The position numbers and the translations under genes were made by a program. A stretch of DNA of 64,000 bases, taken from the NCBI GenBank assembly GCA_000004985.1, contig GG738901.1. One strand, 5' to 3'. Positions 1 through 64,000 of the stretch are shown here, piece after piece. The first letter of the stretch is position 1. Each line of letters begins with the position of its first letter. A model generated the notes under the pieces. That model saw only the letters and a list, made by a program, of their open reading frames with translations, had not been told where the DNA came from and did no database searches. Source of the stretch: Naegleria gruberi. Taxonomy: Eukaryota.

Positions 1-623
1 CTATTTTGAATGTTTGCCAACAGATGTCCAAACATCGAATGACATACTTTCGAATATGCAATTCTCTTTCTTCCGCATTCATCATGCTATTAGTTTCTTT
101 CGATAGATGATAAATTCCATGTCGAAAGGTTGACTTTCCACTTGAACATGCTCCTAGAATTAGTATTTGTTTTTTGCATGGTGTAATTCTGCGTCTCAAA
201 GCAGTATCAATAGCTTGACTGTGAAGTTTCTGCTGCTTTCGTTTACTCATTTTTTTCTTTCGTGGTTCTGCAAAAAGTTCTTGTCTTGTTCACTATAAGT
301 AAGAGAAAGTAAGTTTGACTACAGCTCTGAAAAGTAATCTATTCGCAAATGAGGCAGTTTTACCACATTCCTAAATGAAAATTTTCTTTCCAAAAAAACA
401 TTTGTTGAATTTTGGCTCCTTTTACCCAGGAAAAATGAAAGTCCTTTAAAGTGCATTCCGACTTACTCACATATCTGTTCGTTCATTATTATCTGATCTA
501 TTTACCACATGCAATGAACCTCTTAAGAATCCATCAAGTGATAAAAAAACAAATAAATTGATCTCAATCATTGTAGAGGATTAAAATAATATTGTTTTTA
601 TTCAATTACTATTTTTAAAATCA

Positions 624-3600
624 ATGTTGAACAATAAATCTGAGCGAAGTGGTGATGAAAAAGAGGAGGATCTTGTGATTCAGAATCCCTCTAACTGTAA
701 ATGTAATAATCACAACAATGGTAAGCAGCATCTTGAAGGGACAAATTTAATGCAACAACCACAACCACTGTTGGATGATGATGTGAATGATATTCTTCAA
801 TTATTAACAATAGAAAGTTGCAGTGGAGGTTGTAGCTTTGATTGTCTTAAATTCGAAGAGAAGGAAGCAGTCGAAGAGGATACCTGTAATCCAATGTCGC
901 AACAACATCTTCCTTCCGATATCAAATCGGAACCAATTCTCCTACTGCTTACTGATAAGAAGGCAACATCAACAATGGATCACAACGTAAGTTATCATCA
1001 AACATGTAAATTAACGTGCCATTTGGGCGATTTGACTAATTCAGAAGTCGTATGCATCTAACAAACAAGGCGACAATTTTCATCATGAAAAAAGAACAGA
1101 CAATATCATCAACAAGAAGAACAAGGCTTCCTCATCATTAGGCAGTGCTTTTAAAGAAGATTTTGTAAATTTTGTTTCAGAATCCACAAGTTCCTCTTAC
1201 ATTCCGCAACAGCCATTCACAACATTATATTCGAAAAGAATGAAGGACGAAGAGATGGTGGAGAATAATCAATCTACTGTTAATGAAGATGGAATCAAGA
1301 CATCATCTGAAGCTAAACCAACACAATTTAACCACTCCTCACATCATCAAAGGCCTCATCATATTAACAAGGGTCTCGGAGAAGAACAACAATACAAATT
1401 TCCTTCATCTATTACACCACTTTCACTGGCCAATATTCATGCCAATGCATCGACTAACTTACTGCTAACTTCATCAACATTATTTAATTCTTCAAGTGAA
1501 TCACATGGTGGTGGAACCATTTCGAGAAGCTCCTCCAATACTTCAATGGATAGCTCCTCCTATTCACTCTTGAATAATCACCATCATCTAACCACATCTT
1601 CCTCACCCTCTGATGGTTTTCACTCAACTCTAAAATCCCTAGAAAATGTTCTCCCTCCATTCTTTACTCCATGCGTGCCACCTCATGCATCATTCAATTA
1701 CTATTCAGAACATTATTGGGGAGAACATCCCTTATCACTAACCTCCTTCTCTCCAATTCTTCATTATGAAAAGAAGTCATCTCTAACGATTATTTGTCGA
1801 TACACACCACAACAAACTAGGAATTCTCCAAGAAGGGAGAGACCTTCCTCTCAAAAAGAATTAATAGAGAATGAGATTTATTGTCTGAAAGTTTCACTGG
1901 ACAAACCATCCATTCCAAAGCTGGAAAGGGATGCAGAAATTTCTCGATTCTTGACCAATGAATTTTCTCAAGTGTTGGATCCAGCACAACAGGTTATTGT
2001 CAGTACTAAGGCCTATTTGTCTGATTATTTTATTCTCGTGAGGGAGTTTATTGATTGTGTTTCGTTGAGATCATTTATTGATAGATCGAAAACATATGCT
2101 AGAGCAGAACCAATTACTGATGAGAATTTTGAAACCTTAACAGATGATACTGTAACACTTCTCAATGAAGAACAACGAGTGAAAGAAAACATTACAATAT
2201 TGGAAAGTAATTTAACACTTGCTATTTCTATTTGTATGAGTGTTGCTCAACTGCATCACTCAAGAGTTTGTCATGCTGACATTAGGCCAGAAAATATAAT
2301 TGTAGAAGGACCTAAATGCAATATAAGATTGATTGATTTTGGAAAGAGTACATTCCTCCCTTTGGAGCATCCATTTTTATATACCGATAAAATTATTGGT
2401 AGTCAAATGTATTGTGCTCCAGAGGCAACAGGAAAGATTCCAAAACCAATAGGTTTCCACACTGATATATATTCACTTGGATTTGTTCTCTTTGAGTTAT
2501 TTTCCAAAGAACATCCATTTACCAAGTTTAGGACATTAGATTTCGTATTTCAACATTTGACTCAACAGCCAGAGTCCTTGTTTCAAAATCTAGCGAGAAG
2601 GTCTTTTATATCAGCCAATGAAGGAAACCTATTCACAGCTGCTACTAAAGCAATTTCAAGACTAATTACCAAAGCAATTCAAAAATCTATTGAGAAACGT
2701 TATTTGAGTATTTTTGGATTGAAACGAGATTTGGTCTACATACAGAATGCTATTCAACTAGAAGATATGGAAGCTCTTGAAAATTTTCAAGCTGGTATGA
2801 ATGATGTTCAAACAACTTTATCCATACCTTATGGTGTATATGGTAGAGAGGAAATTTTCAAAAAATTGGAACTGAAACTTGAAAATATGATGGAATCTAG
2901 TGAGCCAACGATTGTCCTTCTGGGGGGCTATAGTGGCATAGGTAAATCATGTATTGTTAAGGAGTTTAGGACAAGAAGTAAAACAGCAATACAATTCTTT
3001 GAGGCAAAATACGATCAACATATGAATGTACCTTACTATGCCATTATTTCCATATGTAAACAAATTATTGGCGACGTTCTTGGAGAATCTGAATCAGTGA
3101 TTAAGGATTTCAGATTCCAACTTGGTACACTTATCAATTCAGATCAATTAGAAATGTTGAGTGATGCAATTCCTGACATGTCATATTTATTTACAACTAA
3201 TGCAACCAAAAAGCATACCTCCCCATCAATGGGAGATCAGAATGGAGAGCGTATGAAGCTCTTTTCACAAGGAAGTAAGTAATATTTTGAATTTAACATT
3301 ATAACAATATTATATTGCTCAGTTATTCATCTCTTTAGTGTTTATACTCATTTAAAGAAAAAGAGGTTATGCATTTTCTTGGATGACTTGCAATGGACTG
3401 ATTTTGATAGCATGAAGCTATTGAAGGAAATTCTTGGAACTGGTTCTTGTGATACTGTTCCTCTTTTAATTATTGGAGCATATAGAAATAACGAAGTGGG
3501 AAAGGACCATCCTCTATTTTACTTTTTAGAAAATCTCAAACTTAAAGTGAACATTGAAGAAATTGAAGTTGTTGAGTTGACAGAAGATCAATCTAACATG

Positions 3601-6600
3601 ATTGTCTCAGAGTCTTTAAGGAAAAATAGAGCTGAAACAGAAGAACTAACCAAAATACTCTTCTCTAGGACGAATGGAAACCCCTTCTTTTTAAAGCAGT
3701 TATTGGCTGGTTTATTTAAGGACGGATCTATTTATTTCGATACTCAAACAGATACTATTACATGGGATAAAAAGAAAATAGAAAATGCAGAATACTCTGA
3801 AAATGTTATTGACTATCTCCTTGGACATTTGGAAAAATTACCAAAACAAACACAAGATATTCTTGCATTTGCTTCTTGCTTTGGAAATAAGTTTTCCAAT
3901 GAAGACATGCTCCACCTACTCAATCAGCAACAAGAAGAAAAGATAGACTTGATGCAACTTAAAGAAAGATTGAACTATGCGGTGAAGGAGGGATGGATTT
4001 CAAATATCAATTCTGGTAATTTACGATTTAATCATGATAGACTCCAACAAGCTGCTTATGAATCACTGCCTTTGAATGAAAGGTTGAGAATTCACTATAC
4101 CTATGGTAAGCAGCTTCTCAAAAAAGCAGAAGAAGATGATTCTTTGGAGGAACGTTTATTTGATATAGTTGTACAGTTAAATCACAAACATAATGATCCT
4201 GCTTTCTTGGAGAATAGAGATGAGAGAAGATTACTCATTGACCTCAATAATAGAGCTGCAAAGAAGGCTTTGGAAACATCATCTACAGATAAAGCCATTG
4301 GCTTTGTTTATATTGCAAGGCAAATTCTAGAACACGAACCAGACTGTTGGAGTGAAGAAACTTATAAGTTGGCTTTTGAGAGTTTACTAATTGTTGGTAA
4401 TTGTAACTATTCTGTAAATATAGAATTGGCAACCTCTCTATTCATGGAAGCTATTCAAAAAGCTCAAAACAAGACAGATCTTTATGAGGCATGCAACCAT
4501 GGATTGATGGCCTATCTTTCACAAGGAAAATATGAAGATGTGTTTAAAATTTTGACTGATCATGTATTTACTACATATGAAGAGTTGAATTTCCTTACTC
4601 AGGAGCATACTGTTGAATCCTTGACAACATGGATACTTAACAAGATGAAATACATGAAAGAACATGTGCTCGTTAATTTTACTCAAAAATCTGACATTCT
4701 CAATTTGCCAGATATTGATGATTTGGAAAAGTGGCATCTTATTTGTTTGCTCACTCAATCCTGTCCTGCTGTTTTTCATATGAATAACTCACTCAGCAAA
4801 CACTACTTTATGATTATGATATTAATATCGTCTGATATAGTTTTAAATAATGGCATTACTCCTCTTTCCCCATTGTTAATTTCAGTCTTTGCATGGTCTT
4901 GGTGTAATTTTGAGTTTTATCCTCAGATGAACATGTTCTTAGAGGCAGGATTAGAGATGGAAAAGACTAGATTCAGGAATGAGCATGAATTGGCAAGTTG
5001 CACATTGATGAAGTTGATGAGTTATTACTTTTCGCCAACAATTAACCCTCTTGAGGTGTGGAATATATCCGAGGAAGCCTTCTTATTGTCTGTGAAATCA
5101 AAGAACAAACACTATGGCGGTTTCTCTATTCTGTGGTATCCATTCCATCACTTATTCTATAGCCACGGAGATGTAAAGACTTCTATTGGATTGAGCTTGA
5201 ATTCAATTGAGATTTTCAAGAGAAATGGAAATGTTATGTTGATGGATGCCAGTAAAATGATACTGGAATTGAAATATGTTCTTTCAGGAGATGTAGACCA
5301 TTACCTGCCAACGTATGTAAGCCAAGTGAAGGAATATCCATTCTTTAGACAAATGCACTACTCGTTCAAGGGAATTTCACTCTATTTCCAAAATGATATT
5401 GAAAAATCTTTCAAGTGTATGGAAAAATCGTATGATTTTAGAGAAGACTCTGTTGGTATGTGTTCAAGCTGGATTGATTTAATCTTCCTAGGTTTAATCT
5501 CAGCTATCTTTTTGAGAAGTGCTCAAGAAAAGATTGAAAAAGCCCAAGAAATACTGAAATATTCTATAGAAAGATTGGAAATGATTTCCCAAGCTAATTC
5601 TTCTGTTTTTCTTGCTCCTTTGGAGTTCATAAGAGCCGAGACATTGTACTCAGAATATTGTAGAACAGGTGTCGAAAATACTAGAAAAATCATTTCTCAC
5701 TACAGAAAGAGTTATATTATGGCTGAAAAGGAAAGAAACACCTTTTTAGCTAGGCTGATTAATTTGAGAACAGGAGAGTTTTACAACAGTCTAGGTATGG
5801 ATGATGGTATTAGTGGAAACTACTTCCTTAGAGCTATGGAATCTTTTGAACAGTTTGGTGCTTCCATCGTTGTTGATTATATTTTGGAGAATTATTCAGG
5901 TCACATCGATGGCTATTCATCATTTAGTAATAGAAATCCTGAACAAGTATTCTCTAACACTTCTCTATCTGATGAAACAACAGATCACTCTCTTGCTGGA
6001 GTAACAAAGAGCAGAATTTCTGAATCAACAGAATTGGATTTTAGAGAGATTTTCATTTCAATTCTGCCAATTCTTTCAGAACAAACGTTATCACCAAGAT
6101 GTTGTTTGATTTTGAAGAGAGATTCAACAGTTTATGTAGATGCCGAATTTAATGCAGACCTGAATTCTATTGAAGCACTTTCGTCTACCAAACAATTCGA
6201 AAATAGTGATTTGGACAAATTTTCAGATTTATTCCCTCTCAAGATGATTCACAGAACTCTAAGATCCAGAACAGAGCAACAACTCGTATGGAATGACAAT
6301 GAGAAAGAGTATTACTTTGTGAAGAATGTAGTGGCCTCTGCTTTATCTATTCCTATCATGAAGAAAAAGACAGTCATAGGTATGCTTTTTATTATTATTT
6401 TATTTATATTATTTAATGTATTAAGGTTGTATATACTTGGAAAATAAGGAAACGAAGGATGTATTCACAACTGAAAAAATTAACCTTGCCAAACTTATCA
6501 TCTCGATCAGTTTGGACAATGCTGGAATTTTCACATCTATTAACAAATCCTATGCTAGGTTTTTACCTGCTGAATTCTTAAAGTTGCTTGGAAAGAGTCA

Positions 6601-7423
6601 CGTAACTAAGGTAAGGTTGGGCGATGCAGTTTCTAGAGAAATGACAGTGCTCTTCAGTGATATTTATGGATTTACAGAGATTATGGAGGGACTTTCTGCA
6701 AAGGATGGCTTTGCTTTTATTAATCTACTATTGAAGAGTATTGCACCTCCAATTTCAAGAAACTCTGGATTTATTGACAAGTTTGTTGGTGATGGAATAT
6801 TGGCATTGTTTATTGAACCGCAAGGAGCTGTCACTGCAGCTTTAGAAATGATTTCAGAATTGGAAGTTTTCAATAGTAGAAATAATACCAATGTAAAGTT
6901 GGGAGTTGGTTTGCATCATGGTATTGTTCAACTTGGTACGATTGGATATGAGCAACGATTGGATGCTACTGTTATTTCAGATACTGTGAACACAGCTAGC
7001 AGATGTGAATCTCTCACAAGAACTTTTCATTCACATATTCTAGTTACTAAACCAGTTATGGATGCTGTTACAGTGCCACACAGTGTGATAAGTACCGAGT
7101 TGGGTAAATTCATGCTGAAAGGAAAACACATACCTCATCAAATTTACAATATCGCTTCTAAATCATGGAAAGGAAGTGGTAGTGCTAAAGAATTCGCTTT
7201 ACTAAGCAAAGTTATTGATCTCTTCTCCAGGAGTGAATTTACCGAATCATTTGCCCTCGCAGAAACAATTCTCAAGAATACAAAGAACAATACCATTATA
7301 GCTGCATGCAACATGTATAAGGAAGCATCAACATTATACGGATCAGTTGTTTTACCAAGTGAATGGCAAGGTGAAATTCGGTTGACCAAGGATGGAGAAG
7401 TCAGAGAGTACTTTTCAAAATAA
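624..7423 (+). CDS. Multidomain signalling protein of about 2212 aa: N-terminal Ser/Thr protein kinase, STAND/AAA_16 P-loop NTPase, long TPR-like helical region, C-terminal class III adenylyl/guanylyl cyclase. Exons 624..986, 1045..3278, 3339..6379, 6426..7423.
   Basis: Kinase catalytic loop 'HADIRPENI' and 'DFGKS'. Walker A 'GGYSGIGKS'. The AAA_16 box 'RLCIFLDDLQWTDFDS' is restored only after removing the 60-nt intron 3279..3338 (GTAAT...TCTCTTTAG). Cyclase motifs 'VLFSDIYGFTEIME', 'KFVGDGILALF', 'GVGLHHG', 'NTASRCESL'. Introns 987..1044 (GTAAGT..TTCAG), 3279..3338 and 6380..6425 (GTATGC..TTAAG) keep the frame; total CDS 6636 nt = 2212 codons. ORF-track pieces 624..1061, 1240..3282, 3379..6447 and 6437..7423 are joined by these introns. 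Confidence 0.72.
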
Positions 7424-7582
7424 ATGAGAGATTTCAGATAAATGAAAATTAATTTTCAACAAGCAATCCATCAAACCATTCAGAATCCAATTTAAATATA
7501 AATGGAAATTATCACATTGTACAACAATTAGCATATTAGTCACCTCATCCCAATAAATCACAACAAACCAAATTGAAAAAAA

Positions 7583-10039
7583 ATGAAAAAACGACATTCA
7601 ACCTTTTCCACCACAATCAATCATCGAGATTTGATTAAATCATCTAATTTTAATTCATTATCTACTAGTAATATTCAATCATCATCATCACCAATATTGA
7701 GCACTACTTCTAGAAAAGGCTTCCGAGAACGACCACTCATCAAATTCATATTAAAACAACGTTCCAAACGATTGCAACAACAAGGCTCTAGTGAGTTTGC
7801 TGGTGCGGAAGTGGAAATTTTGAAGGCTTGTTGGAGAAAAATAGAGGAAGAGGAGATGAAGGACTATCGAGAAAATCTCTCGAATCGATTGGGGTTTTAT
7901 TTTGATGATGAGGAATTGTTGGCCATGTTCGGAAATCAATTGATGAAGGATGAAGAGGAACTACAGCAGAGGACGACAATGGATACTACCAACACTGAAC
8001 CAAGTTCGGCTGGTGGTGCTACTCTTGACAATTCTTCACTGAAGAGTGGTGACAGTGCTCGTTCATTGACAAGTTTCGGATCTGACTCGAAACTAAATTC
8101 GCCAATTAGTCCCAACCTCGACAAGAAGCATTTGCAGTCAACTTCATCGACCAAAAGCTCCACTTCATTTGCATCCTTCTCTGGTGCACCATCATCACTC
8201 ACACCAAGCCCAAACATTGAGGAGAACAAAAATCTTTCCTACCTCTACGATATTCATACTTTTCCTAGCAAGCTGAATCTGATACCAACCATGCATTATA
8301 ATGTGTTGGATGTTGTTGAGTTGTCCTCTGTACAGCAAATTGTAAATATAACAAGTCCTTCTTCGGAGATTGGGATACTTAAAGATTGTACAAATGATTC
8401 TTCTCCTACTGTAAATATTGAATCAACCACTTTTAGTCTCGAGATTTTAGATAGTTTTATTACTGTTGATTCTTTTGAAGATTTTTCAAATCCTTCATAT
8501 AATCCACTCAATATTAGACATTTATATTGTGATTATTGGTCCAACAAACTAGAATTCAAACAAAGGATCAGTAAATCTTCTCTTACTTCAAACAATAAGA
8601 AGGAAAATGAAAAATCAAAAAACTATATACCATTTGAAGAATTGGAAAAATGTAGAAATTGTACAGAACTCAAATTGAACAATAACAAGATTAGATCTCT
8701 AGATTCTAAACATTTTACCAATTTTGCACACTTGACAGAATTGAATCTATCTTCGAATAGAATGTCTAAAGCAAGACTGCCTGAGGATATTTTCTCACAT
8801 ATGCCACATTTGCAGAGGCTTTCTCTCGATTATATGGGTCTTAAGACTCTACCAAAATCAATTAACAAATTGGTAGAGCTTACCTACCTTTCACTTTCCT
8901 TTAACAAATTGAACACTTTCAACTTGCTACATGGAAAAGACAGACACTTGAATGATTTTTGGCCAAAATTGACCAATTTGGAGTACTTGAATTTGTCTGG
9001 AAATAGATTGAATAGATTTCCTTCAGAAATTTGTAATTGCAAATCATTGGAATTTTTGAGTTTGTCCAACAATAGAATAATTAACGAGATACCAAAGGAA
9101 ATTGAAAATCTCAAAAAATTAGCAATACTCTTCTTGAATGGAAACAAAGTTACTGCTCTTGATATTAATAGAAATTTGGAATTTTTAGAGAATTTGACCC
9201 ATTTGGAATTGGGTCACAATCCTAATATCCATGTGGTTCCACCTCCTGTTTACAATTTAACCAAATTAGAATCACTCTGTTTGAGCCATCTAACCATTAG
9301 TCATTTATCGGATGATATTGGAAAATTAAGAAATTTGACTCACTTGGATTTGTATGGCTCCAAACTAACTGGTCTTCCAAAGGGTATTTCACAGCTTATC
9401 AACCTTAGGAATTTGGATATGCGATATTGCAGAGGTATCAAGGAGTTCCCTATTGAATTGTTTGGTCAAAAAGTTTCAAGTAGCACTATCACTACTACCT
9501 CTCCAATGAAATCCCTTACTAGATTGAGTCTTAGCTATACAATGATAGAGAGCATTCCTGAGGATATTTCCTCTCTCCAGAGTTTACAAGCACTTTTGGT
9601 GAATGACTGTCCCTTGCTCGAAGAAATTAAGGGTATTGACAAGCTTGTCAATCTTGTAGAGTTTGACATCAGTCGTTGCATCTCCCTTGTTGAGCCTCCT
9701 TCTGATGTGTGTGAGAGAGGTCTTGCCCACATTAGAGGATATCTGAAAGAAAAGGACGATGGACCTTCTATTTTTTTAAAGTTTATTGGATCAGTATTTG
9801 GTGGAAATACCTCAAATAATTCCTCCACCAACAAGAAGAAACTACCTTCACCAATAGGCACAGAAAACAACCTCAAAGTGGAACACAATGAATTACTTGT
9901 TGCCTCACCAGTACCAAGCATTAATTCTGGAGATGATGATGGTGATAGTGATTCTGATGATGAGATTGGCGCATCTAAAAAGAAGAAACCAAGTCCAAGT
10001 GGCAGTACTGTCAAGTCATTATTTTCCTTTTGGAAATAA
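7583..10039 (+). CDS. Leucine-rich-repeat protein of 818 aa, with an S/T-rich N-terminus and an acidic C-terminus.
   Basis: Single long ORF. Tandem LxxLxLxxN repeats ('LTELNLSSNRMS', 'LEYLNLSGNRLNRFPSEI', 'LEFLSLSNNRIINEIPKEI', 'LTHLDLYGSKLTGLP'). ATG preceded by an A-run. Confidence 0.7.
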   Translation: MKKRHSTFSTTINHRDLIKSSNFNSLSTSNIQSSSSPILSTTSRKGFRERPLIKFILKQRSKRLQQQGSSEFAGAEVEILKACWRKIEEEEMKDYRENLSNRLGFYFDDEELLAMFGNQLMKDEEELQQRTTMDTTNTEPSSAGGATLDNSSLKSGDSARSLTSFGSDSKLNSPISPNLDKKHLQSTSSTKSSTSFASFSGAPSSLTPSPNIEENKNLSYLYDIHTFPSKLNLIPTMHYNVLDVVELSSVQQIVNITSPSSEIGILKDCTNDSSPTVNIESTTFSLEILDSFITVDSFEDFSNPSYNPLNIRHLYCDYWSNKLEFKQRISKSSLTSNNKKENEKSKNYIPFEELEKCRNCTELKLNNNKIRSLDSKHFTNFAHLTELNLSSNRMSKARLPEDIFSHMPHLQRLSLDYMGLKTLPKSINKLVELTYLSLSFNKLNTFNLLHGKDRHLNDFWPKLTNLEYLNLSGNRLNRFPSEICNCKSLEFLSLSNNRIINEIPKEIENLKKLAILFLNGNKVTALDINRNLEFLENLTHLELGHNPNIHVVPPPVYNLTKLESLCLSHLTISHLSDDIGKLRNLTHLDLYGSKLTGLPKGISQLINLRNLDMRYCRGIKEFPIELFGQKVSSSTITTTSPMKSLTRLSLSYTMIESIPEDISSLQSLQALLVNDCPLLEEIKGIDKLVNLVEFDISRCISLVEPPSDVCERGLAHIRGYLKEKDDGPSIFLKFIGSVFGGNTSNNSSTNKKKLPSPIGTENNLKVEHNELLVASPVPSINSGDDDGDSDSDDEIGASKKKKPSPSGSTVKSLFSFWK

Positions 10040-10137
10040 AGTGTTGAGTAAATAAAAACTGATGAAACATTTAGACATCACCAAATATAATGTCGTTTTT
10101 TCCCGTAAATGAGAAATATTTGCATTAAGAACAAGAT

Positions 10138-10209
10138 TCCCGTGTAGTCCAATGGCTAGGATACCTGGCTTTCACCCAGGAGGTCCGGGTTCAATTCCCG
10201 GCATGGGAG
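10138..10209 (+). tRNA. tRNA-Glu (anticodon UUC), 72 nt, no encoded CCA.
   Basis: Acceptor TCCCGTG / CATGGGA with one G-U. D-arm GTCCAATGGCTAGGAT. Anticodon stem CCTGG/CCAGG with loop CTTTCAC. T-arm CCGGGTTCAATTCCCGG. Followed by TCGTTTTTTATTTTT, a Pol III-type T-run. Confidence 0.85.
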
Positions 10210-10271
10210 AATCGTTTTTTATTTTTAAAAGTAATCTACAATGAAGTATTGTATTTTTTAAGCTTGATTCT

Positions 10272-11690
10272 TTATTCAGTACTTGGATTGTAAAATTCGT
10301 TAATGGAAGAGTGAGAAATAGATGCCACAAACTTTTCTTTGGTAATTTCATAGTACGACTCGACAGAATTATAATCTGCATCAGGATTTTTTGCTAGCAT
10401 GTTGGCATTGGTGATAAGATGATGCATTAGAGAGTCTTTCTCTATTAAATTGTCCTGAATCATTTTGTGAACCATTCCTGAACTGAAATAATTTGTTGAA
10501 TCCCATCTATTATGTGGTAACTGTGTTAAAATCTCTAAATAGAGAAGACCTCCAACAATATCCAATGTAAATATATTCTCCAACAATGACACATATTTCA
10601 CAGATAACCTTACCAGTTTTGGAAATCTGCTTCTAGTAATTCCTTGTAAAATATTCTTCTCTGCGGTATCATCTAAAAATTGAGGCATTTTGATTGTCAA
10701 ATCAATTACGTTTTGGAAAGAACAGTCCTCTAAAAATTTAACATTCGTCCAATCACTATCTCCACCTAAAATTAAGGATAGAAAAAGGACACTGTTTGGT
10801 ATTTGAAACTTTTCACTTTCCTCCTGTGATATTTCTATTGACATGGCAATAAATCTGTTTGAAAACAACAAATTATCTTTTGCATCTGAAGAGGAAACCA
10901 TCAATCCAATAGCATTGCTATTCAGAGTACTACTGAGAGATGTGAGTAAACCTAGGTTCATTAGTTGGCATTCCTCAAGAGTAGAAAACTCATTATAACT
11001 CGAATTTCTCTCACTATCAAAGTATGATATCATTTCCAATGATAAAATCAATGCCTTATGTAGAAACAACTCATAGCTGCCAAGGGAGAGGTTTTTCTCA
11101 ATCCTTTGCATCTTTTCATTGTCCACCATTAACTTGGCGAATCTATGATCAAATATCTCCTCAACATCCCAGTCGTAATATTCATTTTCCATTTGATTGA
11201 AATCTATTGTAAAACCATACGTGCTAAAAATGTTGTTTAATTCAACAATGTTGCGATATTCACTATTTACGCCCATTTCAGTTCTTTCAATCAACTTTTG
11301 TAAGTTAGCCATTTTCAACGTCTCTTCTTCATTAATATCACCCCTGGCGAGTTGAAGCCCACTATAAGAGTCATATCTTCTCAAATACAGAGTCATTTCA
11401 AATATGTTGGAAACTTTCAGCCAAAACTCTTGCATTTCCTCATCGTTTAATAATTGATCCCTAAGAGATTTAGAAACACAACAACAAACTGCATGAACTG
11501 CTCTTACCTGTGTCAATTTAATATACGAAAATAAGTATTGGTCGTAAAATCGAAAATAGACACACGGATACATTTTACCAAAGCGGCTGATAGGTCCTAG
11601 AAGATATTCAAAAATACTAAATTTCCACAGGTCTGTGGGAATATCCAACAAGGAAGAGTGTGGGTGATGGGGTTGTTGTGATGTGAACAT
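10272..11690 (-). CDS. Hypothetical protein of 472 aa, possibly with an F-box-like N-terminus.
   Basis: Intact ORF with an A9 run before the ATG. N-terminal 'IPTDLWKFSIFEYLLGP' is weakly F-box-like. No other recognisable motif. Confidence 0.5.
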   Translation of the reverse strand: MFTSQQPHHPHSSLLDIPTDLWKFSIFEYLLGPISRFGKMYPCVYFRFYDQYLFSYIKLTQVRAVHAVCCCVSKSLRDQLLNDEEMQEFWLKVSNIFEMTLYLRRYDSYSGLQLARGDINEEETLKMANLQKLIERTEMGVNSEYRNIVELNNIFSTYGFTIDFNQMENEYYDWDVEEIFDHRFAKLMVDNEKMQRIEKNLSLGSYELFLHKALILSLEMISYFDSERNSSYNEFSTLEECQLMNLGLLTSLSSTLNSNAIGLMVSSSDAKDNLLFSNRFIAMSIEISQEESEKFQIPNSVLFLSLILGGDSDWTNVKFLEDCSFQNVIDLTIKMPQFLDDTAEKNILQGITRSRFPKLVRLSVKYVSLLENIFTLDIVGGLLYLEILTQLPHNRWDSTNYFSSGMVHKMIQDNLIEKDSLMHHLITNANMLAKNPDADYNSVESYYEITKEKFVASISHSSINEFYNPSTE

Positions 11691-11740
11691 TTTTTTTTCA
11701 GTGTCGAACTAATCCAAAGTTCATATTTACAAAGGTGCAT

Positions 11741-14563
11741 TTAAAGGTCATCATCTGATTCAACCTCTTCGACTCCCTCCACTATTGGTTCTTCTTCTTC
11801 TACAATCATAGGGCCACTTTGATTGTCAACTCTGGCTTTGGTGAATTTGTAGAGTTTGTCCAAGAGTGAACGACCTTGATCCCACCAAGAAATATCAACC
11901 TCATGATAGGTGCCACGAAGTGGATTGATAACTCCAATATTCTTAATTTCCATTCCATCCAATCTAGCCATGGCTGCATAGCAGAGTAATTGAATAATCC
12001 ACTCAACTTCAATATCTTGGGATACCGAACATTTAATATCAATAATGGTCTCGCCATCAATGATGATATCTGCCTCTCCAGTAACATGTTTTCCATAACT
12101 GAGACTTCTATGGGTATTAACTGAGCTTTCAGTTTTTTCTACAATAAATGGAACAAAGTGCTCTTGTAAATTATTGAACAGTTCTGTATAGTTTGGAGCA
12201 ATGTCCTTAATAAAGTCAAACTTTTTCTTTAGATTGGTATTGCCAAGATAGAGCATTCTGGTTCTTCCCTCTTTAACAACTGCATCAAGTTTGGAAATTT
12301 CGAATACACTTTCTAGAATATCAATTGACTCATAATTTGGATTTGTAAAAATTCTGTAAGCTGTTTTTAAACTGTCTACATAACCGGGTGGGAAGGCATA
12401 TTCTGTCATTACTGGAATAACCTCGAATGAAAATTGTCCCTTCTCCAATATTTTCTCGAAAGATTCAATAATCTCAGTCATGACTATCTTTTCATAGCCA
12501 TCAGTAATAGATTTTAACAAAGCTTTTGGAGGTTTTCCATTTCTCATCAACTGCTTCAATTTCTTTGCATATCTATTAAAGACCTGGATACTGCCTGTAT
12601 TTAATACGATTGCCTCGTTAATGAAGAGTTCAGTGCATGTATGACTAAAACCTCCTCCATTAGGTATTTTCTCAGAAATCATTCTACAAAATAAAGTATC
12701 AATAAAGTTTCCAAAGTCTGTAAACATTTGATTTTCGTAAACCACGTCACAGTATGCAAAGTCTGTATCCACAATTTTGGTTTTCGTAAATTCGATTTGT
12801 GGCAAACATCCTTCTTCCTTGAGTATTGTCATGAGTTCTCCATCAATATTACGAACCATATTTGTTACGGTGTATGGATTAATAGATGAGTCGGATGCTG
12901 ATCTTGGCTGTTCTGAAATACGCAAGTCTGTGGGACTATGTAATCTGAATACGCTACGATCAATCTCTGTTATATAACTCAAACAAGTTGCTGTCTTGGG
13001 GAGAACAATGTGTAACTCATCCTTTGCTCTGGTAACAGCCACATATAATACACGTCTTAGTTCCGCATCATTATCACCTTTCCATTTATCATTTGATGAA
13101 TCCACCAAGAAAACAATATCCCACTCCAAACCTTTAGACTTGTGTATGGTTGATAGGCAAACTTTTCCAGTTGTTGTGTGTCTTTCCATTTCCTTTAAAG
13201 ATTTTGATTTTTCCATAATAGTAATATGTGGAATGAAGAATTTAGATAATTGTTCCTCTACCTTATAGAGACCATAATTTGTTGGAGAAAGGATTGCTAT
13301 TCTTTCTCTTGGCACTCCACGTTTCAAATATTCTGATATTTTCTTAGCAACATACAAACCCTGGTTATCATTTACAATGATTGGTTTAAGATTAGATTCT
13401 CTTGTGGTTGTCATTTCTTTTGGAATATTATCTGGATTATTTCTCAAAATTGCATTTGCCACTTGCAAAATTTCTGGCGTACTTCTATAATTTCTAGTCA
13501 GTGTTAACAGCTTAGAGTTTGGATATTTTGAGTGAAAATTCAAAATATGTTCCACACTGGATCCTCTCCATGAGTAAATGTTTTGCGAATCATCTCCTAC
13601 GGCAATTATCTTGCATCCTCTTTTGTGAAACTCTTCAAAAATCTCTGCTTGAAAATTATCAATATCTTGATACTCATCAATTATGAGATACTTTTTCTTT
13701 TTACAAATTTCATCCGCAATTTCTGGATAATTCTTCATTAAGTTCCTCAATCTATATCCATATTCAATCACACAAGCTTGAGAATCAAAATATTGCCAAT
13801 ATTTCTTCAATGTCTTGTAAGCAAATGCATCAATGGTTCCAATAGTAAATTTACTCTTAACTCCAATACTGGCAAGCTTTTCCTTCATATCATTTGCTGC
13901 CAATCTTGAAAATGTTGTCAACATGATCTGATGAGCTGGAATTTTCAAATACTTTATCATGTAAACAATTTTACAAATAATGGTTGTTGTCTTTCCACTT
14001 CCAGCGCAAGCCAACACTAACAAGTCATCATTCACATCTCCAAAAACAACTTGCTTTTGTTCTTCACTCAAATCAATCTGTACATCATCAATTGTAAATG
14101 TTTTCATAATTTCCTCTTCGGATGGAAAAACAATTTCCTTCTTCTTCCTTACTCTTTTTACAGGCTTTGAAATTTCCTCATCACCTCCAAAATTAATTTC
14201 CGGCATTAAACTAATTGCCTCATTACTCATAGCATTAATGATTTCTTCCTTTTCTTGAGGTTGGTGAGTAGAAAATAATTCCTTCACCTCATCATCTTGT
14301 TGCTTCAAAGTCTGTTTCCTTCTCGTAGCATTATTAATCAAAGATTGAGAAAAACATCTCCTCATCATTACATGATTCAATAAAGTAGAGTTATTGGTTT
14401 TCAACAAGGCTGATGAAGATCCTGTCGGGAATGATTTATTTCCACCATTAATTTTAATATGATTAATTATATTATTGTTATTACTATTTAAATGATGTAA
14501 AGTTGAAGTGGATGATAATGTATTCAAGCGATAGAGAAGTGAATTGTGCTTGATGTTGCGCAT
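11741..14563 (-). CDS. UvrD/PcrA-family SF1 DNA helicase of 940 aa, with an N-terminal extension and a ~300-aa C-terminal extra domain.
   Basis: Motif I 'ACAGSGKTTT'. Motif II 'LIIDEYQD'. Motif III 'GDDSQNIYSWRG'. Motif IV 'NYRSTPEIL'. Motif V 'TIHKSKGLEWDIVFLV'. Motif VI 'YVAVTRAKDEL'. The C-terminal 'GEADIIIDGETIIDIKCS' is weakly PD-(D/E)xK-like. Confidence 0.85.
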   Translation of the reverse strand: MRNIKHNSLLYRLNTLSSTSTLHHLNSNNNNIINHIKINGGNKSFPTGSSSALLKTNNSTLLNHVMMRRCFSQSLINNATRRKQTLKQQDDEVKELFSTHQPQEKEEIINAMSNEAISLMPEINFGGDEEISKPVKRVRKKKEIVFPSEEEIMKTFTIDDVQIDLSEEQKQVVFGDVNDDLLVLACAGSGKTTTIICKIVYMIKYLKIPAHQIMLTTFSRLAANDMKEKLASIGVKSKFTIGTIDAFAYKTLKKYWQYFDSQACVIEYGYRLRNLMKNYPEIADEICKKKKYLIIDEYQDIDNFQAEIFEEFHKRGCKIIAVGDDSQNIYSWRGSSVEHILNFHSKYPNSKLLTLTRNYRSTPEILQVANAILRNNPDNIPKEMTTTRESNLKPIIVNDNQGLYVAKKISEYLKRGVPRERIAILSPTNYGLYKVEEQLSKFFIPHITIMEKSKSLKEMERHTTTGKVCLSTIHKSKGLEWDIVFLVDSSNDKWKGDNDAELRRVLYVAVTRAKDELHIVLPKTATCLSYITEIDRSVFRLHSPTDLRISEQPRSASDSSINPYTVTNMVRNIDGELMTILKEEGCLPQIEFTKTKIVDTDFAYCDVVYENQMFTDFGNFIDTLFCRMISEKIPNGGGFSHTCTELFINEAIVLNTGSIQVFNRYAKKLKQLMRNGKPPKALLKSITDGYEKIVMTEIIESFEKILEKGQFSFEVIPVMTEYAFPPGYVDSLKTAYRIFTNPNYESIDILESVFEISKLDAVVKEGRTRMLYLGNTNLKKKFDFIKDIAPNYTELFNNLQEHFVPFIVEKTESSVNTHRSLSYGKHVTGEADIIIDGETIIDIKCSVSQDIEVEWIIQLLCYAAMARLDGMEIKNIGVINPLRGTYHEVDISWWDQGRSLLDKLYKFTKARVDNQSGPMIVEEEEPIVEGVEEVESDDDL

Positions 14564-14660
14564 TTTTTTTTGATTTAATTTCTATCAATTTTAATTTACA
14601 TAATTGTTAATAATGTAATACTTTTGTAAAGTATTAATGTCATATCAAGGGTTAACCAAC

Positions 14661-16030
14661 TCAGCGTCTCTTGACTCTTATTTTCTTCTTCTTTGTAGTA
14701 GGTACATTATATTCATCGTCATCCTCTTTCATTAGTAAGGGAACTTCATCTTTCAAAGATTCTGCAACAATATTACTGAAAGATTTCTCAAACTGAACAA
14801 TAGATTCAGGTTGTTTTGGTACAGAGGATGACAAAGAAGGAGCCAAACTAGCTTCTTCTTTCGGTTCTTCTTCTGGTGTGGGTTTAGCAGAGATGCATTC
14901 CTTACATATATTGAATTTAATATCTAGTGGATAATCAAATACAAGTTGAGAAACAGCTTTGCTGATAGTAGTTTCTTTAAAATCTAAATTAGAAGGATTG
15001 TGTTTCTGGGTGAAAAATATTGGACTAGTGTCAAGTTGTTTACAATTCAAATCTTGTAAGGTAGATTCAATTTGATGTTCTGCAGTGATAAGGGATGTAA
15101 TATTCCTGAAATGAATGACTTTTTCAAAAGCATTTTTGATTCCTTGCATGTTTTCAATGAGACCTGACATGGTTGAGTATTGATCTTGAACAATTGCCAT
15201 TCTCTCTTGATGTTCTGATTGGCTTTTGTCAAGAATTTCTTTTCTTTTGTCTTCCACTTGTGCCAAATAGTTGTCAATCATAGTATTAACCCTCATTTCG
15301 TAAGTTTCTTGATTACTGACTAGTTTAGTTTGGAGAGAGCCAATCTTTTCCAATGCAACATACAAGAATTCAATATCTTGATCAACTTGCTCAATCTTGT
15401 TAGACATTCCTGCCTTAGCCTCTTCCATATGTTCATCAATTGGGACACATGTATGATTACTATGATTAGTTGATAAAGAACACAAATGACAAACTTATGT
15501 CTCTTACATTTTCCAACAGTTAGAATTGTTCCAAGTGGAGCTTTTTTATGAGAAGCAAAGAACTTGGGAGCATGAATGGATGTGAAACATTCCTCACAGA
15601 ATCTACTATTACAATCCTCACATTCAACTTGAACAATGTTAGTTTCACAATTGGCACAAGTTTCTCCCTTCTCCCTCTCCATCATATAATTTTCTACAGT
15701 ACTCTTGAGATCGTAATTAATAGGAAAGACACTTGGTACATCTTCAGAATGATTGACTTTACATTCCTTGTTGCAAGAGGGACAATTGAAACAAATTCCT
15801 TCCTTCTTGTTACTTTGATCACTTGTTGTTCCATACAATTTGTTGATCTTTGTTTGATTTCCCAGCACAGGAGCTTGAAGAAATGGTTCTTTGAGTTTTA
15901 ACTTTTTAAAATTGATATTTGCCATAATGCATCGGGTGCACATTGAATGACCACAAGGTAAAACTCTTGGATCTTGAAGAAGTTCAAAGCAAAACTTGCA
16001 TGAAAGTGATTCCTCGTCAATTACTAACAT
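14661..16030 (-). CDS. RING finger / B-box / coiled-coil (TRIM-like) protein. Two ORFs (15320..16030 and 14661..15485) are joined by an unresolved very short intron or a +1 frameshift near 15485-15520.
   Basis: RING 'CKFCFELLQDPRVLPCGHSMCTRCI'. B-box 'CANCETNIVQVECEDCNSRFCEECFTSIH'. A second zinc-finger tail 'CHLCSLSTNHSNH' is in the downstream frame. The downstream ORF is heptad/coiled-coil-rich. One candidate is a 35-nt GTTTGT..ATCATAG intron that would join the frames. Confidence 0.55.
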
Positions 16031-16914
16031 TTTTTTTTGTATTTTAGAAGAAGGAATTCGTCAATTTGTTCTCAATATCGAACGCACCAACCTTTTAAGT
16101 ACCATCAGAATAATAGGAACAAAAAATGCAGCAGAATTTAGTTCAGAAAAGGTCACAGTGATAGGAACTCATCAAATTTCTCAATGTACACTGTAAAACG
16201 CTATTTCTCAAATTATGTTCAACGAACATGGACGAACCAAAGTAACCCCGATGAACATCCCAAAAAACTTTAAAGTGCCTCGACTCGTCACGAACCCACG
16301 ACTGCCCTTGTAACCGTGGTGAACATGTTGAAATCTCTTTAGAGAATTGAAACCATCAAACATATGGTTAGAATGCTTATTTGATATGTTTGAGAACTTG
16401 CATGATTTGACCTTGCAACAATTAGAATCACGACCAATTCGAAAGGATTCGTCTAACCATCTAATTAAATAGATTTGTCAATATTTATATATGGACAAAC
16501 AGTGACAAATCTCGAGATGTTTAACCAACATCCTCAATTGATAGTATAGAGCTACTTAACGGGGAAAAGTTTAGTTTAGTTTCTTATTACTGACGCAACG
16601 AATCATCAAAATAACTCGTTTATCTCTTCAACAACAAGCCCTGAACAAATCATTTCGTCCAAATATCGACATTTTTCCGTGTTCTCGCCCTTTCTTTTAG
16701 AAACATTTGACACCTGAAATAGATGTCAAACATTGTGTGTGATTAGAACACTCATCATACCATGCAACCGTGATTTTTGCCTGCGAACATTATATCGTGG
16801 TTTTGTCCACCCTGTCTTGACCCATTCGCTCTAGGTATTTGTTGATTCAGCTGGATACCTATACTAAACTAACTTTCGAATTGGAATGCAAACTAATCAG
16901 AAAAAAACAGTGCC

Positions 16915-17925
16915 ATGTCTCACCTACCAAGTACACCACAACTATTCTGCAACAACATGTTTCCAACGCAACAACTTATACCCAACAATAAGACAAACAT
17001 CAACATGCCACCATTCACTTATCACTTTCCTTATTTGTCAGTCAACGAACAAGCATCAACAGTACCTTCAGCAAGTGTTGTGGGAAACACAAGCATTGAC
17101 ATGCTTCCCACCATCATGTATAATTACATGCTTTTGAATCAACAAATGTATCAAATACTAAACCTGCAACTCTTTCAAACATGCCAAGTTGACTCTTCGC
17201 CACATGCATATGTTTATGATGAAATTGCATTGGAATCACTCTTTCCTGCACCATTGTGTTTTAATAATGGTTCTGAAACCATGTTGAAAGCAATTCAACC
17301 TGAAGATTTATTGGAAAGTAGACTAAATGACAATACATGCTGCTCGGATGTATTTTTGTTGGAAGAGGAAGAAATCACCACATGCACTGCTATTGGAAGT
17401 GATGAAACAAACATGCTTCAATTATTAACAAGTGATATCAGTCCAGCATGTTCCTCTGTTAATGAGACAATGTTTAGTCGACAGAATATTGAGGCCTATC
17501 AACAAAATTCGAATGCAATAATTAGAAATAGTAATTGTGAATCGACATCTACTGATTCTAATTCATTCAATTCATCAAGCAAGCTAGCATTATCACCAAC
17601 TATCGGAAACATTTCTCCTTCATCTTCTTCTGAGACTAAACTTCAAAAAAACAGAAAATGCAAAGAAACCAAATCTCAACATTATTCTTCACAAGACATG
17701 TCCAAACTCTTCAATTCACTCATTAAAAAGAAGAGAGGAAGGCCACCAAAAGTAAATTTTAAAGTGGAATTTAGTGAACACGCCTATTCAATGATTTACA
17801 ATGGAAAAGTGGAGGAAGCAATTAAAGTAGAAAGTGCTAGTAGTAGAAGAGGAAAGAGTAGAGTATTGAAAAGTATTCCACAGCACATTCTAGAACAGAA
17901 TAATGAAACTCAGAGTAGTAAGTGA
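16915..17925 (+). CDS. Hypothetical S/N-rich protein of 336 aa with a C-terminal AT-hook.
   Basis: Intact ORF. 'KKKRGRPPKV' is an AT-hook. Confidence 0.5.
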   Translation: MSHLPSTPQLFCNNMFPTQQLIPNNKTNINMPPFTYHFPYLSVNEQASTVPSASVVGNTSIDMLPTIMYNYMLLNQQMYQILNLQLFQTCQVDSSPHAYVYDEIALESLFPAPLCFNNGSETMLKAIQPEDLLESRLNDNTCCSDVFLLEEEEITTCTAIGSDETNMLQLLTSDISPACSSVNETMFSRQNIEAYQQNSNAIIRNSNCESTSTDSNSFNSSSKLALSPTIGNISPSSSSETKLQKNRKCKETKSQHYSSQDMSKLFNSLIKKKRGRPPKVNFKVEFSEHAYSMIYNGKVEEAIKVESASSRRGKSRVLKSIPQHILEQNNETQSSK

Positions 17926-18120
17926 TTGGATGAACGTGGAAATTTAATGGTGATTGGTAGCTTGAGGAGAATTAAGTTACATGTTGTGTAAATAGCAAGA
18001 TTTTTCGAATGTAAAATGAAATAGAATATCGAGATTAATGTAATAAATTGTATTGATAAAGCGAAAAATTCAGATATCTTCTTGTAGTATAGGAATAATT
18101 TCCAAATCTAGTAGATTACT

Positions 18121-19413
18121 TCAAATATTTAATATTATGGAAATATCAGAAAATGAACTATTTCGAATCAGGTCTGAATATTTGGAAAAGAATGGTAGTG
18201 AGTTTTCAATCCAGATAGTGTTTGTATCTGATAGATACCTCACTTTTCTTATCTTTCCTAATGCAACAACCATATTCCTGAACTTGATCATGCATAGCCC
18301 ACTACTTTGACATTTTTCAAAGTTTGTTACAAAGGTTGGTTGTCGCGTTGATTGGAAACTTGTTTCTTTCAAACTGGGTTTGTTTAAAAGCACATCATTG
18401 AATGGCTTGAATTCAATTAGAAGTGATTCATGGTTTGACTTGGATGGATTAGTTTGGAGTACTCGACATATTAATGCTCTCTGTCCACAATAAATTTTAA
18501 ATTCTCTTTCCTTAGAAAAATCAACGGCTGAAAGAGGGTTGTGAATTGTGAGCTCGACCCAAAAGGAGTCCACCACTACTTAAGATCCTTTGGATTTATC
18601 AAACCAATTTCCTAACAACGCTCCTCTCAACAACCTCATTTCGTTCGAACTTCGAGTTTTATACTTCAGTGATTGTAAATTAATAGGAACTAATTGACCA
18701 GCATATGCTCTTTCCCAGTCTATTGCATCATTGAATGAAGAATATCCATAAGATGGATTTCTTTCAATTTTTAAACTAGTTGGATTTTCAGAATTAATGT
18801 CAACAGTTCCCAAATGTGTTAAATATCCACTCTCGATTTTCACCAATACGTTTGTGCCATAATAATTCTTAAATGAGTTAATTGAAGAACATAAAGGTGG
18901 CTGATTTTTCAAATTTTCATAATTCAAGTTTGGACCTAAACTTCGTAGCCATTCCAATAGTTCATTTGATTCATTAGAAGTCTCCACTCTTTTCAAATAT
19001 CTGGATAAATTGTCGTCGCTTGAATAGCCAGCGAATGAAACTACTTTGAAAATCAAATTTCTTTTGATTAGTTTATCGAATTCATTCTCAAAATCATATA
19101 TTTGAATTGTTGGATGAACTAGCACAAGGACATTTCTGATCGATGTAGAATTGTTGATAATTAACAGAATATTCTGAAACATTTCAAAATTATTATTATG
19201 ACTATTAATTGCAATAATACAAGCATCTGCTATGCAACATAATCGGAAGGCACTTGGTACTGACAATCGTTCCAAAATTGCAAAATTTATTTGCAATTTG
19301 TTGATTAGAAACCGATCATATGCAAAAACAGAGCTTGTTCCTCTTCTATAATCAATTTCACCAAGCAGTCCGAACAATGCAACTGACAAACAAGGTGGAT
19401 CATCTATCGTCAT
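18121..19413 (-). pseudogene. Hypothetical gene whose reading frame is interrupted by a single in-frame TAA at 18580..18582. It may be a pseudogene, a read-through gene or a sequencing error.
   Basis: ORFs 18580..19413 (277 aa) and 18121..18576 (151 aa) are in the same frame and are separated only by TAA plus one codon. No intron signals flank the stop. No recognisable domain. Confidence 0.35.
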
Positions 19414-19644
19414 TTTTTTAAGTGAAAGTTGGTCAATTTACAGCTTGTAGACTCCAAAGTTTACAAAGTCAGTTGGGCAATTGTGAAAAGTGTTATCATG
19501 TCTGTTTGAGACAATAATGGTAATACTGTTATTATTCAATTCCAAAAAAGAAATAAACCCACTTTAGTATTTGTATTGTTCTGGCTGTTGAAAAAAGCAA
19601 TAAATTCTTCCAAATCAAACGTGGGGATTTTCCTCATTTAAAAA

Positions 19645-21587
19645 ATGGTAGAAATAAAGAAGGAAAAGAAGTCAAAACAATCTCATCAATTACATGAGAA
19701 GCACAAGAAGCAACCACTCTTGGAGAAGACTTCTCAATCATCTGTGCCAAAGTATGAAGACATTGTAAAGCACAAGATCAGACCTTCCTATCCATCACCA
19801 ATTATTGAGAAGGGAAAGGATAAGAACTTTGAGGAATTGGTAAAACATTCACTTGATGAAATTCTCAAACTCAAACACAAAGAAAAGGCTCACAGTTCAT
19901 TCTTGGGAACACCTGAGAGAATACTCAATTGTGAAGAGGATATTGTTGAACAGAGATCCAAGGTAGAAATTCCTCAATCCTGTAAAACTCCACAGGAAGT
20001 TATCTCAAAAGTTTCTTCCTACTTTAATGGTGTGTTAGATAATGCAAGTCCAATCATGTTGGAGAATGTTCATCCTCCTTCAAATATTCCAGCAATTATT
20101 TCAACTCTATTTGCTTCGCTGTACAATGTTGGTATGGTACAAGATGAATTTTCATGGAATGTTGTGCTAACAGAGATTGAAACTATTGGAATGATGGCTA
20201 AATTGATTGGTTGGGATGCCAAGAAAGCTAATGGTGTATTTACCTTTGGTGGAACAGGAAATGAGTTGGTAAGTTTTAATGACTAATCTATTTCTAACAC
20301 CATGATGATTATCTAATACAGTACGGAATCAAAGTTGCCCTAACAAGAGCCTTGGGAATGGACTACCGTTACAAGGGTATTAGAGAAAATGTAAAGATTT
20401 TCGTTTCAGAAATTGGCCACTATTGTAAATTCAATGTTACAGATTGGCTAGGCATTGGTATGGACAATGTTGTTCCAATTAGTATTACAGAAGATAACTC
20501 TATGAATTATGATGATCTCTATGATAAATTATCCAAATCTGTCAAGAATGGTGAAAAGATTGCTGCCATTGTCTCAACTTGTGGTTCCACAGACCCATTC
20601 TCTGTTGATGATGTTTCAGAAATTGTAAAGATTAGAGATAGAATTGTTGAGGAGAATAATCTAGATTACAAACCATTTGTCTATGCTGATTCAGTCATTG
20701 GTTGGCCATGGCTCTTCTTTAAGACCTATAACTTTGAAGAGAATCCACTTCAAATCGAAGCTGACTATGTCTTGCCAGCAATCAAGTCAGTTCTCTCCAA
20801 AATGGAAAAGTTAGAATTGGCAGATGCTGTAGGATTAGATTTCCACAAGACTGGTTTCTGCCACTACATTTGTAGCTGTGTAATGTTCAAGGATGGAAAA
20901 GAGTTCGAAGAAAACCTATCCAGACCGAAAGACTTTGCTCAATATCTGTACAACTTTTCAGTTTACAAACCAGGAACATACACTCTCGAATGTTCAAGAG
21001 CTGCATCTTGTCTCGCTGCATTTAGTACCATTCACTTGTTTGGTGTTGAAGGTTATCAATCACTCATAGCTCACTTGATAAGTGTTCAACATGCTCTTCG
21101 AACAAACCTCACAGAACAGATGAAGAATGTGGCCATTGTTAATGATTTGGACAATGGTTTTGTTTCCTTGTTCAGAGTCTATCCACAAGGAGTTGATGCC
21201 AAGAAGGAATTTGAAAAGGAGTTGAATGGTCAACTCTCCGATGATGAAATTAACAAGTACAATGAATATCAAAAGCACATTGCCAATGTTCTCCATCTGA
21301 AGAGAGTACAAGAAGATGGTCCAGCTCTATCCTATACACGTTGCTTTAGAAAGAACAAGAATGGCTGTCCAATTTCTGCTCTCAAGGTCTTCCCTATGAG
21401 TCCATTCTGCTCAAAGGACATGATGATTAATCATGTTGTTCCCTTCATCAAGGATACTGTTGAGCAAGTAGGCTCACAAGAAGATATGGAAGAACACAAG
21501 AAGAAGGTTGAGAGTGAAGATCATCCAAAGTGGGCCTATCCAAGACATAGACACTTTGAGAATGTTACCCTCCACAATACATGGTGA
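19645..21587 (+). CDS. PLP-dependent group II (aromatic amino acid / glutamate type) decarboxylase of about 629 aa. Exons 19645..20268 and 20322..21587.
   Basis: The 53-nt intron 20269..20321 (GTAAGT..ATACAG) joins the two ORFs in frame. 'FTFGGTGNEL' + 'YGIKVAL' (spans the intron), 'STCGSTDPFSVDD' and the PLP-lysine motif 'GLDFHKTGFC'. Confidence 0.8.
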
Positions 21588-21723
21588 GAAGATCATATAA
21601 GATCATCATCCAACAATAATAATAAAACGCTTGAATATTTTGTGATTATTGGTAAGCCTTTGGCGCTATTTTTTATTTTTTAAAATAATTAAAATTTCTT
21701 ACCGTTAAAAAATCTTTTAGAAA

Positions 21724-24084
21724 ATGCTTGGAAAGAGAAGCAACAACTCTTCAACGTGCTGTGCCAGCAAGAAAACCAAATATGATTCTTGCTGTTCATC
21801 TTCATCCTGTTACTCTCCGTTTAATGTAGAATGGGATGGAGTGGAACGTTCCGAATTAGCCAACGTTTTACATCAAATTGGCTCCAATCCTCATCAATAT
21901 TCGTATGGCAAAAGAAATAGTGAAAAGGAAGGCTTGTTAGGCTTTCCTGGGTTGAAAATTCATTTCGATCATGATGTTTCCATCAATGTTGGATTGCCTC
22001 TCTGTTCGGAACAACTTGAATCCATACGGAATAATTTAAATTCTAATTTGCAATTAATATCGTCAAATTCTTCATCATCAACTTTATCGGAGAAGATGAT
22101 TTGTTTGAATGATGAAGATTTATTCTCCATTGAAAATCCCTATTGGATGGAACAATTAGAGGAAATACTGAAGGACGTTCTTTCACAATTACAAGTTGAA
22201 AATCACATATCTGGATTGATTAGAAAGAATTCACTCATCATTGCTAGTGAAGGGTGTTCGGATATTCCCATTACGAGTACACGAGAGAATTGTTTTGTCA
22301 AGTTGGTTGTGAGATTGCCTTCTAATTGTGAGGGTGGTCATGTAGTAGTTAATTCGGGAAAGATTTCTTACAACTTCTCTAAGGGGTCGTGCTATTCCAG
22401 TACTTTGACTGCTTGCTATTCTAACATTGATGCCACTATCAAGGGAATCACCAAAGGTTGTGCAATGTATTTGGTGTTTGATATTTGTCATCAGGATGGA
22501 TGTGAAACACCAACATTTATTAATTCTAAAGAGCTATTTAGCAAATTTATGGACAATTGGGAGAAATCACCCTACTTTGTAATAGAGTACAAGCAGAATT
22601 CTGATTATTATAAATCAATAACAAGCATATTGAATTGGTACGTACATGAAATGCCAATAGGAAGTTTAGAATTTGAATTTGGAACGCTGAATAATGATGT
22701 ATTGTACTTTCGTAGAATCAATGCAGATTTAGACATTAATTCGCAATCACTCCTCTTCTCTAAAGGAGATCGAGAAAATATTGAATGTATTATTATCATT
22801 TCAAAACATTTCACTACTGAAGTATATTTACATTTGGGCATGGAGATTGCTCTTGATTATTTGAAGAGAGTTTTCAATGGTGCCACTTCTCAACATATTA
22901 TTAACTTTTTAAAGAAAATAATTGACAAGTATTCCAAACAATTGGATGGAAAGAAGATTGTAGATTATATAATAGAATTGAACGATTTGGAGCTAGCAAA
23001 GTTACTGTTGAGAGAAATATTATGCCATAATTTCAATCATGAGGTTCTTTTCAAATTAGTACAAGCTTTCACACTCAAAGAATTGCGTACAGAAGTAATC
23101 AAGGTGTTATCAGTTTGTTTCATCGATCATTTGGATGGATGTGTGGATGTATTGGAGGCTCTTAATTGTCCTACAGTTTCTGCTTCAGTTTTACCTCAAT
23201 GTAGTCTGAGTGAACAAACATGTACATGCTCTCAGTTGGAAAAGGTTTTGGATTTGGCTTCAAAATTTGATATTGTCATTCAACAAATACCTGAAAACAT
23301 TAGCAAGCTATCAGGAAACCCAGATGATATGTACAGATTATCTAAAAAGATCAAAAATAAGAGTTGTATTAAGGAAACGTTACAAAGATCTTGGAAATCT
23401 AAAACACTCAATCCTAAAATGATTGTTGAATGTGTGGGTACTATAGGATTGACTGAATCTAGGGATTTAATGAGGGACGGAGTTGATTCATTCTGCTCAA
23501 GTCATAAAAATGTGGAAATCCTAGAAACTATTGGATCATTCTCGGAAATTCTCAACTCATCAAACGATGCTTCCTGCAATCTTGTAATGTCAATGCTAGC
23601 AAGAAACCTTATCAGCCGTACGAATTTTACAATTAGGTTTGTTCATCACCTAGTTATTCCATTCCTCAAACAATTGACCAATAAGGAAGCTCTATCTAAA
23701 AGTGCTACTCAATCAATTGCAAAACACTGCTTAAAACTTTACAATAACCAAAACAAGGTTGCTATCGAACACCTGCAACCTCTCAATAGCAAGATTTCCC
23801 ATATTATTCTATCATGTTCATGTGAAACGTGTGCTCCAGTTCAGGAATTTATAGAGTCGAATGAGAGAATTTACACTATCCCATTTGCTACAAAGGTTAA
23901 TGTTGACCATTTGGTCGAGAAAGTTTCGGGCTTCTACTCTGACATTCTCCTCAGCCAATCTTCAAATGGAAATGCAATAATTGAAAAAGTACTCCTCAAG
24001 CAAACCAAAATTGAAATCAAGGAGAACATTGCATTCTTAAACTCCTTACACGATTTGACTCTCCTTGAAGATGATGTAGAGTAG
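21724..24084 (+). CDS. Hypothetical protein of 786 aa.
   Basis: Intact long ORF with a Cys/Ser-rich N-terminus. No motif I can name. Confidence 0.5.
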   Translation: MLGKRSNNSSTCCASKKTKYDSCCSSSSCYSPFNVEWDGVERSELANVLHQIGSNPHQYSYGKRNSEKEGLLGFPGLKIHFDHDVSINVGLPLCSEQLESIRNNLNSNLQLISSNSSSSTLSEKMICLNDEDLFSIENPYWMEQLEEILKDVLSQLQVENHISGLIRKNSLIIASEGCSDIPITSTRENCFVKLVVRLPSNCEGGHVVVNSGKISYNFSKGSCYSSTLTACYSNIDATIKGITKGCAMYLVFDICHQDGCETPTFINSKELFSKFMDNWEKSPYFVIEYKQNSDYYKSITSILNWYVHEMPIGSLEFEFGTLNNDVLYFRRINADLDINSQSLLFSKGDRENIECIIIISKHFTTEVYLHLGMEIALDYLKRVFNGATSQHIINFLKKIIDKYSKQLDGKKIVDYIIELNDLELAKLLLREILCHNFNHEVLFKLVQAFTLKELRTEVIKVLSVCFIDHLDGCVDVLEALNCPTVSASVLPQCSLSEQTCTCSQLEKVLDLASKFDIVIQQIPENISKLSGNPDDMYRLSKKIKNKSCIKETLQRSWKSKTLNPKMIVECVGTIGLTESRDLMRDGVDSFCSSHKNVEILETIGSFSEILNSSNDASCNLVMSMLARNLISRTNFTIRFVHHLVIPFLKQLTNKEALSKSATQSIAKHCLKLYNNQNKVAIEHLQPLNSKISHIILSCSCETCAPVQEFIESNERIYTIPFATKVNVDHLVEKVSGFYSDILLSQSSNGNAIIEKVLLKQTKIEIKENIAFLNSLHDLTLLEDDVE

Positions 24085-24151
24085 GAGTGCAATTACTGGG
24101 AGTACAAATTTACTATTGGAGCCATTTGGATGCGGAGAATATTTAAAAAAA

Positions 24152-25224
24152 ATGCTACATATTTCACCGCAATCCTTGCTACTCTTATTGCTCGTTATTT
24201 GCACTTGTTGCTGTTTGGGAGTGTCTTGTACACATTGTCCACCAGGTAGTTTCTTTGAGAAATCAGTTTGGGGAGGATGTTTTGGATGTGATCCGGGAAC
24301 ATATTGTAGGTTTATTAATTATTATGAAATAATTGTTAACTTGTAAAAGGTCCTGGTGATGATAGAGCTTATCCTTGTCAAGTTGGTACTATAGCCCCGA
24401 ATACTGGATCTGTTTCATGTAGTCCTTGTCCTAGTGGATACAACACGAATCCGGCTCATACTAATTGCTCAAAATGTTCTAGTGGAAGAATGTCTCCTGA
24501 TGAGACTTTTTGTTTGTTGCCAAATACTCCTTTTAATGCTGTTCCATTTATTGGAAATGTTTTAACAATTGGAGGAAAGCAAACATTTTCCTATGTTGAG
24601 GTTTCCTTCCTCAATACTGATGAAACTGAAAGAGGAATGACCCAACTTACATTGATGAGTAAGGATAGAACCAATCTATTGGTTTATGCATCATCAGTGA
24701 CAGGATCTCCTAGCCCTGTAAATTATGAGTATTCTGGTTTTGGGCAGAATGTCACTTTAGCTATTAAGGGAAAGGCAGATACCACTTCTCTAATTTACTT
24801 GAACATTACTATTGTTGATAATCCAGAAAAACTACCATTCACACTAACTTCCACATTTTACAATATGAAAATCGATCAAATCAAGAAGGTTGACGATGGA
24901 GACAATTTCATTACTTTGGATACCAACTTTGAAGGAGAGGTTATTTTACAATATTCCAACATTAATATTCATGCAGATATTCAGTTCACCATCTCACTAC
25001 AGGGCTACATGTTCTATCATGTGTTTTACAGTTCTAACCAATTGATTCAATATCCAAATCCAAATAATGCTGATTTTGTCTATTATGGAGGAGATGCCAG
25101 AACCAATCCTATTGTTCAAGTCAATGCCATGAATAGAGCACCAGGATTTGTCAACGTTGCCATTCAATCCAAGTACGGCAATAGTGATGTTATTAAGGTG
25201 AATGTTAAAACTCTCAAACATTAA
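24152..25224 (+). CDS. Secreted cysteine-rich protein of about 342 aa, with ephrin-receptor-like / TNFR-like CxxCPxGxY repeats. Exons 24152..24305 and 24350..25224.
   Basis: Signal peptide 'MLHISPQSLLLLLLVICTCCCLGVSC'. The 44-nt intron 24306..24349 (GTAGGT..AAAAG) joins the frames. Cys repeats 'CPPGSFFEKS', 'CDPGTYC', 'CSPCPSGYNTNP', 'CSKCSSG'. Confidence 0.55.
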
Positions 25225-25239
25225 TTTATTTACACTTTC

Positions 25240-26526
25240 CTAATTGCTTGTAATTTCATTAATCTTACCAACAAAGAGAACACTCTGAGTTGGAACGTGA
25301 TGCAAAATAAAAGCAAAAGGTCTGTCAGCAATGAATTCATAAACCTCCTCAGATGCAGCCCTTCTCTTTCGTTTACAAGCTACGGCAGTTGCAGCACTTG
25401 CCACTGTTCCTGACTCATCTACTTGAATGCATGCCTTGTGAATTATTTGACTGACACATACACCATCAACTTGTGGATTGGAGAGCATATTGGAAAAATC
25501 AGCATTGGTTGGACTAAACAATCTATTGATTTCGAATGGTTTCTTGGCTATAGTTGGAATGATATTGTCAAATTGCTTTTCAAATTTGAATTTTGGAATT
25601 TGAATTCTGTTCATTTTGACTGATTCACTTGGATTGAGTCGACTAATATCGGTCAACTTGGATTGAAGCCACTTGTTAAATTCTGTTTCGTTTTCTTCAT
25701 CAATCTCTAAATCATCATTTGGTTTAATAAATGTCATACAATATTCTTCATCTGTGTATGGTAATTGTAAAATTTGATAATCATCCATTTCTTCATAGAG
25801 GAATTTTGACTTGCAATCTTCCAAACTCATCATTTGACAGTTGCATTCTCCATTCAAGGTGTTAAATGATTTTTCAATAGTTCTATTCTTGTTAAATTGA
25901 TGTTTCCACTTTCCATTAAAGTAAATTGCATTTACAATGACCATAAGTGTGTCTGAATCCAATTTAGATATTAAATTCTTGATATTATTCTTAGTATTGG
26001 ATGCAACCCATGCATTGATATTCTTCACTTCTATATTGGCCATACCCTTAAAGTTTGCCAATTGAGTTTGAGAATCAAATTGGTCAACCAACTCATTAAT
26101 AAATTCATTCTTAACACCAAGAGATTTTTCCAGATAAATTCTATTGGCAATTGATAAAACGCTCTCATTTTGAACAATATTCTTAATCATACCCGAATAT
26201 TGCTTCAATTCACTTTCCTTCCATTTTTGGAATTGCTCAACTGCATTTTCCATTTTACAACTATTAAAACTTTCTCTCAAAAACAAGCCATCAATCATTT
26301 CCCTCAATGTTTCTCCACCTGTTCCCAACATGCAATTCATCATTGCAATATAAATCGAAAATGGTGAAATGATCAAATTTCCATTTCCATTTTCCTGCAC
26401 AAATTGACCAAACAATGCAGAGGAAAATTCATTCTGGGCCAACAACATGTTATTCTGTGCTTGTTTCTTATTATTGGAAGCATTGTTTCTAGTACTTGAT
26501 AATTTCTTACTGTTTACCTTGACCAT
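25240..26526 (-). CDS. Serpin of 428 aa, inhibitory type with a polybasic reactive-centre loop.
   Basis: Hinge 'ESGTVASAATAVA' followed by 'CKRKRRAAS'. C-terminal serpin signature 'PFAFILHH...SVLFVGKI'. Serpin fold-length ORF. Confidence 0.85.
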   Translation of the reverse strand: MVKVNSKKLSSTRNNASNNKKQAQNNMLLAQNEFSSALFGQFVQENGNGNLIISPFSIYIAMMNCMLGTGGETLREMIDGLFLRESFNSCKMENAVEQFQKWKESELKQYSGMIKNIVQNESVLSIANRIYLEKSLGVKNEFINELVDQFDSQTQLANFKGMANIEVKNINAWVASNTKNNIKNLISKLDSDTLMVIVNAIYFNGKWKHQFNKNRTIEKSFNTLNGECNCQMMSLEDCKSKFLYEEMDDYQILQLPYTDEEYCMTFIKPNDDLEIDEENETEFNKWLQSKLTDISRLNPSESVKMNRIQIPKFKFEKQFDNIIPTIAKKPFEINRLFSPTNADFSNMLSNPQVDGVCVSQIIHKACIQVDESGTVASAATAVACKRKRRAASEEVYEFIADRPFAFILHHVPTQSVLFVGKINEITSN

Positions 26527-26823
26527 TTTTTATTCTGAATATAAGTTATTAATGTTGATGAAGATCTGATTACAGAGTGTTATTGTTTTGTTTTTTTTGA
26601 ATTGTTTTTTTTGTTGTGATCGGTTAAATATCTAAAGAAATGTTGCGATTGCGATTGGATATTTTTTGTTGTAACATGGTAAAGTTTGGAGGTCACATTC
26701 CAGTTCAAAGATACCAAAATATTTGTATGTTTGAATATTCTTCATAGATCATGCATGAAAAATGTTGAAGTTCAATAAAGTTTATTACAAATTATTGTTG
26801 AAACTAAACTAAATTCTTTAATG

Positions 26824-27372
26824 TTAATCCATTTTGATTCGTTTACTGCTGCTGGAAGAAGAAACACAATTAGATGAAGAAGAATTGTTCATTGATTCGA
26901 AACTATTCTTACGAGGTCGTCCCCTTGGTCGTTTCGGAAGAGTTTTCTTCAATTCTTCTTCTTCCTTAATAGATTCCAGAGTCGATACGATGAAGAATAC
27001 ATTATTAGGTTTGCTAATGTTGCTCGGAGTAGTATTTACATGCGGAGGATAAGAGGAGTTGATCTTTGGAGTGGTGGTGGAGTTATAATTGAGGGTTTTC
27101 ATTGAATGCTTCTTGTTGGAAGTATGATTGGATGACTTCATCTCGATTAGTTTGGATGGTTGTAATTTGCATTCTTCTACCTTCTCAAACACAATATTAT
27201 TATTAGCATAGGTATTATTCGTAGTATTATTAGTGGAAGTATTATTCACTGGACAATAATTGTTATCATCGTTTTCCAAGCACGGAAGGAATGAATCATC
27301 ATTAGAGTTCTGTAACAGCAGATGTAACAAGAATAAAAGTGTCTGTTCGTGTATTGTATTGGTTGGAAGCAT
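26824..27372 (-). CDS. Hypothetical low-complexity protein of 182 aa with an AT-hook.
   Basis: N/T/S-rich. 'KRPRGRPRKN' is an AT-hook. Confidence 0.4.
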   Translation of the reverse strand: MLPTNTIHEQTLLFLLHLLLQNSNDDSFLPCLENDDNNYCPVNNTSTNNTTNNTYANNNIVFEKVEECKLQPSKLIEMKSSNHTSNKKHSMKTLNYNSTTTPKINSSYPPHVNTTPSNISKPNNVFFIVSTLESIKEEEELKKTLPKRPRGRPRKNSFESMNNSSSSNCVSSSSSSKRIKMD

Positions 27373-27816
27373 TCTTTTTGAGCTGTTTAATCTACAACAC
27401 TATGTATACGTGTATTAATAGCAAAATAATAAGATCCTCTACTATGGTAATGGTTTACGACAACTCAGGAAATATGTCTCCACCTTATTTGGAATATCTC
27501 TGTGAATAAGTCCATATTTCTCAAAACTCAGAATTATGAAAGATGCACAGTATTAAGTAATGACAGTCTCAGTTATGGTAAATGAAAATGGTTGATTGTT
27601 ATCCAAATTTTTGAGATTATATATAAGACTTTTTATGGGAACGTTGTATATTATTTTCAGCATTGATTCTCATTACATGAACTTCCACTGAAATAACCAC
27701 AGGAATATCTCCAATTCGAATGAACTGAGAGGGAGATTTGAAAGTGTAATCCTCAATCTTGTCTGCAATGAAAGTTTCACCTTAAGGTAAACTATGAGCT
27801 GAAGTGATCATGATGG

Positions 27817-28782
27817 TTACCCTCCACGCAATCTAAATATCATGGTCAATTTAGAATCGCTGTTAATCTCCAATTCTTTCAATGTTTTTTCATCATCTTC
27901 CTCTGGAATTGGTTTTGACTTGTGAACAATTCTGACACCATCCAAATTTCCCCATGCCTCTACTACCTGGAGACGAATCATTCTGAAACTATCTTCTGGA
28001 TTCACATAAACTTTCAAATCTCTTCCAGCCATTGATTTAATGTGCAATTCCATAGAGCTGGCCTTTGTGGAAAATATGGAAATTTTCTTATCATATAACA
28101 AGTCTTGTCCCACAAATCGAAATGCATTAGGATTTTGATTCAGGGCAGTTAAATTAATTTCTCTATCATTCTTGAGTGATTTTCCAATATATTCCAATGA
28201 TAAACCATACTGTTTCACAATTTCCAACATGAATTCTCTATTATTCAATAAATCTTGATTGTGAACATATCTGATAGCTCTTGGATTTCGTTTCAGAGCA
28301 GCCCTACAAATTTCCTCATCTTCCCTAATGTCCAAATCCATATCTTTTAACAAGATCCAATTTTCCTGAACTAATTCCTTGACAAATTTTCGATCTCTTC
28401 TCAATGTCTTTCCAATATATCCACTATTCATAAAATCATCCTTCGAAACGGCTTTCAAAATAATCTCCCTATCATTTCTCAACGTTTCATGAATAATTTT
28501 CAATGCATCACTTCCATGTTTACTGACCACAGCAAGGGCAACATCTCTATCCAAACCAAAATCGAATGGTTTTCTACTCGGAACAAATGGAACATTCGAG
28601 TGTCTAATCTGCTTTAAAATCATTAATTTTGAATAGAGCAAATTTGTTCGTTCTTGTGATTTCTTCATCATTTCATTCCGTAACATTTGTTGCAAATTAA
28701 ATTCAGAAGAATAATTATTTGTATTTGTCGATTCATCATGGTGATGACTTTGAAAATCGATGAGAATAATTTTTGTGGGCAT
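27817..28782 (-). CDS. DUF4116-repeat protein of 321 aa with a C-terminal ubiquitin-like domain ending in LRGG directly before the stop.
   Basis: About 5 repeats of 'LRNDREIILKAV...', 'LKNDREINLTALNQNPNAFRFV', etc. The C-terminus 'DLKVYVNPEDSFRMIRLQV...KTLKELEINSDSKLTMIFRLRGG*' matches the ubiquitin beta-grasp pattern. Confidence 0.7.
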   Translation of the reverse strand: MPTKIILIDFQSHHHDESTNTNNYSSEFNLQQMLRNEMMKKSQERTNLLYSKLMILKQIRHSNVPFVPSRKPFDFGLDRDVALAVVSKHGSDALKIIHETLRNDREIILKAVSKDDFMNSGYIGKTLRRDRKFVKELVQENWILLKDMDLDIREDEEICRAALKRNPRAIRYVHNQDLLNNREFMLEIVKQYGLSLEYIGKSLKNDREINLTALNQNPNAFRFVGQDLLYDKKISIFSTKASSMELHIKSMAGRDLKVYVNPEDSFRMIRLQVVEAWGNLDGVRIVHKSKPIPEEDDEKTLKELEINSDSKLTMIFRLRGG

Positions 28783-29037
28783 TTTGGTGGTTTTCTTATT
28801 TTTTTGATCTTTTCCAAGTTTTGATCTTAATTAAGTTGGAAATTGAGGTCTTTTGTAATGTTTTAGAGTTTTTTGAATGGAATTTCAAGAGATTTAAAGA
28901 GTTCAAACATTCGAGTGACGATTCAAAACATAAGAATGAATGTGAATCCATCTAGTTTTCCTGCTTTTGTTATAAAATTCAAGTGAATTCACAATAGTAA
29001 AAACATGATGAATAGTGAAATAGGAAAATGAATTGTT

Positions 29038-30084
29038 TTAATTTAGTTTAATAAAACTAGGTGGAACACTTGGAAAGTGTTTAATATATTCAATTCCTCC
29101 TCCATTAGCTATTTCGTCCCTATGAATATCGAGATATTTCAAATTCTTCATTTCACTAATCAATTTTGCACTATCAGCTTTCAAACGATTATCGAAAATA
29201 TTGAGAGCTGTCAGATTGTTCATTTCACAAATGTGTTTAGCTCCGTTGTGAGTTATATCACTGCAGGCAATGTCGAGTTTAGTCAACTGATTTAGTTCAC
29301 TTAAATATTTGGCTCCTTCTTTCTCAATACTATTTCTGTGAATACTGAGATCGGTCAATTGTTTCAATTTGCAAATTGATTTGACTCCCTCGACATCCAT
29401 TCTATTACAAGCAATATCAAGATATGTTAAATTTTCAAGTTGACTAATATATTCAGCTCCTTCATTTCCAATATTATTGTAAATAATATTGAGCTCTCTC
29501 AATTGTTTCAATTTACCAATCTCCTTGGCACCTTTTACTCCAAGTTTGTTCATTCCTATATCAAGCTTTGTCAATTGACTCATCTTTTGTAAAGCATCCA
29601 AAACATTGTCCAAAACTCCATCTTCCAACAATGTGTTTAATTGAAATTTCGCACCAATAACATTTTCCAAAAATTCACTTTGCATCATTAGTCTACTATT
29701 TTCTAAAGTGATACTTTGGGTAAAGTGCAAATTAATTTTGGTGAATTGTTTAATAATTTGCTTCCACTGTTTAGAAATTAAAACACCACTCCATAGTAGA
29801 AATTCATGTGGAAGATATAAAATTATTTCTGAACAAATATCATCGGGAAAGTTGAAATTATTCAGAGTTTTGATGCTTGTGGTTGTGGTGGTGGTGCTTG
29901 TTGTGTGATTAATCATTTTTTTCTTGTTAAATTCATTAGAGTTTAATGAAACCTTCTTGGTTTTGGAGATTTTTTGGTGTTTCTTTTTGGTTGACTTGTT
30001 AAAAGTGGTAACACTCAATATTTCTATAAATAATTTGAGTGTGTTTGTAATTATCTCGAGATTATTTGTTGTTGAATAGCTCAA
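29038..30084 (-). CDS. F-box / RNI-like leucine-rich-repeat protein of 348 aa.
   Basis: F-box 'FPDDICSEIILYLPHEFLLWSGVLISKQWKQII'. About 8 RNI-type LRRs ('LTKLDIGMNKLGVKGAKEI', 'LRELNIIYNNIGNEGAEYI', ...). Confidence 0.7.
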   Translation of the reverse strand: MSYSTTNNLEIITNTLKLFIEILSVTTFNKSTKKKHQKISKTKKVSLNSNEFNKKKMINHTTSTTTTTTSIKTLNNFNFPDDICSEIILYLPHEFLLWSGVLISKQWKQIIKQFTKINLHFTQSITLENSRLMMQSEFLENVIGAKFQLNTLLEDGVLDNVLDALQKMSQLTKLDIGMNKLGVKGAKEIGKLKQLRELNIIYNNIGNEGAEYISQLENLTYLDIACNRMDVEGVKSICKLKQLTDLSIHRNSIEKEGAKYLSELNQLTKLDIACSDITHNGAKHICEMNNLTALNIFDNRLKADSAKLISEMKNLKYLDIHRDEIANGGGIEYIKHFPSVPPSFIKLN

Positions 30085-30493
30085 TAATTTCCTTTACCTG
30101 GGTTGGGTAGAACTTGGATTCAAATGTCATTCCAGTGCATTGAATAATTTGTGATCTGTGACATGGACCAAAGAGTTTGAGAATGCATTTGGCAAAATCA
30201 TTGCTAGTTGTCTTCTTTTTATCATCGTCTAGTAGTGTCCAATTAATATCCAAAATTTCCAAAATTAATTTGGAAATACTCGCATTTTCACCATCCAATT
30301 TGAGGATTACTTTCTTGGATGGATAAGAATAAGTGAACAACATTTCTAATTTGAAAGAAAGCTCAGATAAAGTACCATTTGCCATCTCAAACATGGCATT
30401 GGCAAATATCTTCTCCTCATGAATATATTCTGTAAATCCAATGCTGTAAGCTTCATGAAGTGTGAAATACTTGAGCTTGGAAGATGAATTCAT
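30062..30493 (-). CDS. Small hypothetical ORF of 143 aa. It may be the frameshifted C-terminal part of the upstream gene.
   Basis: Starts with ATG inside the 3' end of 30453..31751. No motif. Confidence 0.25.
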   Translation of the reverse strand: MNSSSKLKYFTLHEAYSIGFTEYIHEEKIFANAMFEMANGTLSELSFKLEMLFTYSYPSKKVILKLDGENASISKLILEILDINWTLLDDDKKKTTSNDFAKCILKLFGPCHRSQIIQCTGMTFESKFYPTQVKEIIELFNNK

Positions 30494-31751
30494 TGATGGA
30501 AATGTCGTAACTTGGCGATTGAATCACTGAATCGAACGAGAACAAATTCTGAGATTTTCTTGCCGAGTGTTTAAGGATTTCCCTCCTAATGTAATGGAAA
30601 TATTCCATTCGTTGAGAGTGTCTCAAATCAGATTGAATAATTGGAGTTAGAATTTCCTCCTCTAAATATTTCAATCCTTCCTTTACAGTATCTGATTCAG
30701 ATTTCAATCTATTATCATCCTCTTCGTCCTCTTCATATGATATTTCTTCTATGGATCCCAATTCCTTAATCATACTCTCCATGACATTACTATTATTGTT
30801 AGCAAACGGTGCCAGACAGTTATATGTTTTGGAGCCAGCACAAATCATTAAAAAATTGAGGAAATCTTCCCAATTCCACATGATAGGAATATCCAACTCT
30901 TTCATTACTTCCGTAATGGCTTCAGAGTCAATTTTTCCAATAGCTTCATAAGAATGGTAATTGTTTTGATATTGAACTAGAATCTTCTCTTCATTATTCG
31001 AATCTCTCACCGTCAATTCATAAAATCTCTCCAGATTATAGGTTCTAGTATTCGGTCCATAAACAAAATGTTGAGAAAATATCATAAATTCCCTAATATC
31101 ATTCTCTTGTTGATTTGATTTTTTCAAAATCTTCAACTCTGCTCTTCCTCCCTGAGCTTGTGAAAAAATTCCACCAATAAATGAATTAAACGAAACTCTT
31201 CCACTCTTGAACAAGTCGCAATTTTCCATAATAACGAAGAACTCTGCAAAATGTTCATCATTTTCAAACAAATAATCAAAATACGAATCATCATTAGTAC
31301 AAATCATGCAATTTCTAATTTCGGCATTGATTTTCAATAGGCAACCATGAAAAAATTCACAACTTTTATCCTCTAGATCTATCTTGATTTTTGATAATCT
31401 ATTCATGAAGAATAATGGATCGGTGGATGAAGATGAAATGTGCAATTCTTCAGAAATTGCTTGATTGACCAATCGGAAAGTTAAAACCTCATGCAGTGGT
31501 AGAAAGGAATAAATATTGAACAAGACAGCACCATTTAGCCATGTTGAATGATGTGGTAATGTGATGCCAGATTTTTCTTGTTTAAATTCTTCCATTTTTT
31601 TCAAAATCAAATTGTAATTTAAATGTACTTTAATGGAAGTGCCATCTCCATATTGAAATGGTTGGTTGCTGGCATAATGACGAGCAAAGTAGGGCTGATT
31701 CCTTGGAAAATGTCTTTTCATCAATAATTTTGCTATTAGAATCTGATTCAT
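30453..31751 (-). CDS. F-box-like hypothetical protein of 432 aa. Its 3' end overlaps by 41 nt, in a different frame, with the small ORF 30062..30493.
   Basis: F-box-like 'NIYSFLPLHEVLTFRLVNQAISEEL'. A-run before the ATG. No intron that joins the two frames is evident, so this is either a frameshift, a pseudogene, or two genes. Confidence 0.45.
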   Translation of the reverse strand: MNQILIAKLLMKRHFPRNQPYFARHYASNQPFQYGDGTSIKVHLNYNLILKKMEEFKQEKSGITLPHHSTWLNGAVLFNIYSFLPLHEVLTFRLVNQAISEELHISSSSTDPLFFMNRLSKIKIDLEDKSCEFFHGCLLKINAEIRNCMICTNDDSYFDYLFENDEHFAEFFVIMENCDLFKSGRVSFNSFIGGIFSQAQGGRAELKILKKSNQQENDIREFMIFSQHFVYGPNTRTYNLERFYELTVRDSNNEEKILVQYQNNYHSYEAIGKIDSEAITEVMKELDIPIMWNWEDFLNFLMICAGSKTYNCLAPFANNNSNVMESMIKELGSIEEISYEEDEEDDNRLKSESDTVKEGLKYLEEEILTPIIQSDLRHSQRMEYFHYIRREILKHSARKSQNLFSFDSVIQSPSYDISINEFIFQAQVFHTS

Positions 31752-31789
31752 CTCTGGTATTTAATGGTGGGTTGTTAAATGATTATAAT

Positions 31790-32722
31790 TCATTTGAATT
31801 TAATAATTCGTCCTGAACTAGCAATCAATAATTCGCCAGAACGTTCATCCAAACAAATTCCAGTAATTTTCCCATCCATTTTGTGTTCCTTTACAATTTC
31901 CAAATCGCTTCTTCTCAAAACTAAAACGCTATCAGTAAAGGTATTGGTAAGAATAATATATTGTCTTGATGAGTCATAAACTATTCCATAAAAGTCACTT
32001 GGTGGTAAAGGTTTTGATTTTGAGATGTTGACCTTTGGCATCCCTGTAGATTCGTGAGCAATTTGATAAATTCCAATTTCATTTCTAAATGGAATTATCA
32101 ATTCCTGATTTTCTAGAATTAAAAGTGAACATCCATCCAATTTTATCAATGGTTTGAAATCTTCAACCAAATCACCTGTTTCACAATTAATGAAAGTCAA
32201 ATAATCTGTGGTAGCTTCATTAATGACCAAAAAACGTTGTGAGCTTGTTGTGTAAATATCAATGCCATACATATCCATGGTAATTATTTTCTTATCCCAC
32301 ACCACACAATCTTGCCACCTATTTGTTCTCATCAATTTACTCAATTTAAACTTCACAACACCTGTCGGTCCAGTTGTGTATAGCTCATCATTATTCTCAT
32401 CCAGCAGTGGGACACAAGTCTTGAAAACAATCTGATGAATCAATAAATTACTACTCCTATCCACAAAATAAATCTTGTCATTGGTGAAAATTATAAAACA
32501 ATTATATTGGTATGAAATTATGATATCAACAAATTCTGCATCCACATTTTCCACCTTTTCCAAATCAAAAAATCCAGATTTAATAAAATTATAAGAGAAG
32601 GGAATTTTGGGATTTCTAAACATTTTCCGAAGCCATCCAAATTCTTTTATTGTAGAATTATCTTCATCATTATACAAGGCTTTGAAATCAATGAGAGAAA
32701 GTATCACACAATCATCTGACAT
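31790..32722 (-). CDS. Hypothetical protein of 310 aa.
   Basis: Intact ORF, predicted beta-rich. No motif I can name. Confidence 0.5.
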   Translation of the reverse strand: MSDDCVILSLIDFKALYNDEDNSTIKEFGWLRKMFRNPKIPFSYNFIKSGFFDLEKVENVDAEFVDIIISYQYNCFIIFTNDKIYFVDRSSNLLIHQIVFKTCVPLLDENNDELYTTGPTGVVKFKLSKLMRTNRWQDCVVWDKKIITMDMYGIDIYTTSSQRFLVINEATTDYLTFINCETGDLVEDFKPLIKLDGCSLLILENQELIIPFRNEIGIYQIAHESTGMPKVNISKSKPLPPSDFYGIVYDSSRQYIILTNTFTDSVLVLRRSDLEIVKEHKMDGKITGICLDERSGELLIASSGRIIKFK

Positions 32723-32943
32723 TTTTTATATAAAATTAGAAGTTTTGAACTTTTTTTTGTTTTCTTTTTTTTGTTTTAAAAAATACTGAGATTCAGGGTG
32801 GACTTCGTCTTTGTTGATTAACTTTATGTGTGTGTCAAGAGAATGATCCATCTTTTCATAATAGAAGGAAAACTTAATAGAGAAGATATTCTAATTAAAA
32901 AATAATGATAAGTCAGAAAGCGAAAAGAAGAAGAAACAAAAGC

Positions 32944-33023
32944 TGCAGAAGGTGGGATTTGAACCCACGAAGCTTGCGCAGTAGAACTTGAGTCTACCCC
33001 CTTTGACCACTCGGGAACCCTGC
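32944..33023 (-). tRNA. tRNA-Leu (anticodon CAA), class II with a long variable arm and no intron.
   Basis: Reverse complement reads GCAGGGTTCCCGAGTGGTCAAAGGGGGTAGACTCAAGTTCTACTGCGCAAGCTTCGTGGGTTCAAATCCCACCTTCTGCA. Anticodon stem GTAGA/TCTAC with loop CTCAAGT. T-arm GTGGGTTCAAATCCCAC. The acceptor has 2 G-U pairs and 1 mismatch, so the ends are uncertain by 1-2 nt. ORF 32824..33030 is a translation artefact of this tRNA. Confidence 0.65.
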
Positions 33024-33143
33024 TTGACATTCATTATGAAAATAGTCCATATTTATATAAGATACGTGCTAACTCGTTACCCATACATTTATTTACTTTT
33101 GTTTTAGTGATACAAGGAAAGACATGTTGTGATTAAAGTTGTT

Positions 33144-34433
33144 TTATTCTTGATTATGATCTTCTGTATGATGAGCAAGCATTGCCTCAATGAATTTATC
33201 TGGATTTCCATCACAAAGACATGAATTGAGATAGTATTCTGTTTGTTGTGCTGCACCTTTTGATCTTTCAAACATTTTAGCTTCAAAACTTGCAATTACT
33301 CCATTCCAATCTAATACTTCTGATTGAGTCTCACTTGCTATTCCATCCCTTCCATGAATTAAAAATTGAGCGAGGTCATGAGCATCTAGGAGGGCAAGAT
33401 TTGCACCTAATCCAGCAAATGGTGTCATTACGTGAGCAGCATCTCCAATAATTGTAACTCCTGGTTGAGTTTTCCAATCCCATTCAGGAGGAAGTGAATA
33501 AAGAGGTCTCTTGATGAATGAAAAGTCGTCATTACATTCAATAACTCTAATGAAATCCAATAGTGAATCATCCCAACCATTGAATAATTCTAATAATTGC
33601 TGCTTTACAACTTCAGGGCCCTTCTCAAAGTGAATAGTTTGCTCAACCAATTCTTTATCCATTCTGAGGCAATAGTAGAAACGAATATGATTTGAATTTC
33701 TCTGTGCTAACAGACCCTTGTTATTGTACAATGAAAAGAGACTTCCTTTTCCGGTCATTTCAATGACCTTTCTTGCCAAATCATCATTTCTATCTAATTG
33801 CAATTTTGATTCGATAAAGTAAACACCAGAATAGGTTGGTTTAGTTTGTGTGAAAGCGGATCTCACCTTTGACCAAGCTCCGTCACATCCAACCAATAAA
33901 TCAGTCACATGACTACTTCCATCCTTGAAGTTAATTTGGTATTGACCTTCAGAGGATTCAATCTTCTTAATACAGTCAACTGCCTTATTCCATTCTACAG
34001 TTCCAGGACTCAATGCATTGAGGAATAAATTTCTCAAATCCATTCTATCAATTTCCGGTTTGGAAAAGGCATCTTCATTCTCTGTTGTGGAATCTTGTGC
34101 AGAACCATCTTCGAAGAGAAGTTTCAAAGTGGTTGATTCGAGAATTTTAGTGGCCTCTCCTTCAACTCTTGACATTTTCAAAAACTCTTCATATAATCCA
34201 GCACCTTTAATGGCAATTTGTCCATAATCTGAGTGCATATCTAAAGAACCGCCCTGATCTCTTCCTAAAGTGATAGAATCTCTCTCAAAAACACTCACTT
34301 GAATGTTTGCTTGTTGGAGAAGGGTTGCAAGACAGAGTCCAGAAGGACCAGCACCGATAATTGTTACTTTCTTATTGAACATTGTTGTTTCTTTTTTTTG
34401 TTTGTTTGATTCCATCGATTGATGTGATTTCAA
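33144..34433 (-). CDS. FAD-dependent aromatic-ring monooxygenase of 429 aa.
   Basis: Rossmann 'VTIIGAGPSGLCLATLL'. 'DGAWSKVR'. 'GDAAHVMTPFAGLGANLALLDAHDL'. Confidence 0.85.
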   Translation of the reverse strand: MKSHQSMESNKQKKETTMFNKKVTIIGAGPSGLCLATLLQQANIQVSVFERDSITLGRDQGGSLDMHSDYGQIAIKGAGLYEEFLKMSRVEGEATKILESTTLKLLFEDGSAQDSTTENEDAFSKPEIDRMDLRNLFLNALSPGTVEWNKAVDCIKKIESSEGQYQINFKDGSSHVTDLLVGCDGAWSKVRSAFTQTKPTYSGVYFIESKLQLDRNDDLARKVIEMTGKGSLFSLYNNKGLLAQRNSNHIRFYYCLRMDKELVEQTIHFEKGPEVVKQQLLELFNGWDDSLLDFIRVIECNDDFSFIKRPLYSLPPEWDWKTQPGVTIIGDAAHVMTPFAGLGANLALLDAHDLAQFLIHGRDGIASETQSEVLDWNGVIASFEAKMFERSKGAAQQTEYYLNSCLCDGNPDKFIEAMLAHHTEDHNQE

Positions 34434-34647
34434 CTATTTATATCAAAAAGCTCACAGTTATTGAAATGTGCGTTGGTTGATTGTCTAGTGTTGTCCACTC
34501 CGCTGTGTCGTCTATAAAATTCCATCATCTTGAAAGGTCCGCTAGTTGGGTTAGCAAAAATACCGCCCAGCCAATAGATTTCAAGAATTTGGCATTCAGT
34601 CCTGGGAGTGTCTTCATCACCATGGCATAGTTTGATGAAACAGTACA

Positions 34648-37600
34648 CTACTGTTTGAGGGAGTTTTTCAATCCTTGCATGTCTATCAAATACCACAAAT
34701 CTTGTTGGTGCTTGATGAGAATATTATCTTGTTGATTGAGTTTTTGAAGGAATTTAACGTTGTGTTTCAATCGATAGGAGGCATGAGCAATCTGGTGAAC
34801 ATCTAACTCGATGGCTGCAGTTGCAATTTCCTCATCATTTTGGAGTTTATGTTCAAGGTGAGCGAAAAGTTTTGGATTTTTCTTGACTGCTTGAAGAATA
34901 AATTCTCTGTCAGTTCTTAATTGATATGAGGCATGTAATAATGACTCTGGATGTGATGTAGTAGCAGCCAAAACAATTTCCTTATCATTTCTGAGATCTT
35001 CATCAAGTGCAGTCAATGCTTCTCCTGAATTGGTGACAGCTGCCATTACAACTTGTCTGTCAATCTTTAAATCATCAGATGCTCTATTAAGAATATTCCC
35101 CTTATTCATTACTGCTTTGATAACAATTTCCTTGTCAGATTGGAAATGAGGCACAGCATCAAGTAGTTGACCGTTCTTTTCAATATTCTCCAAAATAAAA
35201 TCTCGATCCATTCTAAGTTCCTTTGATAAAAAGTAAAATGATGTACATGTTGGAATAGCTGCTGAAACTACTTGTCTATCATTTTGTAAAGGTTTTGATG
35301 CAAACTTGATAGCATCCCCTGTCTGTTTTACAGCAACAAGCACAATTTCCTTATCATTTCTAAAATCCAATGAGACATATCTCAAATTCATTCCATTCTT
35401 GCTCATGGCATTCAAAACTATCTCCTTATTGTTTCTTAAATTTTCTGGAATCCAAAAAAGATTTGCTATGTGTTTGGATATTTCTAGTATAAATCCATAA
35501 TCATTTCTCAAACGATCTGAAATATGAGGGAGACAGTCTAATGTTGGCTCTTCATTTGATTTCATAGCATGAAGTACCAATTCCTTATCATCTTTCAACT
35601 CCTCTGATGCAAGTACCAATAGATGTGAATTATTTGTAACAACATTAAACATAAATTCGAAATCACTTCTGAAAGAAACGTCACAACCAAAGATGCAATA
35701 GCCATCATTTTTGGAAGCCAATAAAACTATTTCTCTATCTCCACTAAAGTGATCCAAAACAACTCCATATTTAGCAGATAATAAAGCAAATTCTCTATCT
35801 CTGGAAAATTCATTTCTAAAGAATGAAAGACTACTAGGATGTTTTCTTAGTACTTCTTCCAAAAAATCCATATCCATTCTCCAATCAAGTTTGACCAAAA
35901 CAGGGTTATAGTTGCTTATTGCCAAAAAAGATAATGCCTTATCAGATCTGAGACGCTTAGAGGCCAATTCAATGAGTTTACCATCTCTTTTTACGCATTC
36001 GTACACTATTTCTCTGTCATCCGAGTATAGCTCTGGAATATAGTTTGGTAAATTTTTCGAATATTCTAAAACCAACTCCCTATCACGCTTCATTTCAGAG
36101 GATTCTAGTCTAAATCCATACGTTTTTACTTGTGTAAGATACAGCTTTCTATCATTCAACATTGATTCAGGAATTTCAGGATGCCCAAAATAATTAAAAG
36201 CCTCCTCCAATATTTCTCTATCATTTTGGAAAGCTATAGGAATGCAACTCACATATCCTCCACATCTAATGGCTTTTAGCACAAAATCTCTATCATTCTG
36301 GAATTTTTCATCGACTGAATTTATATTTCCACCATACTGAGATATTGCTTTGATTACAATATACTTATCATTAATCAGTTCATCAGATGTGGCATATTCT
36401 AAAATGTCTGCTCCATAGTGAAGAGCTTTTAAAACACATTCCCTGTCGTTCTTCAAATCCTCTCCTGCAAAGTATAACGAACGAGGGTTACTTTCAATTA
36501 ATTTCATTATTAAATCCTTATCATTCAACAATTCAGTATTTCGAACATAATCAATTACTGTCTGATCTATTTCCAAAAGCTCCAAACAGAATTCCTTGTC
36601 CAATAATAACTCCTCAGAAACTGTTCGCATTATAGAGAATGCAGAATAGTCAATAAGCGCAGTCTTGACAATTTCTTTGTCTTTTTTTGAGTTTTTTCCA
36701 ACCATTTCCATTGCATCAAATTCACGCATATACAAAGTAAGTAAAACTATGTCTCTATCATCCTTTAGCTCTGGTGAAATATGTTTGAAAGTGGAGCTAT
36801 TTGTTCTAATTTGTTCCATAATAAATTGTTTGTCATTTTTTAAACATTCTGGAGCGTACTGAAATAGTTCACTATTCAACTTAATAGCCATTCGCATGAA
36901 TTCTACATCATTTTTCAAATCTGAAGAAATCACTGGCTGATAATTATTTCGTTTGATAGCCTCCAATATAATCTCCTTGTCGTTTTGTAATTCTGGACAA
37001 GTAAAACTAAAACAGTTAGGATATCTTTTGATTGTTTCCAAAACAATATTTCTGTCGTTTCTAAATTGATCTGGTAAATGTTGGAATCCATATGGACATA
37101 TTTCGAGTGCTTTTTTAACAATTTCATCATCATTCCTCAATTCTTCAGAAGCAAACTCAAGTACGCTTGTTCCCTTTGCTGACACAAGTGTCATAACAAA
37201 ATCTCTGTCTTTCAAGAGATCGGGATCAACGTACTTCAGTGCATGCTCATGCTTACAGGCAGCAAGATAAACAATTTCTCTATCGGCTCGTAATTTCTCC
37301 GAAGCATACTGAATGGATTGTCCACTGCTCATCACAGCAATTTTAACCAGAGTCTTGTCATTCTTTAATTCATCAGGTATTCTACTCAAATAATCTCCAT
37401 CCTTTCGTAAATATTTACATAGAATTAATCTATTACTCTCCAATAGTGGTGGTGAAGCTCTCCTGTGCCAAATTCTACCAAAGGAAGTCATTTCTGTTTG
37501 TATCCTCTCATACAGTTCATCATTGTCATGAATAACTTTCTCCCGAGCTTCTTGGAATTGGCTCATCAAGGAAAATGATTTTATTTGTCCGTACATATCA

Positions 37601-37665
37601 ATTTCTTCATCTGTGACACAGACAACTACCACATCACTCAGTGAAATCATTTTTTTAATAAACAA
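34648..37665 (-). CDS. Large DUF4116-repeat protein of 1005 aa.
   Basis: About 18 tandem ~50-aa repeats with 'L(K/R)ND(K/R)E(I/F)VL.A(V/I)...G..L.(Y/F)AS'. A7 run before the ATG. Confidence 0.75.
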   Translation of the reverse strand: MFIKKMISLSDVVVVCVTDEEIDMYGQIKSFSLMSQFQEAREKVIHDNDELYERIQTEMTSFGRIWHRRASPPLLESNRLILCKYLRKDGDYLSRIPDELKNDKTLVKIAVMSSGQSIQYASEKLRADREIVYLAACKHEHALKYVDPDLLKDRDFVMTLVSAKGTSVLEFASEELRNDDEIVKKALEICPYGFQHLPDQFRNDRNIVLETIKRYPNCFSFTCPELQNDKEIILEAIKRNNYQPVISSDLKNDVEFMRMAIKLNSELFQYAPECLKNDKQFIMEQIRTNSSTFKHISPELKDDRDIVLLTLYMREFDAMEMVGKNSKKDKEIVKTALIDYSAFSIMRTVSEELLLDKEFCLELLEIDQTVIDYVRNTELLNDKDLIMKLIESNPRSLYFAGEDLKNDRECVLKALHYGADILEYATSDELINDKYIVIKAISQYGGNINSVDEKFQNDRDFVLKAIRCGGYVSCIPIAFQNDREILEEAFNYFGHPEIPESMLNDRKLYLTQVKTYGFRLESSEMKRDRELVLEYSKNLPNYIPELYSDDREIVYECVKRDGKLIELASKRLRSDKALSFLAISNYNPVLVKLDWRMDMDFLEEVLRKHPSSLSFFRNEFSRDREFALLSAKYGVVLDHFSGDREIVLLASKNDGYCIFGCDVSFRSDFEFMFNVVTNNSHLLVLASEELKDDKELVLHAMKSNEEPTLDCLPHISDRLRNDYGFILEISKHIANLFWIPENLRNNKEIVLNAMSKNGMNLRYVSLDFRNDKEIVLVAVKQTGDAIKFASKPLQNDRQVVSAAIPTCTSFYFLSKELRMDRDFILENIEKNGQLLDAVPHFQSDKEIVIKAVMNKGNILNRASDDLKIDRQVVMAAVTNSGEALTALDEDLRNDKEIVLAATTSHPESLLHASYQLRTDREFILQAVKKNPKLFAHLEHKLQNDEEIATAAIELDVHQIAHASYRLKHNVKFLQKLNQQDNILIKHQQDLWYLIDMQGLKNSLKQ

Positions 37666-37774
37666 TTTAATAATATTAAAATCAAATTAATAATTGATTC
37701 TAGATTATGAAATTTCCAAATAATTAAGTGGACTGTTCGGAGTTAACTAGTATAATCTTTCCATTGAAAAAAAA

Positions 37775-38548
37775 ATGGCTCGATCACTGCTTGCAATCTC
37801 GTTGATGGTCATTGTGTCCATGATTATGATGATGGACATGATGATTATTAAAACAGCCCAAGCTAAAATAATATTGGACACCAATGCTGGAAGAAACAAA
37901 TATGATAACAATCAACGTTTCAAAGAACGAACAATGCAATTGAAGCAATCTCAACTACCAATCACAAGATTCAAAGCAGTGAATAAAGATTCAAGAAATA
38001 TTGAAAGAGATTTCTTGGCCAAGTTTTACAATGCCACAGGAGGAAGATCTTGGATGAAAAACGAAGGATGGAATACTATGGGAACAAGAGATGAAACTGA
38101 CTATTGTACTTGGTATGGAGTGGAATGTGAAAGAAGTGGACACTATGTGATTGCATTGCAATTGATTAATAACAATTTGACTGGATCATTACCAACTGGA
38201 ATTGTGGATGGATTGCAAAGTTTGATGGTATTTGAGATTGCTCTTAATGGACTGAGAGGGGAAATTCCAGAAGAGTATGGGCACACAACCATAACAGATA
38301 TTGATCTCAGTTACAATCAATTTGAAGGTATTCTTCCACATGGAATTTGTAATATTATTACATGCAGTGCTCACAATAATCCACGATTGAAATGTCCAAA
38401 AGATAATTGCAATGAAAATCATTGTGTGATGGATGTTTGTAATTGTGGAAAGTATTCTATTTGTCAAAATGAAGTTGATTGTGCTGGAAAGTTGTGTTCA
38501 AAATGTGTTCCTTCATCCTATTCTCCTTACATTAAAGTTTGTAGATAA
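37775..38548 (+). CDS. Secreted LRR protein of 257 aa: LRR N-terminal cap, plant-type LRRs, Cys-rich C-terminus.
   Basis: Signal/TM 'MARSLLAISLMVIVSMIMMM'. 'DYCTWYGVECE' LRRNT-like cap. 'LINNNLTGSLPTGI', 'LNGLRGEIPEEY', 'LSYNQFEGILP'. Confidence 0.65.
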   Translation: MARSLLAISLMVIVSMIMMMDMMIIKTAQAKIILDTNAGRNKYDNNQRFKERTMQLKQSQLPITRFKAVNKDSRNIERDFLAKFYNATGGRSWMKNEGWNTMGTRDETDYCTWYGVECERSGHYVIALQLINNNLTGSLPTGIVDGLQSLMVFEIALNGLRGEIPEEYGHTTITDIDLSYNQFEGILPHGICNIITCSAHNNPRLKCPKDNCNENHCVMDVCNCGKYSICQNEVDCAGKLCSKCVPSSYSPYIKVCR

Positions 38549-38677
38549 ATCTTTATTCTATTTAAAGAAATAGAATATTCTAAGTAATATTATTATAATA
38601 CATTGGTTTTGAAGTGGGAAAGTTTGGCCATTTCCTAGATTAATGATACAATTTCATTTCTAACACTATTGAACTCT

Positions 38678-39632
38678 TTACAAGAGATGACATTTCTTCT
38701 TCTTTTCATCAGCTGAATTGTCATCAACCCAATCCTTAAACTTGTCTGGATTTCTGGCAATTCTTACAGCCGATTCAAAAACTTCCTTCACACCATATTG
38801 AGTTTTAGCACTACATTCATGATAACGATGAATCTTCCAATCCTTTCTCTTCTTTTCAGCTTCATCTTTTGTAATAGGTGGTCCATCCTTACTCTTTTGC
38901 ATTTCTGGAACTTCTCTCAAATCAACTTTTGTTCCAACTAATAGGATAGGGACCCCAGGAGCATAATGTGTAATTTCTGGAAGCCACCTCACTTGAATAT
39001 TATCAAAAGAGCTTCTGTGGACAATTGAAAAACAGAGAAGGAAAATATTTGTATCTGGATAAGAGAGAGGTCGTAAACGATCATAACTTTTTTTGTGTGA
39101 ATAAATTTCATTGGAAATTATGAGAGGACAACTTACTCTGAAATTGTGTGAGAATTATCATGTATGAATATAATATGTTGATAGATTTAAATATTTACCT
39201 TCCTAATAATATTGATTGATAATTGATGAAAATGATCAGTGATTAGAATATAAATTATATTGTAAATTACTTACTTGTCCTGCTGTATCCCATAAATCTA
39301 TTGTTTGTACTTTAGAATCAACTACCATGTTTGTGCTGTAATTATCAAAGACAGTTGGCACTAAAGATTATTGATTATCCGAAATTACAAGACGAAACAT
39401 ATCAAGATCCAATCATAATAATAATAATAACAACATTCCAACAAGATAAATTTTGTATGATGACAATAATATTCGAAATTGATGACAATAACATGATATC
39501 AATCAACTCTTTCCAATACAAAAAAAACCTACCGTAATCTTCAGGAAACTTATCCTCTACAAAACTAACCAGTAAACAAGTTTTTCCGACAGCACCATCT
39601 CCACAAACTACACATTTTACAGCCTTGTCCAT
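38678..39632 (-). CDS. Rho/Rac-family small GTPase of 199 aa with a CAAX tail. Proposed exons 39533..39632, 39275..39360, 39199..39202 (4 nt), 39137 (1 nt) and 38678..39086.
   Basis: '[16 protein letters not shown]' (G1), 'VPTVFDNYS', 'WDTAGQ' + '[12 protein letters not shown]', 'LVGTKVDLR', 'ECSAK', C-terminal 'KKKKCHLL'. The exons sum to 600 nt = 200 codons. The two micro-exons are inferred because they are the only way to recover 'GQEDYD' (see findings). Confidence 0.78.
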
Positions 39633-40343
39633 TATTTCTTCTTAAGTTTCGAATAATATTTAAACTACTATGATTTGACTGTTTCCAATACAGAGAAAAA
39701 TAAATATCGATGAGAGGGAATTTTTTTGATTCTTGAAAAAAAAAATGCCCAAGTTCTCTTTACACTGATGGACAGAAGCCTTCTTTTAAGAGAATAAACG
39801 GAAAAACACTCACGAACAAGGAACCTCCCCATCAAATAAATCAAAACAAAAAGAGCCAAGCAATATATTAATGGATGAGAGGCATCATCATTTGAAAATT
39901 AAGGATTGATTAAAAGACCATCTCATCTTTGTAAGAACCAGTTTTTGTTGTTCTTTTTTAAAGGTCATTGGTGGTTTTGATTATTGCTGCTGAAGAAGAT
40001 CCTTCATGTTGCTAAGAAAATATGTTAGTTAGCTTATTTCAACCAAAATTCGAAATCAACGCTCAATATCATAATGTGCTGCGCACGCACAAACTTACCT
40101 CAAACTTTATTGTGGGTCATCGTGCGCTCTTTCTCTCTCTTCCACACTTGGGTAGAAAACAAAAAAAAGGCTCGAAAACATCTCAGAGTTGCATCATTAC
40201 TCAAATTTTACTGTATTAAAACGTACTTTTATTGTTGCCTTTTCGTTGAATTTTAGCATTGTTTTCGCTTAATATTTTGGAAGATAATTTTGGAGGTTTT
40301 AGTAAAAACAAAACTTCATGAAAAGACTTTAAAAAAAATCAAC

Positions 40344-42569
40344 ATGACAACTCCTAGTGGTACTAACGAATTTAATCCTTTCATTTTGCAAGGAACAACA
40401 CCGTTGGGAATGAATGATAGTGTTTCCTCTCTTTTTCAGGATTTACTTGGCAACATGTTGGATATGAATAATAATTTTACATCGCCACCATCCTTTTTAT
40501 CTTCTCAACAAGCACAACAAACAATTTATAACCAACAACCAGTGGTGATAGACAATTCGGAAGTTGATGATTTTAATTTTGACGCTCCAGACGAAGGTTT
40601 GATAAATCCTAATTTACATTCCATTGCATGTTTGCAATGTAGAAAGCTACACAGAAAAGTAGGTAATATTATTACCATGTTGATTTGCTAATTTGTCAAT
40701 TAGTGTGACAAGAAATATCCTTCATGTTCTGAATGTTTGGAAAGAGGAAAGGAATGTTGCTATAGAACCCCTAAAAAGAAGGGAAGAACAAAAGGTAGTA
40801 AGAACAAACCAAAACCTACTCAACCACCTCTTCAAGAAAAGGTCAAGAAAACACTTGTAGTGGTTTCTTCTTCATCTTCTTCGTCATCTTCATCATCGTC
40901 TTCCGATTCAGACAATAATTTATCACCTCCATCACACAGTGGTTCACCACCTTTGGAGGGATATACACAACAACCAAGAACAACAACATTGGCAACAGCT
41001 AGAAAAATTGCACAACCATATGCTCTTTCAAATCAACAATTGTTAAATGAAATGCTCAAAAGGAAGACTATTGACATGTATTATGACATTATTGGTATGG
41101 GATGTAGTGTTGTTCCAAAACCAAAGATGGAAAGATTGGCATTTGAGTATCTCAATGATGATGAACCAAGTGGTGAAGACCATTTTTATGACTCTCGTTC
41201 CTACAGACTTTCATCTACAAAATCTAGTATAAGAGCTCTTCTCTTTTCAATGCAGGCATTGTGTGAACAAAGAAGAGGATTTTCTGAATCGGCCAATGCT
41301 GCATATAGGGAAGCTAAAAGAAATTTAGCTAATTCTTTTGATGATTTGGATAATCCATATATTAAATTGACATATGGTAACCTATCTTCATTTCTCGCTG
41401 GTGAGGGTGATGACGTTACATCTCAATTTTACTTGAATAATCTGAAATATGCATTGGATAAACCATCTGATAAGGCATTTAAAAGAGATATTGGAACAGC
41501 TAGCGATTTATCAGAGGATGATGACGATAAAATGATTAGGGCATTCATGATGAAATGCTCACTATGCTCGAAATATGATAACGTGGATAATTTGAATATT
41601 TGGGATAGTTTCAACACGCTGTACAACATCAAAACCCAAAAACAGCCGCCATACTCTTTAGAAAGCATTCTCAAGAATGGAATTACACCTTCGGATGTTC
41701 CCAAGTTGATGAGTCTTTCAGAACTCATCAAATCTATTTTGGAGAATTATGCTGTTCACAGCAGATTTTCCACCATTCAGTCAACACTTTCAATGTTGAT
41801 GAAGGAAATTATTTACATTTCCTCAAAAGTTACCATCTTACTCTCTGTTGGAATATATGAAGGAGAAATGTTGGAATCTCTTGCTGATCAAATTACTGTT
41901 ATCACAGAGCATGATTTGTTTGGAATGTTACCTTGCAGTTTGACACATTTCATTATAATTCCAATATCAGTTCATATCAAGATTTTCCCAAAGGTTGAAA
42001 AGATGATTTTGGAACGGCTGGATATGGGTAAAAGCCTATTGACAATTTTAGAAGAACCTTATGTGAAGAAATATTTTGAGAATATTGCAAAAGATTTAAG
42101 GGCTATGCAAATGCTCAAATTGAGATATAAGAGAATTGACAAGTATTATTCGAGAGTAATTGCTGATTTGGAGAAGATTAACAAGTGGAAATTGGAGAAA
42201 CAATTTGATTTGATTGAGAGTTTCGAGTTTGGCAAATCACCTGTAAATTCTGATCCTACAAAAAAGAACGAGCACTTTCCATTCAAATCAGCATTCCAAT
42301 CGACATTTATCAGCACCCATCCTTTTGATCCTAGTCTGAGATATGAGAGTAAAACTCCTGAGCAAGAGCAACAAGGAAAGCCTCAACCAAAATCAGGTAA
42401 AGATGTTGAGCCAGTGGGAAGTTCTCCTGTTGATTCAACCGCTACCTTCCGAGCTAACCATCAACCAATCCAATCATCTGATTTATTTGATGTTTCGAAT
42501 GACGATCTTTTCCCTTTCGAAATGGATACTGTAAATACTGATATTTTTGCTAATATTGACGAATTCTAA
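40344..42569 (+). CDS. Gal4-type Zn(II)2Cys6 binuclear-cluster transcription factor of about 726 aa. Exons 40344..40658 and 40704..42569.
   Basis: 'CLQCRKLHRK' | 45-nt intron 40659..40703 (GTAGGT..AATTAG) | 'CDKKYPSCSECLERGKECCY' gives a perfect C-x2-C-x6-C-x6-C-x2-C-x6-C cluster. Basic linker 'PKKKGRTKGSKNK'. poly-Ser tract. Confidence 0.8.
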
Positions 42570-42769
42570 TGTACATATTAAACTTTTATTCTCTAACTGG
42601 TTTATTCTTTGATTTTTCTACAATATAGCATAATAATTGAGAAATAGTCCTAGTTGAATGTATCATAGATATTCTTCAGAGTTCTATCCTTAATAGAATA
42701 AGGAATATCCAAAAATCCTCTCAAAACCTTGAGCAAGTCAATTCCCATTGTCTATTCAAAATATTGCAA

Positions 42770-43826
42770 TTAAATATTAAAATGTTTAAAACTTACCAAA
42801 CCTAGAATACCAGCAATATCTCCTAATAAACCTTCAATTGTTCCAGTAATAATTTCAACAATATTATTTTGAACGAGTGATGAATAAGCAATAGTAATAT
42901 AAACTCCATCATCATCATTACCAACAATTTCAATGTTGGTATACTTTGAATCCCACCTAGTTTCTTCCAATTTGGGATTTTCAATGGATGGTTTCAATCT
43001 CTTTGTGTAAACCTTTGTCAACATGAATACATTATCCATATCAGGCATTGCATAATTGGTTTCAGCTAATAAATCAGGATCGGTTCCTGGCTCATGGAAT
43101 GAGATTTGAAGCCCAATTCTAGCCCCTGTAACATCTTCGTCTGGTCTAGTAATTGTAAAGTAGAGTTGTATGGATCCCATATATCCAGTTTTGTGTGTTG
43201 AAAATGGGTCCGTGGTACTATTATTAATGACATAACAATTAAAATCCGATCCCAATTGATTAATTCTCTTTTCTTCAATAAGTCTACCAGTTTCATTATA
43301 GGAAACATCTGAACCATCTACGTTCATTAAGCTCATATATTTAAATTTAATATCGCAATATTCACAATCTTCACCTCCAGAATTCCAATTACAAATTGTC
43401 ATTGCTTTCAAATGTGTTTACTTCGTTAAAGCACAGTTGTCTCAACTTACTTGGAAAAGCCATTGGCAATTTTGCTACATAGGATAATGAAGTAGTTGGA
43501 TTTGCAAGTGTTTCATAGTAATTAATAGTAGAATTATAAATATACCAAATGCAAAATCCAATCATTACGACCCATCCTACCAGAGTAATAATGTGATACC
43601 ATTTTGTTGGTAATTTACAGCAGTGTTTCACCTTTTTCTTCTTCTTCTTATCCTTTTTATCCTTCTTATCCTTCTTCTTTTCTGCCTTATTCTTATCTTC
43701 TTGCATCTCGACAATCGTTTGGTCTCCCGATGATTTACCTCCACCCTGATGTGAGTGATGTTGTTTCTGTTGCTGTTCTATCAGTTCCATTGACGATGAA
43801 GGAACTGGCTGCTGTGATTGTTGCAT
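42770..43826 (-). CDS. DEG/ENaC/ASIC-superfamily two-TM channel-like protein of about 336 aa. Exons 43451..43826 and 42770..43404.
   Basis: Lys-rich N-terminus. TM1 'IITLVGWVVMIGFCIWYIY'. Post-TM1 'FP' | 46-nt intron 43405..43450 (GTAAGT..TGAAAG) | 'TMTICNWN' (compare ASIC 'FPAVTFCNLN'). TM2 region 'EGLLGDIAGILGLVS' (compare ASIC 'GLLGDIGGQMGLFIGAS'). Paralogue of 43993..45042. Confidence 0.7.
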
Positions 43827-43992
43827 TATTTTGTTATTAAGGGAAAATAAAAAGCTTTTCAAACCAAATACAAGTTCACGCCATCTTAATTGTAGATACC
43901 TGCTGCATCTAGGAGAGAAATACAACACGCGCTTTCTAACGACGCCAACGAAGTCGTATAAAAGCATACAAAACACACAAGAGAGAGAAAAA

Positions 43993-45042
43993 ATGAAAAT
44001 ATCTTCTCCTGAATCGACCAATAATCAAGTCTTTCCATCAGCGATGGAATTAAGGAAGGAAAATGAGCCAAAGGTTAATGATGAAGAAGAACATTCCGAT
44101 GATCATTCATCATCGGAGGGCTCTGTTGATTCATTCTTTGGTTCAGATCCATTGAAAAAACGTATAGGATATAGTATTAAGGACCTTATCACATTATTGG
44201 GTTGGATTGCATGTACAGGAGTATTCATTTGGTACTTTTACTCTTCAATAACACAAACTGTGGAGGCTTTTCAAAATCCTGCCACCACAGTTTCCTACAA
44301 AGCCAAGACGCCAATGTATTTCCCTGCAGTGACTTTGTGTAATTGGAATCCTGATGATGAGGAAGGAGGAAATAAGGGGAGTAAATTTGAAGCTGTTGGA
44401 TGTTATAGAACTGTAGTGTCACCTAATAATGTGAGCTATGTACCATGTGAATTTCCCTATTATGAGAAGACAATATTCTCTGGAGTGTACTATATGAATT
44501 GTATTGTTTTTAACAATGATACAAGTGCACCTGCTGTTGCTTCCCGTACTGGACATACTGGATCGTTGGTTTTTAAGGCAAGGTTTCCTTTTGATTTTTT
44601 TGGTGAGGATGATATGACTGGATTTAGAGCTGGAGCAACTGTTTCATTTCATGAAGTGGGATCAGTGCCCAATCTATCTGATGAAACGAATACAGCATCT
44701 GGAGGATTGGATAATACATTTACCATTCGAAAGATGGTGAACAAACGATTGGTTCCAAATCCAACCACTGAAATCTATTGGGATTCAGATTATTCTGCCA
44801 TTGACATGATTGAGAATAGAACTGATTACATCACTGTAACGGTGGCTTATAACTCATTGAATATTAGAGAGCAGACAGATGTATACACTGTCAATATACT
44901 CCAATTATTGGGTCAGCTTGCAGGTATGACCGGTACATTGTACGGTTTGGAAATTCTCAAAGTTTTGAGAGGATGTTTGTGGATTCCAAAATCAATCAAG
45001 AAGAAGACTGCAAAATATATTTGGGAAGAGTTCAATAGATAA
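43993..45042 (+). CDS. DEG/ENaC/ASIC-superfamily two-TM channel-like protein of 349 aa. Divergent head-to-head paralogue of 42770..43826.
   Basis: TM1 'LITLLGWIACTGVFIWYFY'. 'YFPAVTLCNWNPDD'. Ectodomain of about 250 aa with few Cys. TM2 'ILQLLGQLAGMTGTLYGLEILKVL'. A ~166-bp shared upstream region lies between the two ATGs. Confidence 0.7.
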   Translation: MKISSPESTNNQVFPSAMELRKENEPKVNDEEEHSDDHSSSEGSVDSFFGSDPLKKRIGYSIKDLITLLGWIACTGVFIWYFYSSITQTVEAFQNPATTVSYKAKTPMYFPAVTLCNWNPDDEEGGNKGSKFEAVGCYRTVVSPNNVSYVPCEFPYYEKTIFSGVYYMNCIVFNNDTSAPAVASRTGHTGSLVFKARFPFDFFGEDDMTGFRAGATVSFHEVGSVPNLSDETNTASGGLDNTFTIRKMVNKRLVPNPTTEIYWDSDYSAIDMIENRTDYITVTVAYNSLNIREQTDVYTVNILQLLGQLAGMTGTLYGLEILKVLRGCLWIPKSIKKKTAKYIWEEFNR

Positions 45043-45058
45043 AGAGGTTTGAATTGTA

Positions 45059-46477
45059 TTATATTTTGATGACTTCCATCTTCTTGATAGCTTCCTCATC
45101 AAAATCTGTATTGTTTTGAACTGTTCTGTGTTTGATTGCTTCAACCTTGCTCAATTTTTCACGTTGCTTCTTGTCCTTCCTTTCTCGTTTGGTGAGTTTC
45201 TTTTCTTTTGTCTTGCTACTCGATGTCGAGTCCTCTACTGTTGAGGTACTTGAGGATGATGAACCAATAGTATTAGAATTGGAAGATGGAGGTGGATTAC
45301 TTTCAGAGCCCAACTCTAATAAAATTCCAATAACCATTTCAGTATTGAAATTATTTTGAATAATCATATCCTTCACCATTTCCAAATCAAATCCGCTCTC
45401 ATAACCAATTGTTGACATGACCATATCAAAGCATAAATCCAAATTTCCATCACCTGAAGCAGCTGGTGAAGAGAAGGCTGTGTTCTGTAATTCATGGCTC
45501 TTACTACTTCCTACAGAGCTATTGCTTGACTGGCTCTTTGAATTCTTCTTGCTATTACTACTGGTGCTGGATGCTGATGAGCTCTCAAGGTATTGCATTT
45601 GGCAGAGGAAATCAATTGTTGAGTCCATATCTTGTCCAAAATCTGCCAAAGTATTTCTAATCAATTCCAAATCGGTACATCCAGTAGATTGAATAATTAT
45701 TTGTTCCTTTTTAGAGATTTCACCTGATGATGATTTACCTTCGCTAGCCCTTTGATATAATTCTCGAACACTGTCACTCATGAAATGAACAGAATTGTAA
45801 TGTTCTCCCATATGATAACTGAGTTGAATAAGTCTACTCTCTGGTTGATTATAGTTAACAATATCAAATGATGGCTGTCCTAATTGGTGAACTCGAATAT
45901 TTACATTGAATGCCAGTGAAATACTATAAACAAGATTGAAAACATCAGTCATTAATCAAGTCAAAAAATAAACTAACCTTTGCAAAGTGAGATTATCACC
46001 CCACTCTGTATCCTTCTTCATAGTTTTACAATAATCTTCAAATGGTTCATCACAAACAAATGGAGAAAACATATCCGGATTGGTAATCATATATTCCACA
46101 GCTCCTTGTCTAATTTTTTGGTACTGAGTTTGATCTCCATACAATTGATCACTCACAGACCTAAACTGACAATTTCCATCACCAGTAACCTTCTTCAAAT
46201 ACAATCCATAAGGTTCCAATTGTTGATTCATTTTCTGGAAATCTTCATCCTCCAATTTTATTCCGCCCCCTCGCTTTTTCTTTTTTCTATCCTTCTTATT
46301 GTTATAAATTTCTGGATCATCATATTCGGATTGTTTCATGGTGGATGCTTTTTTAGAGAAGGGATCTTCTTCATCGGCACTTCTCCCACCATGATGAGAT
46401 TTCTTCTTTGATTGTTCGTAGGCTTGTTTTCCGCTGAGTTTGCTACTATTCTTCTGTTTGCCCATTTTTTTTTGCAT
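45059..46477 (-). CDS. OTU-domain cysteine protease (deubiquitinase) of about 454 aa with a Ser-rich linker and a C-terminal UBA/CUE-like helical region. Exons 45978..46477 and 45059..45923.
   Basis: Cys box 'GDGNCQFRSVSDQLYG'. 'EWGDNLTLQ' | 54-nt intron 45924..45977 (GTTAGT..TTTATAG) | 'SISLAFNVNIRVHQ'. His box 'SYHMGEHYNSV'. Confidence 0.8.
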
Positions 46478-46558
46478 CTAAAAATAAAATTTTTGTGATT
46501 TTTGAAAAATGAATTTTCAATTTACAAATTGAGCGTAAAATTGTTGAGATAAATATTA

Positions 46559-49319
46559 TTATTTGAGTTGTTTATTGATTTTGATGCATAATCTTTCTGC
46601 CATTGATAATGGTCGAGTTGTGGTAGAAGATGACAAGCTGCCACTTGAGAAACATGAAGAATATTGACACACATCACCAAAACTTCCAACACTGCACGAG
46701 CAAAAATCAAATCCTGTGCAAGATCCTTTTCCTCCACAAACTGTTGGGTTTGTTGCTTCAATTCCAAAACATGTTGGAGCTATTTCACATTTAGCTCCAC
46801 TGTAACTTGTTGGACATGAGCAATTTCCAGTCTCAGGAATGCAACTTCCTCCATTCAAACATGGGCTAACTGTACAGTTAGTATATTGACACTCACTGCC
46901 AAAAAAACCTTCTTGACAAGCACAAGTGTCAAAATTCACACAATTTCCTCTTTTGGAACAAACTTCACTTCCAATTTTTTCATAGCATTTGATTAAGCAT
47001 AGAGATCCATCCTGTTTCAGGGCATAGTTTGAGCTGTCACAAACAGGTGTCAATCTTCTTATTAAATTGGTAGATGCATCCGACAAGTAAATTTGTCCAG
47101 TCAATTCGTCCAATATAATTTGTTCAATACCTATTAATCTTGCTGATCGTGCATCAATATCTTCTCCATTTTCAATGATTCCGTCCCTATTTAAACTACC
47201 AGCAATTGTTTCAATTTGTAAGGTGGAACTGTCAACTCTTCTAATGGTTCTTCTTTGAGCAATAAATAAGTCACCACTCTTTTTTGAAACTGCAATTGAG
47301 ACAGGTTTGACAATATTAGCATCAAGTGCTGAGCCACCATCTCCAGAAGTCCATTGGCCTCCTACAACACCAGCATATCTTGTAATATTTACAAAATTTG
47401 CATTAATCTTTCTAATAACTGAATTTTGATAATCACAAACAAATAAATCTCCATTCGAATTGAAAGAAAGATCGTATGGAAGATTCAATTTAGCAATTGT
47501 TGGGTCTCCACCATCTCCTGAATAATCCCCAGCTCCTCCTTGTCCTGCAACTAGATCAATAGTTGCCATTTGTGTCATGTTAAATTTTCTAACTTGGTTG
47601 TAAAAGGTTGTAAAGTAAAAGGTATCACGATTATTTGGAGCAAATGCAAATGATCTAACTCCTTGATATTGGCTTTCAAAAATTGGAAGAGCAAAGTCAG
47701 AAACTGTTCTTGAACTCGTGTCCAATATTCTATGTTTGAAACTGTCATATATCAAAAATACATTTGGACCCAGGACAGTATCTCCTATTAAGGCAGTGGG
47801 ATGAGTGAAAGAGGCTGTCGAAGCAGCACCATTATCATAACCAATATCACCACTTCCTGCCATAGTTTGAACTAAATTGGTGTGCAAATCAATTTTTCGA
47901 ATTCGATAATTGAGACTATCCAAAAATATTAAACTAGTATCTTCTCCATTTCGTCTCAGAAACAAGTCTGTTGCGTTGTTAAAGACTGCCTCATTACCAT
48001 TCACATTATCTTTAAAATTTTCATCAATACCTGCAATGGTTATTACGTTATTTACACCATTAGAGTTCATTGTAATCTTTCTTAATCGCCTATTTCCAGA
48101 ATCGTTAACAATCATTGAGTATTCACTAGTGTTTGGATCATAGTAATATAGCATTGTACTTGGGTTGTTGAATTGTGCAACCTTGGCATCTCCTCCATCA
48201 CCTTTTTAGATTCAAATTTAGAAAATTTAATATGACCATTATTAAATTATTGAAATGTGACTTACCTGAAAACCCTGGATTTCCAAACACACCAGCAAAT
48301 GGAGATATAATACCAGTAGTCATATTAATCACCCGAATACACGATGAATCTGAAATATACATTTCATAATCATCAGTTATTGGATTGATTGCCAAATAAA
48401 TTCCATTAATAGTTGAAAAATAAGCTTCCTGCTTATCTGAACCATATCCTGGACCTTTCCCACTCTCTGGGGTTCCTGCAAATACATTGATGAGTTGCAG
48501 TAATGGATTACTATCCAATTTCATGCTGAAAATAGCTGAATATCCTGCGCCATTTACTACCATATATAGGTAACTCCCTGCTTCATCCACAACTAATCTT
48601 GAAACAGCAGAAATTGCAGTTGATGTAGCCAAACTATTGATAGTAGCTCCTAAATCCAAAGAGTTCAGTCCATTTCCTGCTATATTTGTCACTTGTTTTG
48701 AGCTCAGGTCAAATTTTCTAATCTTGTTAAAACCAGTTTCACTGAAGAACAAAGAATTATTGGCATAAGCAGCACCAGTCGGATACAATATGTAAATACT
48801 CAAAGCATCACCATCGATACCCCCTTCTCCACCTCCACCAACAACCATTTCGACTGTTCTATCCGAAAGTGAAATTTTGGAAATTCTGTTCAATCGCTTG
48901 TTTCCAATAAGAAAGGTATTATCATTCGGATTCAATACAAGAGAATAGGCACCAAATAGTGGCCCCTGTGTGGCATCCTCTCCATCGGCCCCAACCACAG
49001 TTTCAAAAAACAGAGTTGACCACAATTCTGGTTTCGTATCTGTATTCATCACGTCCAAACTAATCCTCCTCAATCTCTGCTCTGACAACAAATACAATGA
49101 ATTATTAAAGATGGCCATGTCCTGAACCAGACCAAGTGCTGCAAGTTTTAATGGATTCGTGTCTGTAGTAATATTATATCCAACCACGGTTTTAATTTTA
49201 TAACTTGGACGCATGGATGTGGCCACGGCTGCTTTGGCTTGTGTGAATGGAAGAAAACAGAGACAAATGCCAATGAGAAAGATGACGCAGGACACAATGG
49301 TTTGTCCAACAGTTGTCAT
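46559..49319 (-). CDS. Secreted NHL-repeat protein of about 898 aa (two beta-propeller blocks) with C-terminal EGF-like Cys-rich modules. Exons 48266..49319 and 46559..48201.
   Basis: Signal peptide 'MTTVGQTIVSCVIFLIGICLCFLPFTQAKA'. More than 12 NHL-like repeats ('GDGG.A..A.L..P.G.A.D..G.LYV.D..N..IR'). The 64-nt intron 48202..48265 (GTAAGT..AAAAAG) joins ORFs 48198..49319 and 46559..48154 ('NPGFSG' | 'DGGDAKVAQFNNP'). EGF-like 'CACQEGFFGSECQ', 'CSCPTSYSGAKCE'. Confidence 0.75.
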
Positions 49320-49716
49320 TTTTTTTGAAAGTTTTGGCGTTGGACGAAAGTTGCATAAAATGGCTGTTCAACGTATTTGCATGTTCAAAGAGATCGAAAG
49401 TTGAATCACACATTTCCTTAATTAGATTAGTTCGCATTATATTTTGAAATTTCCTGTGAGATTTAAAATAGTTCACTGATGATGATCATCAAGAAAATAA
49501 ACTCTTCCAATTAGTCCAGACGTTGAAGGGTTCCCAATTCTGCATTTCCAGAACTTTTTGGTTTTCTTAAAGTTCATTGTTTTAACACATTGTAAACCAA
49601 AAATTTGTCTCACTTCCTCAGAGGCAGCATCAGATTTGCGTGACCATTGGAAGAGATATTGAAATTGTAAATTGTAAAGTCATCCAAATCTCATAAAAAA
49701 GTTCATCTCAAAAAAA

Positions 49717-51111
49717 ATGTTTGAAAAACTATTGGGCCGTTTCAGAAGGAACTCTAAAAATTCATCTCCATCATCAAAACCACAAATGAAACCTCTTGAT
49801 TTTGATGATGACGATGATTATGATGAAGAGGGTGAATTAAATTATAAATGTTCCTCAGAGGAAATTCTGGTCATAAAATTGACCTCCGATGAGGCTAGAA
49901 AGTACAGAGATTTGATGAGGATGGAAGATATTAATCATTCGATCACCATGGGGGGTTATTTGCGTTGGAGGGATATTGTGAGTTGTATGAGAGTTTGTAA
50001 GGAATGGAAAGAAATTATTGATTGCAATGCGGCTTATAATATGTTCCTTCAAAAGGTATTGAAAAGCTTGGAAGATTGTTATCCAGTTTGTGTGAACTTG
50101 TCTGGAAATATGAAAAGAAGTCACGTCGTTGGAAAAGGGTTGAAAAGTTTACAAGAGTTTGTGAGCTTTTCCAAATATTCAATGAGATGGCTTGAATCAT
50201 CCCGTTTTGGTTACAACAATGGAATAACACAAAGCTCAACCACAATGTTGTTGGATTTCATGTCAATAGATCCAAAGAAAATAGGACACAAGCAATTTCA
50301 TGAGGACATCAAAGTAATTATTCCAGATCAACTTGCAGAAAAAGATCCATGGTACTCTCTCACTTCCCCTTTATGGAATATTGACGAAGACGAAAGCTTT
50401 GGCATATTTATGGCATTTCAATCCAGATTTCAGTATAGGTTTTCTTTCATTTCTCTAGCTTACCTTAGAGGAGAGTTTTATAAAGCTATTCCACAATCAA
50501 AAGAAATAACCAAGAATATCTCCGTCAAAGGTGAATACGAAGTTGACGAACCAGAGACGCCAATAGGAAGATATAGAGCCAGCTCAAGCAAAGAATTTAG
50601 TGCTAGCTCCGTGTCTCAATTTATTTTGGAAGAATTGACTGAAGATTTTGCGCATGACAGATTTTATGATGAAGAGGAAACAGTAGAGGCAGAAGCAAAG
50701 GTAACTTTGGAATTCAATTCTGGTTTGAGAAAGATGCTGTTCAAGATATGGAAGTCTGGGTTGCTGAACTATGCACCAGTGAGAAATTATGTATTCCAAT
50801 TGCTCTACTTGTTGGAAAACCACAAAATATATGACTTTCATAGATTCCATTTTCACGATAATATGAAGGATACTAACGTGTCTGAAACAGTTCAAGCTTT
50901 CCTTTCTTCTGAAAAAGGAGATTCTGAAACTTTCTATACCTATCTAGATGTTAAGAAACCTTGTTCAGGTTACTCTGGAGGTCAATCAAACACTTTTTAT
51001 TTTGTTGCTCTCACACTGAAACACTCACCAACACATGCTGATGAATGTGAATTTGAATATGCATTGTTGCAATATTACCATTATACTGTTAGAGGAATGG
51101 CTTTAAGTTAA
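49717..51111 (+). CDS. Hypothetical protein of 464 aa with an F-box-like segment.
   Basis: Acidic N-terminus. 'WRDIVSCMRVCKEWKEIIDC' is F-box-like. A-run before the ATG. Confidence 0.5.
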   Translation: MFEKLLGRFRRNSKNSSPSSKPQMKPLDFDDDDDYDEEGELNYKCSSEEILVIKLTSDEARKYRDLMRMEDINHSITMGGYLRWRDIVSCMRVCKEWKEIIDCNAAYNMFLQKVLKSLEDCYPVCVNLSGNMKRSHVVGKGLKSLQEFVSFSKYSMRWLESSRFGYNNGITQSSTTMLLDFMSIDPKKIGHKQFHEDIKVIIPDQLAEKDPWYSLTSPLWNIDEDESFGIFMAFQSRFQYRFSFISLAYLRGEFYKAIPQSKEITKNISVKGEYEVDEPETPIGRYRASSSKEFSASSVSQFILEELTEDFAHDRFYDEEETVEAEAKVTLEFNSGLRKMLFKIWKSGLLNYAPVRNYVFQLLYLLENHKIYDFHRFHFHDNMKDTNVSETVQAFLSSEKGDSETFYTYLDVKKPCSGYSGGQSNTFYFVALTLKHSPTHADECEFEYALLQYYHYTVRGMALS

Positions 51112-51245
51112 ACTACTACGAATGTACATAACATTAAATTTCTGATTTATGAAAGATTAGTGACAAGAATCAATCGAACCAAGGAATCCCTTCTTGGTCT
51201 TTTACTTAAAACGATAGTTCAATAATTAAATCCTTATAAAAAAAA

Positions 51246-52356
51246 ATGTCTTCATGGTGTGGAGAACCTGCTGCTATTACTTTAGATTTTCCACCGTTAA
51301 AGGCTTCATCATCACTCACCAATAAATTACACAATACCAGTCTCTCCCGAGCGAAATATCTTTCCTTAACAAAGACTTTATTTCGATCGAATTTATGCAC
51401 GACGGGCAGTTTGAGACAGGATCAGAATTTTATAATGCAAATGGTAGAGAAGAATTCATACATTCTTGGCCATGCCTATGCTAATGGAAAAAGGTATATT
51501 CATAATCTTTATCGGAATACTCCAGAGAATTATGGAATTGAACAAACTGTGAATCAACAACAAGAGGATGAATCAAAGGAGAGAGCGCTCAAGTTGATAG
51601 AGGAATATTGTGTAAACTATGTAAAACTGAGTGAAACGTTAAAAAACGATATTGATATTTGTTTGGCTTGTTTGAGGAATAATGGATTTTATTATGTTTT
51701 TCAAAATTCACAAAATAGTCAAAATAAGGAGCTTATTGAGAGAGCAGTTAGAGAGATTTCAGAATTAACCTTTTTTATGCAAAGCATTGTGATAAAGCTT
51801 TAGCCAGTACTCCACGTGCTATGAAAAAGAACAAAGATCTAATGGTGAAAGTGATGCAAGTTTCACCAGCATCAGTACTCACATTTATTGATCAATCATT
51901 GGTTCGAAATAAGGAATTCATAGTAGAGTGTATCAATTCTATGGCAAGCAGTGCACTTGAATCTTTAGAAATCTATTTGCCTTATGGTATGTTAAATGAT
52001 ATAGAACTTGTCACTGCCCTTGTTATTCAGTCTCCGAATTGTTATTCTGGTTGCCATGCATTTCTCAGGATAGAGAACTTGTTCTGAGGGTGATCAAGAA
52101 AAGTCCAAGACAATACCAATACGTTTCTGAAGAATTTAAAAATGATAAGGAAATTACTTTGGAAGCAGTCAAACAATCCTATCATTATTTAGCGAATGCA
52201 CCAAGCACTATTAGAATGGATAAGGAGTTTGTGTTGCAATGTATTTTAATAGATACTGAGACAATCAAGTGTACTTATTTACAATATGATGCAGAGTTTG
52301 TTCTGAAATATTGTGGAAATCTTTCGAAAGAAGTAGAAATTGAGGCAGTGAAGTAA
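51246..52356 (+). CDS. DUF4116-repeat protein of about 341 aa. Exons 51246..51746, 51785..52021 and 52069..52356.
   Basis: Three ORF fragments in different frames are joined by a 38-nt intron (GTTAGA..GCAAAG) and a 47-nt intron (GTTATT..TTTCTCAG). The repeat register then continues ('NKELIERA|HCDKALASTPRAMKKNKDLMVKV', 'IELVTAL|DRELVLRVIKKSPRQYQYVSEEFKNDKEITLEAVKQ'). Confidence 0.68.
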
Positions 52357-52958
52357 AATGGGCTCTATAGACCACGAAATAGTTTTTTCGATAGTTTTGA
52401 TGAAGTGTTGGATTTAAGAATGGAACATGAATATCCAGATCTGTATATCTGAAGAAATTTATTTGGTGCAGTATTCTTTCCATAAAACCGCCAAACTCGA
52501 GTAAGCTGCTTCAAGTTGGTTTGGTCAATTAAGGTCGTCTAATAAGACACAAGCTTCTCATTTTGGTCTTGCACATACCTTCTAGTGTTCAAAAAAAATC
52601 ACATTGAAAAGTTGTTCCAAATCCACAGCCAAATTCCAATACCAACTCTATTGAAAGATGACTTTAGTAGAAATTAATCTCAACGGCAAGTCCAAAGTGA
52701 TTCTATTTCAATAAATTCCAAACAAATACTAACTTCACAGTATAATACTATTATCACTATGATCTGACATGGTGTTTCAAGTGGATTTTCGTTCATTACT
52801 GGTTACACAAACGTTGATACTCATTATTGGAGATTACCAAAGGCAAAGAATCCAATTACAATAGTCCATTTCATTCGAAATTGAATTTTCAACATTTTAA
52901 AAATGTATATTCCAATTCTTTGAATATTCAATTTCATTATTTCACACTCAAAAAAAAA

Positions 52959-54887
52959 ATGCATCAATTTCTTCCTCGTGATATGTGGCTCGAGGTTTTT
53001 TCCTTCCTAAAACCAACACTGATCATTTCACAATGTTCACCACTCTCACACGAATGGCACAATTTAATGGCATCTATAAATTTTGAACTTTCATTCAAGA
53101 TGAAGAATTCTGAAGAGGATGATTACATTGATGATGAGGAAACAGATGAGATTGAATTGTGTAATAAAGTAGGAAAGGAAGGCAGATATGCAGCACTTGA
53201 AAAGGCAATTGTTGGCATGTGTCAGTGCAGTGCTTTGAAAAGTGTCAAAAAATTGAATTTTTCACAAGTTTCACTAAATGATGAGCTTGTTAGAAAGATT
53301 GCCCAATGTGAAAATTTTGCCAATTTGCAATCGTTGAATCTTTACAATAGTGAGATTAGTGTTGCGAGCTTTAAGGCAATTCTGAAAAGTACTTTTGCAA
53401 ATTCTTTGAAAAAACTCAAATTTGAGGGGAAGAATATGGAAAAATCAAATTGTGAAGAAATTGAAAAGTATTTGGAAGAAAATAGTGGTCAACTGAGTAA
53501 TCTTGGTGTGTATTATTTTGAAATGGGAGAAATTATGAAAACTACTCATCATGAATATGCATCGGAACTTTTCAAAAAGGCAGTAGATCACAAGTATTAC
53601 AAAGCCATGTTTACAATTGGTGTCATGTATGATATTGGACCACTTCAATTTCAAGGTGGAGGAGAGGAGGCAATGGAATGGTATTTGAAAGCTCTGAATA
53701 ATGGAATAGCCAAGGCAGCTGTTAATCTTGGAGTTGTTTACAGAGAGGGCATTGTTGTAAAGAAGGATATTTCGAAAACAATCGAATATTATTCAATGGC
53801 TGACAGAATGGGAGGAACTACGGGAATGTTCTATCTTTCCTTATTATATTTCGATGGAGAAGGGGTAGAAGAAGATATCAATAGAGCAATGAAACTACTC
53901 AAGAAGGCAGGATCACTTGGAGACAAAGATGCATTTTGTAGATTAGGCGAAATCTATTTGGAAGGTCATCTCTTTGAGGTTAATAAGGAGAAAGCTTTCT
54001 ACTACTTTAATAAGGCTGCGAAATTAGGAAGTGCCAAAGCAATGCATCATTTGGGTGTCATGTATAGAACAGGTGAGTTTGTAGAGCAAGATAATGAAAA
54101 ATCTTTCAGATACTATCTGAAATCTGCCAAATTAGGACATGCAAGTGCTCAATTGTGTGTTGCAGATTGTTATGAGAATGATAAGGATGACATGGATGAG
54201 GCATTCAAATGGTACTTGAAATCTGCTCTAAATGGTGATACTAGAGCTGCTCTCTATGCAGGTGCCTTATTGGCGAATGGTAAAAAGGTGGAAAGAAATC
54301 TACCACTTGCACTTATGCTCTGTGATAGAGCAGCAAGAAGTGGAAATGTTCATGCCCTCTGTAATGTTGGACGAATATACGAATTTGGAGATGAAACAAT
54401 TCCAGTTGACATACCCAAAGCTATTCAATATTATGAAAATGCAGCAAGTATGGATAGTACAAGGGCTATGTTAAGTCTTGGTGTCCTCCTTTCAGGTAAT
54501 GATATCTACAGAGATATGGAGAAAGCCAAGCAATATTTGTTAAGAGGAAGTGAACTTGGTGATCTGTATTGTAAATTTGCTTTGGCTGAATTATTCTATC
54601 TACTTGAAGATTATGAAAATGCCTTGTTGTGGATTAATGAGGCGATTGAAGAGGGTGATCTCGAGGCCATCTGTACATTAGGAAAGTGGTATAAGGAAGG
54701 TAAAGCTGTGCCATTGGATTATTCGAAAGCAATAGAATTGTTTGAGAGGGCTTCTCTAAGCCTCTGTGATAATGCTGTAGAAGAACTTGCCGAAATGTAT
54801 AGAAATGGTTTGGGAGTGGAAAAGAATGAGGAAAAGGCTAATGAGCTAATGCAATCCATTGGTTGCACAGAACAAGCAGAAGAATAG
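52959..54887 (+). CDS. F-box / LRR / Sel1-repeat protein of 642 aa.
   Basis: F-box 'LPRDMWLEVFSFLKPTLIISQCSPLSHEWHNLM'. An LRR-like middle region. At least 8 Sel1/TPR-like repeats ('AMEWYLKALNNGIAKAAVNLGVVYREG', 'AKAMHHLGVMYRTGEFVEQD', 'ICTLGKWYKEGKAVPLDYSKAIELFERA'). Confidence 0.75.
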   Translation: MHQFLPRDMWLEVFSFLKPTLIISQCSPLSHEWHNLMASINFELSFKMKNSEEDDYIDDEETDEIELCNKVGKEGRYAALEKAIVGMCQCSALKSVKKLNFSQVSLNDELVRKIAQCENFANLQSLNLYNSEISVASFKAILKSTFANSLKKLKFEGKNMEKSNCEEIEKYLEENSGQLSNLGVYYFEMGEIMKTTHHEYASELFKKAVDHKYYKAMFTIGVMYDIGPLQFQGGGEEAMEWYLKALNNGIAKAAVNLGVVYREGIVVKKDISKTIEYYSMADRMGGTTGMFYLSLLYFDGEGVEEDINRAMKLLKKAGSLGDKDAFCRLGEIYLEGHLFEVNKEKAFYYFNKAAKLGSAKAMHHLGVMYRTGEFVEQDNEKSFRYYLKSAKLGHASAQLCVADCYENDKDDMDEAFKWYLKSALNGDTRAALYAGALLANGKKVERNLPLALMLCDRAARSGNVHALCNVGRIYEFGDETIPVDIPKAIQYYENAASMDSTRAMLSLGVLLSGNDIYRDMEKAKQYLLRGSELGDLYCKFALAELFYLLEDYENALLWINEAIEEGDLEAICTLGKWYKEGKAVPLDYSKAIELFERASLSLCDNAVEELAEMYRNGLGVEKNEEKANELMQSIGCTEQAEE

Positions 54888-54923
54888 GTTATTATTATTG
54901 GAAAGACAAAACAACTTATTAAA

Positions 54924-57110
54924 TTATTTACTACTATACTTTCTGAAACAAATTTCATCCTTGACCTCTGTTGAAAGTCTTGCCAGTGTTTCTCTATTGT
55001 TGAAAAGGTTTTGAATGTTTTCCACTCCAAAGTTGATTAGTCTTTCATAAACTGAATCATTGTAATTTCCTAATTGTTCAAATAATGTGCAAAAATTATC
55101 AATTGTAATTTGTAAATTATTCAAATAGTAATCTATCATTTCCTTTACGTCATAAAGTGCAAAACATTTAAAAAGTGGAAGAGCTTGATTGATTGGAACA
55201 CTGGAAACATCGAAAACTCCATAACAATATTTCAGAACTATCTCATGTAGGTCTTCCGAGAATTCCTCAGTATCAATAACATAAATATCATCCTTCAAGT
55301 CTTGATATTCAAAACCACTATTGAATAGTGCTTCATAGTATGGGCTGTTGGATGCAAGAATTGTTTTGTGTGCATAGAATTCTTTTGTGCCCGTCTTGAT
55401 GGTAATATCGCTTGTTGCTTTGTCGTTGAAGAGTGTTTCAACTGACTTAGTGGTCTTATCTGATGTTTCATCATCATTGATAGTAATTGGATTTATGGTA
55501 GTGGATAGCTTTTTGGCAATCGGCACAAGATGTTTTTGAAATATTGGAATGTCAACTGCGCTTGCCGATTGTTGCATTGTTTTTGCAGCGTGGCCAATAC
55601 AGTAGTCCAGTAATTGGTCTAGCAATGGATTATCAATGAACAAAGGTGCACTGTCTTTAGCTTGTGTAACTTTTTCCAAATTTTTGGAAACTAGTTGAGC
55701 ACAAGATTGACTAAATGATTTTGTAAATTCATCTACCAATTTTCTCTTCAGAGAAGTAAATCCTTTTGACATTCCAAGAATGGCCAAGATATCAACCAAT
55801 TCATACTTGTCAAACCATTCACTATCGTGATATTGTTGGTACATGATTGAATCAATTAAATGTTGAATGATTTCCATTTGAGTGGAAGTTAAGTGTTTCA
55901 ATAAAAAGGAATTGAAAACAATAGATTTAGAGAAATGAGGAGCCAAAATATTAAATACACTCTTACAGCATATCAAGTTAGTTCCATCAACAAGGTCTCT
56001 ATCATACTTTTTCAATTTGAAAGAAAGTGGTTTGAGCAGAGTTGCATGATAGGATCCAACAATTTTCCTAATTCTATTATTTCCAAAATCGCTGAAATAC
56101 ACATCTCCATTCTTTGCATGAACTGCTATTTGACATGGAGAAGAAATCTTTGCATTTATAGCAAGGCCACCATCTCCGTCAAATCCCTTTTCATTGATTC
56201 CACAAACTGTAGTGATTCTTCCATCAATTGGTGAAACTGTACAAATTCTGTTATTGCTTCGATCTGTCACATAGATAATTTGACCTCTAGTGCAAAATGA
56301 AACATCATATGGATAATTCAATTGTGCATCAATACCATCTGAATATCCTGCTTTTCCTGTTCCTGCCAATGTTGTAATGATTCCACTTTTACAATTAACC
56401 TTTCTAACTCTATGATTATTCGAATCCGCAATATAAACATCACCAGTAGTTGGATTAAAATCGAGCCCACTAGGGCCATTAAGTTGAGCATTTGTTGCAA
56501 ATCCACCTTCCCCACAAAATCCAGCAGTTCCATTTCCAGCAAATGTTGAAATAATTCCAGACGAATTAGAAATTCTTCTTATTTTGTTATTAACAAAATC
56601 AATAATATAAATATCAAAAGTTATTGGATGAATCTTGACACACTGTGGAAAATACAATTGAGCAAATAATGCCAACCCACCATCACCTGACGTACCTCCA
56701 GTATTATTACCTGCAACTGTACTTATGGTACCATAGGTTAATGAAATCTTTCTAATTCTATGATTGGAATAATCAGCAATATACAGCTCCTCATTCTTTG
56801 GATGAATTGAAACAGATAATGGACAATTTAATTGAGCATGTAAAGCCAGCCCTCCATCACCTGAATAACCTGCAACTCCAGTACCAGCAATAGTAGTGAT
56901 CTTATTATCCAATGCAGACACTTTACGAATACAATGATTTCTATAATCTGCAATATACACATCATTACTATAGGGATTAACAGCTACACCATATGGAGAG
57001 GAAAGTTTAGCCTCTATTGCTAAACCATTGTCTCCATAGAAACCTTTAATGCCATTACCAGCAATAGTCCAAATTGTTTGTTCCATTCCCTTTGGTGATT
57101 GACGCATCAT
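54924..57110 (-). CDS. NHL-repeat beta-propeller (N-terminal) fused to a BTB/POZ (+BACK-like) C-terminal domain, 728 aa.
   Basis: Six NHL repeats ('YGVAVNPYSNDVYIADYRNHCIRKV', 'CPLSVSIHPKNEELYIADYSNHRIRKI', ...). BTB 'DITIKTGTKEFYAHKTILASNSPYYEALFNSGFEY'. Confidence 0.75.
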   Translation of the reverse strand: MMRQSPKGMEQTIWTIAGNGIKGFYGDNGLAIEAKLSSPYGVAVNPYSNDVYIADYRNHCIRKVSALDNKITTIAGTGVAGYSGDGGLALHAQLNCPLSVSIHPKNEELYIADYSNHRIRKISLTYGTISTVAGNNTGGTSGDGGLALFAQLYFPQCVKIHPITFDIYIIDFVNNKIRRISNSSGIISTFAGNGTAGFCGEGGFATNAQLNGPSGLDFNPTTGDVYIADSNNHRVRKVNCKSGIITTLAGTGKAGYSDGIDAQLNYPYDVSFCTRGQIIYVTDRSNNRICTVSPIDGRITTVCGINEKGFDGDGGLAINAKISSPCQIAVHAKNGDVYFSDFGNNRIRKIVGSYHATLLKPLSFKLKKYDRDLVDGTNLICCKSVFNILAPHFSKSIVFNSFLLKHLTSTQMEIIQHLIDSIMYQQYHDSEWFDKYELVDILAILGMSKGFTSLKRKLVDEFTKSFSQSCAQLVSKNLEKVTQAKDSAPLFIDNPLLDQLLDYCIGHAAKTMQQSASAVDIPIFQKHLVPIAKKLSTTINPITINDDETSDKTTKSVETLFNDKATSDITIKTGTKEFYAHKTILASNSPYYEALFNSGFEYQDLKDDIYVIDTEEFSEDLHEIVLKYCYGVFDVSSVPINQALPLFKCFALYDVKEMIDYYLNNLQITIDNFCTLFEQLGNYNDSVYERLINFGVENIQNLFNNRETLARLSTEVKDEICFRKYSSK

Positions 57111-57373
57111 GATGAATAATTCGGAGGATTATTGAGTTATCTTGCTGTTTTTTTTTAAAGATCATAAAATTTTCACTGTAAGCAAAGGCATTACCATTAT
57201 TTTTTTTTAAAATTTAAAAAATTAATTATTTTGATGATGTAAATGATTGCGTCATTGAATCAAATTACACATGCTAATCTTCTTTAGCAGAGAGAAGAAA
57301 GGATATCGTATACTCTTCATAGTATGGATGAACAAAATTTTATTTGAAGTTTTTTTTTTCGAAAAGAAGAAAA

Positions 57374-58489
57374 ATGAGCGAACAACAAGCAACAACTTCA
57401 TCAACAACAACAGCAACAACTCACCAAGTAGTGAATGGTGTTACAGTCGGATGCCAAGATTCATTCATCAGAATGTACCATCATTTTTCTAGAAAATTTG
57501 ATGATAATAACGGAGAAGATATTCAACCATCAGGTTTACTTGTAGGACATCTCAAGCCTGTTTCTGCATTGGATTCTGTTTGTTTTGGTTCTTCGGAGAA
57601 TGCCAAACATCGTATTGTTAGTGGTGGTTGGGATGGTGATGTTAGAGTCTTTGATGCCAACAGTATGGAATGTCTTGTCTTGTTGGAAAATACTTCAAAA
57701 CCACCAGAAGAAATTGAAAGTCCTCATGACACACTCACAGTTAAAGGAAAGGGTCACTCTATGGAAGTTTTAGCTGTTTCTCATGCCAAGTTGGGAGCTG
57801 AAGAAGCATTGTTGGTTACAGGTGGTATGGATTCAACAGTTAGAGTGTGGAAATGGAGAACTACTGAAGATGCTAGAGTTGATGAAATTAATTATGAAAC
57901 AACTTTGAATCATCGTGAAGGAAAGGAAGATATTGGAGTTTGGAGTTTAACTGTTGATACAGGTGCTTCCAATCCAGTTGTTTATTCATCATGTTTACAC
58001 GATGGTATGATTAGAGGATATGATATCACCACACAAAAATTAGTAGCCAAAATGAAATTGCACACCAGTGATGTTCGTCACGTTAAAGTTACTGACCTCC
58101 AATCAAAGGCCACTTTAATTTCATGCTCATCCGATAAGAGTATTAAATGTGTTGATTTGAGAGGTAACAAGGTTTCAATGAGAGCTGAAAATGTTTCAAC
58201 AAATACTGTCATGCACTTTTCTTTGGACGATAATAATAACATGCTCTATTGTGCTGATAATGCTGGATGTATCCGTAGTTTGGACACTAGAATGGGATTA
58301 AAGAAGGTTGATGAAGTTAAGAATGCTCATCGTGGTGGTATTACAAAAATTGTTTACAATAAGGGACTTATTTATACAGGTGGTGGTGCTGATAAGGTTG
58401 TGAGAGTATGGGATGCCAATAAGAGACTTGCTCCTGTTGCTTTTGTTCCAGTTAATGATGCTATTTTCTCCATGGCAAAATTACATTAA
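57374..58489 (+). CDS. WD40-repeat protein of 371 aa.
   Basis: 'SGGWDGDVRVFD', 'TGGMDSTVRVWKW', 'SCSSDKSIKCVDL', 'TGGGADKVVRVWD'. Confidence 0.75.
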   Translation: MSEQQATTSSTTTATTHQVVNGVTVGCQDSFIRMYHHFSRKFDDNNGEDIQPSGLLVGHLKPVSALDSVCFGSSENAKHRIVSGGWDGDVRVFDANSMECLVLLENTSKPPEEIESPHDTLTVKGKGHSMEVLAVSHAKLGAEEALLVTGGMDSTVRVWKWRTTEDARVDEINYETTLNHREGKEDIGVWSLTVDTGASNPVVYSSCLHDGMIRGYDITTQKLVAKMKLHTSDVRHVKVTDLQSKATLISCSSDKSIKCVDLRGNKVSMRAENVSTNTVMHFSLDDNNNMLYCADNAGCIRSLDTRMGLKKVDEVKNAHRGGITKIVYNKGLIYTGGGADKVVRVWDANKRLAPVAFVPVNDAIFSMAKLH

Positions 58490-58754
58490 AAACATTTTTG
58501 AAATTTTAAATAATAATTCACTTATTTAATGAGATCTTCCATAGACCTCCTACACCATTTTACAAATTTTAATGAACTCATTGTACAAATCAGATCATTA
58601 AGGAGCCATTTAGTAAAATGATCCTAACCCAACAAGTTGCTACAAAATTACCAAATTAATTCATATTGTCGCCATGTATTCACATTGTACAGTACTCATT
58701 CCCAATATAAATTGTAAAGCCACATACCTTTTAGAAACAAATTCAACAAAAAAA

Positions 58755-60029
58755 ATGTCTTTGCTATTCTACATTCCGATTGGCATACTTTCGGGAATGG
58801 CACTGTGGTCACTCTACCTGCGAATTTTCAAAAAGTTATCCCTCCCTGCACAAATTACACGATTAGTATTTCACTCCTTCCGATTGCAAATGAAATATTG
58901 GAAGGGAGCTAAAACGATGAGAGAAGGTGATTCATCACTGAAGAATTTATCGGAGGAAGAGTTGAGTTTGATGAACATGATGGATACACTGATTGGAAAA
59001 TTCGATTCGGAGGAGAATAAAAATCTTTATGTGGATAATGATTTTATGGATAAGAATAAGAAAAGAGAAGAGATTATTGATGAAATTATCAAATTCAGAA
59101 CAAGCTTGCCTGGAGGAATACATCAATCGAAGGCTGGTCCTTTTTACCTTCCAGATGAAAAGATCTTTTTGAGAGAGACCTTTGAATTACCTAACAAGCA
59201 TCCTAGTATCTATTTCAATTTCCATGATAAACTTGAAGAGAGTAAGAGAAATTCAATTTGTAACAAGTTTGGAAGAGTTGCACTGATTCATTTCCATGGA
59301 GGAGGATACTTGATGGGAGAACCTTCAACTTGCTATACTTTGGAGAATATTTGCTCAACCAATGGATTTGATTTGTTTGGAGTGGATTATAGTTTGTATC
59401 CAGAGCATACTATTGAGGATGCTATCGAGGATGCATTCAAGGCATTCAAGTGGCTAGTTGATGAAAAGGGTGCTAAGCATGTGATTAGTATTGGTGAGAG
59501 CGCTGGAGGACACTTGGCCACAATGTTGGTCGATAGAATAGCTCAGGAAAGACAACAAAATGGATTGGATGACAAGTATAATTGTATTGTAGGAGTTATT
59601 GGATTATCACCTTGGTGTGACGTTACAATGACAAGTCCTGGAATGTGTGATGCAAAACATGTTGATAGAGCCCTTCCAAACAAGGCCCTTAATCAATTCA
59701 AAAAATGGGGAATTCCATTAGGATTTAATCAACTTGAAAGAGGTAAAAATCTATCTCCAAACTATTTCTCAAAGGATAGAATTGATAGAATGAAGGATAT
59801 AACCAATAGATTCCTCTTTTCTTATAGTAGAAATGAACGTTTGACTTTGGAGATTGACAAATTTATTTCAATTTTGAACAAGAATAATTTCAGTGTAGAA
59901 AAGCACGTTGAAACTATTCCTTTCCACTGCTTCCATATCTTTTGTGATTTCATTCCAGCCATCTTCTCAAAGTTGGAATCTCAAATTGTTTCATTCATTG
60001 AAAAAGGAGTTCAACAATCTCAAAAATAA
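58755..60029 (+). CDS. Alpha/beta-hydrolase fold-3 esterase/lipase (HSL/AADAC-like) of 424 aa with an N-terminal TM anchor.
   Basis: TM 'LFYIPIGILSGMALWSLYLRIF'. Oxyanion 'HFHGGGYLMG'. Nucleophile elbow 'GESAGGHLA'. Confidence 0.8.
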   Translation: MSLLFYIPIGILSGMALWSLYLRIFKKLSLPAQITRLVFHSFRLQMKYWKGAKTMREGDSSLKNLSEEELSLMNMMDTLIGKFDSEENKNLYVDNDFMDKNKKREEIIDEIIKFRTSLPGGIHQSKAGPFYLPDEKIFLRETFELPNKHPSIYFNFHDKLEESKRNSICNKFGRVALIHFHGGGYLMGEPSTCYTLENICSTNGFDLFGVDYSLYPEHTIEDAIEDAFKAFKWLVDEKGAKHVISIGESAGGHLATMLVDRIAQERQQNGLDDKYNCIVGVIGLSPWCDVTMTSPGMCDAKHVDRALPNKALNQFKKWGIPLGFNQLERGKNLSPNYFSKDRIDRMKDITNRFLFSYSRNERLTLEIDKFISILNKNNFSVEKHVETIPFHCFHIFCDFIPAIFSKLESQIVSFIEKGVQQSQK

Positions 60030-60891
60030 ATTGTTGCAACGATTAACTGTAAATATTAACAAACTGATTGAAACGGATATATTATTTTTATTCTCAATTC
60101 TCATCTCAATATTGACTGAGCAACACCAATGTCATTGTTTTGATTGAATCTGAATTTAAATTGCAAGTCTACTGAGGCGTTGAAGAAAATTGTTGAATCA
60201 ATGAATCAGCATGACTATTGATGACGTTGCATATCATGTGTGAATAAAAATATAATTTAGTAACTTTACCATTATCATCTTTTCAATCAAAATTGAATCG
60301 GAGTTGAAGAGATTTTCAATGTTGGAAAACCTCATTGTAAAATGCAAACTAGTTTACAATTTCTTTCAAAGATATGTACTGTGTAAAATTGAATGTCAAT
60401 TTAATGGACCAACATTGATCCTTAATTCAATTTCAAAATCAATTTCCATCCTTGTTCAAACTTTCTTGAGAAGTATACACGTGGAATTGCAATAGTAATT
60501 TTCCTCTTGCTTCCACTTCAATTTACAAAACAACGTTGGCCCGCCAAAAAAACAAGTTTAAAAATAAAACTAACGACTAGATCCGCTGATAAAGCCACTT
60601 CGCGCTGGAAAAGTATTTGATTAAAAATCTAAAAAAAAACCTATCAATTCTACTCCTCGATTTGTCAAAGTGCGGAAAGGCCAAACGTTTTTCAAATTCT
60701 CCAGAGCCTTTTCTCCATCATCATCTTTGTTCGGTAAACAACAACGATCATTTTCAGTTTCATTCATTGGTCGCCTCTCTTTTAGTAGTTCTATTTCAAT
60801 ACAATAGTATAGATATTAAAATATATTGAACAACATCCTTTCCCATTCTCTCCCATTCAAATTCTGTCACCCATTTTCCCATAGTTTTATA

Positions 60892-61542
60892 ATGATTTTA
60901 CGTTATCCTCCACTTCAACAACAAACAAATTCATCATCTTGTTCCCTTTTCCCTTCCCAATTTGATTCTCCCTTCCCGGTAATGAATAGCAATACCAATA
61001 ATACCAGTAATTTTATTTCATTTATTCATCACTCAACTGAGATTGAAAATGAAAACAACTCCTCACTAATGAATGACGAACCACCATGCACTCCTTGTTC
61101 TACATGGTTGTCACTAACTTCTCTCCACCAACTCTCTTTCAATTCTAATAATAACCTCAATCCTAATTGTAACACATCTGATATGACTAGTTTATCCTCC
61201 TCCACAACCACCACCACTTCATGTACCATTAGTAGTAATTCTAATGAATCCCAACTTATGCCTCCTCCACCTTCATTCCAATTCCCAACCTCAATTCCCT
61301 CAAACATTTCAGCAAAAGACTTATTTGAAGAAGAGTTTCGTTTGAAATGTAGCAAGTATAGAAAAGTCAATGAAGCCACCAGAAGTGTGAGCTCTCTCAC
61401 TCCTTGCAGTTCTTCCTCAGCTAAATCATTGGATAGCAATGAAAAATCTTCACAAGATATGGAACCATCAACCAGTAATAACAGCCCACAACAACTGAAA
61501 ATATCAATGCAGCAACTGCTACCATTGTATCAAAAGTATTGA
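60892..61542 (+). CDS. Hypothetical S/T/N/P-rich low-complexity protein of about 216 aa.
   Basis: ORF with compositional bias only. The start is assigned to the first ATG in frame. Confidence 0.35.
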   Translation: MILRYPPLQQQTNSSSCSLFPSQFDSPFPVMNSNTNNTSNFISFIHHSTEIENENNSSLMNDEPPCTPCSTWLSLTSLHQLSFNSNNNLNPNCNTSDMTSLSSSTTTTTSCTISSNSNESQLMPPPPSFQFPTSIPSNISAKDLFEEEFRLKCSKYRKVNEATRSVSSLTPCSSSSAKSLDSNEKSSQDMEPSTSNNSPQQLKISMQQLLPLYQKY

Positions 61543-61790
61543 GCAATGTCCTCTCCAAGAGCAGTGAATTGAAACAAAAAAAGATTCAAAAAAGATCAGG
61601 ATTCAAGAGACAGGACATTCCTCGATTGGTTATCCCATCCGACCAATCCTCAGCAATATTTGTTAAACATTGTTCTTTACAAACTGGAAAGAAACAATAA
61701 ATGATTTTACCAAACTTTCTGAAATAATAACTCGTAAATTTATTCAAGTTATATCTCATCTTTAGAGATTATGAAACCAAAATTAAAAAA

Positions 61791-62804
61791 ATGAAACTAA
61801 ATCTTTTAGTAGAAATTCCCTCAGAAGTATTTGAGTTTGTTGTTTGCAAGTTTTTAGATACCAAGACACTCTTCTCCCTAATGAAGATCAACAAGAGGAT
61901 GAGAGATATTCTCCTTTCTTCATCTATTATTTGGGAAAATACACTCCGGTCCATGATCAATAACCAAGAGGAAACTTTTACAGTATCGGAGAAAGAAATG
62001 AATATTGGGAGAGTGCTGAAGAAATTACTCGATGAATTTTTAGATCAAATTAAAGAATTTAAAAACAATGGATTGATCAAGGGAATTTTACATTATTTGA
62101 ATGAGAATGAGTTCAAGACATTGTATGAGGAGCATTGTGAAAATGCCTACTTTTTCTTATATTGTTTGTTTAGAGCCTTTTCATTTGATAAGAGTGGATT
62201 TCCAAAGAGAATACCTCTTAAATCGAGAGAGGATGAAGTTCATTATTCACTTGTTGATTTCACAAATAATGACCACTGCTTTCATTCTTGCCACACGATC
62301 TTGAATGGTGATTGGGAGACTTGTAGAGCTAGAAAGAATTTACTGAAACATTTCAGATATTATTGGGCAATTCACTTAACAAATTACCATGAAGAAGTGT
62401 CGAATGCATGGATAACTCTTGTGGGAGTGGATGGCTTTGAAAATCAGCCTAGAAATCAAGACAGTTACTCTCTACACTATTATCTTGGTTGTGGAAAATC
62501 AAGAGGAAGAGGATATTGTGTTAATACTCACTCCAAACATTCTGATGGAACATGTGCCTATACTATTTCTAATATTAATTCCGAAGGAGATGTAATTGGC
62601 GTGGAATACTTTCAACAAGAGAGAACAATTAGCATGAAATTCTACTCACAATTTGGTAATGTAATTGTATCGTACGAATATGATCTGAAAGAGAGTGAAG
62701 ATATTTCAGATTTCAGACCAGCAGTTTCAATAGTTTCCCGAATATCTGCCTCAATCATTCCTTGGGATGGCTCTATTGAAACTTTACAAAAATTAAAACA
62801 GTAA
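61791..62804 (+). CDS. F-box protein of 337 aa.
   Basis: 'LLVEIPSEVFEFVVCKFLDTKTLFSLMKINKRMRDIL' is an F-box. The C-terminus has Cys/His-rich patches. Confidence 0.6.
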   Translation: MKLNLLVEIPSEVFEFVVCKFLDTKTLFSLMKINKRMRDILLSSSIIWENTLRSMINNQEETFTVSEKEMNIGRVLKKLLDEFLDQIKEFKNNGLIKGILHYLNENEFKTLYEEHCENAYFFLYCLFRAFSFDKSGFPKRIPLKSREDEVHYSLVDFTNNDHCFHSCHTILNGDWETCRARKNLLKHFRYYWAIHLTNYHEEVSNAWITLVGVDGFENQPRNQDSYSLHYYLGCGKSRGRGYCVNTHSKHSDGTCAYTISNINSEGDVIGVEYFQQERTISMKFYSQFGNVIVSYEYDLKESEDISDFRPAVSIVSRISASIIPWDGSIETLQKLKQ

Positions 62805-62990
62805 AATAAATAAAAAAACCAAAATAAATTTAAAATTCAACAAGAAAAAATGCAAAAGCCCGTAGAGAAGCTATCTACTCTGTTTCGCATGATGACAAAA
62901 TTCTAATCATGATCGCTGCACAATGACGCAGTAATATTAAAGTTTGAGAACTGAGAGGCTCTTTTTGTTAATCTATTTTGAAGCTTTTTC

Positions 62991-63029
62991 GTTCCGTATC
63001 AATCTAATTTAACTAGATTGATACGGAAC
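62991..63029. repeat. Perfect 16-bp inverted repeat (hairpin) with a 7-nt loop in the intergenic region between two + strand genes.
   Basis: GTTCCGTATCAATCTA-atttaac-TAGATTGATACGGAAC, preceded by a T-run. It lies ~190 bp after the stop at 62804 and ~155 bp before the ATG at 63184. Confidence 0.6.
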
Positions 63030-63183
63030 CTATTAGGAAGGAGTTTCACTTTGTTTTTGTGAAAGAACAAATCGGTTACGATTGAAGATTTGGATACAAG
63101 TTATTTATGGATGTTCTCCACTGGGAGATGATTTGGATTCGTTGGAGCTGGCACTACACCAATCCAAAGGAAAAAATAAGACA

Positions 63184-64000
63184 ATGGTGCTCATTGTTAG
63201 AAAGATCAACCCTTATGAATCGTGCGGTCAACTTTATGTTTCCAACACAAAAGCACAACCAAAACAGAAGAAGCAAGAGAAGGAAAAGAATTATGATTTG
63301 GTAATTAATGTAAATCCAAATCGTCAATCCTCAAGAGGACGATCGAAAACTGAAACAACAGACACAACCACTCAATCGGAAAATACTCTCACATTTTCGA
63401 GTATGGCTCTGAGTAGAAGAAAGAGACACGAACAAGGACTTGATAGACACGTATTTCAGAACATTCCATATCCATTTCCCAACCCACAAGAGAAACAAAA
63501 GAAACAATCGAAAAATGGATTCATTTCAAGCTTTTTGAAAGGTAGTCGTTCTAAAAGTACGGATGGTGAAATGGAAATAATGTCCATCAAACGAGACAAT
63601 CATTTTCAATCCATGATTGGTATTTTGGCGCAATTAAGGGCTGTTTGTAAAGTTACCATGGAAATTTCTGCAGAGCTTACTACTGAAGTCAATCGAATTG
63701 GTAACAAGATTGTATCCATTAATCACAGATTAGAGGCAGCCAGAAGAAAGACTCTATTCCACACATCAGTGAAGACCAAAACTAATAATACTGAACCAAG
63801 CTCGAGTGAGAGTAGAATTCATAGACTTGCCACTAAGGAGCATGAGCGAGCCAAACAAAATACCTTAGGTCGGTATCCAGATCCACCTCTTCCGAATGCA
63901 TCATCAACCCAAAGGTCAATAATAGGAATACCCGAGGCACTCAAACACAGATACGATAAGAGATGTCACAAGGACCCACAATTCCATTCTTCCTCAGATG
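63184..64000 (+). CDS. 5' part of a hypothetical basic/Ser-rich protein. The ORF runs off the window end.
   Basis: The frame is open from 63037 to 64000 with an ATG at 63184. It is not in the ORF track because it has no stop inside the window. Predicted helical/coiled segment 'MIGILAQLRAVCKVTMEISAELTTEVNRIGNKIVSINHRLEAARRK'. ORF 63107..63304 overlaps in another frame and is probably spurious. Confidence 0.45.
   Translation, partial: MVLIVRKINPYESCGQLYVSNTKAQPKQKKQEKEKNYDLVINVNPNRQSSRGRSKTETTDTTTQSENTLTFSSMALSRRKRHEQGLDRHVFQNIPYPFPNPQEKQKKQSKNGFISSFLKGSRSKSTDGEMEIMSIKRDNHFQSMIGILAQLRAVCKVTMEISAELTTEVNRIGNKIVSINHRLEAARRKTLFHTSVKTKTNNTEPSSSESRIHRLATKEHERAKQNTLGRYPDPPLPNASSTQRSIIGIPEALKHRYDKRCHKDPQFHSSSD

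What the first reader, a model, noticed from the sequence alone, without database searches (positions are those of the whole stretch)
624..7423. Kinase / STAND-NTPase / TPR / adenylyl-guanylyl cyclase megaprotein assembled from four exons
After removing three short introns the four ORF fragments form one 2212-codon CDS. Domain order is protein kinase (HADIRPEN/DFG), AAA_16-type P-loop NTPase, ~900 aa of TPR-like helices, then a class III nucleotidyl cyclase. The second intron sits inside the AAA_16 signature 'LVLFLDDLQWAD', seen here as 'RLCIFLDDLQWTD' only after splicing. Kinase-AAA_16-TPR is a typical bacterial STAND architecture (PknK / MalT-like). Mammalian soluble adenylyl cyclase has cyclase then P-loop+TPR in the opposite order. 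A eukaryotic protein with kinase input and cyclase output bracketing a STAND switch looks like an NLR-like sensor that would emit cAMP/cGMP. It may have been acquired from bacteria and then gained introns.
Basis: partly seen in the sequence, partly recalled or inferred. Interest (0 to 1): 0.7.

Follow-up and report, generated by a model that had tools for sequence, protein, structure and literature searches.

The report
Kinase–STAND–GAF–adenylyl cyclase gene of Naegleria
This is a real, already annotated four-exon Naegleria gruberi gene for a giant signalling protein (protein kinase, ATP-driven switch, helical repeats, GAF, cAMP-making cyclase); the same layout is common in bacteria, so it is an uncharacterised member of a known kind rather than a new kind of sensor.

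Summary
The window is Naegleria gruberi NEG-M. The four-exon gene at 624-7423 is real and public as XP_002671953.1 ('serine/threonine protein kinase', 2148 aa).

It missed a GAF domain directly before the cyclase.

Intron 3 is as stated. Intron 2 is 3275-3322, not 3279-3338. The intron 1 acceptor and the start codon remain open.

All six catalytic residues of a homodimeric class IIIb adenylyl cyclase are present (D, K, D, T, N, R). Walker A and B are intact. The kinase keeps its catalytic Asp, Asn and DFG but has a divergent N-lobe.

The scaffold is the cyanobacterial 'HstK / dual protein kinase' type, also seen in fungal group X histidine kinases, with a cyclase replacing the histidine kinase. 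That exact architecture exists as single ORFs in Nostoc, Microcoleus, Myxococcales, Chloroflexaceae, Acidimicrobiales and Coxiellaceae, and was noted in Arthrospira in 2010.

Naegleria has a small paralog family. Two unidentified eukaryote contigs carry intronless relatives, and all of these form one clade.

Bacterial ancestry is plausible. An NLR-like immune role is unsupported. Interest is modest.

The parts
624..986 (+). Exon 1: low-complexity N-terminus. The start codon is ATG 624 (reader) or ATG 750 (public model XP_002671953.1).
   Evidence: ORF and GTAAGT donor at 987. The public model begins MQQPQPLL, which is nt 750. No homology support: the N. lovaniensis alignment starts at residue 318.
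987..1119 (+). Intron 1. The donor at 987 is agreed. The acceptor is either 1044 (reader, 58 nt, with ACTAAT just upstream of the AG) or 1119 (public model, 133 nt).
   Evidence: Both choices keep the frame. Exon 2's frame is open from 1036 with no ATG before 1240. Unresolved without RNA data.
1120..3274 (+). Exon 2 (possibly starting at 1045): Ser/Asn-rich linker, protein kinase domain, and the first half of AAA_16 including Walker A.
1744..2781 (+). Hanks-type protein kinase domain (residues about 355-700 of the 2215-aa model). HAD D533 at 2278-2280, N538, DFG at 2335-2343, APE at 2416-2424. Candidate beta3 Lys K403 at 1888-1890. No Gly-rich loop, and a roughly 30-aa insert.
   Evidence: Pfam Pkinase 1.4e-22, matching the C-lobe only. 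Best PDB matches are S. aureus and M. tuberculosis PknB. Colinear alignment with bacterial HKDIKPxN / SPEQTGR family members. Coordinates.
2836..3474 (+). AAA_16 STAND NTPase core, interrupted by intron 2. Walker A GYSGIGKS at 2926-2949 (K755). Walker B DD at 3382-3387 (D885, D886).
   Evidence: Pfam AAA_16 1e-22. Motifs conserved across 10 homologs and invariant in alignment A1. Coordinates.
3275..3322 (+). Intron 2 (48 nt, GTAAGT..CAG). The position is shared with the N. lovaniensis ortholog.
3323..6379 (+). Exon 3: Walker B half of the NTPase, winged-helix region, helical solenoid, and most of the GAF domain.
   Evidence: AlphaFold2 model with mean pLDDT 86.6.
4072..5934 (+). All-alpha TPR-like solenoid (residues about 1115-1735), the presumed STAND sensor arm.
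   Evidence: DSSP of the model shows helix pairs only. Foldseek top hit is 6mfv_A, 'STAND protein with a TPR sensor domain' (E 1.5e-5), followed by Ski3, APC and Tom70 TPR proteins. No Pfam TPR hit.
5992..6556 (+). GAF domain (residues about 1755-1927), interrupted by intron 3. It ends in a long helix that runs into the cyclase linker. No NKFDE cNMP-binding motif is seen by eye.
   Evidence: Pfam GAF is sub-threshold here (E 0.014) but passes in the N. lovaniensis paralogs and the Nostoc homolog. Alpha/beta fold in the model. Motif 'IPIMKKKTVIGCIYLEN' aligns with the family consensus 'CxPIIxQxxLxGxLYLENN'.
6380..6425 (+).
   Evidence: Gapless alignment across the junction to N. lovaniensis: 'IPIMKKKTVIG|CIYLENKE' against 'IPIIRDKSVLGCVYLENRE'. 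The public model agrees.
6426..7423 (+). Exon 4: end of GAF, linker, cyclase, C-terminal helical tail, and the stop codon TAA at 7421-7423.
   Evidence: AlphaFold2 model with pLDDT 90.6.
6557..6589 (+). Linker or 'handle' motif RFLPAEFLKLL between the GAF helix and the cyclase (cyclase-transducer-like).
   Evidence: R, F, P, F and L of this motif are invariant in the seven-sequence alignment A2, and the Arg is nearly invariant in A3. Helix 48-54 of the exon 4 model. The Foldseek alignment to OaPAC and bPAC includes the helix and handle that precede the cyclase.
6626..7159 (+). Class III nucleotidyl cyclase catalytic domain (residues 1951-2128). D1962 (6659-6661), K2002 (6779-6781), D2006 (6791-6793), T2065 (6968-6970), N2072 (6989-6991), R2076 (7001-7003).
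   Evidence: Pfam PF00211 3.2e-15. PDB sequence hits bPAC, OaPAC, CyaB and CyaC at 1e-17 to 1e-14. Fold match to CyaB 3r5g with TM 0.82. Residue conservation in 79 subfamily members. Coordinates.
7184..7420 (+). C-terminal three-helix tail plus a short strand, with the motif 'LPSEWQGEIRLTKDG'. It is conserved in N. lovaniensis and in P0002, a homolog on a contig of uncertain origin.
   Evidence: Model helices 253-304, pLDDT above 90. Alignment with P0001 and P0002 ('PDGWDGVYTMLTK').

Best explanation
The locus is one expressed-type Naegleria gruberi gene (XP_002671953.1). It encodes a cytosolic protein of about 2150-2215 aa, with no signal or membrane domain detected by Pfam. The scaffold is the bacterial 'HstK / dual protein kinase' type: Hanks-type kinase, AAA_16 STAND NTPase, winged helix, TPR-like solenoid, GAF. 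Its output domain is a class IIIb-type adenylyl cyclase instead of a histidine kinase.

Proposed mechanism (inferred, not shown):
1. The STAND NTPase with its helical sensor arm acts as a nucleotide-dependent oligomerisation switch.
2. The GAF domain and its C-terminal helix pass the resulting change in dimer geometry through the conserved RFLPxxFL 'handle' to the cyclase.
3. The cyclase must homodimerise to form two symmetric active sites (D1962/D2006 bind metals, K2002/T2065 bind adenine, N2072/R2076 stabilise the transition state).
4. cAMP synthesis is thereby switched on or off.

The kinase domain keeps the catalytic Asp, Asn and DFG. It either autophosphorylates and regulates the switch, or it is a second output.

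The gene belongs to a small Naegleria paralog family. Together with relatives in unidentified eukaryotes it forms one clade, most simply derived from a bacterial gene that already had the whole architecture. Introns were acquired afterwards.
For: Gene and model:
- The neighbouring ORF is exactly XP_002671954.1 of N. gruberi.
- The public 2148-aa model P0290 has four exons and is identical to my model except for the start codon and the intron 1 acceptor.
- Orthology with N. lovaniensis rests on 49% identity over residues 318 to the end and on conserved synteny: this gene, then an LRR gene, then a UvrD helicase.

Domains:
- Pfam hits.
- Walker A and B motifs.
- The exon 3 structural model: NTPase, winged helix, helical solenoid, GAF. 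Its best PDB match is the STAND-TPR protein 6mfv.
- The exon 4 model matches homodimeric adenylyl cyclases OaPAC, bPAC, CyaB and CyaC, including the preceding helix and handle.
- The six catalytic residues are present and match the subfamily consensus.

Family:
- Colinear full-length homology to bacterial kinase-AAA_16-GAF-HK and kinase-AAA_16-GAF-cyclase proteins.
- 40 of the 80 best GTDB loci carry kinase plus AAA_16 about 4.3 kb upstream of the cyclase on the same strand.
- Single ORFs of 1762-1796 aa in Nostoc punctiforme NIES-2108, a Coxiellaceae MAG and a Myxococcales MAG. Pfam confirms the architecture for the first two.
- Named examples are Enhygromyxa salina WP_181233219.1, Robiginitalea WP_445384918.1 and Ca. 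Parabeggiatoa RKZ89883.1.
- The Arthrospira genome paper describes NIES39_A07100 as HstK-like with the HK replaced by an adenylate cyclase (PMC2853384).

Eukaryotic clade:
- Naegleria paralogs.
- Intronless homologs on eukaryote-type contigs L005 and L006.
- The split separating these sequences from 117 others has 100% bootstrap support on the scaffold NJ tree, and 80% on the cyclase NJ tree when P0020 is included.
Against: - No biochemical or expression data exist for any member of the cyclase-output family that I could find.
- The oligomerisation-switch mechanism is extrapolated from other STAND proteins and from PAC cyclases.
- The kinase N-lobe is very divergent. There is no Gly-rich loop, HAD replaces HRD/HKD, Arg replaces the catalytic-loop Lys, and the beta3 Lys assignment is weak. 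The kinase may be inactive.
- GAF is below the Pfam threshold in this protein.
- Substrate specificity (ATP) is inferred from two residues only. UniProt's automatic name for the N. lovaniensis homologs is 'Guanylate cyclase'.
- The trees are NJ and unrooted, and the eukaryotic branches are long. They show a separate clade, not nesting inside bacteria.
- Exon 1, the start codon and the intron 1 acceptor lack support.
Confidence: 0.7

Rival explanations
1. One reading: an NLR-like innate-immune or conflict sensor that detects a non-self ligand through its TPR arm and emits cAMP or cGMP as an alarm signal.
For: - STAND NTPase plus TPR-like sensor arm.
- Lineage-specific paralog expansion in Naegleria.
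- The cyclase domain is distantly similar to Pycsar PycC defence cyclases, and the kinase to PD-T4-6, Stk2 and mad6 defence kinases.
Against: - The NTPase is AAA_16/MalT-type. NB-ARC and nSTAND6 score below their thresholds.
- No PADLOC model hits the STAND/TPR/GAF part. The kinase and cyclase hits are generic domain homology, and the Nostoc homolog gets the same ones.
- According to PMC2176072, expression of the characterised bacterial relatives in Anabaena depends on the nitrogen source (HstK) or is induced by iron deprivation (Pkn40/41).
- The substrate residues K and T are the ordinary adenylyl cyclase type.
Confidence: 0.12
2. The kinase domain is a pseudokinase that serves only as a regulatory or dimerisation module, like the kinase-homology domain of metazoan receptor guanylyl cyclases. 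The cyclase is the sole catalytic output. This is a variant of the best explanation rather than an alternative to it.
For: - Pfam matches only the C-lobe (profile positions 102-252).
- No Gly-rich loop, HAD instead of HRD/HKD, DIRPEN instead of DIKPxN, and APEATGK instead of the family's SPEQTGR.
- The N-lobe alignment to PknB scores only 4.8 bits.
Against: - The catalytic Asp (D533), Asn (N538), DFG and APE are retained, and they are conserved in N. lovaniensis.
- A plausible beta3 Lys ('YCLK' / 'YCVK') and alphaC Glu are present.
- Arg at the D+2 position also occurs in active Src-type tyrosine kinases (own knowledge).
Confidence: 0.35
3. The locus holds two genes (kinase-STAND and GAF-cyclase), as in the split models of the second N. 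gruberi copy (EFC46194.1 / EFC46195.1) and of N. fowleri (FDP41_008422 / FDP41_008423).
For: Those split annotations exist in public records.
Against: - Exon 3 is one uninterrupted 1018-codon frame running from the NTPase through the solenoid into GAF. It spans the whole region where the other copy is split: P0145 ends at exon 3 residue 261 and P0140 starts at residue 498.
- The public model for this locus is a single gene.
- Four N. lovaniensis paralogs and many bacterial homologs are single proteins.
- The split models are more simply annotation artefacts.
Confidence: 0.04
4. The output is a guanylyl cyclase, as the automatic UniProt names say, or a catalytically dead pseudo-cyclase.
For: - UniProt names the N. 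lovaniensis homologs 'Guanylate cyclase'.
- One N. lovaniensis paralog (P0144) has Gly in place of the first metal-binding Asp. Degenerate copies therefore exist in the family.
Against: - This protein has D, K, D, T, N, R, identical to the consensus of 79 subfamily members.
- Lys and Thr occupy the purine-specifying positions, as in the solved adenylyl cyclases bPAC, OaPAC, CyaB and CyaC that are its best matches.
- It does not have the Glu/Cys pair of guanylyl cyclases described in PMC1262709.
Confidence: 0.08
5. The gene is bacterial contamination or a very recent, unassimilated insertion in the assembly.
For: The closest non-eukaryotic relatives are bacterial.
Against: - Three spliceosomal-type GT..AG introns.
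- GC content of 33-36%, the same as the whole window.
- A Ser/Asn/His-rich eukaryotic N-terminal extension.
- Flanked by eukaryotic genes, with synteny to N. lovaniensis.
- Only 20-30% identity to bacterial proteins.
Confidence: 0.01

Closest known systems
Bacterial Pkinase-AAA_16-GAF-adenylyl cyclase proteins: Arthrospira platensis NIES39_A07100 (PMC2853384), the Nostoc punctiforme NIES-2108 ORF L028:3627-8987, Enhygromyxa salina WP_181233219.1, Robiginitalea WP_445384918.1, Ca. Parabeggiatoa RKZ89883.1
   Same: - Whole domain order and colinear homology from kinase to cyclase.
- The same RF(V/L)PxxFL linker.
- In most members, the same cyclase subtype with D-K-D-T-N-R.
- Supported.
   Different: - These are bacterial single ORFs of about 1700-1800 aa with no introns and no low-complexity N-terminus.
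- Identity to the Naegleria protein is only 20-30% overall and about 40% in the cyclase.
- Their kinases have the canonical HKDIKPxN / SPEQTGR motifs.
- The Arthrospira protein also has a PAS domain.
- None has been characterised functionally, as far as I could find.
HstK family, or 'dual protein kinases', of cyanobacteria (Anabaena Alr2258 HstK, Pkn40/41). NCBI calls them 'trifunctional serine/threonine-protein kinase/ATP-binding protein/sensor histidine kinase' (e.g. Archangium violaceum, P0004). Fungal group X hybrid histidine kinases (S/TKr-GAF-HK) belong here too.
   Same: Kinase-AAA_16-helical-GAF scaffold, homologous residue for residue. Literature.
   Different: - The output is HisKA/HATPase (with or without REC) rather than a class III cyclase, so the signal leaves by phosphorelay rather than by cAMP.
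- For the fungal group X kinases only the family description was read. No fungal sequence was compared here.
Mammalian soluble adenylyl cyclase (ADCY10)
   Same: A cytosolic class IIIb-type cyclase joined in one polypeptide to a P-loop STAND-like NTPase and TPR-like helices. The NTPase/TPR part rests on own knowledge of Leipe et al. 2004 and on sAC reviews, and was not tested here. Thr occupies the substrate position.
   Different: - The order is reversed: C1-C2 first, then the NTPase and TPR.
- sAC has two cyclase domains forming a pseudo-heterodimer, against one homodimerising domain here.
- sAC has no kinase and no GAF.
- Its cyclase matches this one only weakly (E about 7e-4, against 1e-17 for bPAC).
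Mycobacterial cyclase-AAA_16-TPR (-LuxR/BTAD) proteins (Rv0386 type; M. seoulense P0015 and P0016), and M. tuberculosis PknK (kinase-AAA_16-TPR)
   Same: A MalT/AAA_16-type STAND module fused to a class III cyclase (Rv0386 type) or to a Hanks kinase (PknK). P0015 and P0016 were hit at E about 1e-9.
   Different: - Each carries only one of the two enzymatic domains.
- In the Rv0386 type the cyclase is N-terminal.
- They have a DNA-binding output and no GAF.
- The PknK and Rv0386 architectures are from own knowledge.
Photoactivated adenylyl cyclases bPAC and OaPAC
   Same: These are the best solved matches for the cyclase, by sequence and by fold, and the match includes the helix and 'handle' that feed the sensor signal into a homodimeric cyclase.
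   Different: The sensor is a small BLUF domain. There is no kinase, STAND NTPase or GAF.
TOMM system kinase/cyclase fusion protein (TIGR03903)
   Same: It contains kinase, cyclase and AAA_16/TPR-like regions. There are partial hits to the kinase and NTPase parts.
   Different: The scores of 46-48 bits fall far below the cut-off of 705.75. The domain order differs (kinase-cyclase-NTPase), and the protein here is not a member.

Membership tests
HstK-type kinase-AAA_16-GAF signalling scaffold | N-terminal Hanks-type kinase with the family motifs (HKDIKPxNI, DFG, SPEQTGRMNR, DxRTDxYSLG; degenerate Gly loop) | tested here: inconclusive
   The domain is present and colinear. Retained: DFG, D, N and 'TDIYSLG'. 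Changed: HADIRPEN and APEATGKIPKP replace the family motifs, and there is a 30-aa insert.
HstK-type kinase-AAA_16-GAF signalling scaffold | AAA_16 NTPase with LYGRE, Walker A GxSGxGKS, Walker B FLDDLQWAD, and GNPFF motifs directly after the kinase | tested here: met
   VYGREE, GYSGIGKS, IFLDDLQWTD and GNPFF are all present and aligned.
HstK-type kinase-AAA_16-GAF signalling scaffold | Long helical region followed by a GAF domain ending in 'LYLENN...FT...SIxNAxLY' | tested here: met
   Model: helical residues 250-870, GAF residues 906-1018. 'CIYLENKETKDVFT...SISLDNAGIF' aligns with the consensus. Pfam GAF is sub-threshold in this protein (E 0.014) but above threshold in the paralogs.
HstK-type kinase-AAA_16-GAF signalling scaffold | Histidine kinase (HisKA/HATPase_c) output | tested here: not met
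   No HisKA or HATPase hit. The output is PF00211. The protein therefore belongs to the cyclase-output branch of the scaffold family, not to HstK proper.
Class III nucleotidyl cyclase, class IIIb-like adenylyl cyclase | PF00211 catalytic fold | tested here: met
   56.6 bits against a gathering score of 21.9. PDB hits at 1e-17. Foldseek match to CyaB with TM 0.82 and rmsd 2.1 A.
Class III nucleotidyl cyclase, class IIIb-like adenylyl cyclase | Two metal-binding Asp, substrate-specifying Lys, Thr in place of Asp (the IIIb hallmark), and transition-state Asn and Arg, all in one chain (homodimeric type) | tested here: met
   D1962, K2002, D2006, T2065, N2072 and R2076.
Class III nucleotidyl cyclase, class IIIb-like adenylyl cyclase | Homodimerisation, cAMP formation, bicarbonate response | not testable with these tools
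   This needs an enzyme assay and SEC-MALS.
STAND NTPases (MalT / AAA_16 clade) | P-loop NTPase, helical and winged-helix domains, and a C-terminal repeat sensor arm | tested here: met
   AAA_16 1e-22. The model shows the NTPase C-half, beta-hairpin (winged-helix-like) elements and a solenoid. Top PDB fold hit is the STAND-TPR protein 6mfv (E 1.5e-5).
STAND NTPases (MalT / AAA_16 clade) | Ligand- and ATP-dependent oligomerisation | not testable with these tools
   Inferred only.
NLR (NACHT or NB-ARC STAND) immune receptors | NACHT or NB-ARC NTPase domain | tested here: not met
   NB-ARC scores 17.1 bits against a cut-off of 23.5. There is no NACHT hit. No PADLOC model matches the NTPase/TPR part.
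Mammalian-type soluble adenylyl cyclase (ADCY10) | N-terminal tandem C1-C2 cyclase domains followed by the NTPase/TPR region | tested here: not met
   There is a single cyclase domain at the C-terminus. The match to ADCY10 is weak (E 7e-4).
TOMM kinase/cyclase fusion (TIGR03903) | Whole-protein score at or above 705.75 bits | tested here: not met
   46.3 and 48.1 bits.

The most novel reading that the evidence does not exclude
Naegleria and at least two unidentified AT-rich eukaryotes share a eukaryote-specific clade of STAND-gated adenylyl cyclases. The clade would descend from a single bacterial gene that already had the kinase-STAND-GAF-cyclase layout. In these proteins an ATP-driven oligomerisation switch, possibly tuned by an active non-RD kinase, would directly control cAMP synthesis. 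This would be a second, independent marriage of a STAND NTPase with a class III cyclase in eukaryotes, alongside sAC. It would also be a tractable model for how such a switch regulates a cyclase.
Probability: 0.35. Interest if true: 0.5.

Novelty: new member of a known kind. Interest (0 to 1): 0.3.

Why it matters
- Naegleria carries one of the largest cyclase repertoires known. The pangenome paper reports at least 81 cyclases (PMC9928731), and almost none has an assigned input signal.
- This protein shows that part of that repertoire reuses a complete bacterial signalling scaffold in which a STAND NTPase and a GAF domain sit upstream of the cyclase. That gives a concrete, testable regulatory hypothesis.
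- It could also serve as a comparison for the poorly understood NTPase/TPR region of mammalian sAC.
- Practical outcome: the intron 2 boundary is fixed, and several public gene models appear to be wrongly split. These are the second N. gruberi copy EFC46194.1/EFC46195.1 and N. fowleri FDP41_008422/FDP41_008423.
- The finding is not a new kind of system. The architecture was noted in cyanobacteria in 2010 and is widespread in bacteria.

Tried and rejected
Exon 3 alone was used instead.
- The word-indexed protein search missed the gene's own public model and, with exon 4 as query, even the 60%-identical N. lovaniensis ortholog. I first suspected the gene was unannotated. The full HMMER search and cluster look-up showed it is annotated as XP_002671953.1.
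- An exact look-up of the neighbouring gene's contig found nothing.
- Membership of TOMM_kin_cyc and the other NCBIfam kinase families was rejected because scores are far below the cut-offs.
- A PADLOC scan gave only generic kinase and PycC domain hits.
- No other copy of the gene lies in the window.
- No RNA family or tRNA overlaps the locus. Minus-strand ORFs inside it are 97 aa or shorter, and none was examined further.
- The AFDB Foldseek library was unavailable, so the eukaryotic distribution could not be surveyed by fold.
- The organism behind L005 could not be identified. Its GTPBP1-like neighbour has no close named relative.
- Literature searches on Naegleria together with sAC, and on the Pfam architecture names, found no paper about the eukaryotic proteins. 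The Cell 2010 genome paper is not held in the library.

Full report
**Source and reality of the gene**

The window is AT-rich (33-37% GC throughout). The ORF next to the finding (7583-10039) is residue-for-residue the Naegleria gruberi NEG-M protein XP_002671954.1, so the window is N. gruberi nuclear DNA.

ORFs of 680, 1022 and 328 codons in 35% GC DNA are far beyond chance.

A N. lovaniensis protein (XP_044545988.1, 1990 aa) aligns at 49% identity from residue 318 to the C-terminus. Its locus has the same neighbours, an LRR gene and then a UvrD-type helicase. It is therefore the ortholog.

**Gene model**

- **Intron 3 (6380-6425).** Confirmed by a gapless alignment across the junction.
- **Intron 2.** Using the GTAAGT donor at 3275 and the CAG acceptor at 3322 (48 nt) yields 'FSQGIIHLFSVYTHLKKKRLCIFLDD'.
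- **Public model.** A full HMMER search and a cluster look-up showed that the gene is already public as XP_002671953.1 / EFC39209.1, 'serine/threonine protein kinase', 2148 aa. It lies on the same scaffold as the LRR gene. It starts at ATG 750 and joins exon 1 (same donor, 986/987) to a later acceptor at 1119/1120.
- **What stays open.** The first 317 residues or so are low-complexity and unconserved, so neither the start codon nor the intron 1 acceptor can be decided without RNA data.
- **The 'RLCIFLDDLQWTD' motif.** It is not created by splicing. It lies 17 codons inside exon 3, in a frame open from 3283. The intron simply separates Walker A from Walker B.

**Domains**

- **Pfam.** Pkinase (E 1.4e-22, C-lobe only), AAA_16 (1e-22), a sub-threshold GAF (0.014) and Guanylate_cyc (3.2e-15).
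- **Exon 3 model.** AlphaFold2 with 40 homologs gave mean pLDDT 86.6. It shows the second half of the NTPase with winged-helix-like elements, an all-helical solenoid of about 620 residues, a disordered linker and a GAF fold.
- **Exon 3 fold matches.** The best PDB match is 6mfv, a 'STAND protein with a TPR sensor domain', followed by Ski3, APC and Tom70 TPR proteins. 'STAND + TPR-like' is therefore supported structurally, although no Pfam TPR model hits.
- **Exon 4 model.** pLDDT is 90.6. It shows a long helix, a short 'handle' helix (RFLPAEFLKLL), the cyclase fold and a three-helix tail.
- **Exon 4 fold matches.** It matches the homodimeric adenylyl cyclases OaPAC, bPAC, P. aeruginosa CyaB (TM 0.82) and Spirulina CyaC. 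For the PACs the match includes the helix and handle that carry the sensor signal.

**Catalytic competence**

- **Cyclase.** All six canonical residues are present: D1962, K2002, D2006, T2065, N2072, R2076. They are identical to the consensus of 79 members of this cyclase subfamily (77/79 D, 71/79 K, 79/79 D, 70/79 T, 79/79 N, 78/79 R). Lys and Thr at the purine-specifying positions predict an adenylyl cyclase of the class IIIb type, not a guanylyl cyclase.
- **NTPase.** Walker A (GYSGIGKS) and Walker B (IFLDD) are intact.
- **Kinase.** It retains the catalytic Asp and Asn (HADIRPEN), DFG and APE, and has a plausible beta3 Lys. It lacks a Gly-rich loop, carries a 30-residue insert, and deviates from the family's HKDIKPxN and SPEQTGR motifs. 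Whether it is active is open.

**What family it is**

The whole kinase-AAA_16-helical-GAF module is colinear with a very large bacterial family. Exon 3 alone matches 24203 cluster representatives at E<=1e-3 and 3297 at E<=1e-30.

In my local classification of the returned sequences (the best 150 plus four cluster members), 56 carry a kinase plus a histidine kinase and 21 carry a kinase plus a cyclase.

The histidine-kinase form is the cyanobacterial HstK or 'dual protein kinase' family. Fungal group X hybrid histidine kinases are described with the same S/TKr-GAF N-terminus.

A scan of one genome per bacterial species found 593 relatives of the GAF-linker-cyclase segment. Of the 80 best loci, 40 have the kinase and AAA_16 about 4.3 kb upstream on the same strand. 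These include Nostoc, Anabaena, Microcoleus, Spirulina, Chloroflexaceae, Myxococcales, Bradymonadia, Acidimicrobiales, Leptospirales and Coxiellaceae.

Three of these loci were checked and are single ORFs of 1762-1796 aa. Pfam confirms Pkinase-AAA_16-GAF-Guanylate_cyc for the two that were scanned.

Two different cyclase subtypes occur on this scaffold: the Naegleria type, and a 'KIKTIGDAYM / YDIWGD' type. Outputs have therefore been swapped repeatedly.

**Eukaryotic distribution and origin**

- **N. lovaniensis.** It has at least four full-length paralogs.
- **N. fowleri.** It has an ortholog annotated as two adjacent genes.
- **N. gruberi.** It has a second copy, 91-97% identical, on another scaffold, also split into two models.
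- **Other eukaryotes.** Two metagenomic or SRA contigs carry intronless homologs. They have 27-28% GC and eukaryotic neighbours (GNT-I, GTPBP1-like, NRDE-2, WD40, Ank, a retroelement integrase). The homologs are 43-52% identical to the Naegleria protein in the GAF-end and cyclase segment.

In an NJ tree of the scaffold (1438 columns, 126 sequences), Naegleria plus these eukaryote-like sequences are separated from all 117 others with 100% bootstrap support. The cyclase domain gives the same grouping, plus one short metagenomic fragment, at 80%.

The annotated N. lovaniensis ortholog has six introns. Only the one at residue 612 coincides with an N. gruberi intron.

Together this fits a single acquisition of an already assembled bacterial gene followed by intron gain. 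My trees are unrooted NJ trees with long eukaryotic branches, so they do not prove the direction.

**Mechanism**

Shown:
- the domain order;
- intact catalytic motifs;
- a continuous helix from GAF into a conserved handle and the cyclase;
- a homodimer-type active-site composition.

Inferred:
- the STAND NTPase with its sensor arm acts as a nucleotide-dependent oligomerisation switch;
- the GAF helix and handle transmit this to the obligately dimeric cyclase, as the coiled coil and handle do in PACs;
- the output is cAMP;
- the kinase either regulates the switch or is a second output.

**NLR-like immune reading**

This is not supported. The NTPase is AAA_16 rather than NACHT or NB-ARC. No defence-system model hits the STAND part. 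Expression of the characterised cyanobacterial relatives responds to nitrogen source or iron deprivation.

**Comparison with sAC**

The link to sAC is an analogy of parts, not membership. The order is reversed, there is a single cyclase domain, and the sequence match is weak.

**Verdict**

The gene is already annotated, and its architecture is a known bacterial type. The eukaryotic clade and its biochemistry are uncharacterised. I rate it a new member of a known kind, of modest interest.

Noticed in passing
not in window; proteins P0145 (EFC46194.1, 911 aa) and P0140 (EFC46195.1, 854 aa) on another N. gruberi scaffold: A second copy of this gene, 91-97% identical, is annotated as two adjacent genes ('kinase domain-containing protein, partial' and 'soluble adenylate/guanylate cyclase'). 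About 236 residues of the solenoid are unaccounted for between them. It may be a diverged allele or a recent duplicate, and the split is probably an annotation error.
   Followed up: partly
not in window; N. fowleri FDP41_008422 (P0143, 1619 aa) and FDP41_008423 (P0292, 611 aa): The N. fowleri relative is likewise split into a kinase-AAA_16 model and a cyclase model at adjacent locus tags. This is probably one gene.
   Followed up: no
not in window; N. lovaniensis paralog P0144 (XP_044547802.1): This paralog has Gly in place of the first metal-binding Asp ('VVFAGIYDLT') and a one-residue deletion next to the second Asp. It is either a pseudo-cyclase or a partner for heterodimers with active paralogs.
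   Followed up: partly
L005:8001-14339 and L006:8001-13463: Two unidentified eukaryote-type contigs (27-28% GC) carry intronless homologs of 2112 and 1820 aa with the same architecture. One of them is 2.66 Mb long. The organisms are unknown: the GTPBP1-like neighbour on L005 has no close named relative.
   Followed up: partly
L003:8001-13154 and L003:13151-18304: A bacterial-type contig carries two tandem, overlapping 1717-aa kinase-AAA_16-GAF-cyclase genes. Their cyclase is a different, class IIIa-like subtype (KIKTIGDAYM / YDIWGD). The same scaffold has therefore captured cyclases more than once.
   Followed up: partly
window 7184-7420: The cyclase is followed by a confidently modelled three-helix tail and a 'P-x-x-W-x-G-E/V' motif. 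The tail is shared with N. lovaniensis and with the homolog P0002, and many stand-alone cyclases of this subfamily cover about 85-92% of exon 4. Its function is unknown.
   Followed up: partly
window 7583-10039 (+) versus L004:12417-14705 (-): The neighbouring LRR gene is conserved next to the cyclase gene in N. lovaniensis but in the opposite orientation. This indicates a local inversion within otherwise conserved synteny (cyclase gene, LRR gene, UvrD-like helicase at window 11741-14563 on the minus strand).
   Followed up: partly
window 10137-10210 (+) and 32944-33023 (-): tRNA-Glu(TTC) and tRNA-Leu(CAA) genes. These are the only Rfam or ARAGORN hits in the window.
   Followed up: yes
window 34648-37665 (-), 52827-54887 (+), 54924-57110 (-), 46559-48154 (-): Other large ORFs in the window are repeat proteins:
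- a protein with 19 DUF4116 repeats (E 1e-184);
- a Sel1-repeat protein;
- an NHL-repeat plus BTB protein;
- a teneurin-like EGF/NHL protein.
   Followed up: no
L004:6001-12398 (N. lovaniensis ortholog): The annotated ortholog has six short introns. Two of them sit inside catalytic motifs: one in Walker A ('GYSGI|GKS') and one in the cyclase ('DKIL|GDG'). Only the intron at residue 612 is shared with N. gruberi.
   Followed up: partly

Follow-up and report, generated by a model that had tools for sequence, protein, structure and literature searches.

Candidate 4-nt and 1-nt exons between three short introns in the switch II codons of a Rho-family GTPase gene of Naegleria gruberi

In a 64-kb stretch of the genome of Naegleria gruberi (contig GG738901.1; hereafter, the window), two coding segments on the minus strand together resemble a complete Rho GTPase, but the 188 nt that lie between them cut the gene within the codons of switch II. 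How an intact reading frame could be obtained across this gap is the question that the locus raises. The first-pass annotation proposed that the gap consists of three consecutive introns separated by two internal exons of only 4 nt (GAAG) and 1 nt (A). The analyses described here indicate that the locus is, very probably, a functional gene of the Rho/Rac family in which the Q-E-D-Y codons of switch II are cut by three canonical short GT-AG introns, with GAAG and A as constitutive exons. We infer from the sequence that both pieces are included in N. gruberi mRNA, the junction of which would read GGACAAGAAGATTATGAT.

Gene model and predicted product

The five-exon model consists of 100 + 86 + 4 + 1 + 409 nt on the minus strand (Table 1), and the joined CDS is 600 nt long. 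Its translation of 199 aa is free of stops, contains an intact DTAGQEDYDRLRP and has a CAAX end. Exon 2 ends with GCAGGACAA at 39275, followed by GTAAGT, while GAAG is preceded by ATTATTAG and followed by GTAAAT. The single A at 39137 lies between TTTCAG and GTAAGT, and exon 5 opens with TTATGATCGT at 39086, directly after AAAAAAAG. Both internal pieces have canonical AG and GT boundaries (TTAG/GAAG/GTAAAT and TTCAG/A/GTAAGT), and both fall within the size of 15 nt or less that was used here to define an internal exon as a micro-exon. When exon 2 is joined straight to exon 5, the translation continues as GQL and then stops. The spliced 36-mer predicted by the model, GATACAGCAGGACAAGAAGATTATGATCGTTTACGA, is absent from the genomic window. 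The coordinates and strings reported in the first-pass annotation for the end of exon 2 (CAA/GTAAGT), for GAAG, for the single A and for the restart of the coding sequence were all correct on the minus strand, and the joined model reproduced the three intron lengths and the CDS of exactly 600 nt that it had given. The introns also belong to the size class that had been called normal for this DNA, other introns in the window being mostly 44-64 nt long.

Table 1. Coordinates of the features in the proposed gene model (positions of the window)
Feature	Position	Strand	Description
Exon 1	39533..39632	minus	100 nt; ATG at 39632; 33 residues; ends in phase 1
Intron 1	39361..39532	minus	172 nt; GTAGGT...TTTAG
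(AAT)n run	39411-39430		inside intron 1
Exon 2	39275..39360	minus	86 nt; 3' end TGG GAT ACA GCA GGA CAA (WDTAGQ), phase 0
Intron A	39203..39274	minus	72 nt; GTAAGT...TATTAG; after CDS nt 186
Micro-exon 1 (candidate)	39199..39202	minus	4 nt; GAAG = Glu codon GAA and first base of Asp codon
Intron B	39138..39198	minus	61 nt; GTAAAT...TTTCAG; after CDS nt 190
Micro-exon 2 (candidate)	39137	minus	single A = second base of Asp codon GAT
Intron C	39087..39136	minus	50 nt; GTAAGTTGT...TTCACACAAAAAAAG; after CDS nt 191, phase 2
Exon 5	38678..39086	minus	409 nt including TAA stop at 38680-38678; T TAT GAT CGT ... CHLL
3' UTR conserved block	38575..38639	minus	about 65 nt; common to contig L001; local alignment score 65

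The predicted product has the features expected of a Rho-family protein. Residues 6-173 match the Pfam Ras family (PF00071; 2.4e-50), and human CDC42 (2e-65) and Rac1 were matched at about 1e-65. The P-loop GDGAVGKT and the G3/switch II segment DTAGQEDYDRLRP are identical in the predicted product and CDC42, and switch II is identical in Rac1 as well. Between DLRE and the ECSA motif, the product can be aligned with the insert region of CDC42, and the C-terminus, KKKKCHLL, carries a CAAX box, for which prenylation is predicted from sequence. The G domain motifs, the insert region and the CAAX box by which the Rho family was recognized were all found, and the product thus shares with Rho/Rac/Cdc42 GTPases full-length homology, an identical switch II, a Rho-type insert and a CAAX box (CHLL). 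Its closest relatives are an unnamed Logan protein (90% identity), N. fowleri FDP41_011163 (84%) and Willaertia magna ABK040_012000 (74%); N. lovaniensis C9374_000362 was placed in the 90%-identity cluster of the N. fowleri protein. Rac and Cdc42 proteins of other eukaryotes are only about 50-60% identical to the product. Judged by these identities, the product is a member of a divergent Rho orthologue group specific to Naegleria and Willaertia.

The exact 199-aa product was absent from a collection of 15 billion proteins, which holds the NEG-M proteome and includes transcript assemblies, and queries with the full protein, with exons 1 and 2 or with exon 5 matched no N. gruberi gene model. Neighbouring genes were looked up by exact match as well, which yielded no NEG-M locus that carries gene calls. 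In the N. gruberi reference proteome, the gene thus seems either to lack an annotation or to have a badly wrong one, likely because gene finders cannot place exons of 4 nt and 1 nt. A conserved signalling gene would thus be missing from this proteome, and the same blind spot may hide other Naegleria genes, including genes of the pathogen N. fowleri. Elsewhere in the window, ORFs that exactly match NEG-M proteins were observed (XP_002671954, XP_002671957 and four more).

A related sequence provides a view of the mature form of this gene. Contig L001 (Logan SRR26109364; 974 nt) is intronless and carries an uninterrupted 600-nt ORF; the model CDS has the same length, with no indels between the two. 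At switch II, L001 reads CAAGAAGATTAT (GGT CAA GAA GAT TAT GAT), and its identity to the window gene is 90% at the amino acid level and 84.5% at the nucleotide level. All four heterolobosean genomes that were compared have the phase-1 intron at nt 100, and L001 lacks it. Since even this conserved intron is missing and the 3' block listed in Table 1 is common to both sequences, L001 was read as an mRNA with its UTR, and the shared block also supports orthology. L001 can be regarded as a transcript of the orthologue from a related organism, which is probably another Naegleria; it gives the mature sequence and says nothing on the intron structure of its own species.

Readings of the 188-nt gap

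To what extent the arrangement of GAAG and A could arise by chance was assessed by enumerating the possible parses of the gap, allowing up to three GT..AG introns of at least 30 nt each and internal exons of 1-30 nt. Fourteen parses were found, four of which are in frame and stop-free. Only one of the 14, the parse with GAAG and A, restores QEDYD, and it is also the only in-frame parse in which all donors are consensus hexamers; the other three in-frame parses yield QSNYD, QSKFYD or QFYD and use the donors GTTGTC or GTCCTC. The proposal that the conserved Rho segment is recovered only if both pieces are exonic was thus borne out, as this is the sole canonical parse that gives QEDYD, and the resulting CDS has the length of the L001 ORF. 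Parses that yield GARGA were found at a rate of 2.3e-4 among 200,000 Markov-simulated 188-mers of the same composition (7e-5 with GTA donors) and at a rate of 3.7e-3 among 18,232 real 188-nt pieces of the window (5e-4 with GTA donors). Moreover, a motif consisting of YAG, zero to six nucleotides and a consensus donor occurs 28 times in 128 kb (both strands), and three of these 28 occurrences, at the flanks of the two micro-exons and at the end of exon 2, are packed into about 145 nt of this locus. The arrangement of GAAG and A is more than chance. A scan of the window for further genes with a single micro-exon gave none that was convincing, and reversed-sequence controls gave zero.

An independent sequence of the locus is available from a metagenome of a different project. 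The ENA contig L010 (ERZ929261, PRJEB11402) covers window positions 39220-38792 with one mismatch in 429 nt, which is synonymous, and is identical to the window across positions 39220-39087 (134/134 nt), a segment that opens with the final 18 nt of intron A and runs through GAAG, intron B and the single A to the end of intron C. The first-pass annotation had suggested re-sequencing as a check against assembly error, and L010 answers this point. Further orthologous loci were sought in metagenomes; a degenerate DNA pattern gave none, and a protein-guided scan gave distant GTPases only.

Among the explanations that differ from constitutive splicing of the two micro-exons, the one that survives best is a refinement of it, and both could hold. 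The micro-exons could act as a switch, where skipping would lead to a frameshifted, degraded mRNA and would thereby adjust how much GTPase is made, for instance when amoebae differentiate into flagellates. Skipping of either micro-exon necessarily gives a premature stop, and isoforms with and without the 1-nt exon have been reported for plant VPS55 (PMC8831610). However, the strong consensus donors at this locus favour constitutive use. Organisms with short introns show chiefly intron retention and seldom skip exons, which also speaks against a switch, and we consider this refinement unlikely.

The locus could also be a recently inactivated pseudogene, in which the 188 nt are one intron or an unproductive sequence, the frame is shifted after GQ, and the GAAG and A pieces are coincidental. 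In favour of this, the frame does break at once if the two pieces are not included, and the product is missing from the protein collections searched. Several observations argue against this explanation. The coincidence that it needs has a probability of only about 1e-4 to 4e-3, consensus hexamers are found at three of three donors, and a second N. gruberi-like sample (L010) has exactly the same sequence here, its one synonymous change being located elsewhere in the gene. Exon 5 is intact over its 136 codons, with zero stops or indels relative to L001. The ratio dN/dS against L001 is 0.085 overall (dS about 0.8); upstream of the site it is 0.056, and downstream it is 0.10 (dS 0.79), with differences distributed over codon positions 1, 2 and 3 as 16/7/42. 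These comparisons indicate that the reading frame after the gap is under purifying selection, which frame restoration by three introns and two micro-exons explains and which would not be expected of a gene with a shifted frame; as dN/dS is an average over two lineages, the ratios would be compatible with a very recent inactivation. Overall, the chance that the gene is a pseudogene is small.

Two introns with a different small exon between them provide another possible reading of the gap. The exon could be AGTAA (5 nt, with introns of 137 and 46 nt), which would give DTAGQSNYDRLR, or it could be the TT or the AGTAAGTT option. These are the sole remaining in-frame, stop-free GT..AG parses. Yet they depend on the non-consensus donors GTTGTC and GTCCTC, one of them requires an AGTAAG acceptor, and the consensus sites that lie between would go unused. 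They would also put other residues in place of the E and D of switch II, on which L001, N. fowleri, N. lovaniensis, Willaertia and human CDC42 all agree. These parses are therefore very improbable. Finally, a sequencing or assembly error, under which the true sequence would be one ordinary intron and an intact GAAGA, has nothing in its favour beyond a prior suspicion of odd structures and is ruled out, to near certainty, by the identity of L010 across both micro-exons.

Intron positions in related genomes

The three-intron arrangement can be placed in a historical context by comparison with the orthologous genes, for which exon chains were reconstructed so as to reproduce the annotated proteins exactly. 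The N. fowleri gene has exons of 100 + 91 + 421 nt and introns of 253 and 498 nt, and the N. lovaniensis gene has exons of 100 + 91 + 424 nt and introns of 260 and 373 nt. In both species, a single intron is found at the QED site, after nt 191 and in phase 2; the junction at this site in N. fowleri reads GGACAAGAAGA and then GTAAGT. The gene of Willaertia magna has five exons, with introns after nt 52, 106, 229 and 299 and none at the QED site. In the N. gruberi window, exons of 100 + 86 + 4 + 1 + 409 nt are separated by introns of 172, 72, 61 and 50 nt, and three introns fall at the QED site, after nt 186, 190 and 191. N. fowleri and N. lovaniensis share with the window gene the first exon of 100 nt and the phase-1 intron position that follows it, and the position of intron 1 is conserved between Naegleria and Willaertia, where the homologous position is nt 106. 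A comparison of intron positions among orthologues had also been proposed in the first-pass annotation; its outcome is that the one QED-site intron of N. fowleri and N. lovaniensis occupies the position of intron C.

Intron C starts with GTAAGTTGT and ends with CAATGAAATTTATTCACACAAAAAAAG, and the QED-site intron of N. lovaniensis likewise starts with GTAAGTTGT and ends with CAATGAATTCACACAG (CAATGAA..TTCACACA..AG). Because position and phase are the same in three species and the ends match those of the N. lovaniensis intron, these sequences indicate that intron C is orthologous to the single QED-site intron of the other two species, which is 498 nt long in N. fowleri and 373 nt in N. lovaniensis; intron C appears to have shrunk to 50 nt. 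Introns A and B were found in N. gruberi only and are absent from N. fowleri, N. lovaniensis and Willaertia. With Willaertia as the outgroup, the most parsimonious history is that intron C was gained in the Naegleria stem and that A and B followed on the branch to N. gruberi; alternatively, A and B may have been lost in the lineage of N. fowleri and N. lovaniensis. Under the former history, A and B would have entered the former exon 2 within its final 5 nt. The gene would therefore carry one old intron next to two lineage-specific ones (after nt 186, 190 and 191), and could become a compact natural test case for the origin of introns once a few more Naegleria species are sequenced.

Two other origins for introns A and B were considered and rejected. 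One is that A and B were carved from the ancestral long intron; both end sequences that are common with N. lovaniensis sit in intron C. The other is a duplication of neighbouring introns, which was rejected as unsupported. Local alignments, evaluated against shuffles and GC-matched segments of the window, gave p values of about 0.01 for A and B and about 0.015 for A and C. Unrelated introns of the window score as high (28 for intron B against the intron at 3275-3322, versus 27 for A against B), and the similarity among A, B, C and intron 1 therefore reflects general intron composition. TRF detected no tandem repeat at the locus besides the (AAT)n run. Introner-like elements form families of near-identical copies; in the rest of the 64-kb window, however, no stretch of more than about 15 nt proved to be a copy of part of A, B, C or intron 1.

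The two insertions would lie no more than 4 nt apart and right beside an older intron, which hints, speculatively, at a local hot spot. That two recent gains beside a pre-existing intron identify existing splice junctions as hot spots for insertion is an unlikely proposition. One route by which this could occur would be an excised intron that reverse-splices near a junction where the spliceosome sits. If true, introns whose positions differ by 1-5 nt between species ('intron sliding') could represent separate insertions that are able to coexist in one gene. The Naegleria spliceosome would then handle 1-nt exons routinely, and more genes of this kind would have been missed by annotation.

Ultra-short exons in other organisms and a proposed route of splicing

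Ultra-short exons are already known in plants and fungi. RT-PCR and RNA-seq have confirmed the 1-nt exons of plant APC11 and VPS55; these exons are conserved throughout the land plants and had escaped annotation (PMC4674806; PMC8831610). The donor that follows these plant 1-nt exons is a strong GTRAGT (PMC8831610), and the APC11 exon has been shown to be correctly spliced in a heterologous species (PMC4674806). In the fungus Coprinopsis cinerea, annotation with long reads identified 13 exons of one nucleotide, 57 of two and 27 of three (PMC12230235), and rice Os08t0562700 has adjacent micro-exons of 5 nt and 12 nt, validated by sequencing of RT-PCR products (PMC8831610). The view of the first-pass annotation that exons of 1-4 nt normally need special splicing mechanisms was therefore overstated, given plant APC11 and the counts in C. 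cinerea.

The N. gruberi locus resembles each of these systems in part. As in APC11 and VPS55, a single coding base lies between canonical GT-AG introns and is followed by a strong GTRAGT donor, its omission breaks the frame, and annotation missed the exon. Unlike the plant exons, the Naegleria 1-nt exon is predicted from DNA, is found in one lineage only and lies beside a second micro-exon of 4 nt; its host, moreover, is a member of the Heterolobosea, an amoeba whose very few introns measure about 50-70 nt. C. cinerea is likewise a short-intron organism, in which omission of ultra-short exons leads to premature stops, but the genes of this fungus are intron-rich and direct long-read evidence supports its exons. 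Rice Os08t0562700 shares with the N. gruberi gene two consecutive micro-exons split by a normal intron, one of them unannotated, whereas larger exons, confirmed by RT-PCR sequencing, are involved in rice. Zero-nucleotide recursive splice sites, which are known in Drosophila and vertebrates in introns of more than 10 kb (reviewed in PMC13149111), are similar in that a 3' splice site stands beside a 5' splice site, implying stepwise removal of consecutive segments. They differ in that no nucleotides are retained, while 4 + 1 essential coding nucleotides are kept in N. gruberi between introns of 50-72 nt.

Two established classes were rejected as descriptions of this locus. A zero-nucleotide recursive splice site does not apply, as 4 + 1 nt are kept for the frame and the whole span is 188 nt, and a stwintron does not apply, as all donors and acceptors are already intact in series and no nested parse is required. 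What is special here is the tandem arrangement of a 4-nt and a 1-nt exon, with three introns within 5 coding nt, as well as the host, a member of Discoba with few introns, and the clear history of an old intron joined by new ones. Among the papers listed by a literature search, none pairs Naegleria with micro-exons. The locus is probably real and represents an extreme of exon size and intron density, with no new kind of mechanism. If confirmed by RNA, 1-nt exons would be known not only from plants and fungi but also from Discoba, a distant and deep lineage of eukaryotes. This would argue that the core spliceosome needs hardly any exonic sequence for exon joining when introns are short and donors are strong.

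Naegleria introns are mostly about 45-70 nt long, and the other introns inferred in the window are mostly 44-64 nt, with one of 179 nt. Their donors are GTAAGT in six cases, GTAGGT in two and GTAAAT in one, and their acceptors are often pyrimidine-weak (e.g., AAAAG). Short introns with such splice sites suggest intron definition, where splice sites would be paired across each short intron and the micro-exons would then need no recognition as exons. On visual inspection, a CTAAY-like motif could be noted towards the 3' ends of several other introns of the window; the branch-point regions of introns A, B and C lack it, which is a point against the model. RNA structure that draws the splice sites together was rejected as an explanation, as the predicted fold of the locus is no more stable than that of shuffled sequences (z = +1.15). 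A search against Rfam gave no credible family for the locus; the sole match, below threshold, was a snoRNA-like one in intron 1 with 29.8 bits against a gathering score of 51.

All six splice sites of introns A, B and C are intact, and in series, in the primary sequence. The donors (GTAAGT, GTAAAT and GTAAGT, respectively) correspond to the intronic consensus at positions +1 to +6, and pairing with U1 could occur almost wholly through these positions, which would make up for the missing exonic contacts. The acceptor of intron B and the donor of intron C are 1 nt apart, and the acceptor of A and the donor of B are 4 nt apart. Given what is generally known of spliceosome footprints, complexes on neighbouring introns are probably mutually exclusive, and the introns would be removed one after another, much as in recursive splicing but with 4 and 1 nt kept. 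Any order of removal would leave the remaining sites unchanged. After removal of intron B, the context of the intron C donor would become GAAGA/GTAAGT, as is found in N. fowleri.

Gene model and 3' flank of the Rho/Rac locus

The N. gruberi NEG-M reference proteome appears to lack this Rho/Rac gene. Its exact product was not found in the protein collection searched and no N. gruberi model was among the matches of the homology searches; orthologues are annotated in N. fowleri, N. lovaniensis and Willaertia. The stop of this gene (38678) and that of a convergent gene (38548) flank a block of approximately 65 nt in the 3' UTR (TCTAGGAAATGG.CCAAACTTTCC...AATGTATTATAATAATA), which is shared with L001, the inferred transcript of a related organism. 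This block has been kept even though synonymous sites between the two are near saturation (dS ~0.8), and it may represent a 3'-end or regulatory element common to both.

Features in and around the Rho/Rac gene and elsewhere in the window
Feature	Window position	Strand	Remark
Short intron	3275-3322	+	among the short introns compared
P0122 coding region	7583-10039		metagenome match
tRNA-Glu(TTC) gene	10137-10210	+	between protein-coding genes
Short intron	20269-20321	+	among the short introns compared
P0125 coding region	31790-32722		metagenome match
tRNA-Leu(CAA) gene	32944-33023	-	between protein-coding genes
Conserved 3' UTR block	38575-38639	-	matches L001 869-934
Rho/Rac gene	38678-39632	-	seemingly missing from reference proteome
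Intron C	39087-39136		Rho/Rac gene
Intron B	39138-39198	-	among the short introns compared
Intron A	39203-39274	-	among the short introns compared
Intron 1	39361-39532		Rho/Rac gene
(AAT)6.7 microsatellite	39411-39430		within intron 1
P0128 coding region	49717-51111		metagenome match

Intron length and similarity

Two orthologous introns of the Rho/Rac gene are much longer in N. fowleri and N. lovaniensis (L002, L007) than in N. gruberi; intron 1 measures 172 nt in N. gruberi versus 253 and 260 nt, respectively, and intron C measures 50 nt versus 498 and 373 nt. Intron C and its N. lovaniensis counterpart have conserved ends, which points to shortening of intron C in N. gruberi by internal shrinkage.

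Among the short introns compared in the window (those marked in the table and others), introns of unrelated genes score as high in alignments among themselves as the three adjacent introns of the Rho gene (24-28). The similarity could reflect plain AT-rich composition or a common internal motif. By eye, a CTAAY-like motif was seen 6-20 nt upstream of the 3' splice site in several short introns.

Related sequences in environmental data

ENA metagenome assemblies contain proteins at least 90% identical to three N. gruberi proteins encoded in the window (P0122, P0125 and P0128), indicating that N. gruberi-like organisms are represented in public environmental data sets, which are a possible source of further alleles of the micro-exon locus. 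The independent ENA metagenome contig that covers the micro-exon region, L010, matches the window as far as 38792. Its last 73 nt (L010 430-502), compared with window position 38791 and downstream, are wholly divergent and showed no match anywhere in the window; this tail stems either from chimeric joining in the metagenome assembly or from structural variation in another N. gruberi-like strain.

What the first reader, a model, noticed from the sequence alone, without database searches (positions are those of the whole stretch)
42770..45042. Head-to-head pair of minimal DEG/ENaC/ASIC-like channel genes in a non-metazoan genome
Two paralogous ORFs are transcribed divergently from a ~166-bp shared region; the left one is split by a 46-nt intron. 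Both have the DEG/ENaC topology: cytoplasmic Lys-rich N-terminus, TM1, the post-TM1 'FPAVTLCNWN' / 'FP|TMTICNWN' box (ASIC1 has 'FPAVTFCNLN'), a ~250-aa ectodomain, and a TM2 carrying 'GLLGDIAGILGLVS' / 'LLGQLAGMTGTLYGLE' (ASIC 'GLLGDIGGQMGLFIGAS', the selectivity-filter region). The family is essentially metazoan, with only sporadic protist members, and these are far smaller than animal channels (~340 aa vs >500 aa) and Cys-poor. A compact, divergently promoted pair in a protist-like genome is worth characterising as a potentially ancestral-type Na+/H+-gated channel.
Basis: partly seen in the sequence, partly recalled or inferred. Interest (0 to 1): 0.8.

Follow-up and report, generated by a model that had tools for sequence, protein, structure and literature searches.

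The report
Paired mini DEG/ENaC-like channel genes, Naegleria
Two neighbouring, divergently transcribed genes of the amoeba Naegleria gruberi encode stripped-down relatives (about 350 amino acids) of animal sodium channels of the ASIC/ENaC type; they are real but missing or garbled in the reference annotation, and they have an altered pore motif and no tested function.

Summary
The finding is real and its main reading holds. The window is Naegleria gruberi. The right gene (43993..45042, +, 349 aa) and the left gene (-, 361 aa) are paralogues (35% identity, E 1e-62) whose start codons lie 166 bp apart.

The left gene has three exons, not two. The 46-nt intron is right. A second 45-nt intron (42752..42796) was missed, so the gene ends at 42650, not 42770.

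They belong to a protist-only "mini" clade. It has two TM helices and an all-beta core, with no finger, thumb or knuckle. G-[L/I]-[D/E] replaces the G-A-S filter, followed by a near-invariant Lys.

In all six loci examined the family occurs as adjacent gene pairs, usually one L-type plus one R-type. That suggests heteromeric channels. Na+ or H+ gating is untested.

In the reference annotation the right gene is absent, and the left gene is buried in a 1563-aa chimeric model. Verdict: a new variant of a known kind, of moderate interest.

The parts
43993..45042 (+). R gene: single-exon CDS of 349 aa plus the TAA stop. It is an R-type mini DEG/ENaC-like subunit.
43827..43992 (.). 166-bp shared intergenic region between the two start codons, presumed to be a bidirectional promoter.
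   Evidence: About 6 of the 10 differences between the window and the second-strain contig L001 (9 mismatches and 1 gap in 1752 nt) fall here by comparison of the two printed sequences. R's 1050-nt CDS has 1 difference, and L exon 1 has 2, both silent. Promoter function is inferred, not tested.
43451..43826 (-). L gene exon 1 (residues 1-125 plus 1 nt): Lys-rich cytoplasmic N-terminus, TM1 (about 43536..43592), beta1, and the start of the FP box.
   Evidence: Translation. Kyte-Doolittle 19-residue peak of 2.12 at residues 79-97. Residues 6-125 are 100% identical to NAEGRDRAFT_81362.
43405..43450 (-). L gene intron 1: 46 nt, GTAAGT...AG, phase 1.
   Evidence: It restores the frame and the TMTICNWN box with the invariant Cys130. 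The reference model uses a farther acceptor and so deletes 29 aa including that box. No RNA evidence is available.
42797..43404 (-). L gene exon 2 (residues 126-328): TMTICNWN box, the all-beta ectodomain, and the first half of TM2 (LLGDIAGILGL).
42752..42796 (-). L gene intron 2: 45 nt, GTAAGT...AG, phase 0, inside TM2.
   Evidence: The junction GILGL|TMGIDLL is identical in NAEGRDRAFT_81362. An intron sits at almost the same place in N. fowleri gene 1 and in L006 gene 2.
42650..42751 (-). L gene exon 3 (residues 329-361 plus the TAG stop): second half of TM2 with G331-I332-D333 (42737..42745) and K336, then the cytoplasmic tail.
   Evidence: G331 is an invariant family column and K336 a near-invariant one.
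44320..44349 (+). R post-TM1 box FPAVTLCNWN (residues 110-119).
   Evidence: It aligns with FPAVTLCNLN of human ASIC1a and ASIC2 and FPAVTFCNLN of ASIC5. C116 is invariant. P111, N117 and N119 are at least 90% conserved.
44896..44979 (+). R TM2 (residues 302-329). G318-L319-E320 (44944..44952) stands in place of the ASIC G-A-S belt. K323 and R326 stand in place of ASIC Thr and Glu.
   Evidence: AlphaFold helix 302-329. HMM alignments to ASIC1a, ASIC2, ASIC5 and FaNaC TM2. Column counts: G 36/36; D 32 plus E 2 of 36; K 35/36; R 21/36.

Best explanation
The two genes encode subunits of a two-transmembrane channel of the DEG/ENaC (Pfam ASC) superfamily, presumably trimeric. They belong to a divergent protist 'mini' clade.

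Each subunit keeps only the core: a cytoplasmic N-terminus, TM1, the FPxxTxCNxN box, an ectodomain of about 200 residues with 12 to 13 beta strands (palm plus beta-ball), TM2, and a short cytoplasmic tail. The ectodomain keeps the Cys pair that corresponds to the ASIC Cys in FPAVTxCN and the Cys in CYTFN. The finger, thumb and knuckle are absent.

L and R represent two old subunit types that are kept next to each other in several loci and species. The most likely arrangement is co-expression from the shared 166-bp region and assembly into a heteromeric channel, in the way ENaC uses alpha, beta and gamma subunits.

The pore differs from animal channels. G-[L/I]-[D/E] replaces G-A-S, a near-invariant Lys lies three residues later, and an Arg replaces the lower-pore Glu. 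Ion selectivity and gating are therefore probably not ASIC-like or ENaC-like. My best guess is a cation-permeable plasma-membrane channel that responds to the ionic, osmotic or mechanical environment of this freshwater amoeba.

Shown: gene structure, paralogy, family membership by sequence and fold, loss of the peripheral domains, the pore motif, and gene pairing. Inferred: trimer, heteromer, co-regulation, conductance and stimulus.
For: - Pfam ASC hits are above the cut-off for both proteins and for 36 of 36 relatives.
- The family profile hits ASIC5 at 4e-12, FaNaC at 5e-11, ASIC1 and ASIC2 at about 1e-10, and ENaC-gamma at 5e-7. The matches fall in three collinear blocks: TM1 plus the FP box, the CYxFN...H..P block, and beta12 plus TM2.
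- The AlphaFold model has pLDDT 83.5 and pTM 0.71. It shows helices 62-94 and 302-329, and 13 strands with no ectodomain helix longer than 4 residues.
- An exhaustive phmmer search over 1.84 billion representatives found 74 relatives. Nearly all are 300 to 400 aa. The named ones are all Naegleria, apart from one weak hit to a hemichordate protein (Ptychodera flava, E 1.9e-4).
- Pairing: all 6 loci with flanking sequence carry two adjacent family genes.
- The NJ tree puts an L-type member (clade bootstrap 94%) and an R-type member (61-67%) in each of four loci. The pair is therefore older than its duplication and dispersal.
- R-type pore residues vary more (E, E, G, D) than L-type ones (D), as expected for non-equivalent subunits.
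Against: - There are no functional, expression or localisation data of any kind.
- The TM2 hydropathy is weak, below 1.4 in R, and the helix carries D/E, K and R.
- The canonical G/S-x-S filter and the His-Gly motif are absent, so conduction itself is an inference from homology.
- Heteromerisation rests only on conserved adjacency. In N. fowleri the two neighbours are both L-like and 52% identical, which looks like a recent tandem duplicate.
- Bootstrap support for the R-type clade is only moderate.
- The structure is a monomer model made with 36 sequences.
Confidence: 0.6

Rival explanations
1. Each gene forms its own homotrimeric channel. The adjacency only records local duplication history and has no functional meaning (no heteromer, no co-regulation).
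For: Tandem duplication is the simplest source of neighbouring paralogues. The N. fowleri pair is 52% identical and both members are L-like. Most animal DEG/ENaC subunits can form homomers (own knowledge).
Against: L and R share only 35% identity, yet the L-type plus R-type combination recurs in four separate loci: the window, L002, L004/L005 and L006. It recurs in head-to-head and in tandem orientation. Old duplicates normally disperse, so retention over this divergence argues for selection on linkage.
Confidence: 0.25
2. The proteins work like PAC/TMEM206: proton-activated or otherwise gated anion channels built on the same minimal beta core, rather than cation channels.
Confidence: 0.1
3. 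The genes are not channels. They are two-TM surface proteins (receptor or adhesion) that retain the fold, or they are decaying pseudogenes.
For: The canonical filter and the His-Gly motif are lost. No function is known for any member.
Against: The ORFs are intact and both introns are canonical. Between two strains the coding sequence is far better conserved than the intergenic DNA. The strongest family-wide conservation lies in TM2 and the pore-proximal boxes (G318 36/36, K323 35/36, D/E 34/36). That pattern is what selection on a pore would produce.
Confidence: 0.04
4. The genes are a recent horizontal acquisition from an animal, not an old protist lineage.
For: The patchy distribution of DEG/ENaC outside animals has led others to consider lateral transfer (PMC10507113).
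Against: The only animal protein among the 74 hits is at E 1.9e-4. All closer relatives are mini-type proteins from Naegleria or from unnamed environmental sequences, and the clade is deeply diverged (19-40% identity). The genes have Naegleria-type short introns and the local GC content.
Confidence: 0.03

Closest known systems
Metazoan DEG/ENaC channels (ASIC1, ASIC2, ASIC5/BASIC, ENaC alpha/beta/gamma, FaNaC; Pfam PF00858)
   Different: The mini proteins are about 150 residues shorter. The finger, thumb and knuckle helices are absent; the ASIC blocks of 59 and 105 residues are replaced by about 20 residues each. Only 3-4 ectodomain Cys are present, against 14 in ASIC (the ASIC number is own knowledge). 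G-A-S or G/S-x-S is replaced by G-[LI]-[DE]. ASIC Thr becomes Lys, and the lower-pore Glu becomes Arg or a small residue. There is no His-Gly before TM1.
PAC / TMEM206 / ASOR proton-activated chloride channel
   Different: There is no PF15122 hit. All conserved boxes are DEG/ENaC-type. No equivalent of the helix-turn-helix insertion that PMC7904269 describes in PAC was seen in the model's secondary structure. Anion selectivity is untested.
Naegleria paralogues and orthologues: N. gruberi NAEGRDRAFT_64420/64421 and 64710 with its neighbour, and N. fowleri FDP41_006661 with its neighbour (all 'predicted' or 'hypothetical' proteins)
   Same: They belong to the same mini clade (30-47% identity) and have the same boxes and the same paired gene arrangement. 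64420/64421 is also head-to-head, about 102 bp apart.
   Different: 64420 has an extra N-terminal extension of about 200 aa. 64421 has G and M at the D/E and K pore positions. The N. fowleri and 64710 pairs are tandem, not divergent.
Previously reported non-metazoan Deg/ENaC homologues (Cafeteria roenbergensis, Tunicaraptor unikontum; PMC10507113, PMC9822975)
   Same: They are DEG/ENaC-superfamily genes in unicellular eukaryotes.
   Different: Those sequences cluster with the metazoan ASIC and ENaC sub-clusters. These two papers name only Heterokonta and Filasterea and do not mention Naegleria. From memory (paper not held here), Studer et al. 2011, Physiol Genomics, did report an ENaC/degenerin homologue in N. 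gruberi.

Membership tests
DEG/ENaC superfamily (Pfam ASC, PF00858) | Significant match to the family profile, above the curated threshold | tested here: met
   L scores 47.5 bits and R 48.8 bits against a cut-off of 23.6. All 36 of 36 relatives match. The reverse profile hits ASIC, ENaC and FaNaC PDB chains at E 4e-12 to 5e-7.
DEG/ENaC superfamily (Pfam ASC, PF00858) | Two TM helices flanking a large ectodomain, with both termini cytoplasmic | tested here: met
   AlphaFold helices 62-94 and 302-329 flank a beta domain. The TM1 hydropathy peak is 1.7-2.1 and TM2 is weaker. The sidedness of the termini is inferred, not tested.
DEG/ENaC superfamily (Pfam ASC, PF00858) | Post-TM1 box FPxxTxCN, and a conserved Cys pair with the CYxFN box | tested here: met
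   R has FPAVTLCNWN and NCIVFNN. L has FPTMTICNWN and NCYVINN. Both Cys columns are invariant in 36 or 37 sequences. The disulfide itself was not checked, because no coordinates were available.
DEG/ENaC superfamily (Pfam ASC, PF00858) | Palm and beta-ball fold | tested here: met
DEG/ENaC superfamily (Pfam ASC, PF00858) | G/S-x-S selectivity filter (the GAS belt) in TM2 | tested here: not met
   The aligned triplet is G-L-E in R and G-I-D in L. Across the family the third position is D in 32, E in 2 and S in 1 of 36.
DEG/ENaC superfamily (Pfam ASC, PF00858) | His-Gly gating motif before TM1 | tested here: not met
   There is no HG in the 25 residues before TM1 of either protein. R has ...KKRIGYSIKDL and L has ...VKHCCKLPTKW. 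The Pfam match begins after that part of the profile, at HMM position 23.
DEG/ENaC superfamily (Pfam ASC, PF00858) | Peripheral finger, thumb and knuckle domains (the acidic pocket in ASIC; protease-sensitive GRIP in ENaC) | tested here: not met
   The model has no ectodomain helix longer than 4 residues. The corresponding ASIC segments fall in alignment gaps.
DEG/ENaC superfamily (Pfam ASC, PF00858) | Trimeric assembly and an amiloride-sensitive, Na+-selective current | not testable with these tools
   This needs biochemistry and electrophysiology.
PAC / TMEM206 (Pfam PF15122) | Match to the family profile | tested here: not met
   There is no PF15122 hit at E up to 10 for L and R, or up to 1 for the 36 members.
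PAC / TMEM206 (Pfam PF15122) | Minimal architecture: about 350 aa, two TM helices and a 12-stranded beta domain without large peripheral domains | tested here: met
PAC / TMEM206 (Pfam PF15122) | Sequence homology detectable by profile methods | tested here: inconclusive
   The forward profile gives E 1.1e-6, restricted to TM1 and beta1. hhalign gives probability 70% and E 3.9e-5 over 53 columns. The reciprocal HMM built from PAC exon fragments reaches only E 0.022. No full-length PAC alignment was available.

The most novel reading that the evidence does not exclude
The Naegleria and environmental mini clade preserves the ancestral bare-core channel: two TM helices plus a 12-stranded beta domain. 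Both animal DEG/ENaC channels (by adding finger, thumb and knuckle) and PAC/TMEM206 chloride channels descend from it. On this reading the PAC-ASIC resemblance, published as 'structural convergence' without sequence homology, is divergence from a common ancestor. The clade also works as an obligate two-subunit-type heteromer encoded by a conserved gene pair, with an acidic-plus-basic pore motif (G-x-D...K) of unknown selectivity.
Probability: 0.25. Interest if true: 0.75.

Novelty: new variant of a known kind. Interest (0 to 1): 0.5.

Why it matters
DEG/ENaC channels are usually treated as an animal invention with a few disputed protist outliers. This locus gives two more clear non-animal members. 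Neither is usable from the reference annotation.

The locus also defines a compact clade that contains only the structural core shared by cation-selective ASIC/ENaC and anion-selective PAC. Three questions become directly testable with short, easily synthesised genes:
- What is the minimal gating and conduction machinery of this fold?
- What do an Asp/Glu ring and a Lys in place of the GAS belt do to selectivity?
- Are PAC and DEG/ENaC homologous?

The conserved L-type/R-type gene pair is a ready-made hypothesis for heteromeric assembly. On the practical side, the N. gruberi annotation needs correcting. NAEGRDRAFT_81362 should be split into four genes, and R should be added.

Tried and rejected
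- The word-index homology search with R returned only R itself. With the family profile it returned only 3 proteins. These searches were uninformative, so the exhaustive phmmer search was used instead.
L was therefore never modelled.
- The AFDB Foldseek library was not available. There is therefore no structural census by taxon.
- A look-up of P0002 by exact sequence failed. The strain variant P0075 supplied the locus instead.
- My last homology search, with a PAC N-terminal fragment, returned only exon fragments of 70-190 aa. The PAC-versus-family profile comparison is therefore limited to TM1 and beta1.
- Literature searches found nothing for the Naegleria locus tags and nothing linking ENaC or degenerin to Naegleria beyond a 2013 BLAST survey that found none in pathogenic protozoa. 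Studer et al. 2011 and Hanukoglu 2016 are not held.
- Rejected: an upstream start for L at the ATG near 43967. It would add 47 non-homologous residues across the fast-evolving intergenic DNA.
- Rejected: the upstream ATG used in P0001. In this strain that codon is ATA.
- Rejected: the reference model's longer intron 1. It deletes the invariant Cys box.
Full report
**Source of the window.** The window is AT-rich (GC 0.31-0.37), gene-dense eukaryotic DNA with short introns. The N. gruberi protein NAEGRDRAFT_81362 (EFC39296.1, 1563 aa) maps onto window 49118..42653 on the minus strand. Over the L gene it is 100% identical apart from two model differences described below. The window is therefore Naegleria gruberi. 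Neighbouring genes are ordinary for that genome: a DUF4116 repeat protein, an NHL/EGF protein, an OTU protease, kinases, LRR proteins and two tRNAs.

**The observation.**
- R is a single ORF, 43993..45042 (+), of 349 aa.
- L starts at 43826 (-). The two ATGs are 166 bp apart.
- L and R share 35% identity from end to end, BLASTP E 1e-62.
It restores the frame and creates FP|TMTICNWN, whose Cys is invariant in the 37-sequence family alignment that includes L.
Its ORF ended in translated intron ('...GLVSFKHFNI*').
- With that intron removed, L continues ...GILGL|TMGIDLLKVLRGFLDIPYSIKDRTLKNIYDTFN* and stops at 42650. This matches R's ...GTLYGLEILKVLRGCLWIPKSIKKKTAKYIWEEFNR* position for position. 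It also equals the C-terminus of the reference model.
- L is therefore 361 aa in three exons.
- Only L has a Lys-rich N-terminus. R's N-terminus is acidic.

**State of the reference annotation.**
- NAEGRDRAFT_81362 fuses four minus-strand genes: ORF 48198..49319, the NHL/EGF gene 46559..48154, the OTU protease 45059..46477, and L.
- The model leaves the OTU gene five codons before its stop, at 45074. It re-enters at codon 6 of L and so treats the whole R gene as an intron.
- It also uses a farther acceptor for intron 1. That deletes 29 residues, including TMTICNWN.
- R has no NCBI or UniProt protein. Its 90%-identity cluster contains one ENA metagenome ORF. That ORF comes from a 1746-bp contig of a second strain with the same head-to-head layout.
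- Between the two strains, about 6 of the 10 differences fall in the 166-bp spacer. One falls in R's 1050-nt CDS. Two silent ones fall in L exon 1.

**Family membership.**
- Both proteins pass Pfam ASC: 47.5 and 48.8 bits against a cut-off of 23.6.
- An exhaustive phmmer search of 1.84 billion representatives found 74 relatives at E up to 1e-3. Almost all are 300-400 aa.
- The named relatives are N. gruberi NAEGRDRAFT_64421, 64420 and 64710, and N. fowleri FDP41_006661. The rest are unnamed JGI, ENA or Logan environmental sequences. The only animal protein is a hemichordate one at E 1.9e-4.
- All 36 aligned members hit ASC and none hits TMEM206.
- A profile of the family hits solved DEG/ENaC chains: ASIC5 4e-12, FaNaC 5e-11, ASIC1 and ASIC2 about 1e-10, ENaC-gamma 5e-7. 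The matches fall in three collinear blocks:
  - TM1 plus FPAVTxCN.
  - F.CY.FN ... G.GS ... R.GLQVSFH..G..P, which corresponds to ASIC KCYTFN ... AGVKVQIHSQSEPP.
  - V.VSFAY..LN ... LLGD.AGM.G.LMG, which corresponds to ASIC LDIFFEALNYE...LLGDIGGQMGLFIG.

**Structure.**
- AlphaFold2 on R with the 36-sequence alignment gave mean pLDDT 83.5 and pTM 0.71. The model has helices 62-94 and 302-329 and thirteen strands. No ectodomain helix is longer than four residues.
- Foldseek ranks PAC/ASOR and ASIC together: 2e-14 and 2e-13.
- In the HMM alignments, the ASIC segments that hold the finger (about 59 residues in ASIC5) and the thumb (about 105 residues) face about 20 residues each in the mini proteins. 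The knuckle falls in an insertion.
- The proteins are therefore the bare beta core that PMC7904269 describes as common to TMEM206, ASIC and ENaC.

**How they differ from animal channels.** Aligned to ASIC1a ...GLFIGASILTVLELF, the family consensus is ...GvLMGlDvlKllrgi.
- G-A-S is replaced by G-[L/I]-[D/E]: G 36/36; D 32 plus E 2 of 36.
- The ASIC Thr is a Lys in 35 of 36.
- The lower-pore Glu is an Arg in 21 of 36 and a small residue otherwise.
- No His-Gly precedes TM1.
- Only the Cys pair corresponding to FPAVTxC and CYxFN is invariant.
- The elements that form the ASIC acidic pocket are absent. 'H+-gated' therefore has no structural basis here, and Na+ selectivity cannot be assumed.

**Gene pairing.** Every locus with enough flanking sequence carries two adjacent family genes.
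- The window: L(-) and R(+), head-to-head.
- N. gruberi 64420(-) and 64421(+): head-to-head, about 102 bp apart.
- An environmental organism, on two contigs: 338 aa (-) and 302 aa (+), about 75 bp apart.
- A second environmental contig: tandem.
- N. gruberi 64710 and its neighbour: tandem.
- N. fowleri: tandem.

A bootstrapped NJ tree recovers an L-type clade with 94% support: L, 64420, the 338-aa gene, L006 gene 2 and P0012. It recovers an R-type clade with 61-67% support: R, 64421, L006 gene 1, the 302-aa gene and relatives. Four loci therefore each hold one gene of each type. The pair is older than its duplication. That is the main argument for functional coupling, most simply co-expression and heteromeric assembly. 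R-type pore residues vary (E, E, G, D) while L-type ones stay Asp. Heteromerisation remains an inference.

**A possible link to PAC.**
- The family profile also hits several PAC/TMEM206 chains: E 1.1e-6 to 1e-4, over TM1 and beta1, with the shared pattern P..(S/T)VSYK. That is five orders of magnitude better than the best unrelated membrane protein (P2Y14, E 0.07).
- hhalign against PAC N-terminal fragments gives probability 70% and E 3.9e-5 over 53 columns.
- The reciprocal HMM is not significant (best E 0.022), although no decoy or shuffled sequence scored at all.
- This is suggestive only. The literature calls the PAC-ASIC likeness convergence without sequence homology (PMC7904269). A bare-core clade with DEG/ENaC boxes and a PAC-like size is worth a proper full-length profile comparison.

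**What is already known.**
- Recent DEG/ENaC phylogenies list Heterokonta and Filasterea-related species as the non-animal exceptions and do not mention Naegleria (PMC10507113, PMC9822975).
- A 2013 BLAST survey found none in pathogenic protozoa (PMC3681921).
- From memory, Studer et al. 2011 (Physiol Genomics) reported an ENaC/degenerin homologue in N. gruberi. That paper is not held here.
- No paper mentions the locus tags.
- So the presence of the superfamily in Naegleria is not new.
- As far as I could find, these points are undescribed: the two genes themselves, the corrected models, the bare-core architecture, the G-x-D...K pore motif, the conserved L/R gene pair and the PAC signal.

**Verdict.** The interpretation as minimal DEG/ENaC-like channel genes in a protist is supported. 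Na+/H+ gating is unsupported. I rate this a new variant of a known kind, with interest 0.5.

Noticed in passing
window 42650..49319 (-): The reference gene model NAEGRDRAFT_81362 (1563 aa) is a chimera of four separate minus-strand genes: ORF 48198..49319, an NHL/EGF protein at 46559..48154, an OTU protease at 45059..46477, and the L channel gene. It leaves the OTU gene five codons before its stop. It treats the whole R gene as an intron, which leaves R unannotated. It also deletes the TMTICNWN box of L.
   Followed up: yes
window 42752..42796; L003 about 7760..7800; L006 about 3180..3220: An intron inside TM2, just before the G-[L/I]-D triplet, is shared within two codons by L, N. fowleri gene 1 and an environmental homologue. 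Prokaryote-style ORF callers read into it, so several metagenome 'proteins' of the family (P0006, P0011, P0014, P0034, P0036) are truncated at this point.
   Followed up: partly
R residues about 60-112 (window 44170..44328); PDB chains 8h8d, 7jna, 9hqn, 8zlb: The family profile matches the PAC/TMEM206 chloride channel over TM1 and beta1 (E 1.1e-6; hhalign probability 70%). Foldseek ranks PAC level with ASIC. The literature treats PAC and ASIC as having no sequence homology. The reciprocal search was weak, so this stays open.
   Followed up: partly
L002 415..3249; L003 6772..9264; L004 1739..3738; L006 1126..3300; L007 806..2844: In every related locus fetched, the mini DEG/ENaC genes occur as adjacent pairs: three head-to-head (counting the window) and three tandem. 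Four of the pairs combine one L-type and one R-type gene.
   Followed up: yes
L002 2083..3249 (NAEGRDRAFT_64421): This R-type paralogue has Gly and Met (…TLYGFGFVMFWRT…) where the rest of the family has the near-invariant Asp/Glu and Lys of TM2. It may be a modulatory or non-conducting subunit.
   Followed up: no
window 43827..43992 compared with L001 308..467: Between two N. gruberi strains the 166-bp spacer carries about 5 substitutions and a 6-bp indel, while the flanking coding DNA is nearly identical. One of these substitutions (ATA to ATG) creates an upstream in-frame start for R in the other strain.
   Followed up: partly
window 34648..37665 (-): A 1005-aa protein made of about 20 DUF4116 repeats (Pfam E 1.4e-184).
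   Followed up: no
window 10137..10210 (+) and 32944..33023 (-): tRNA-Glu(TTC) and tRNA-Leu(CAA) genes.
   Followed up: no
window 46559..48154 (-) and 54924..57110 (-): There are two NHL-repeat proteins, one with EGF/teneurin-like repeats and one with a BTB domain. Part of the chimeric model (P0009 residues 49-607) also matches the second at 26-31% identity, so they are paralogues about 8 kb apart.
   Followed up: no
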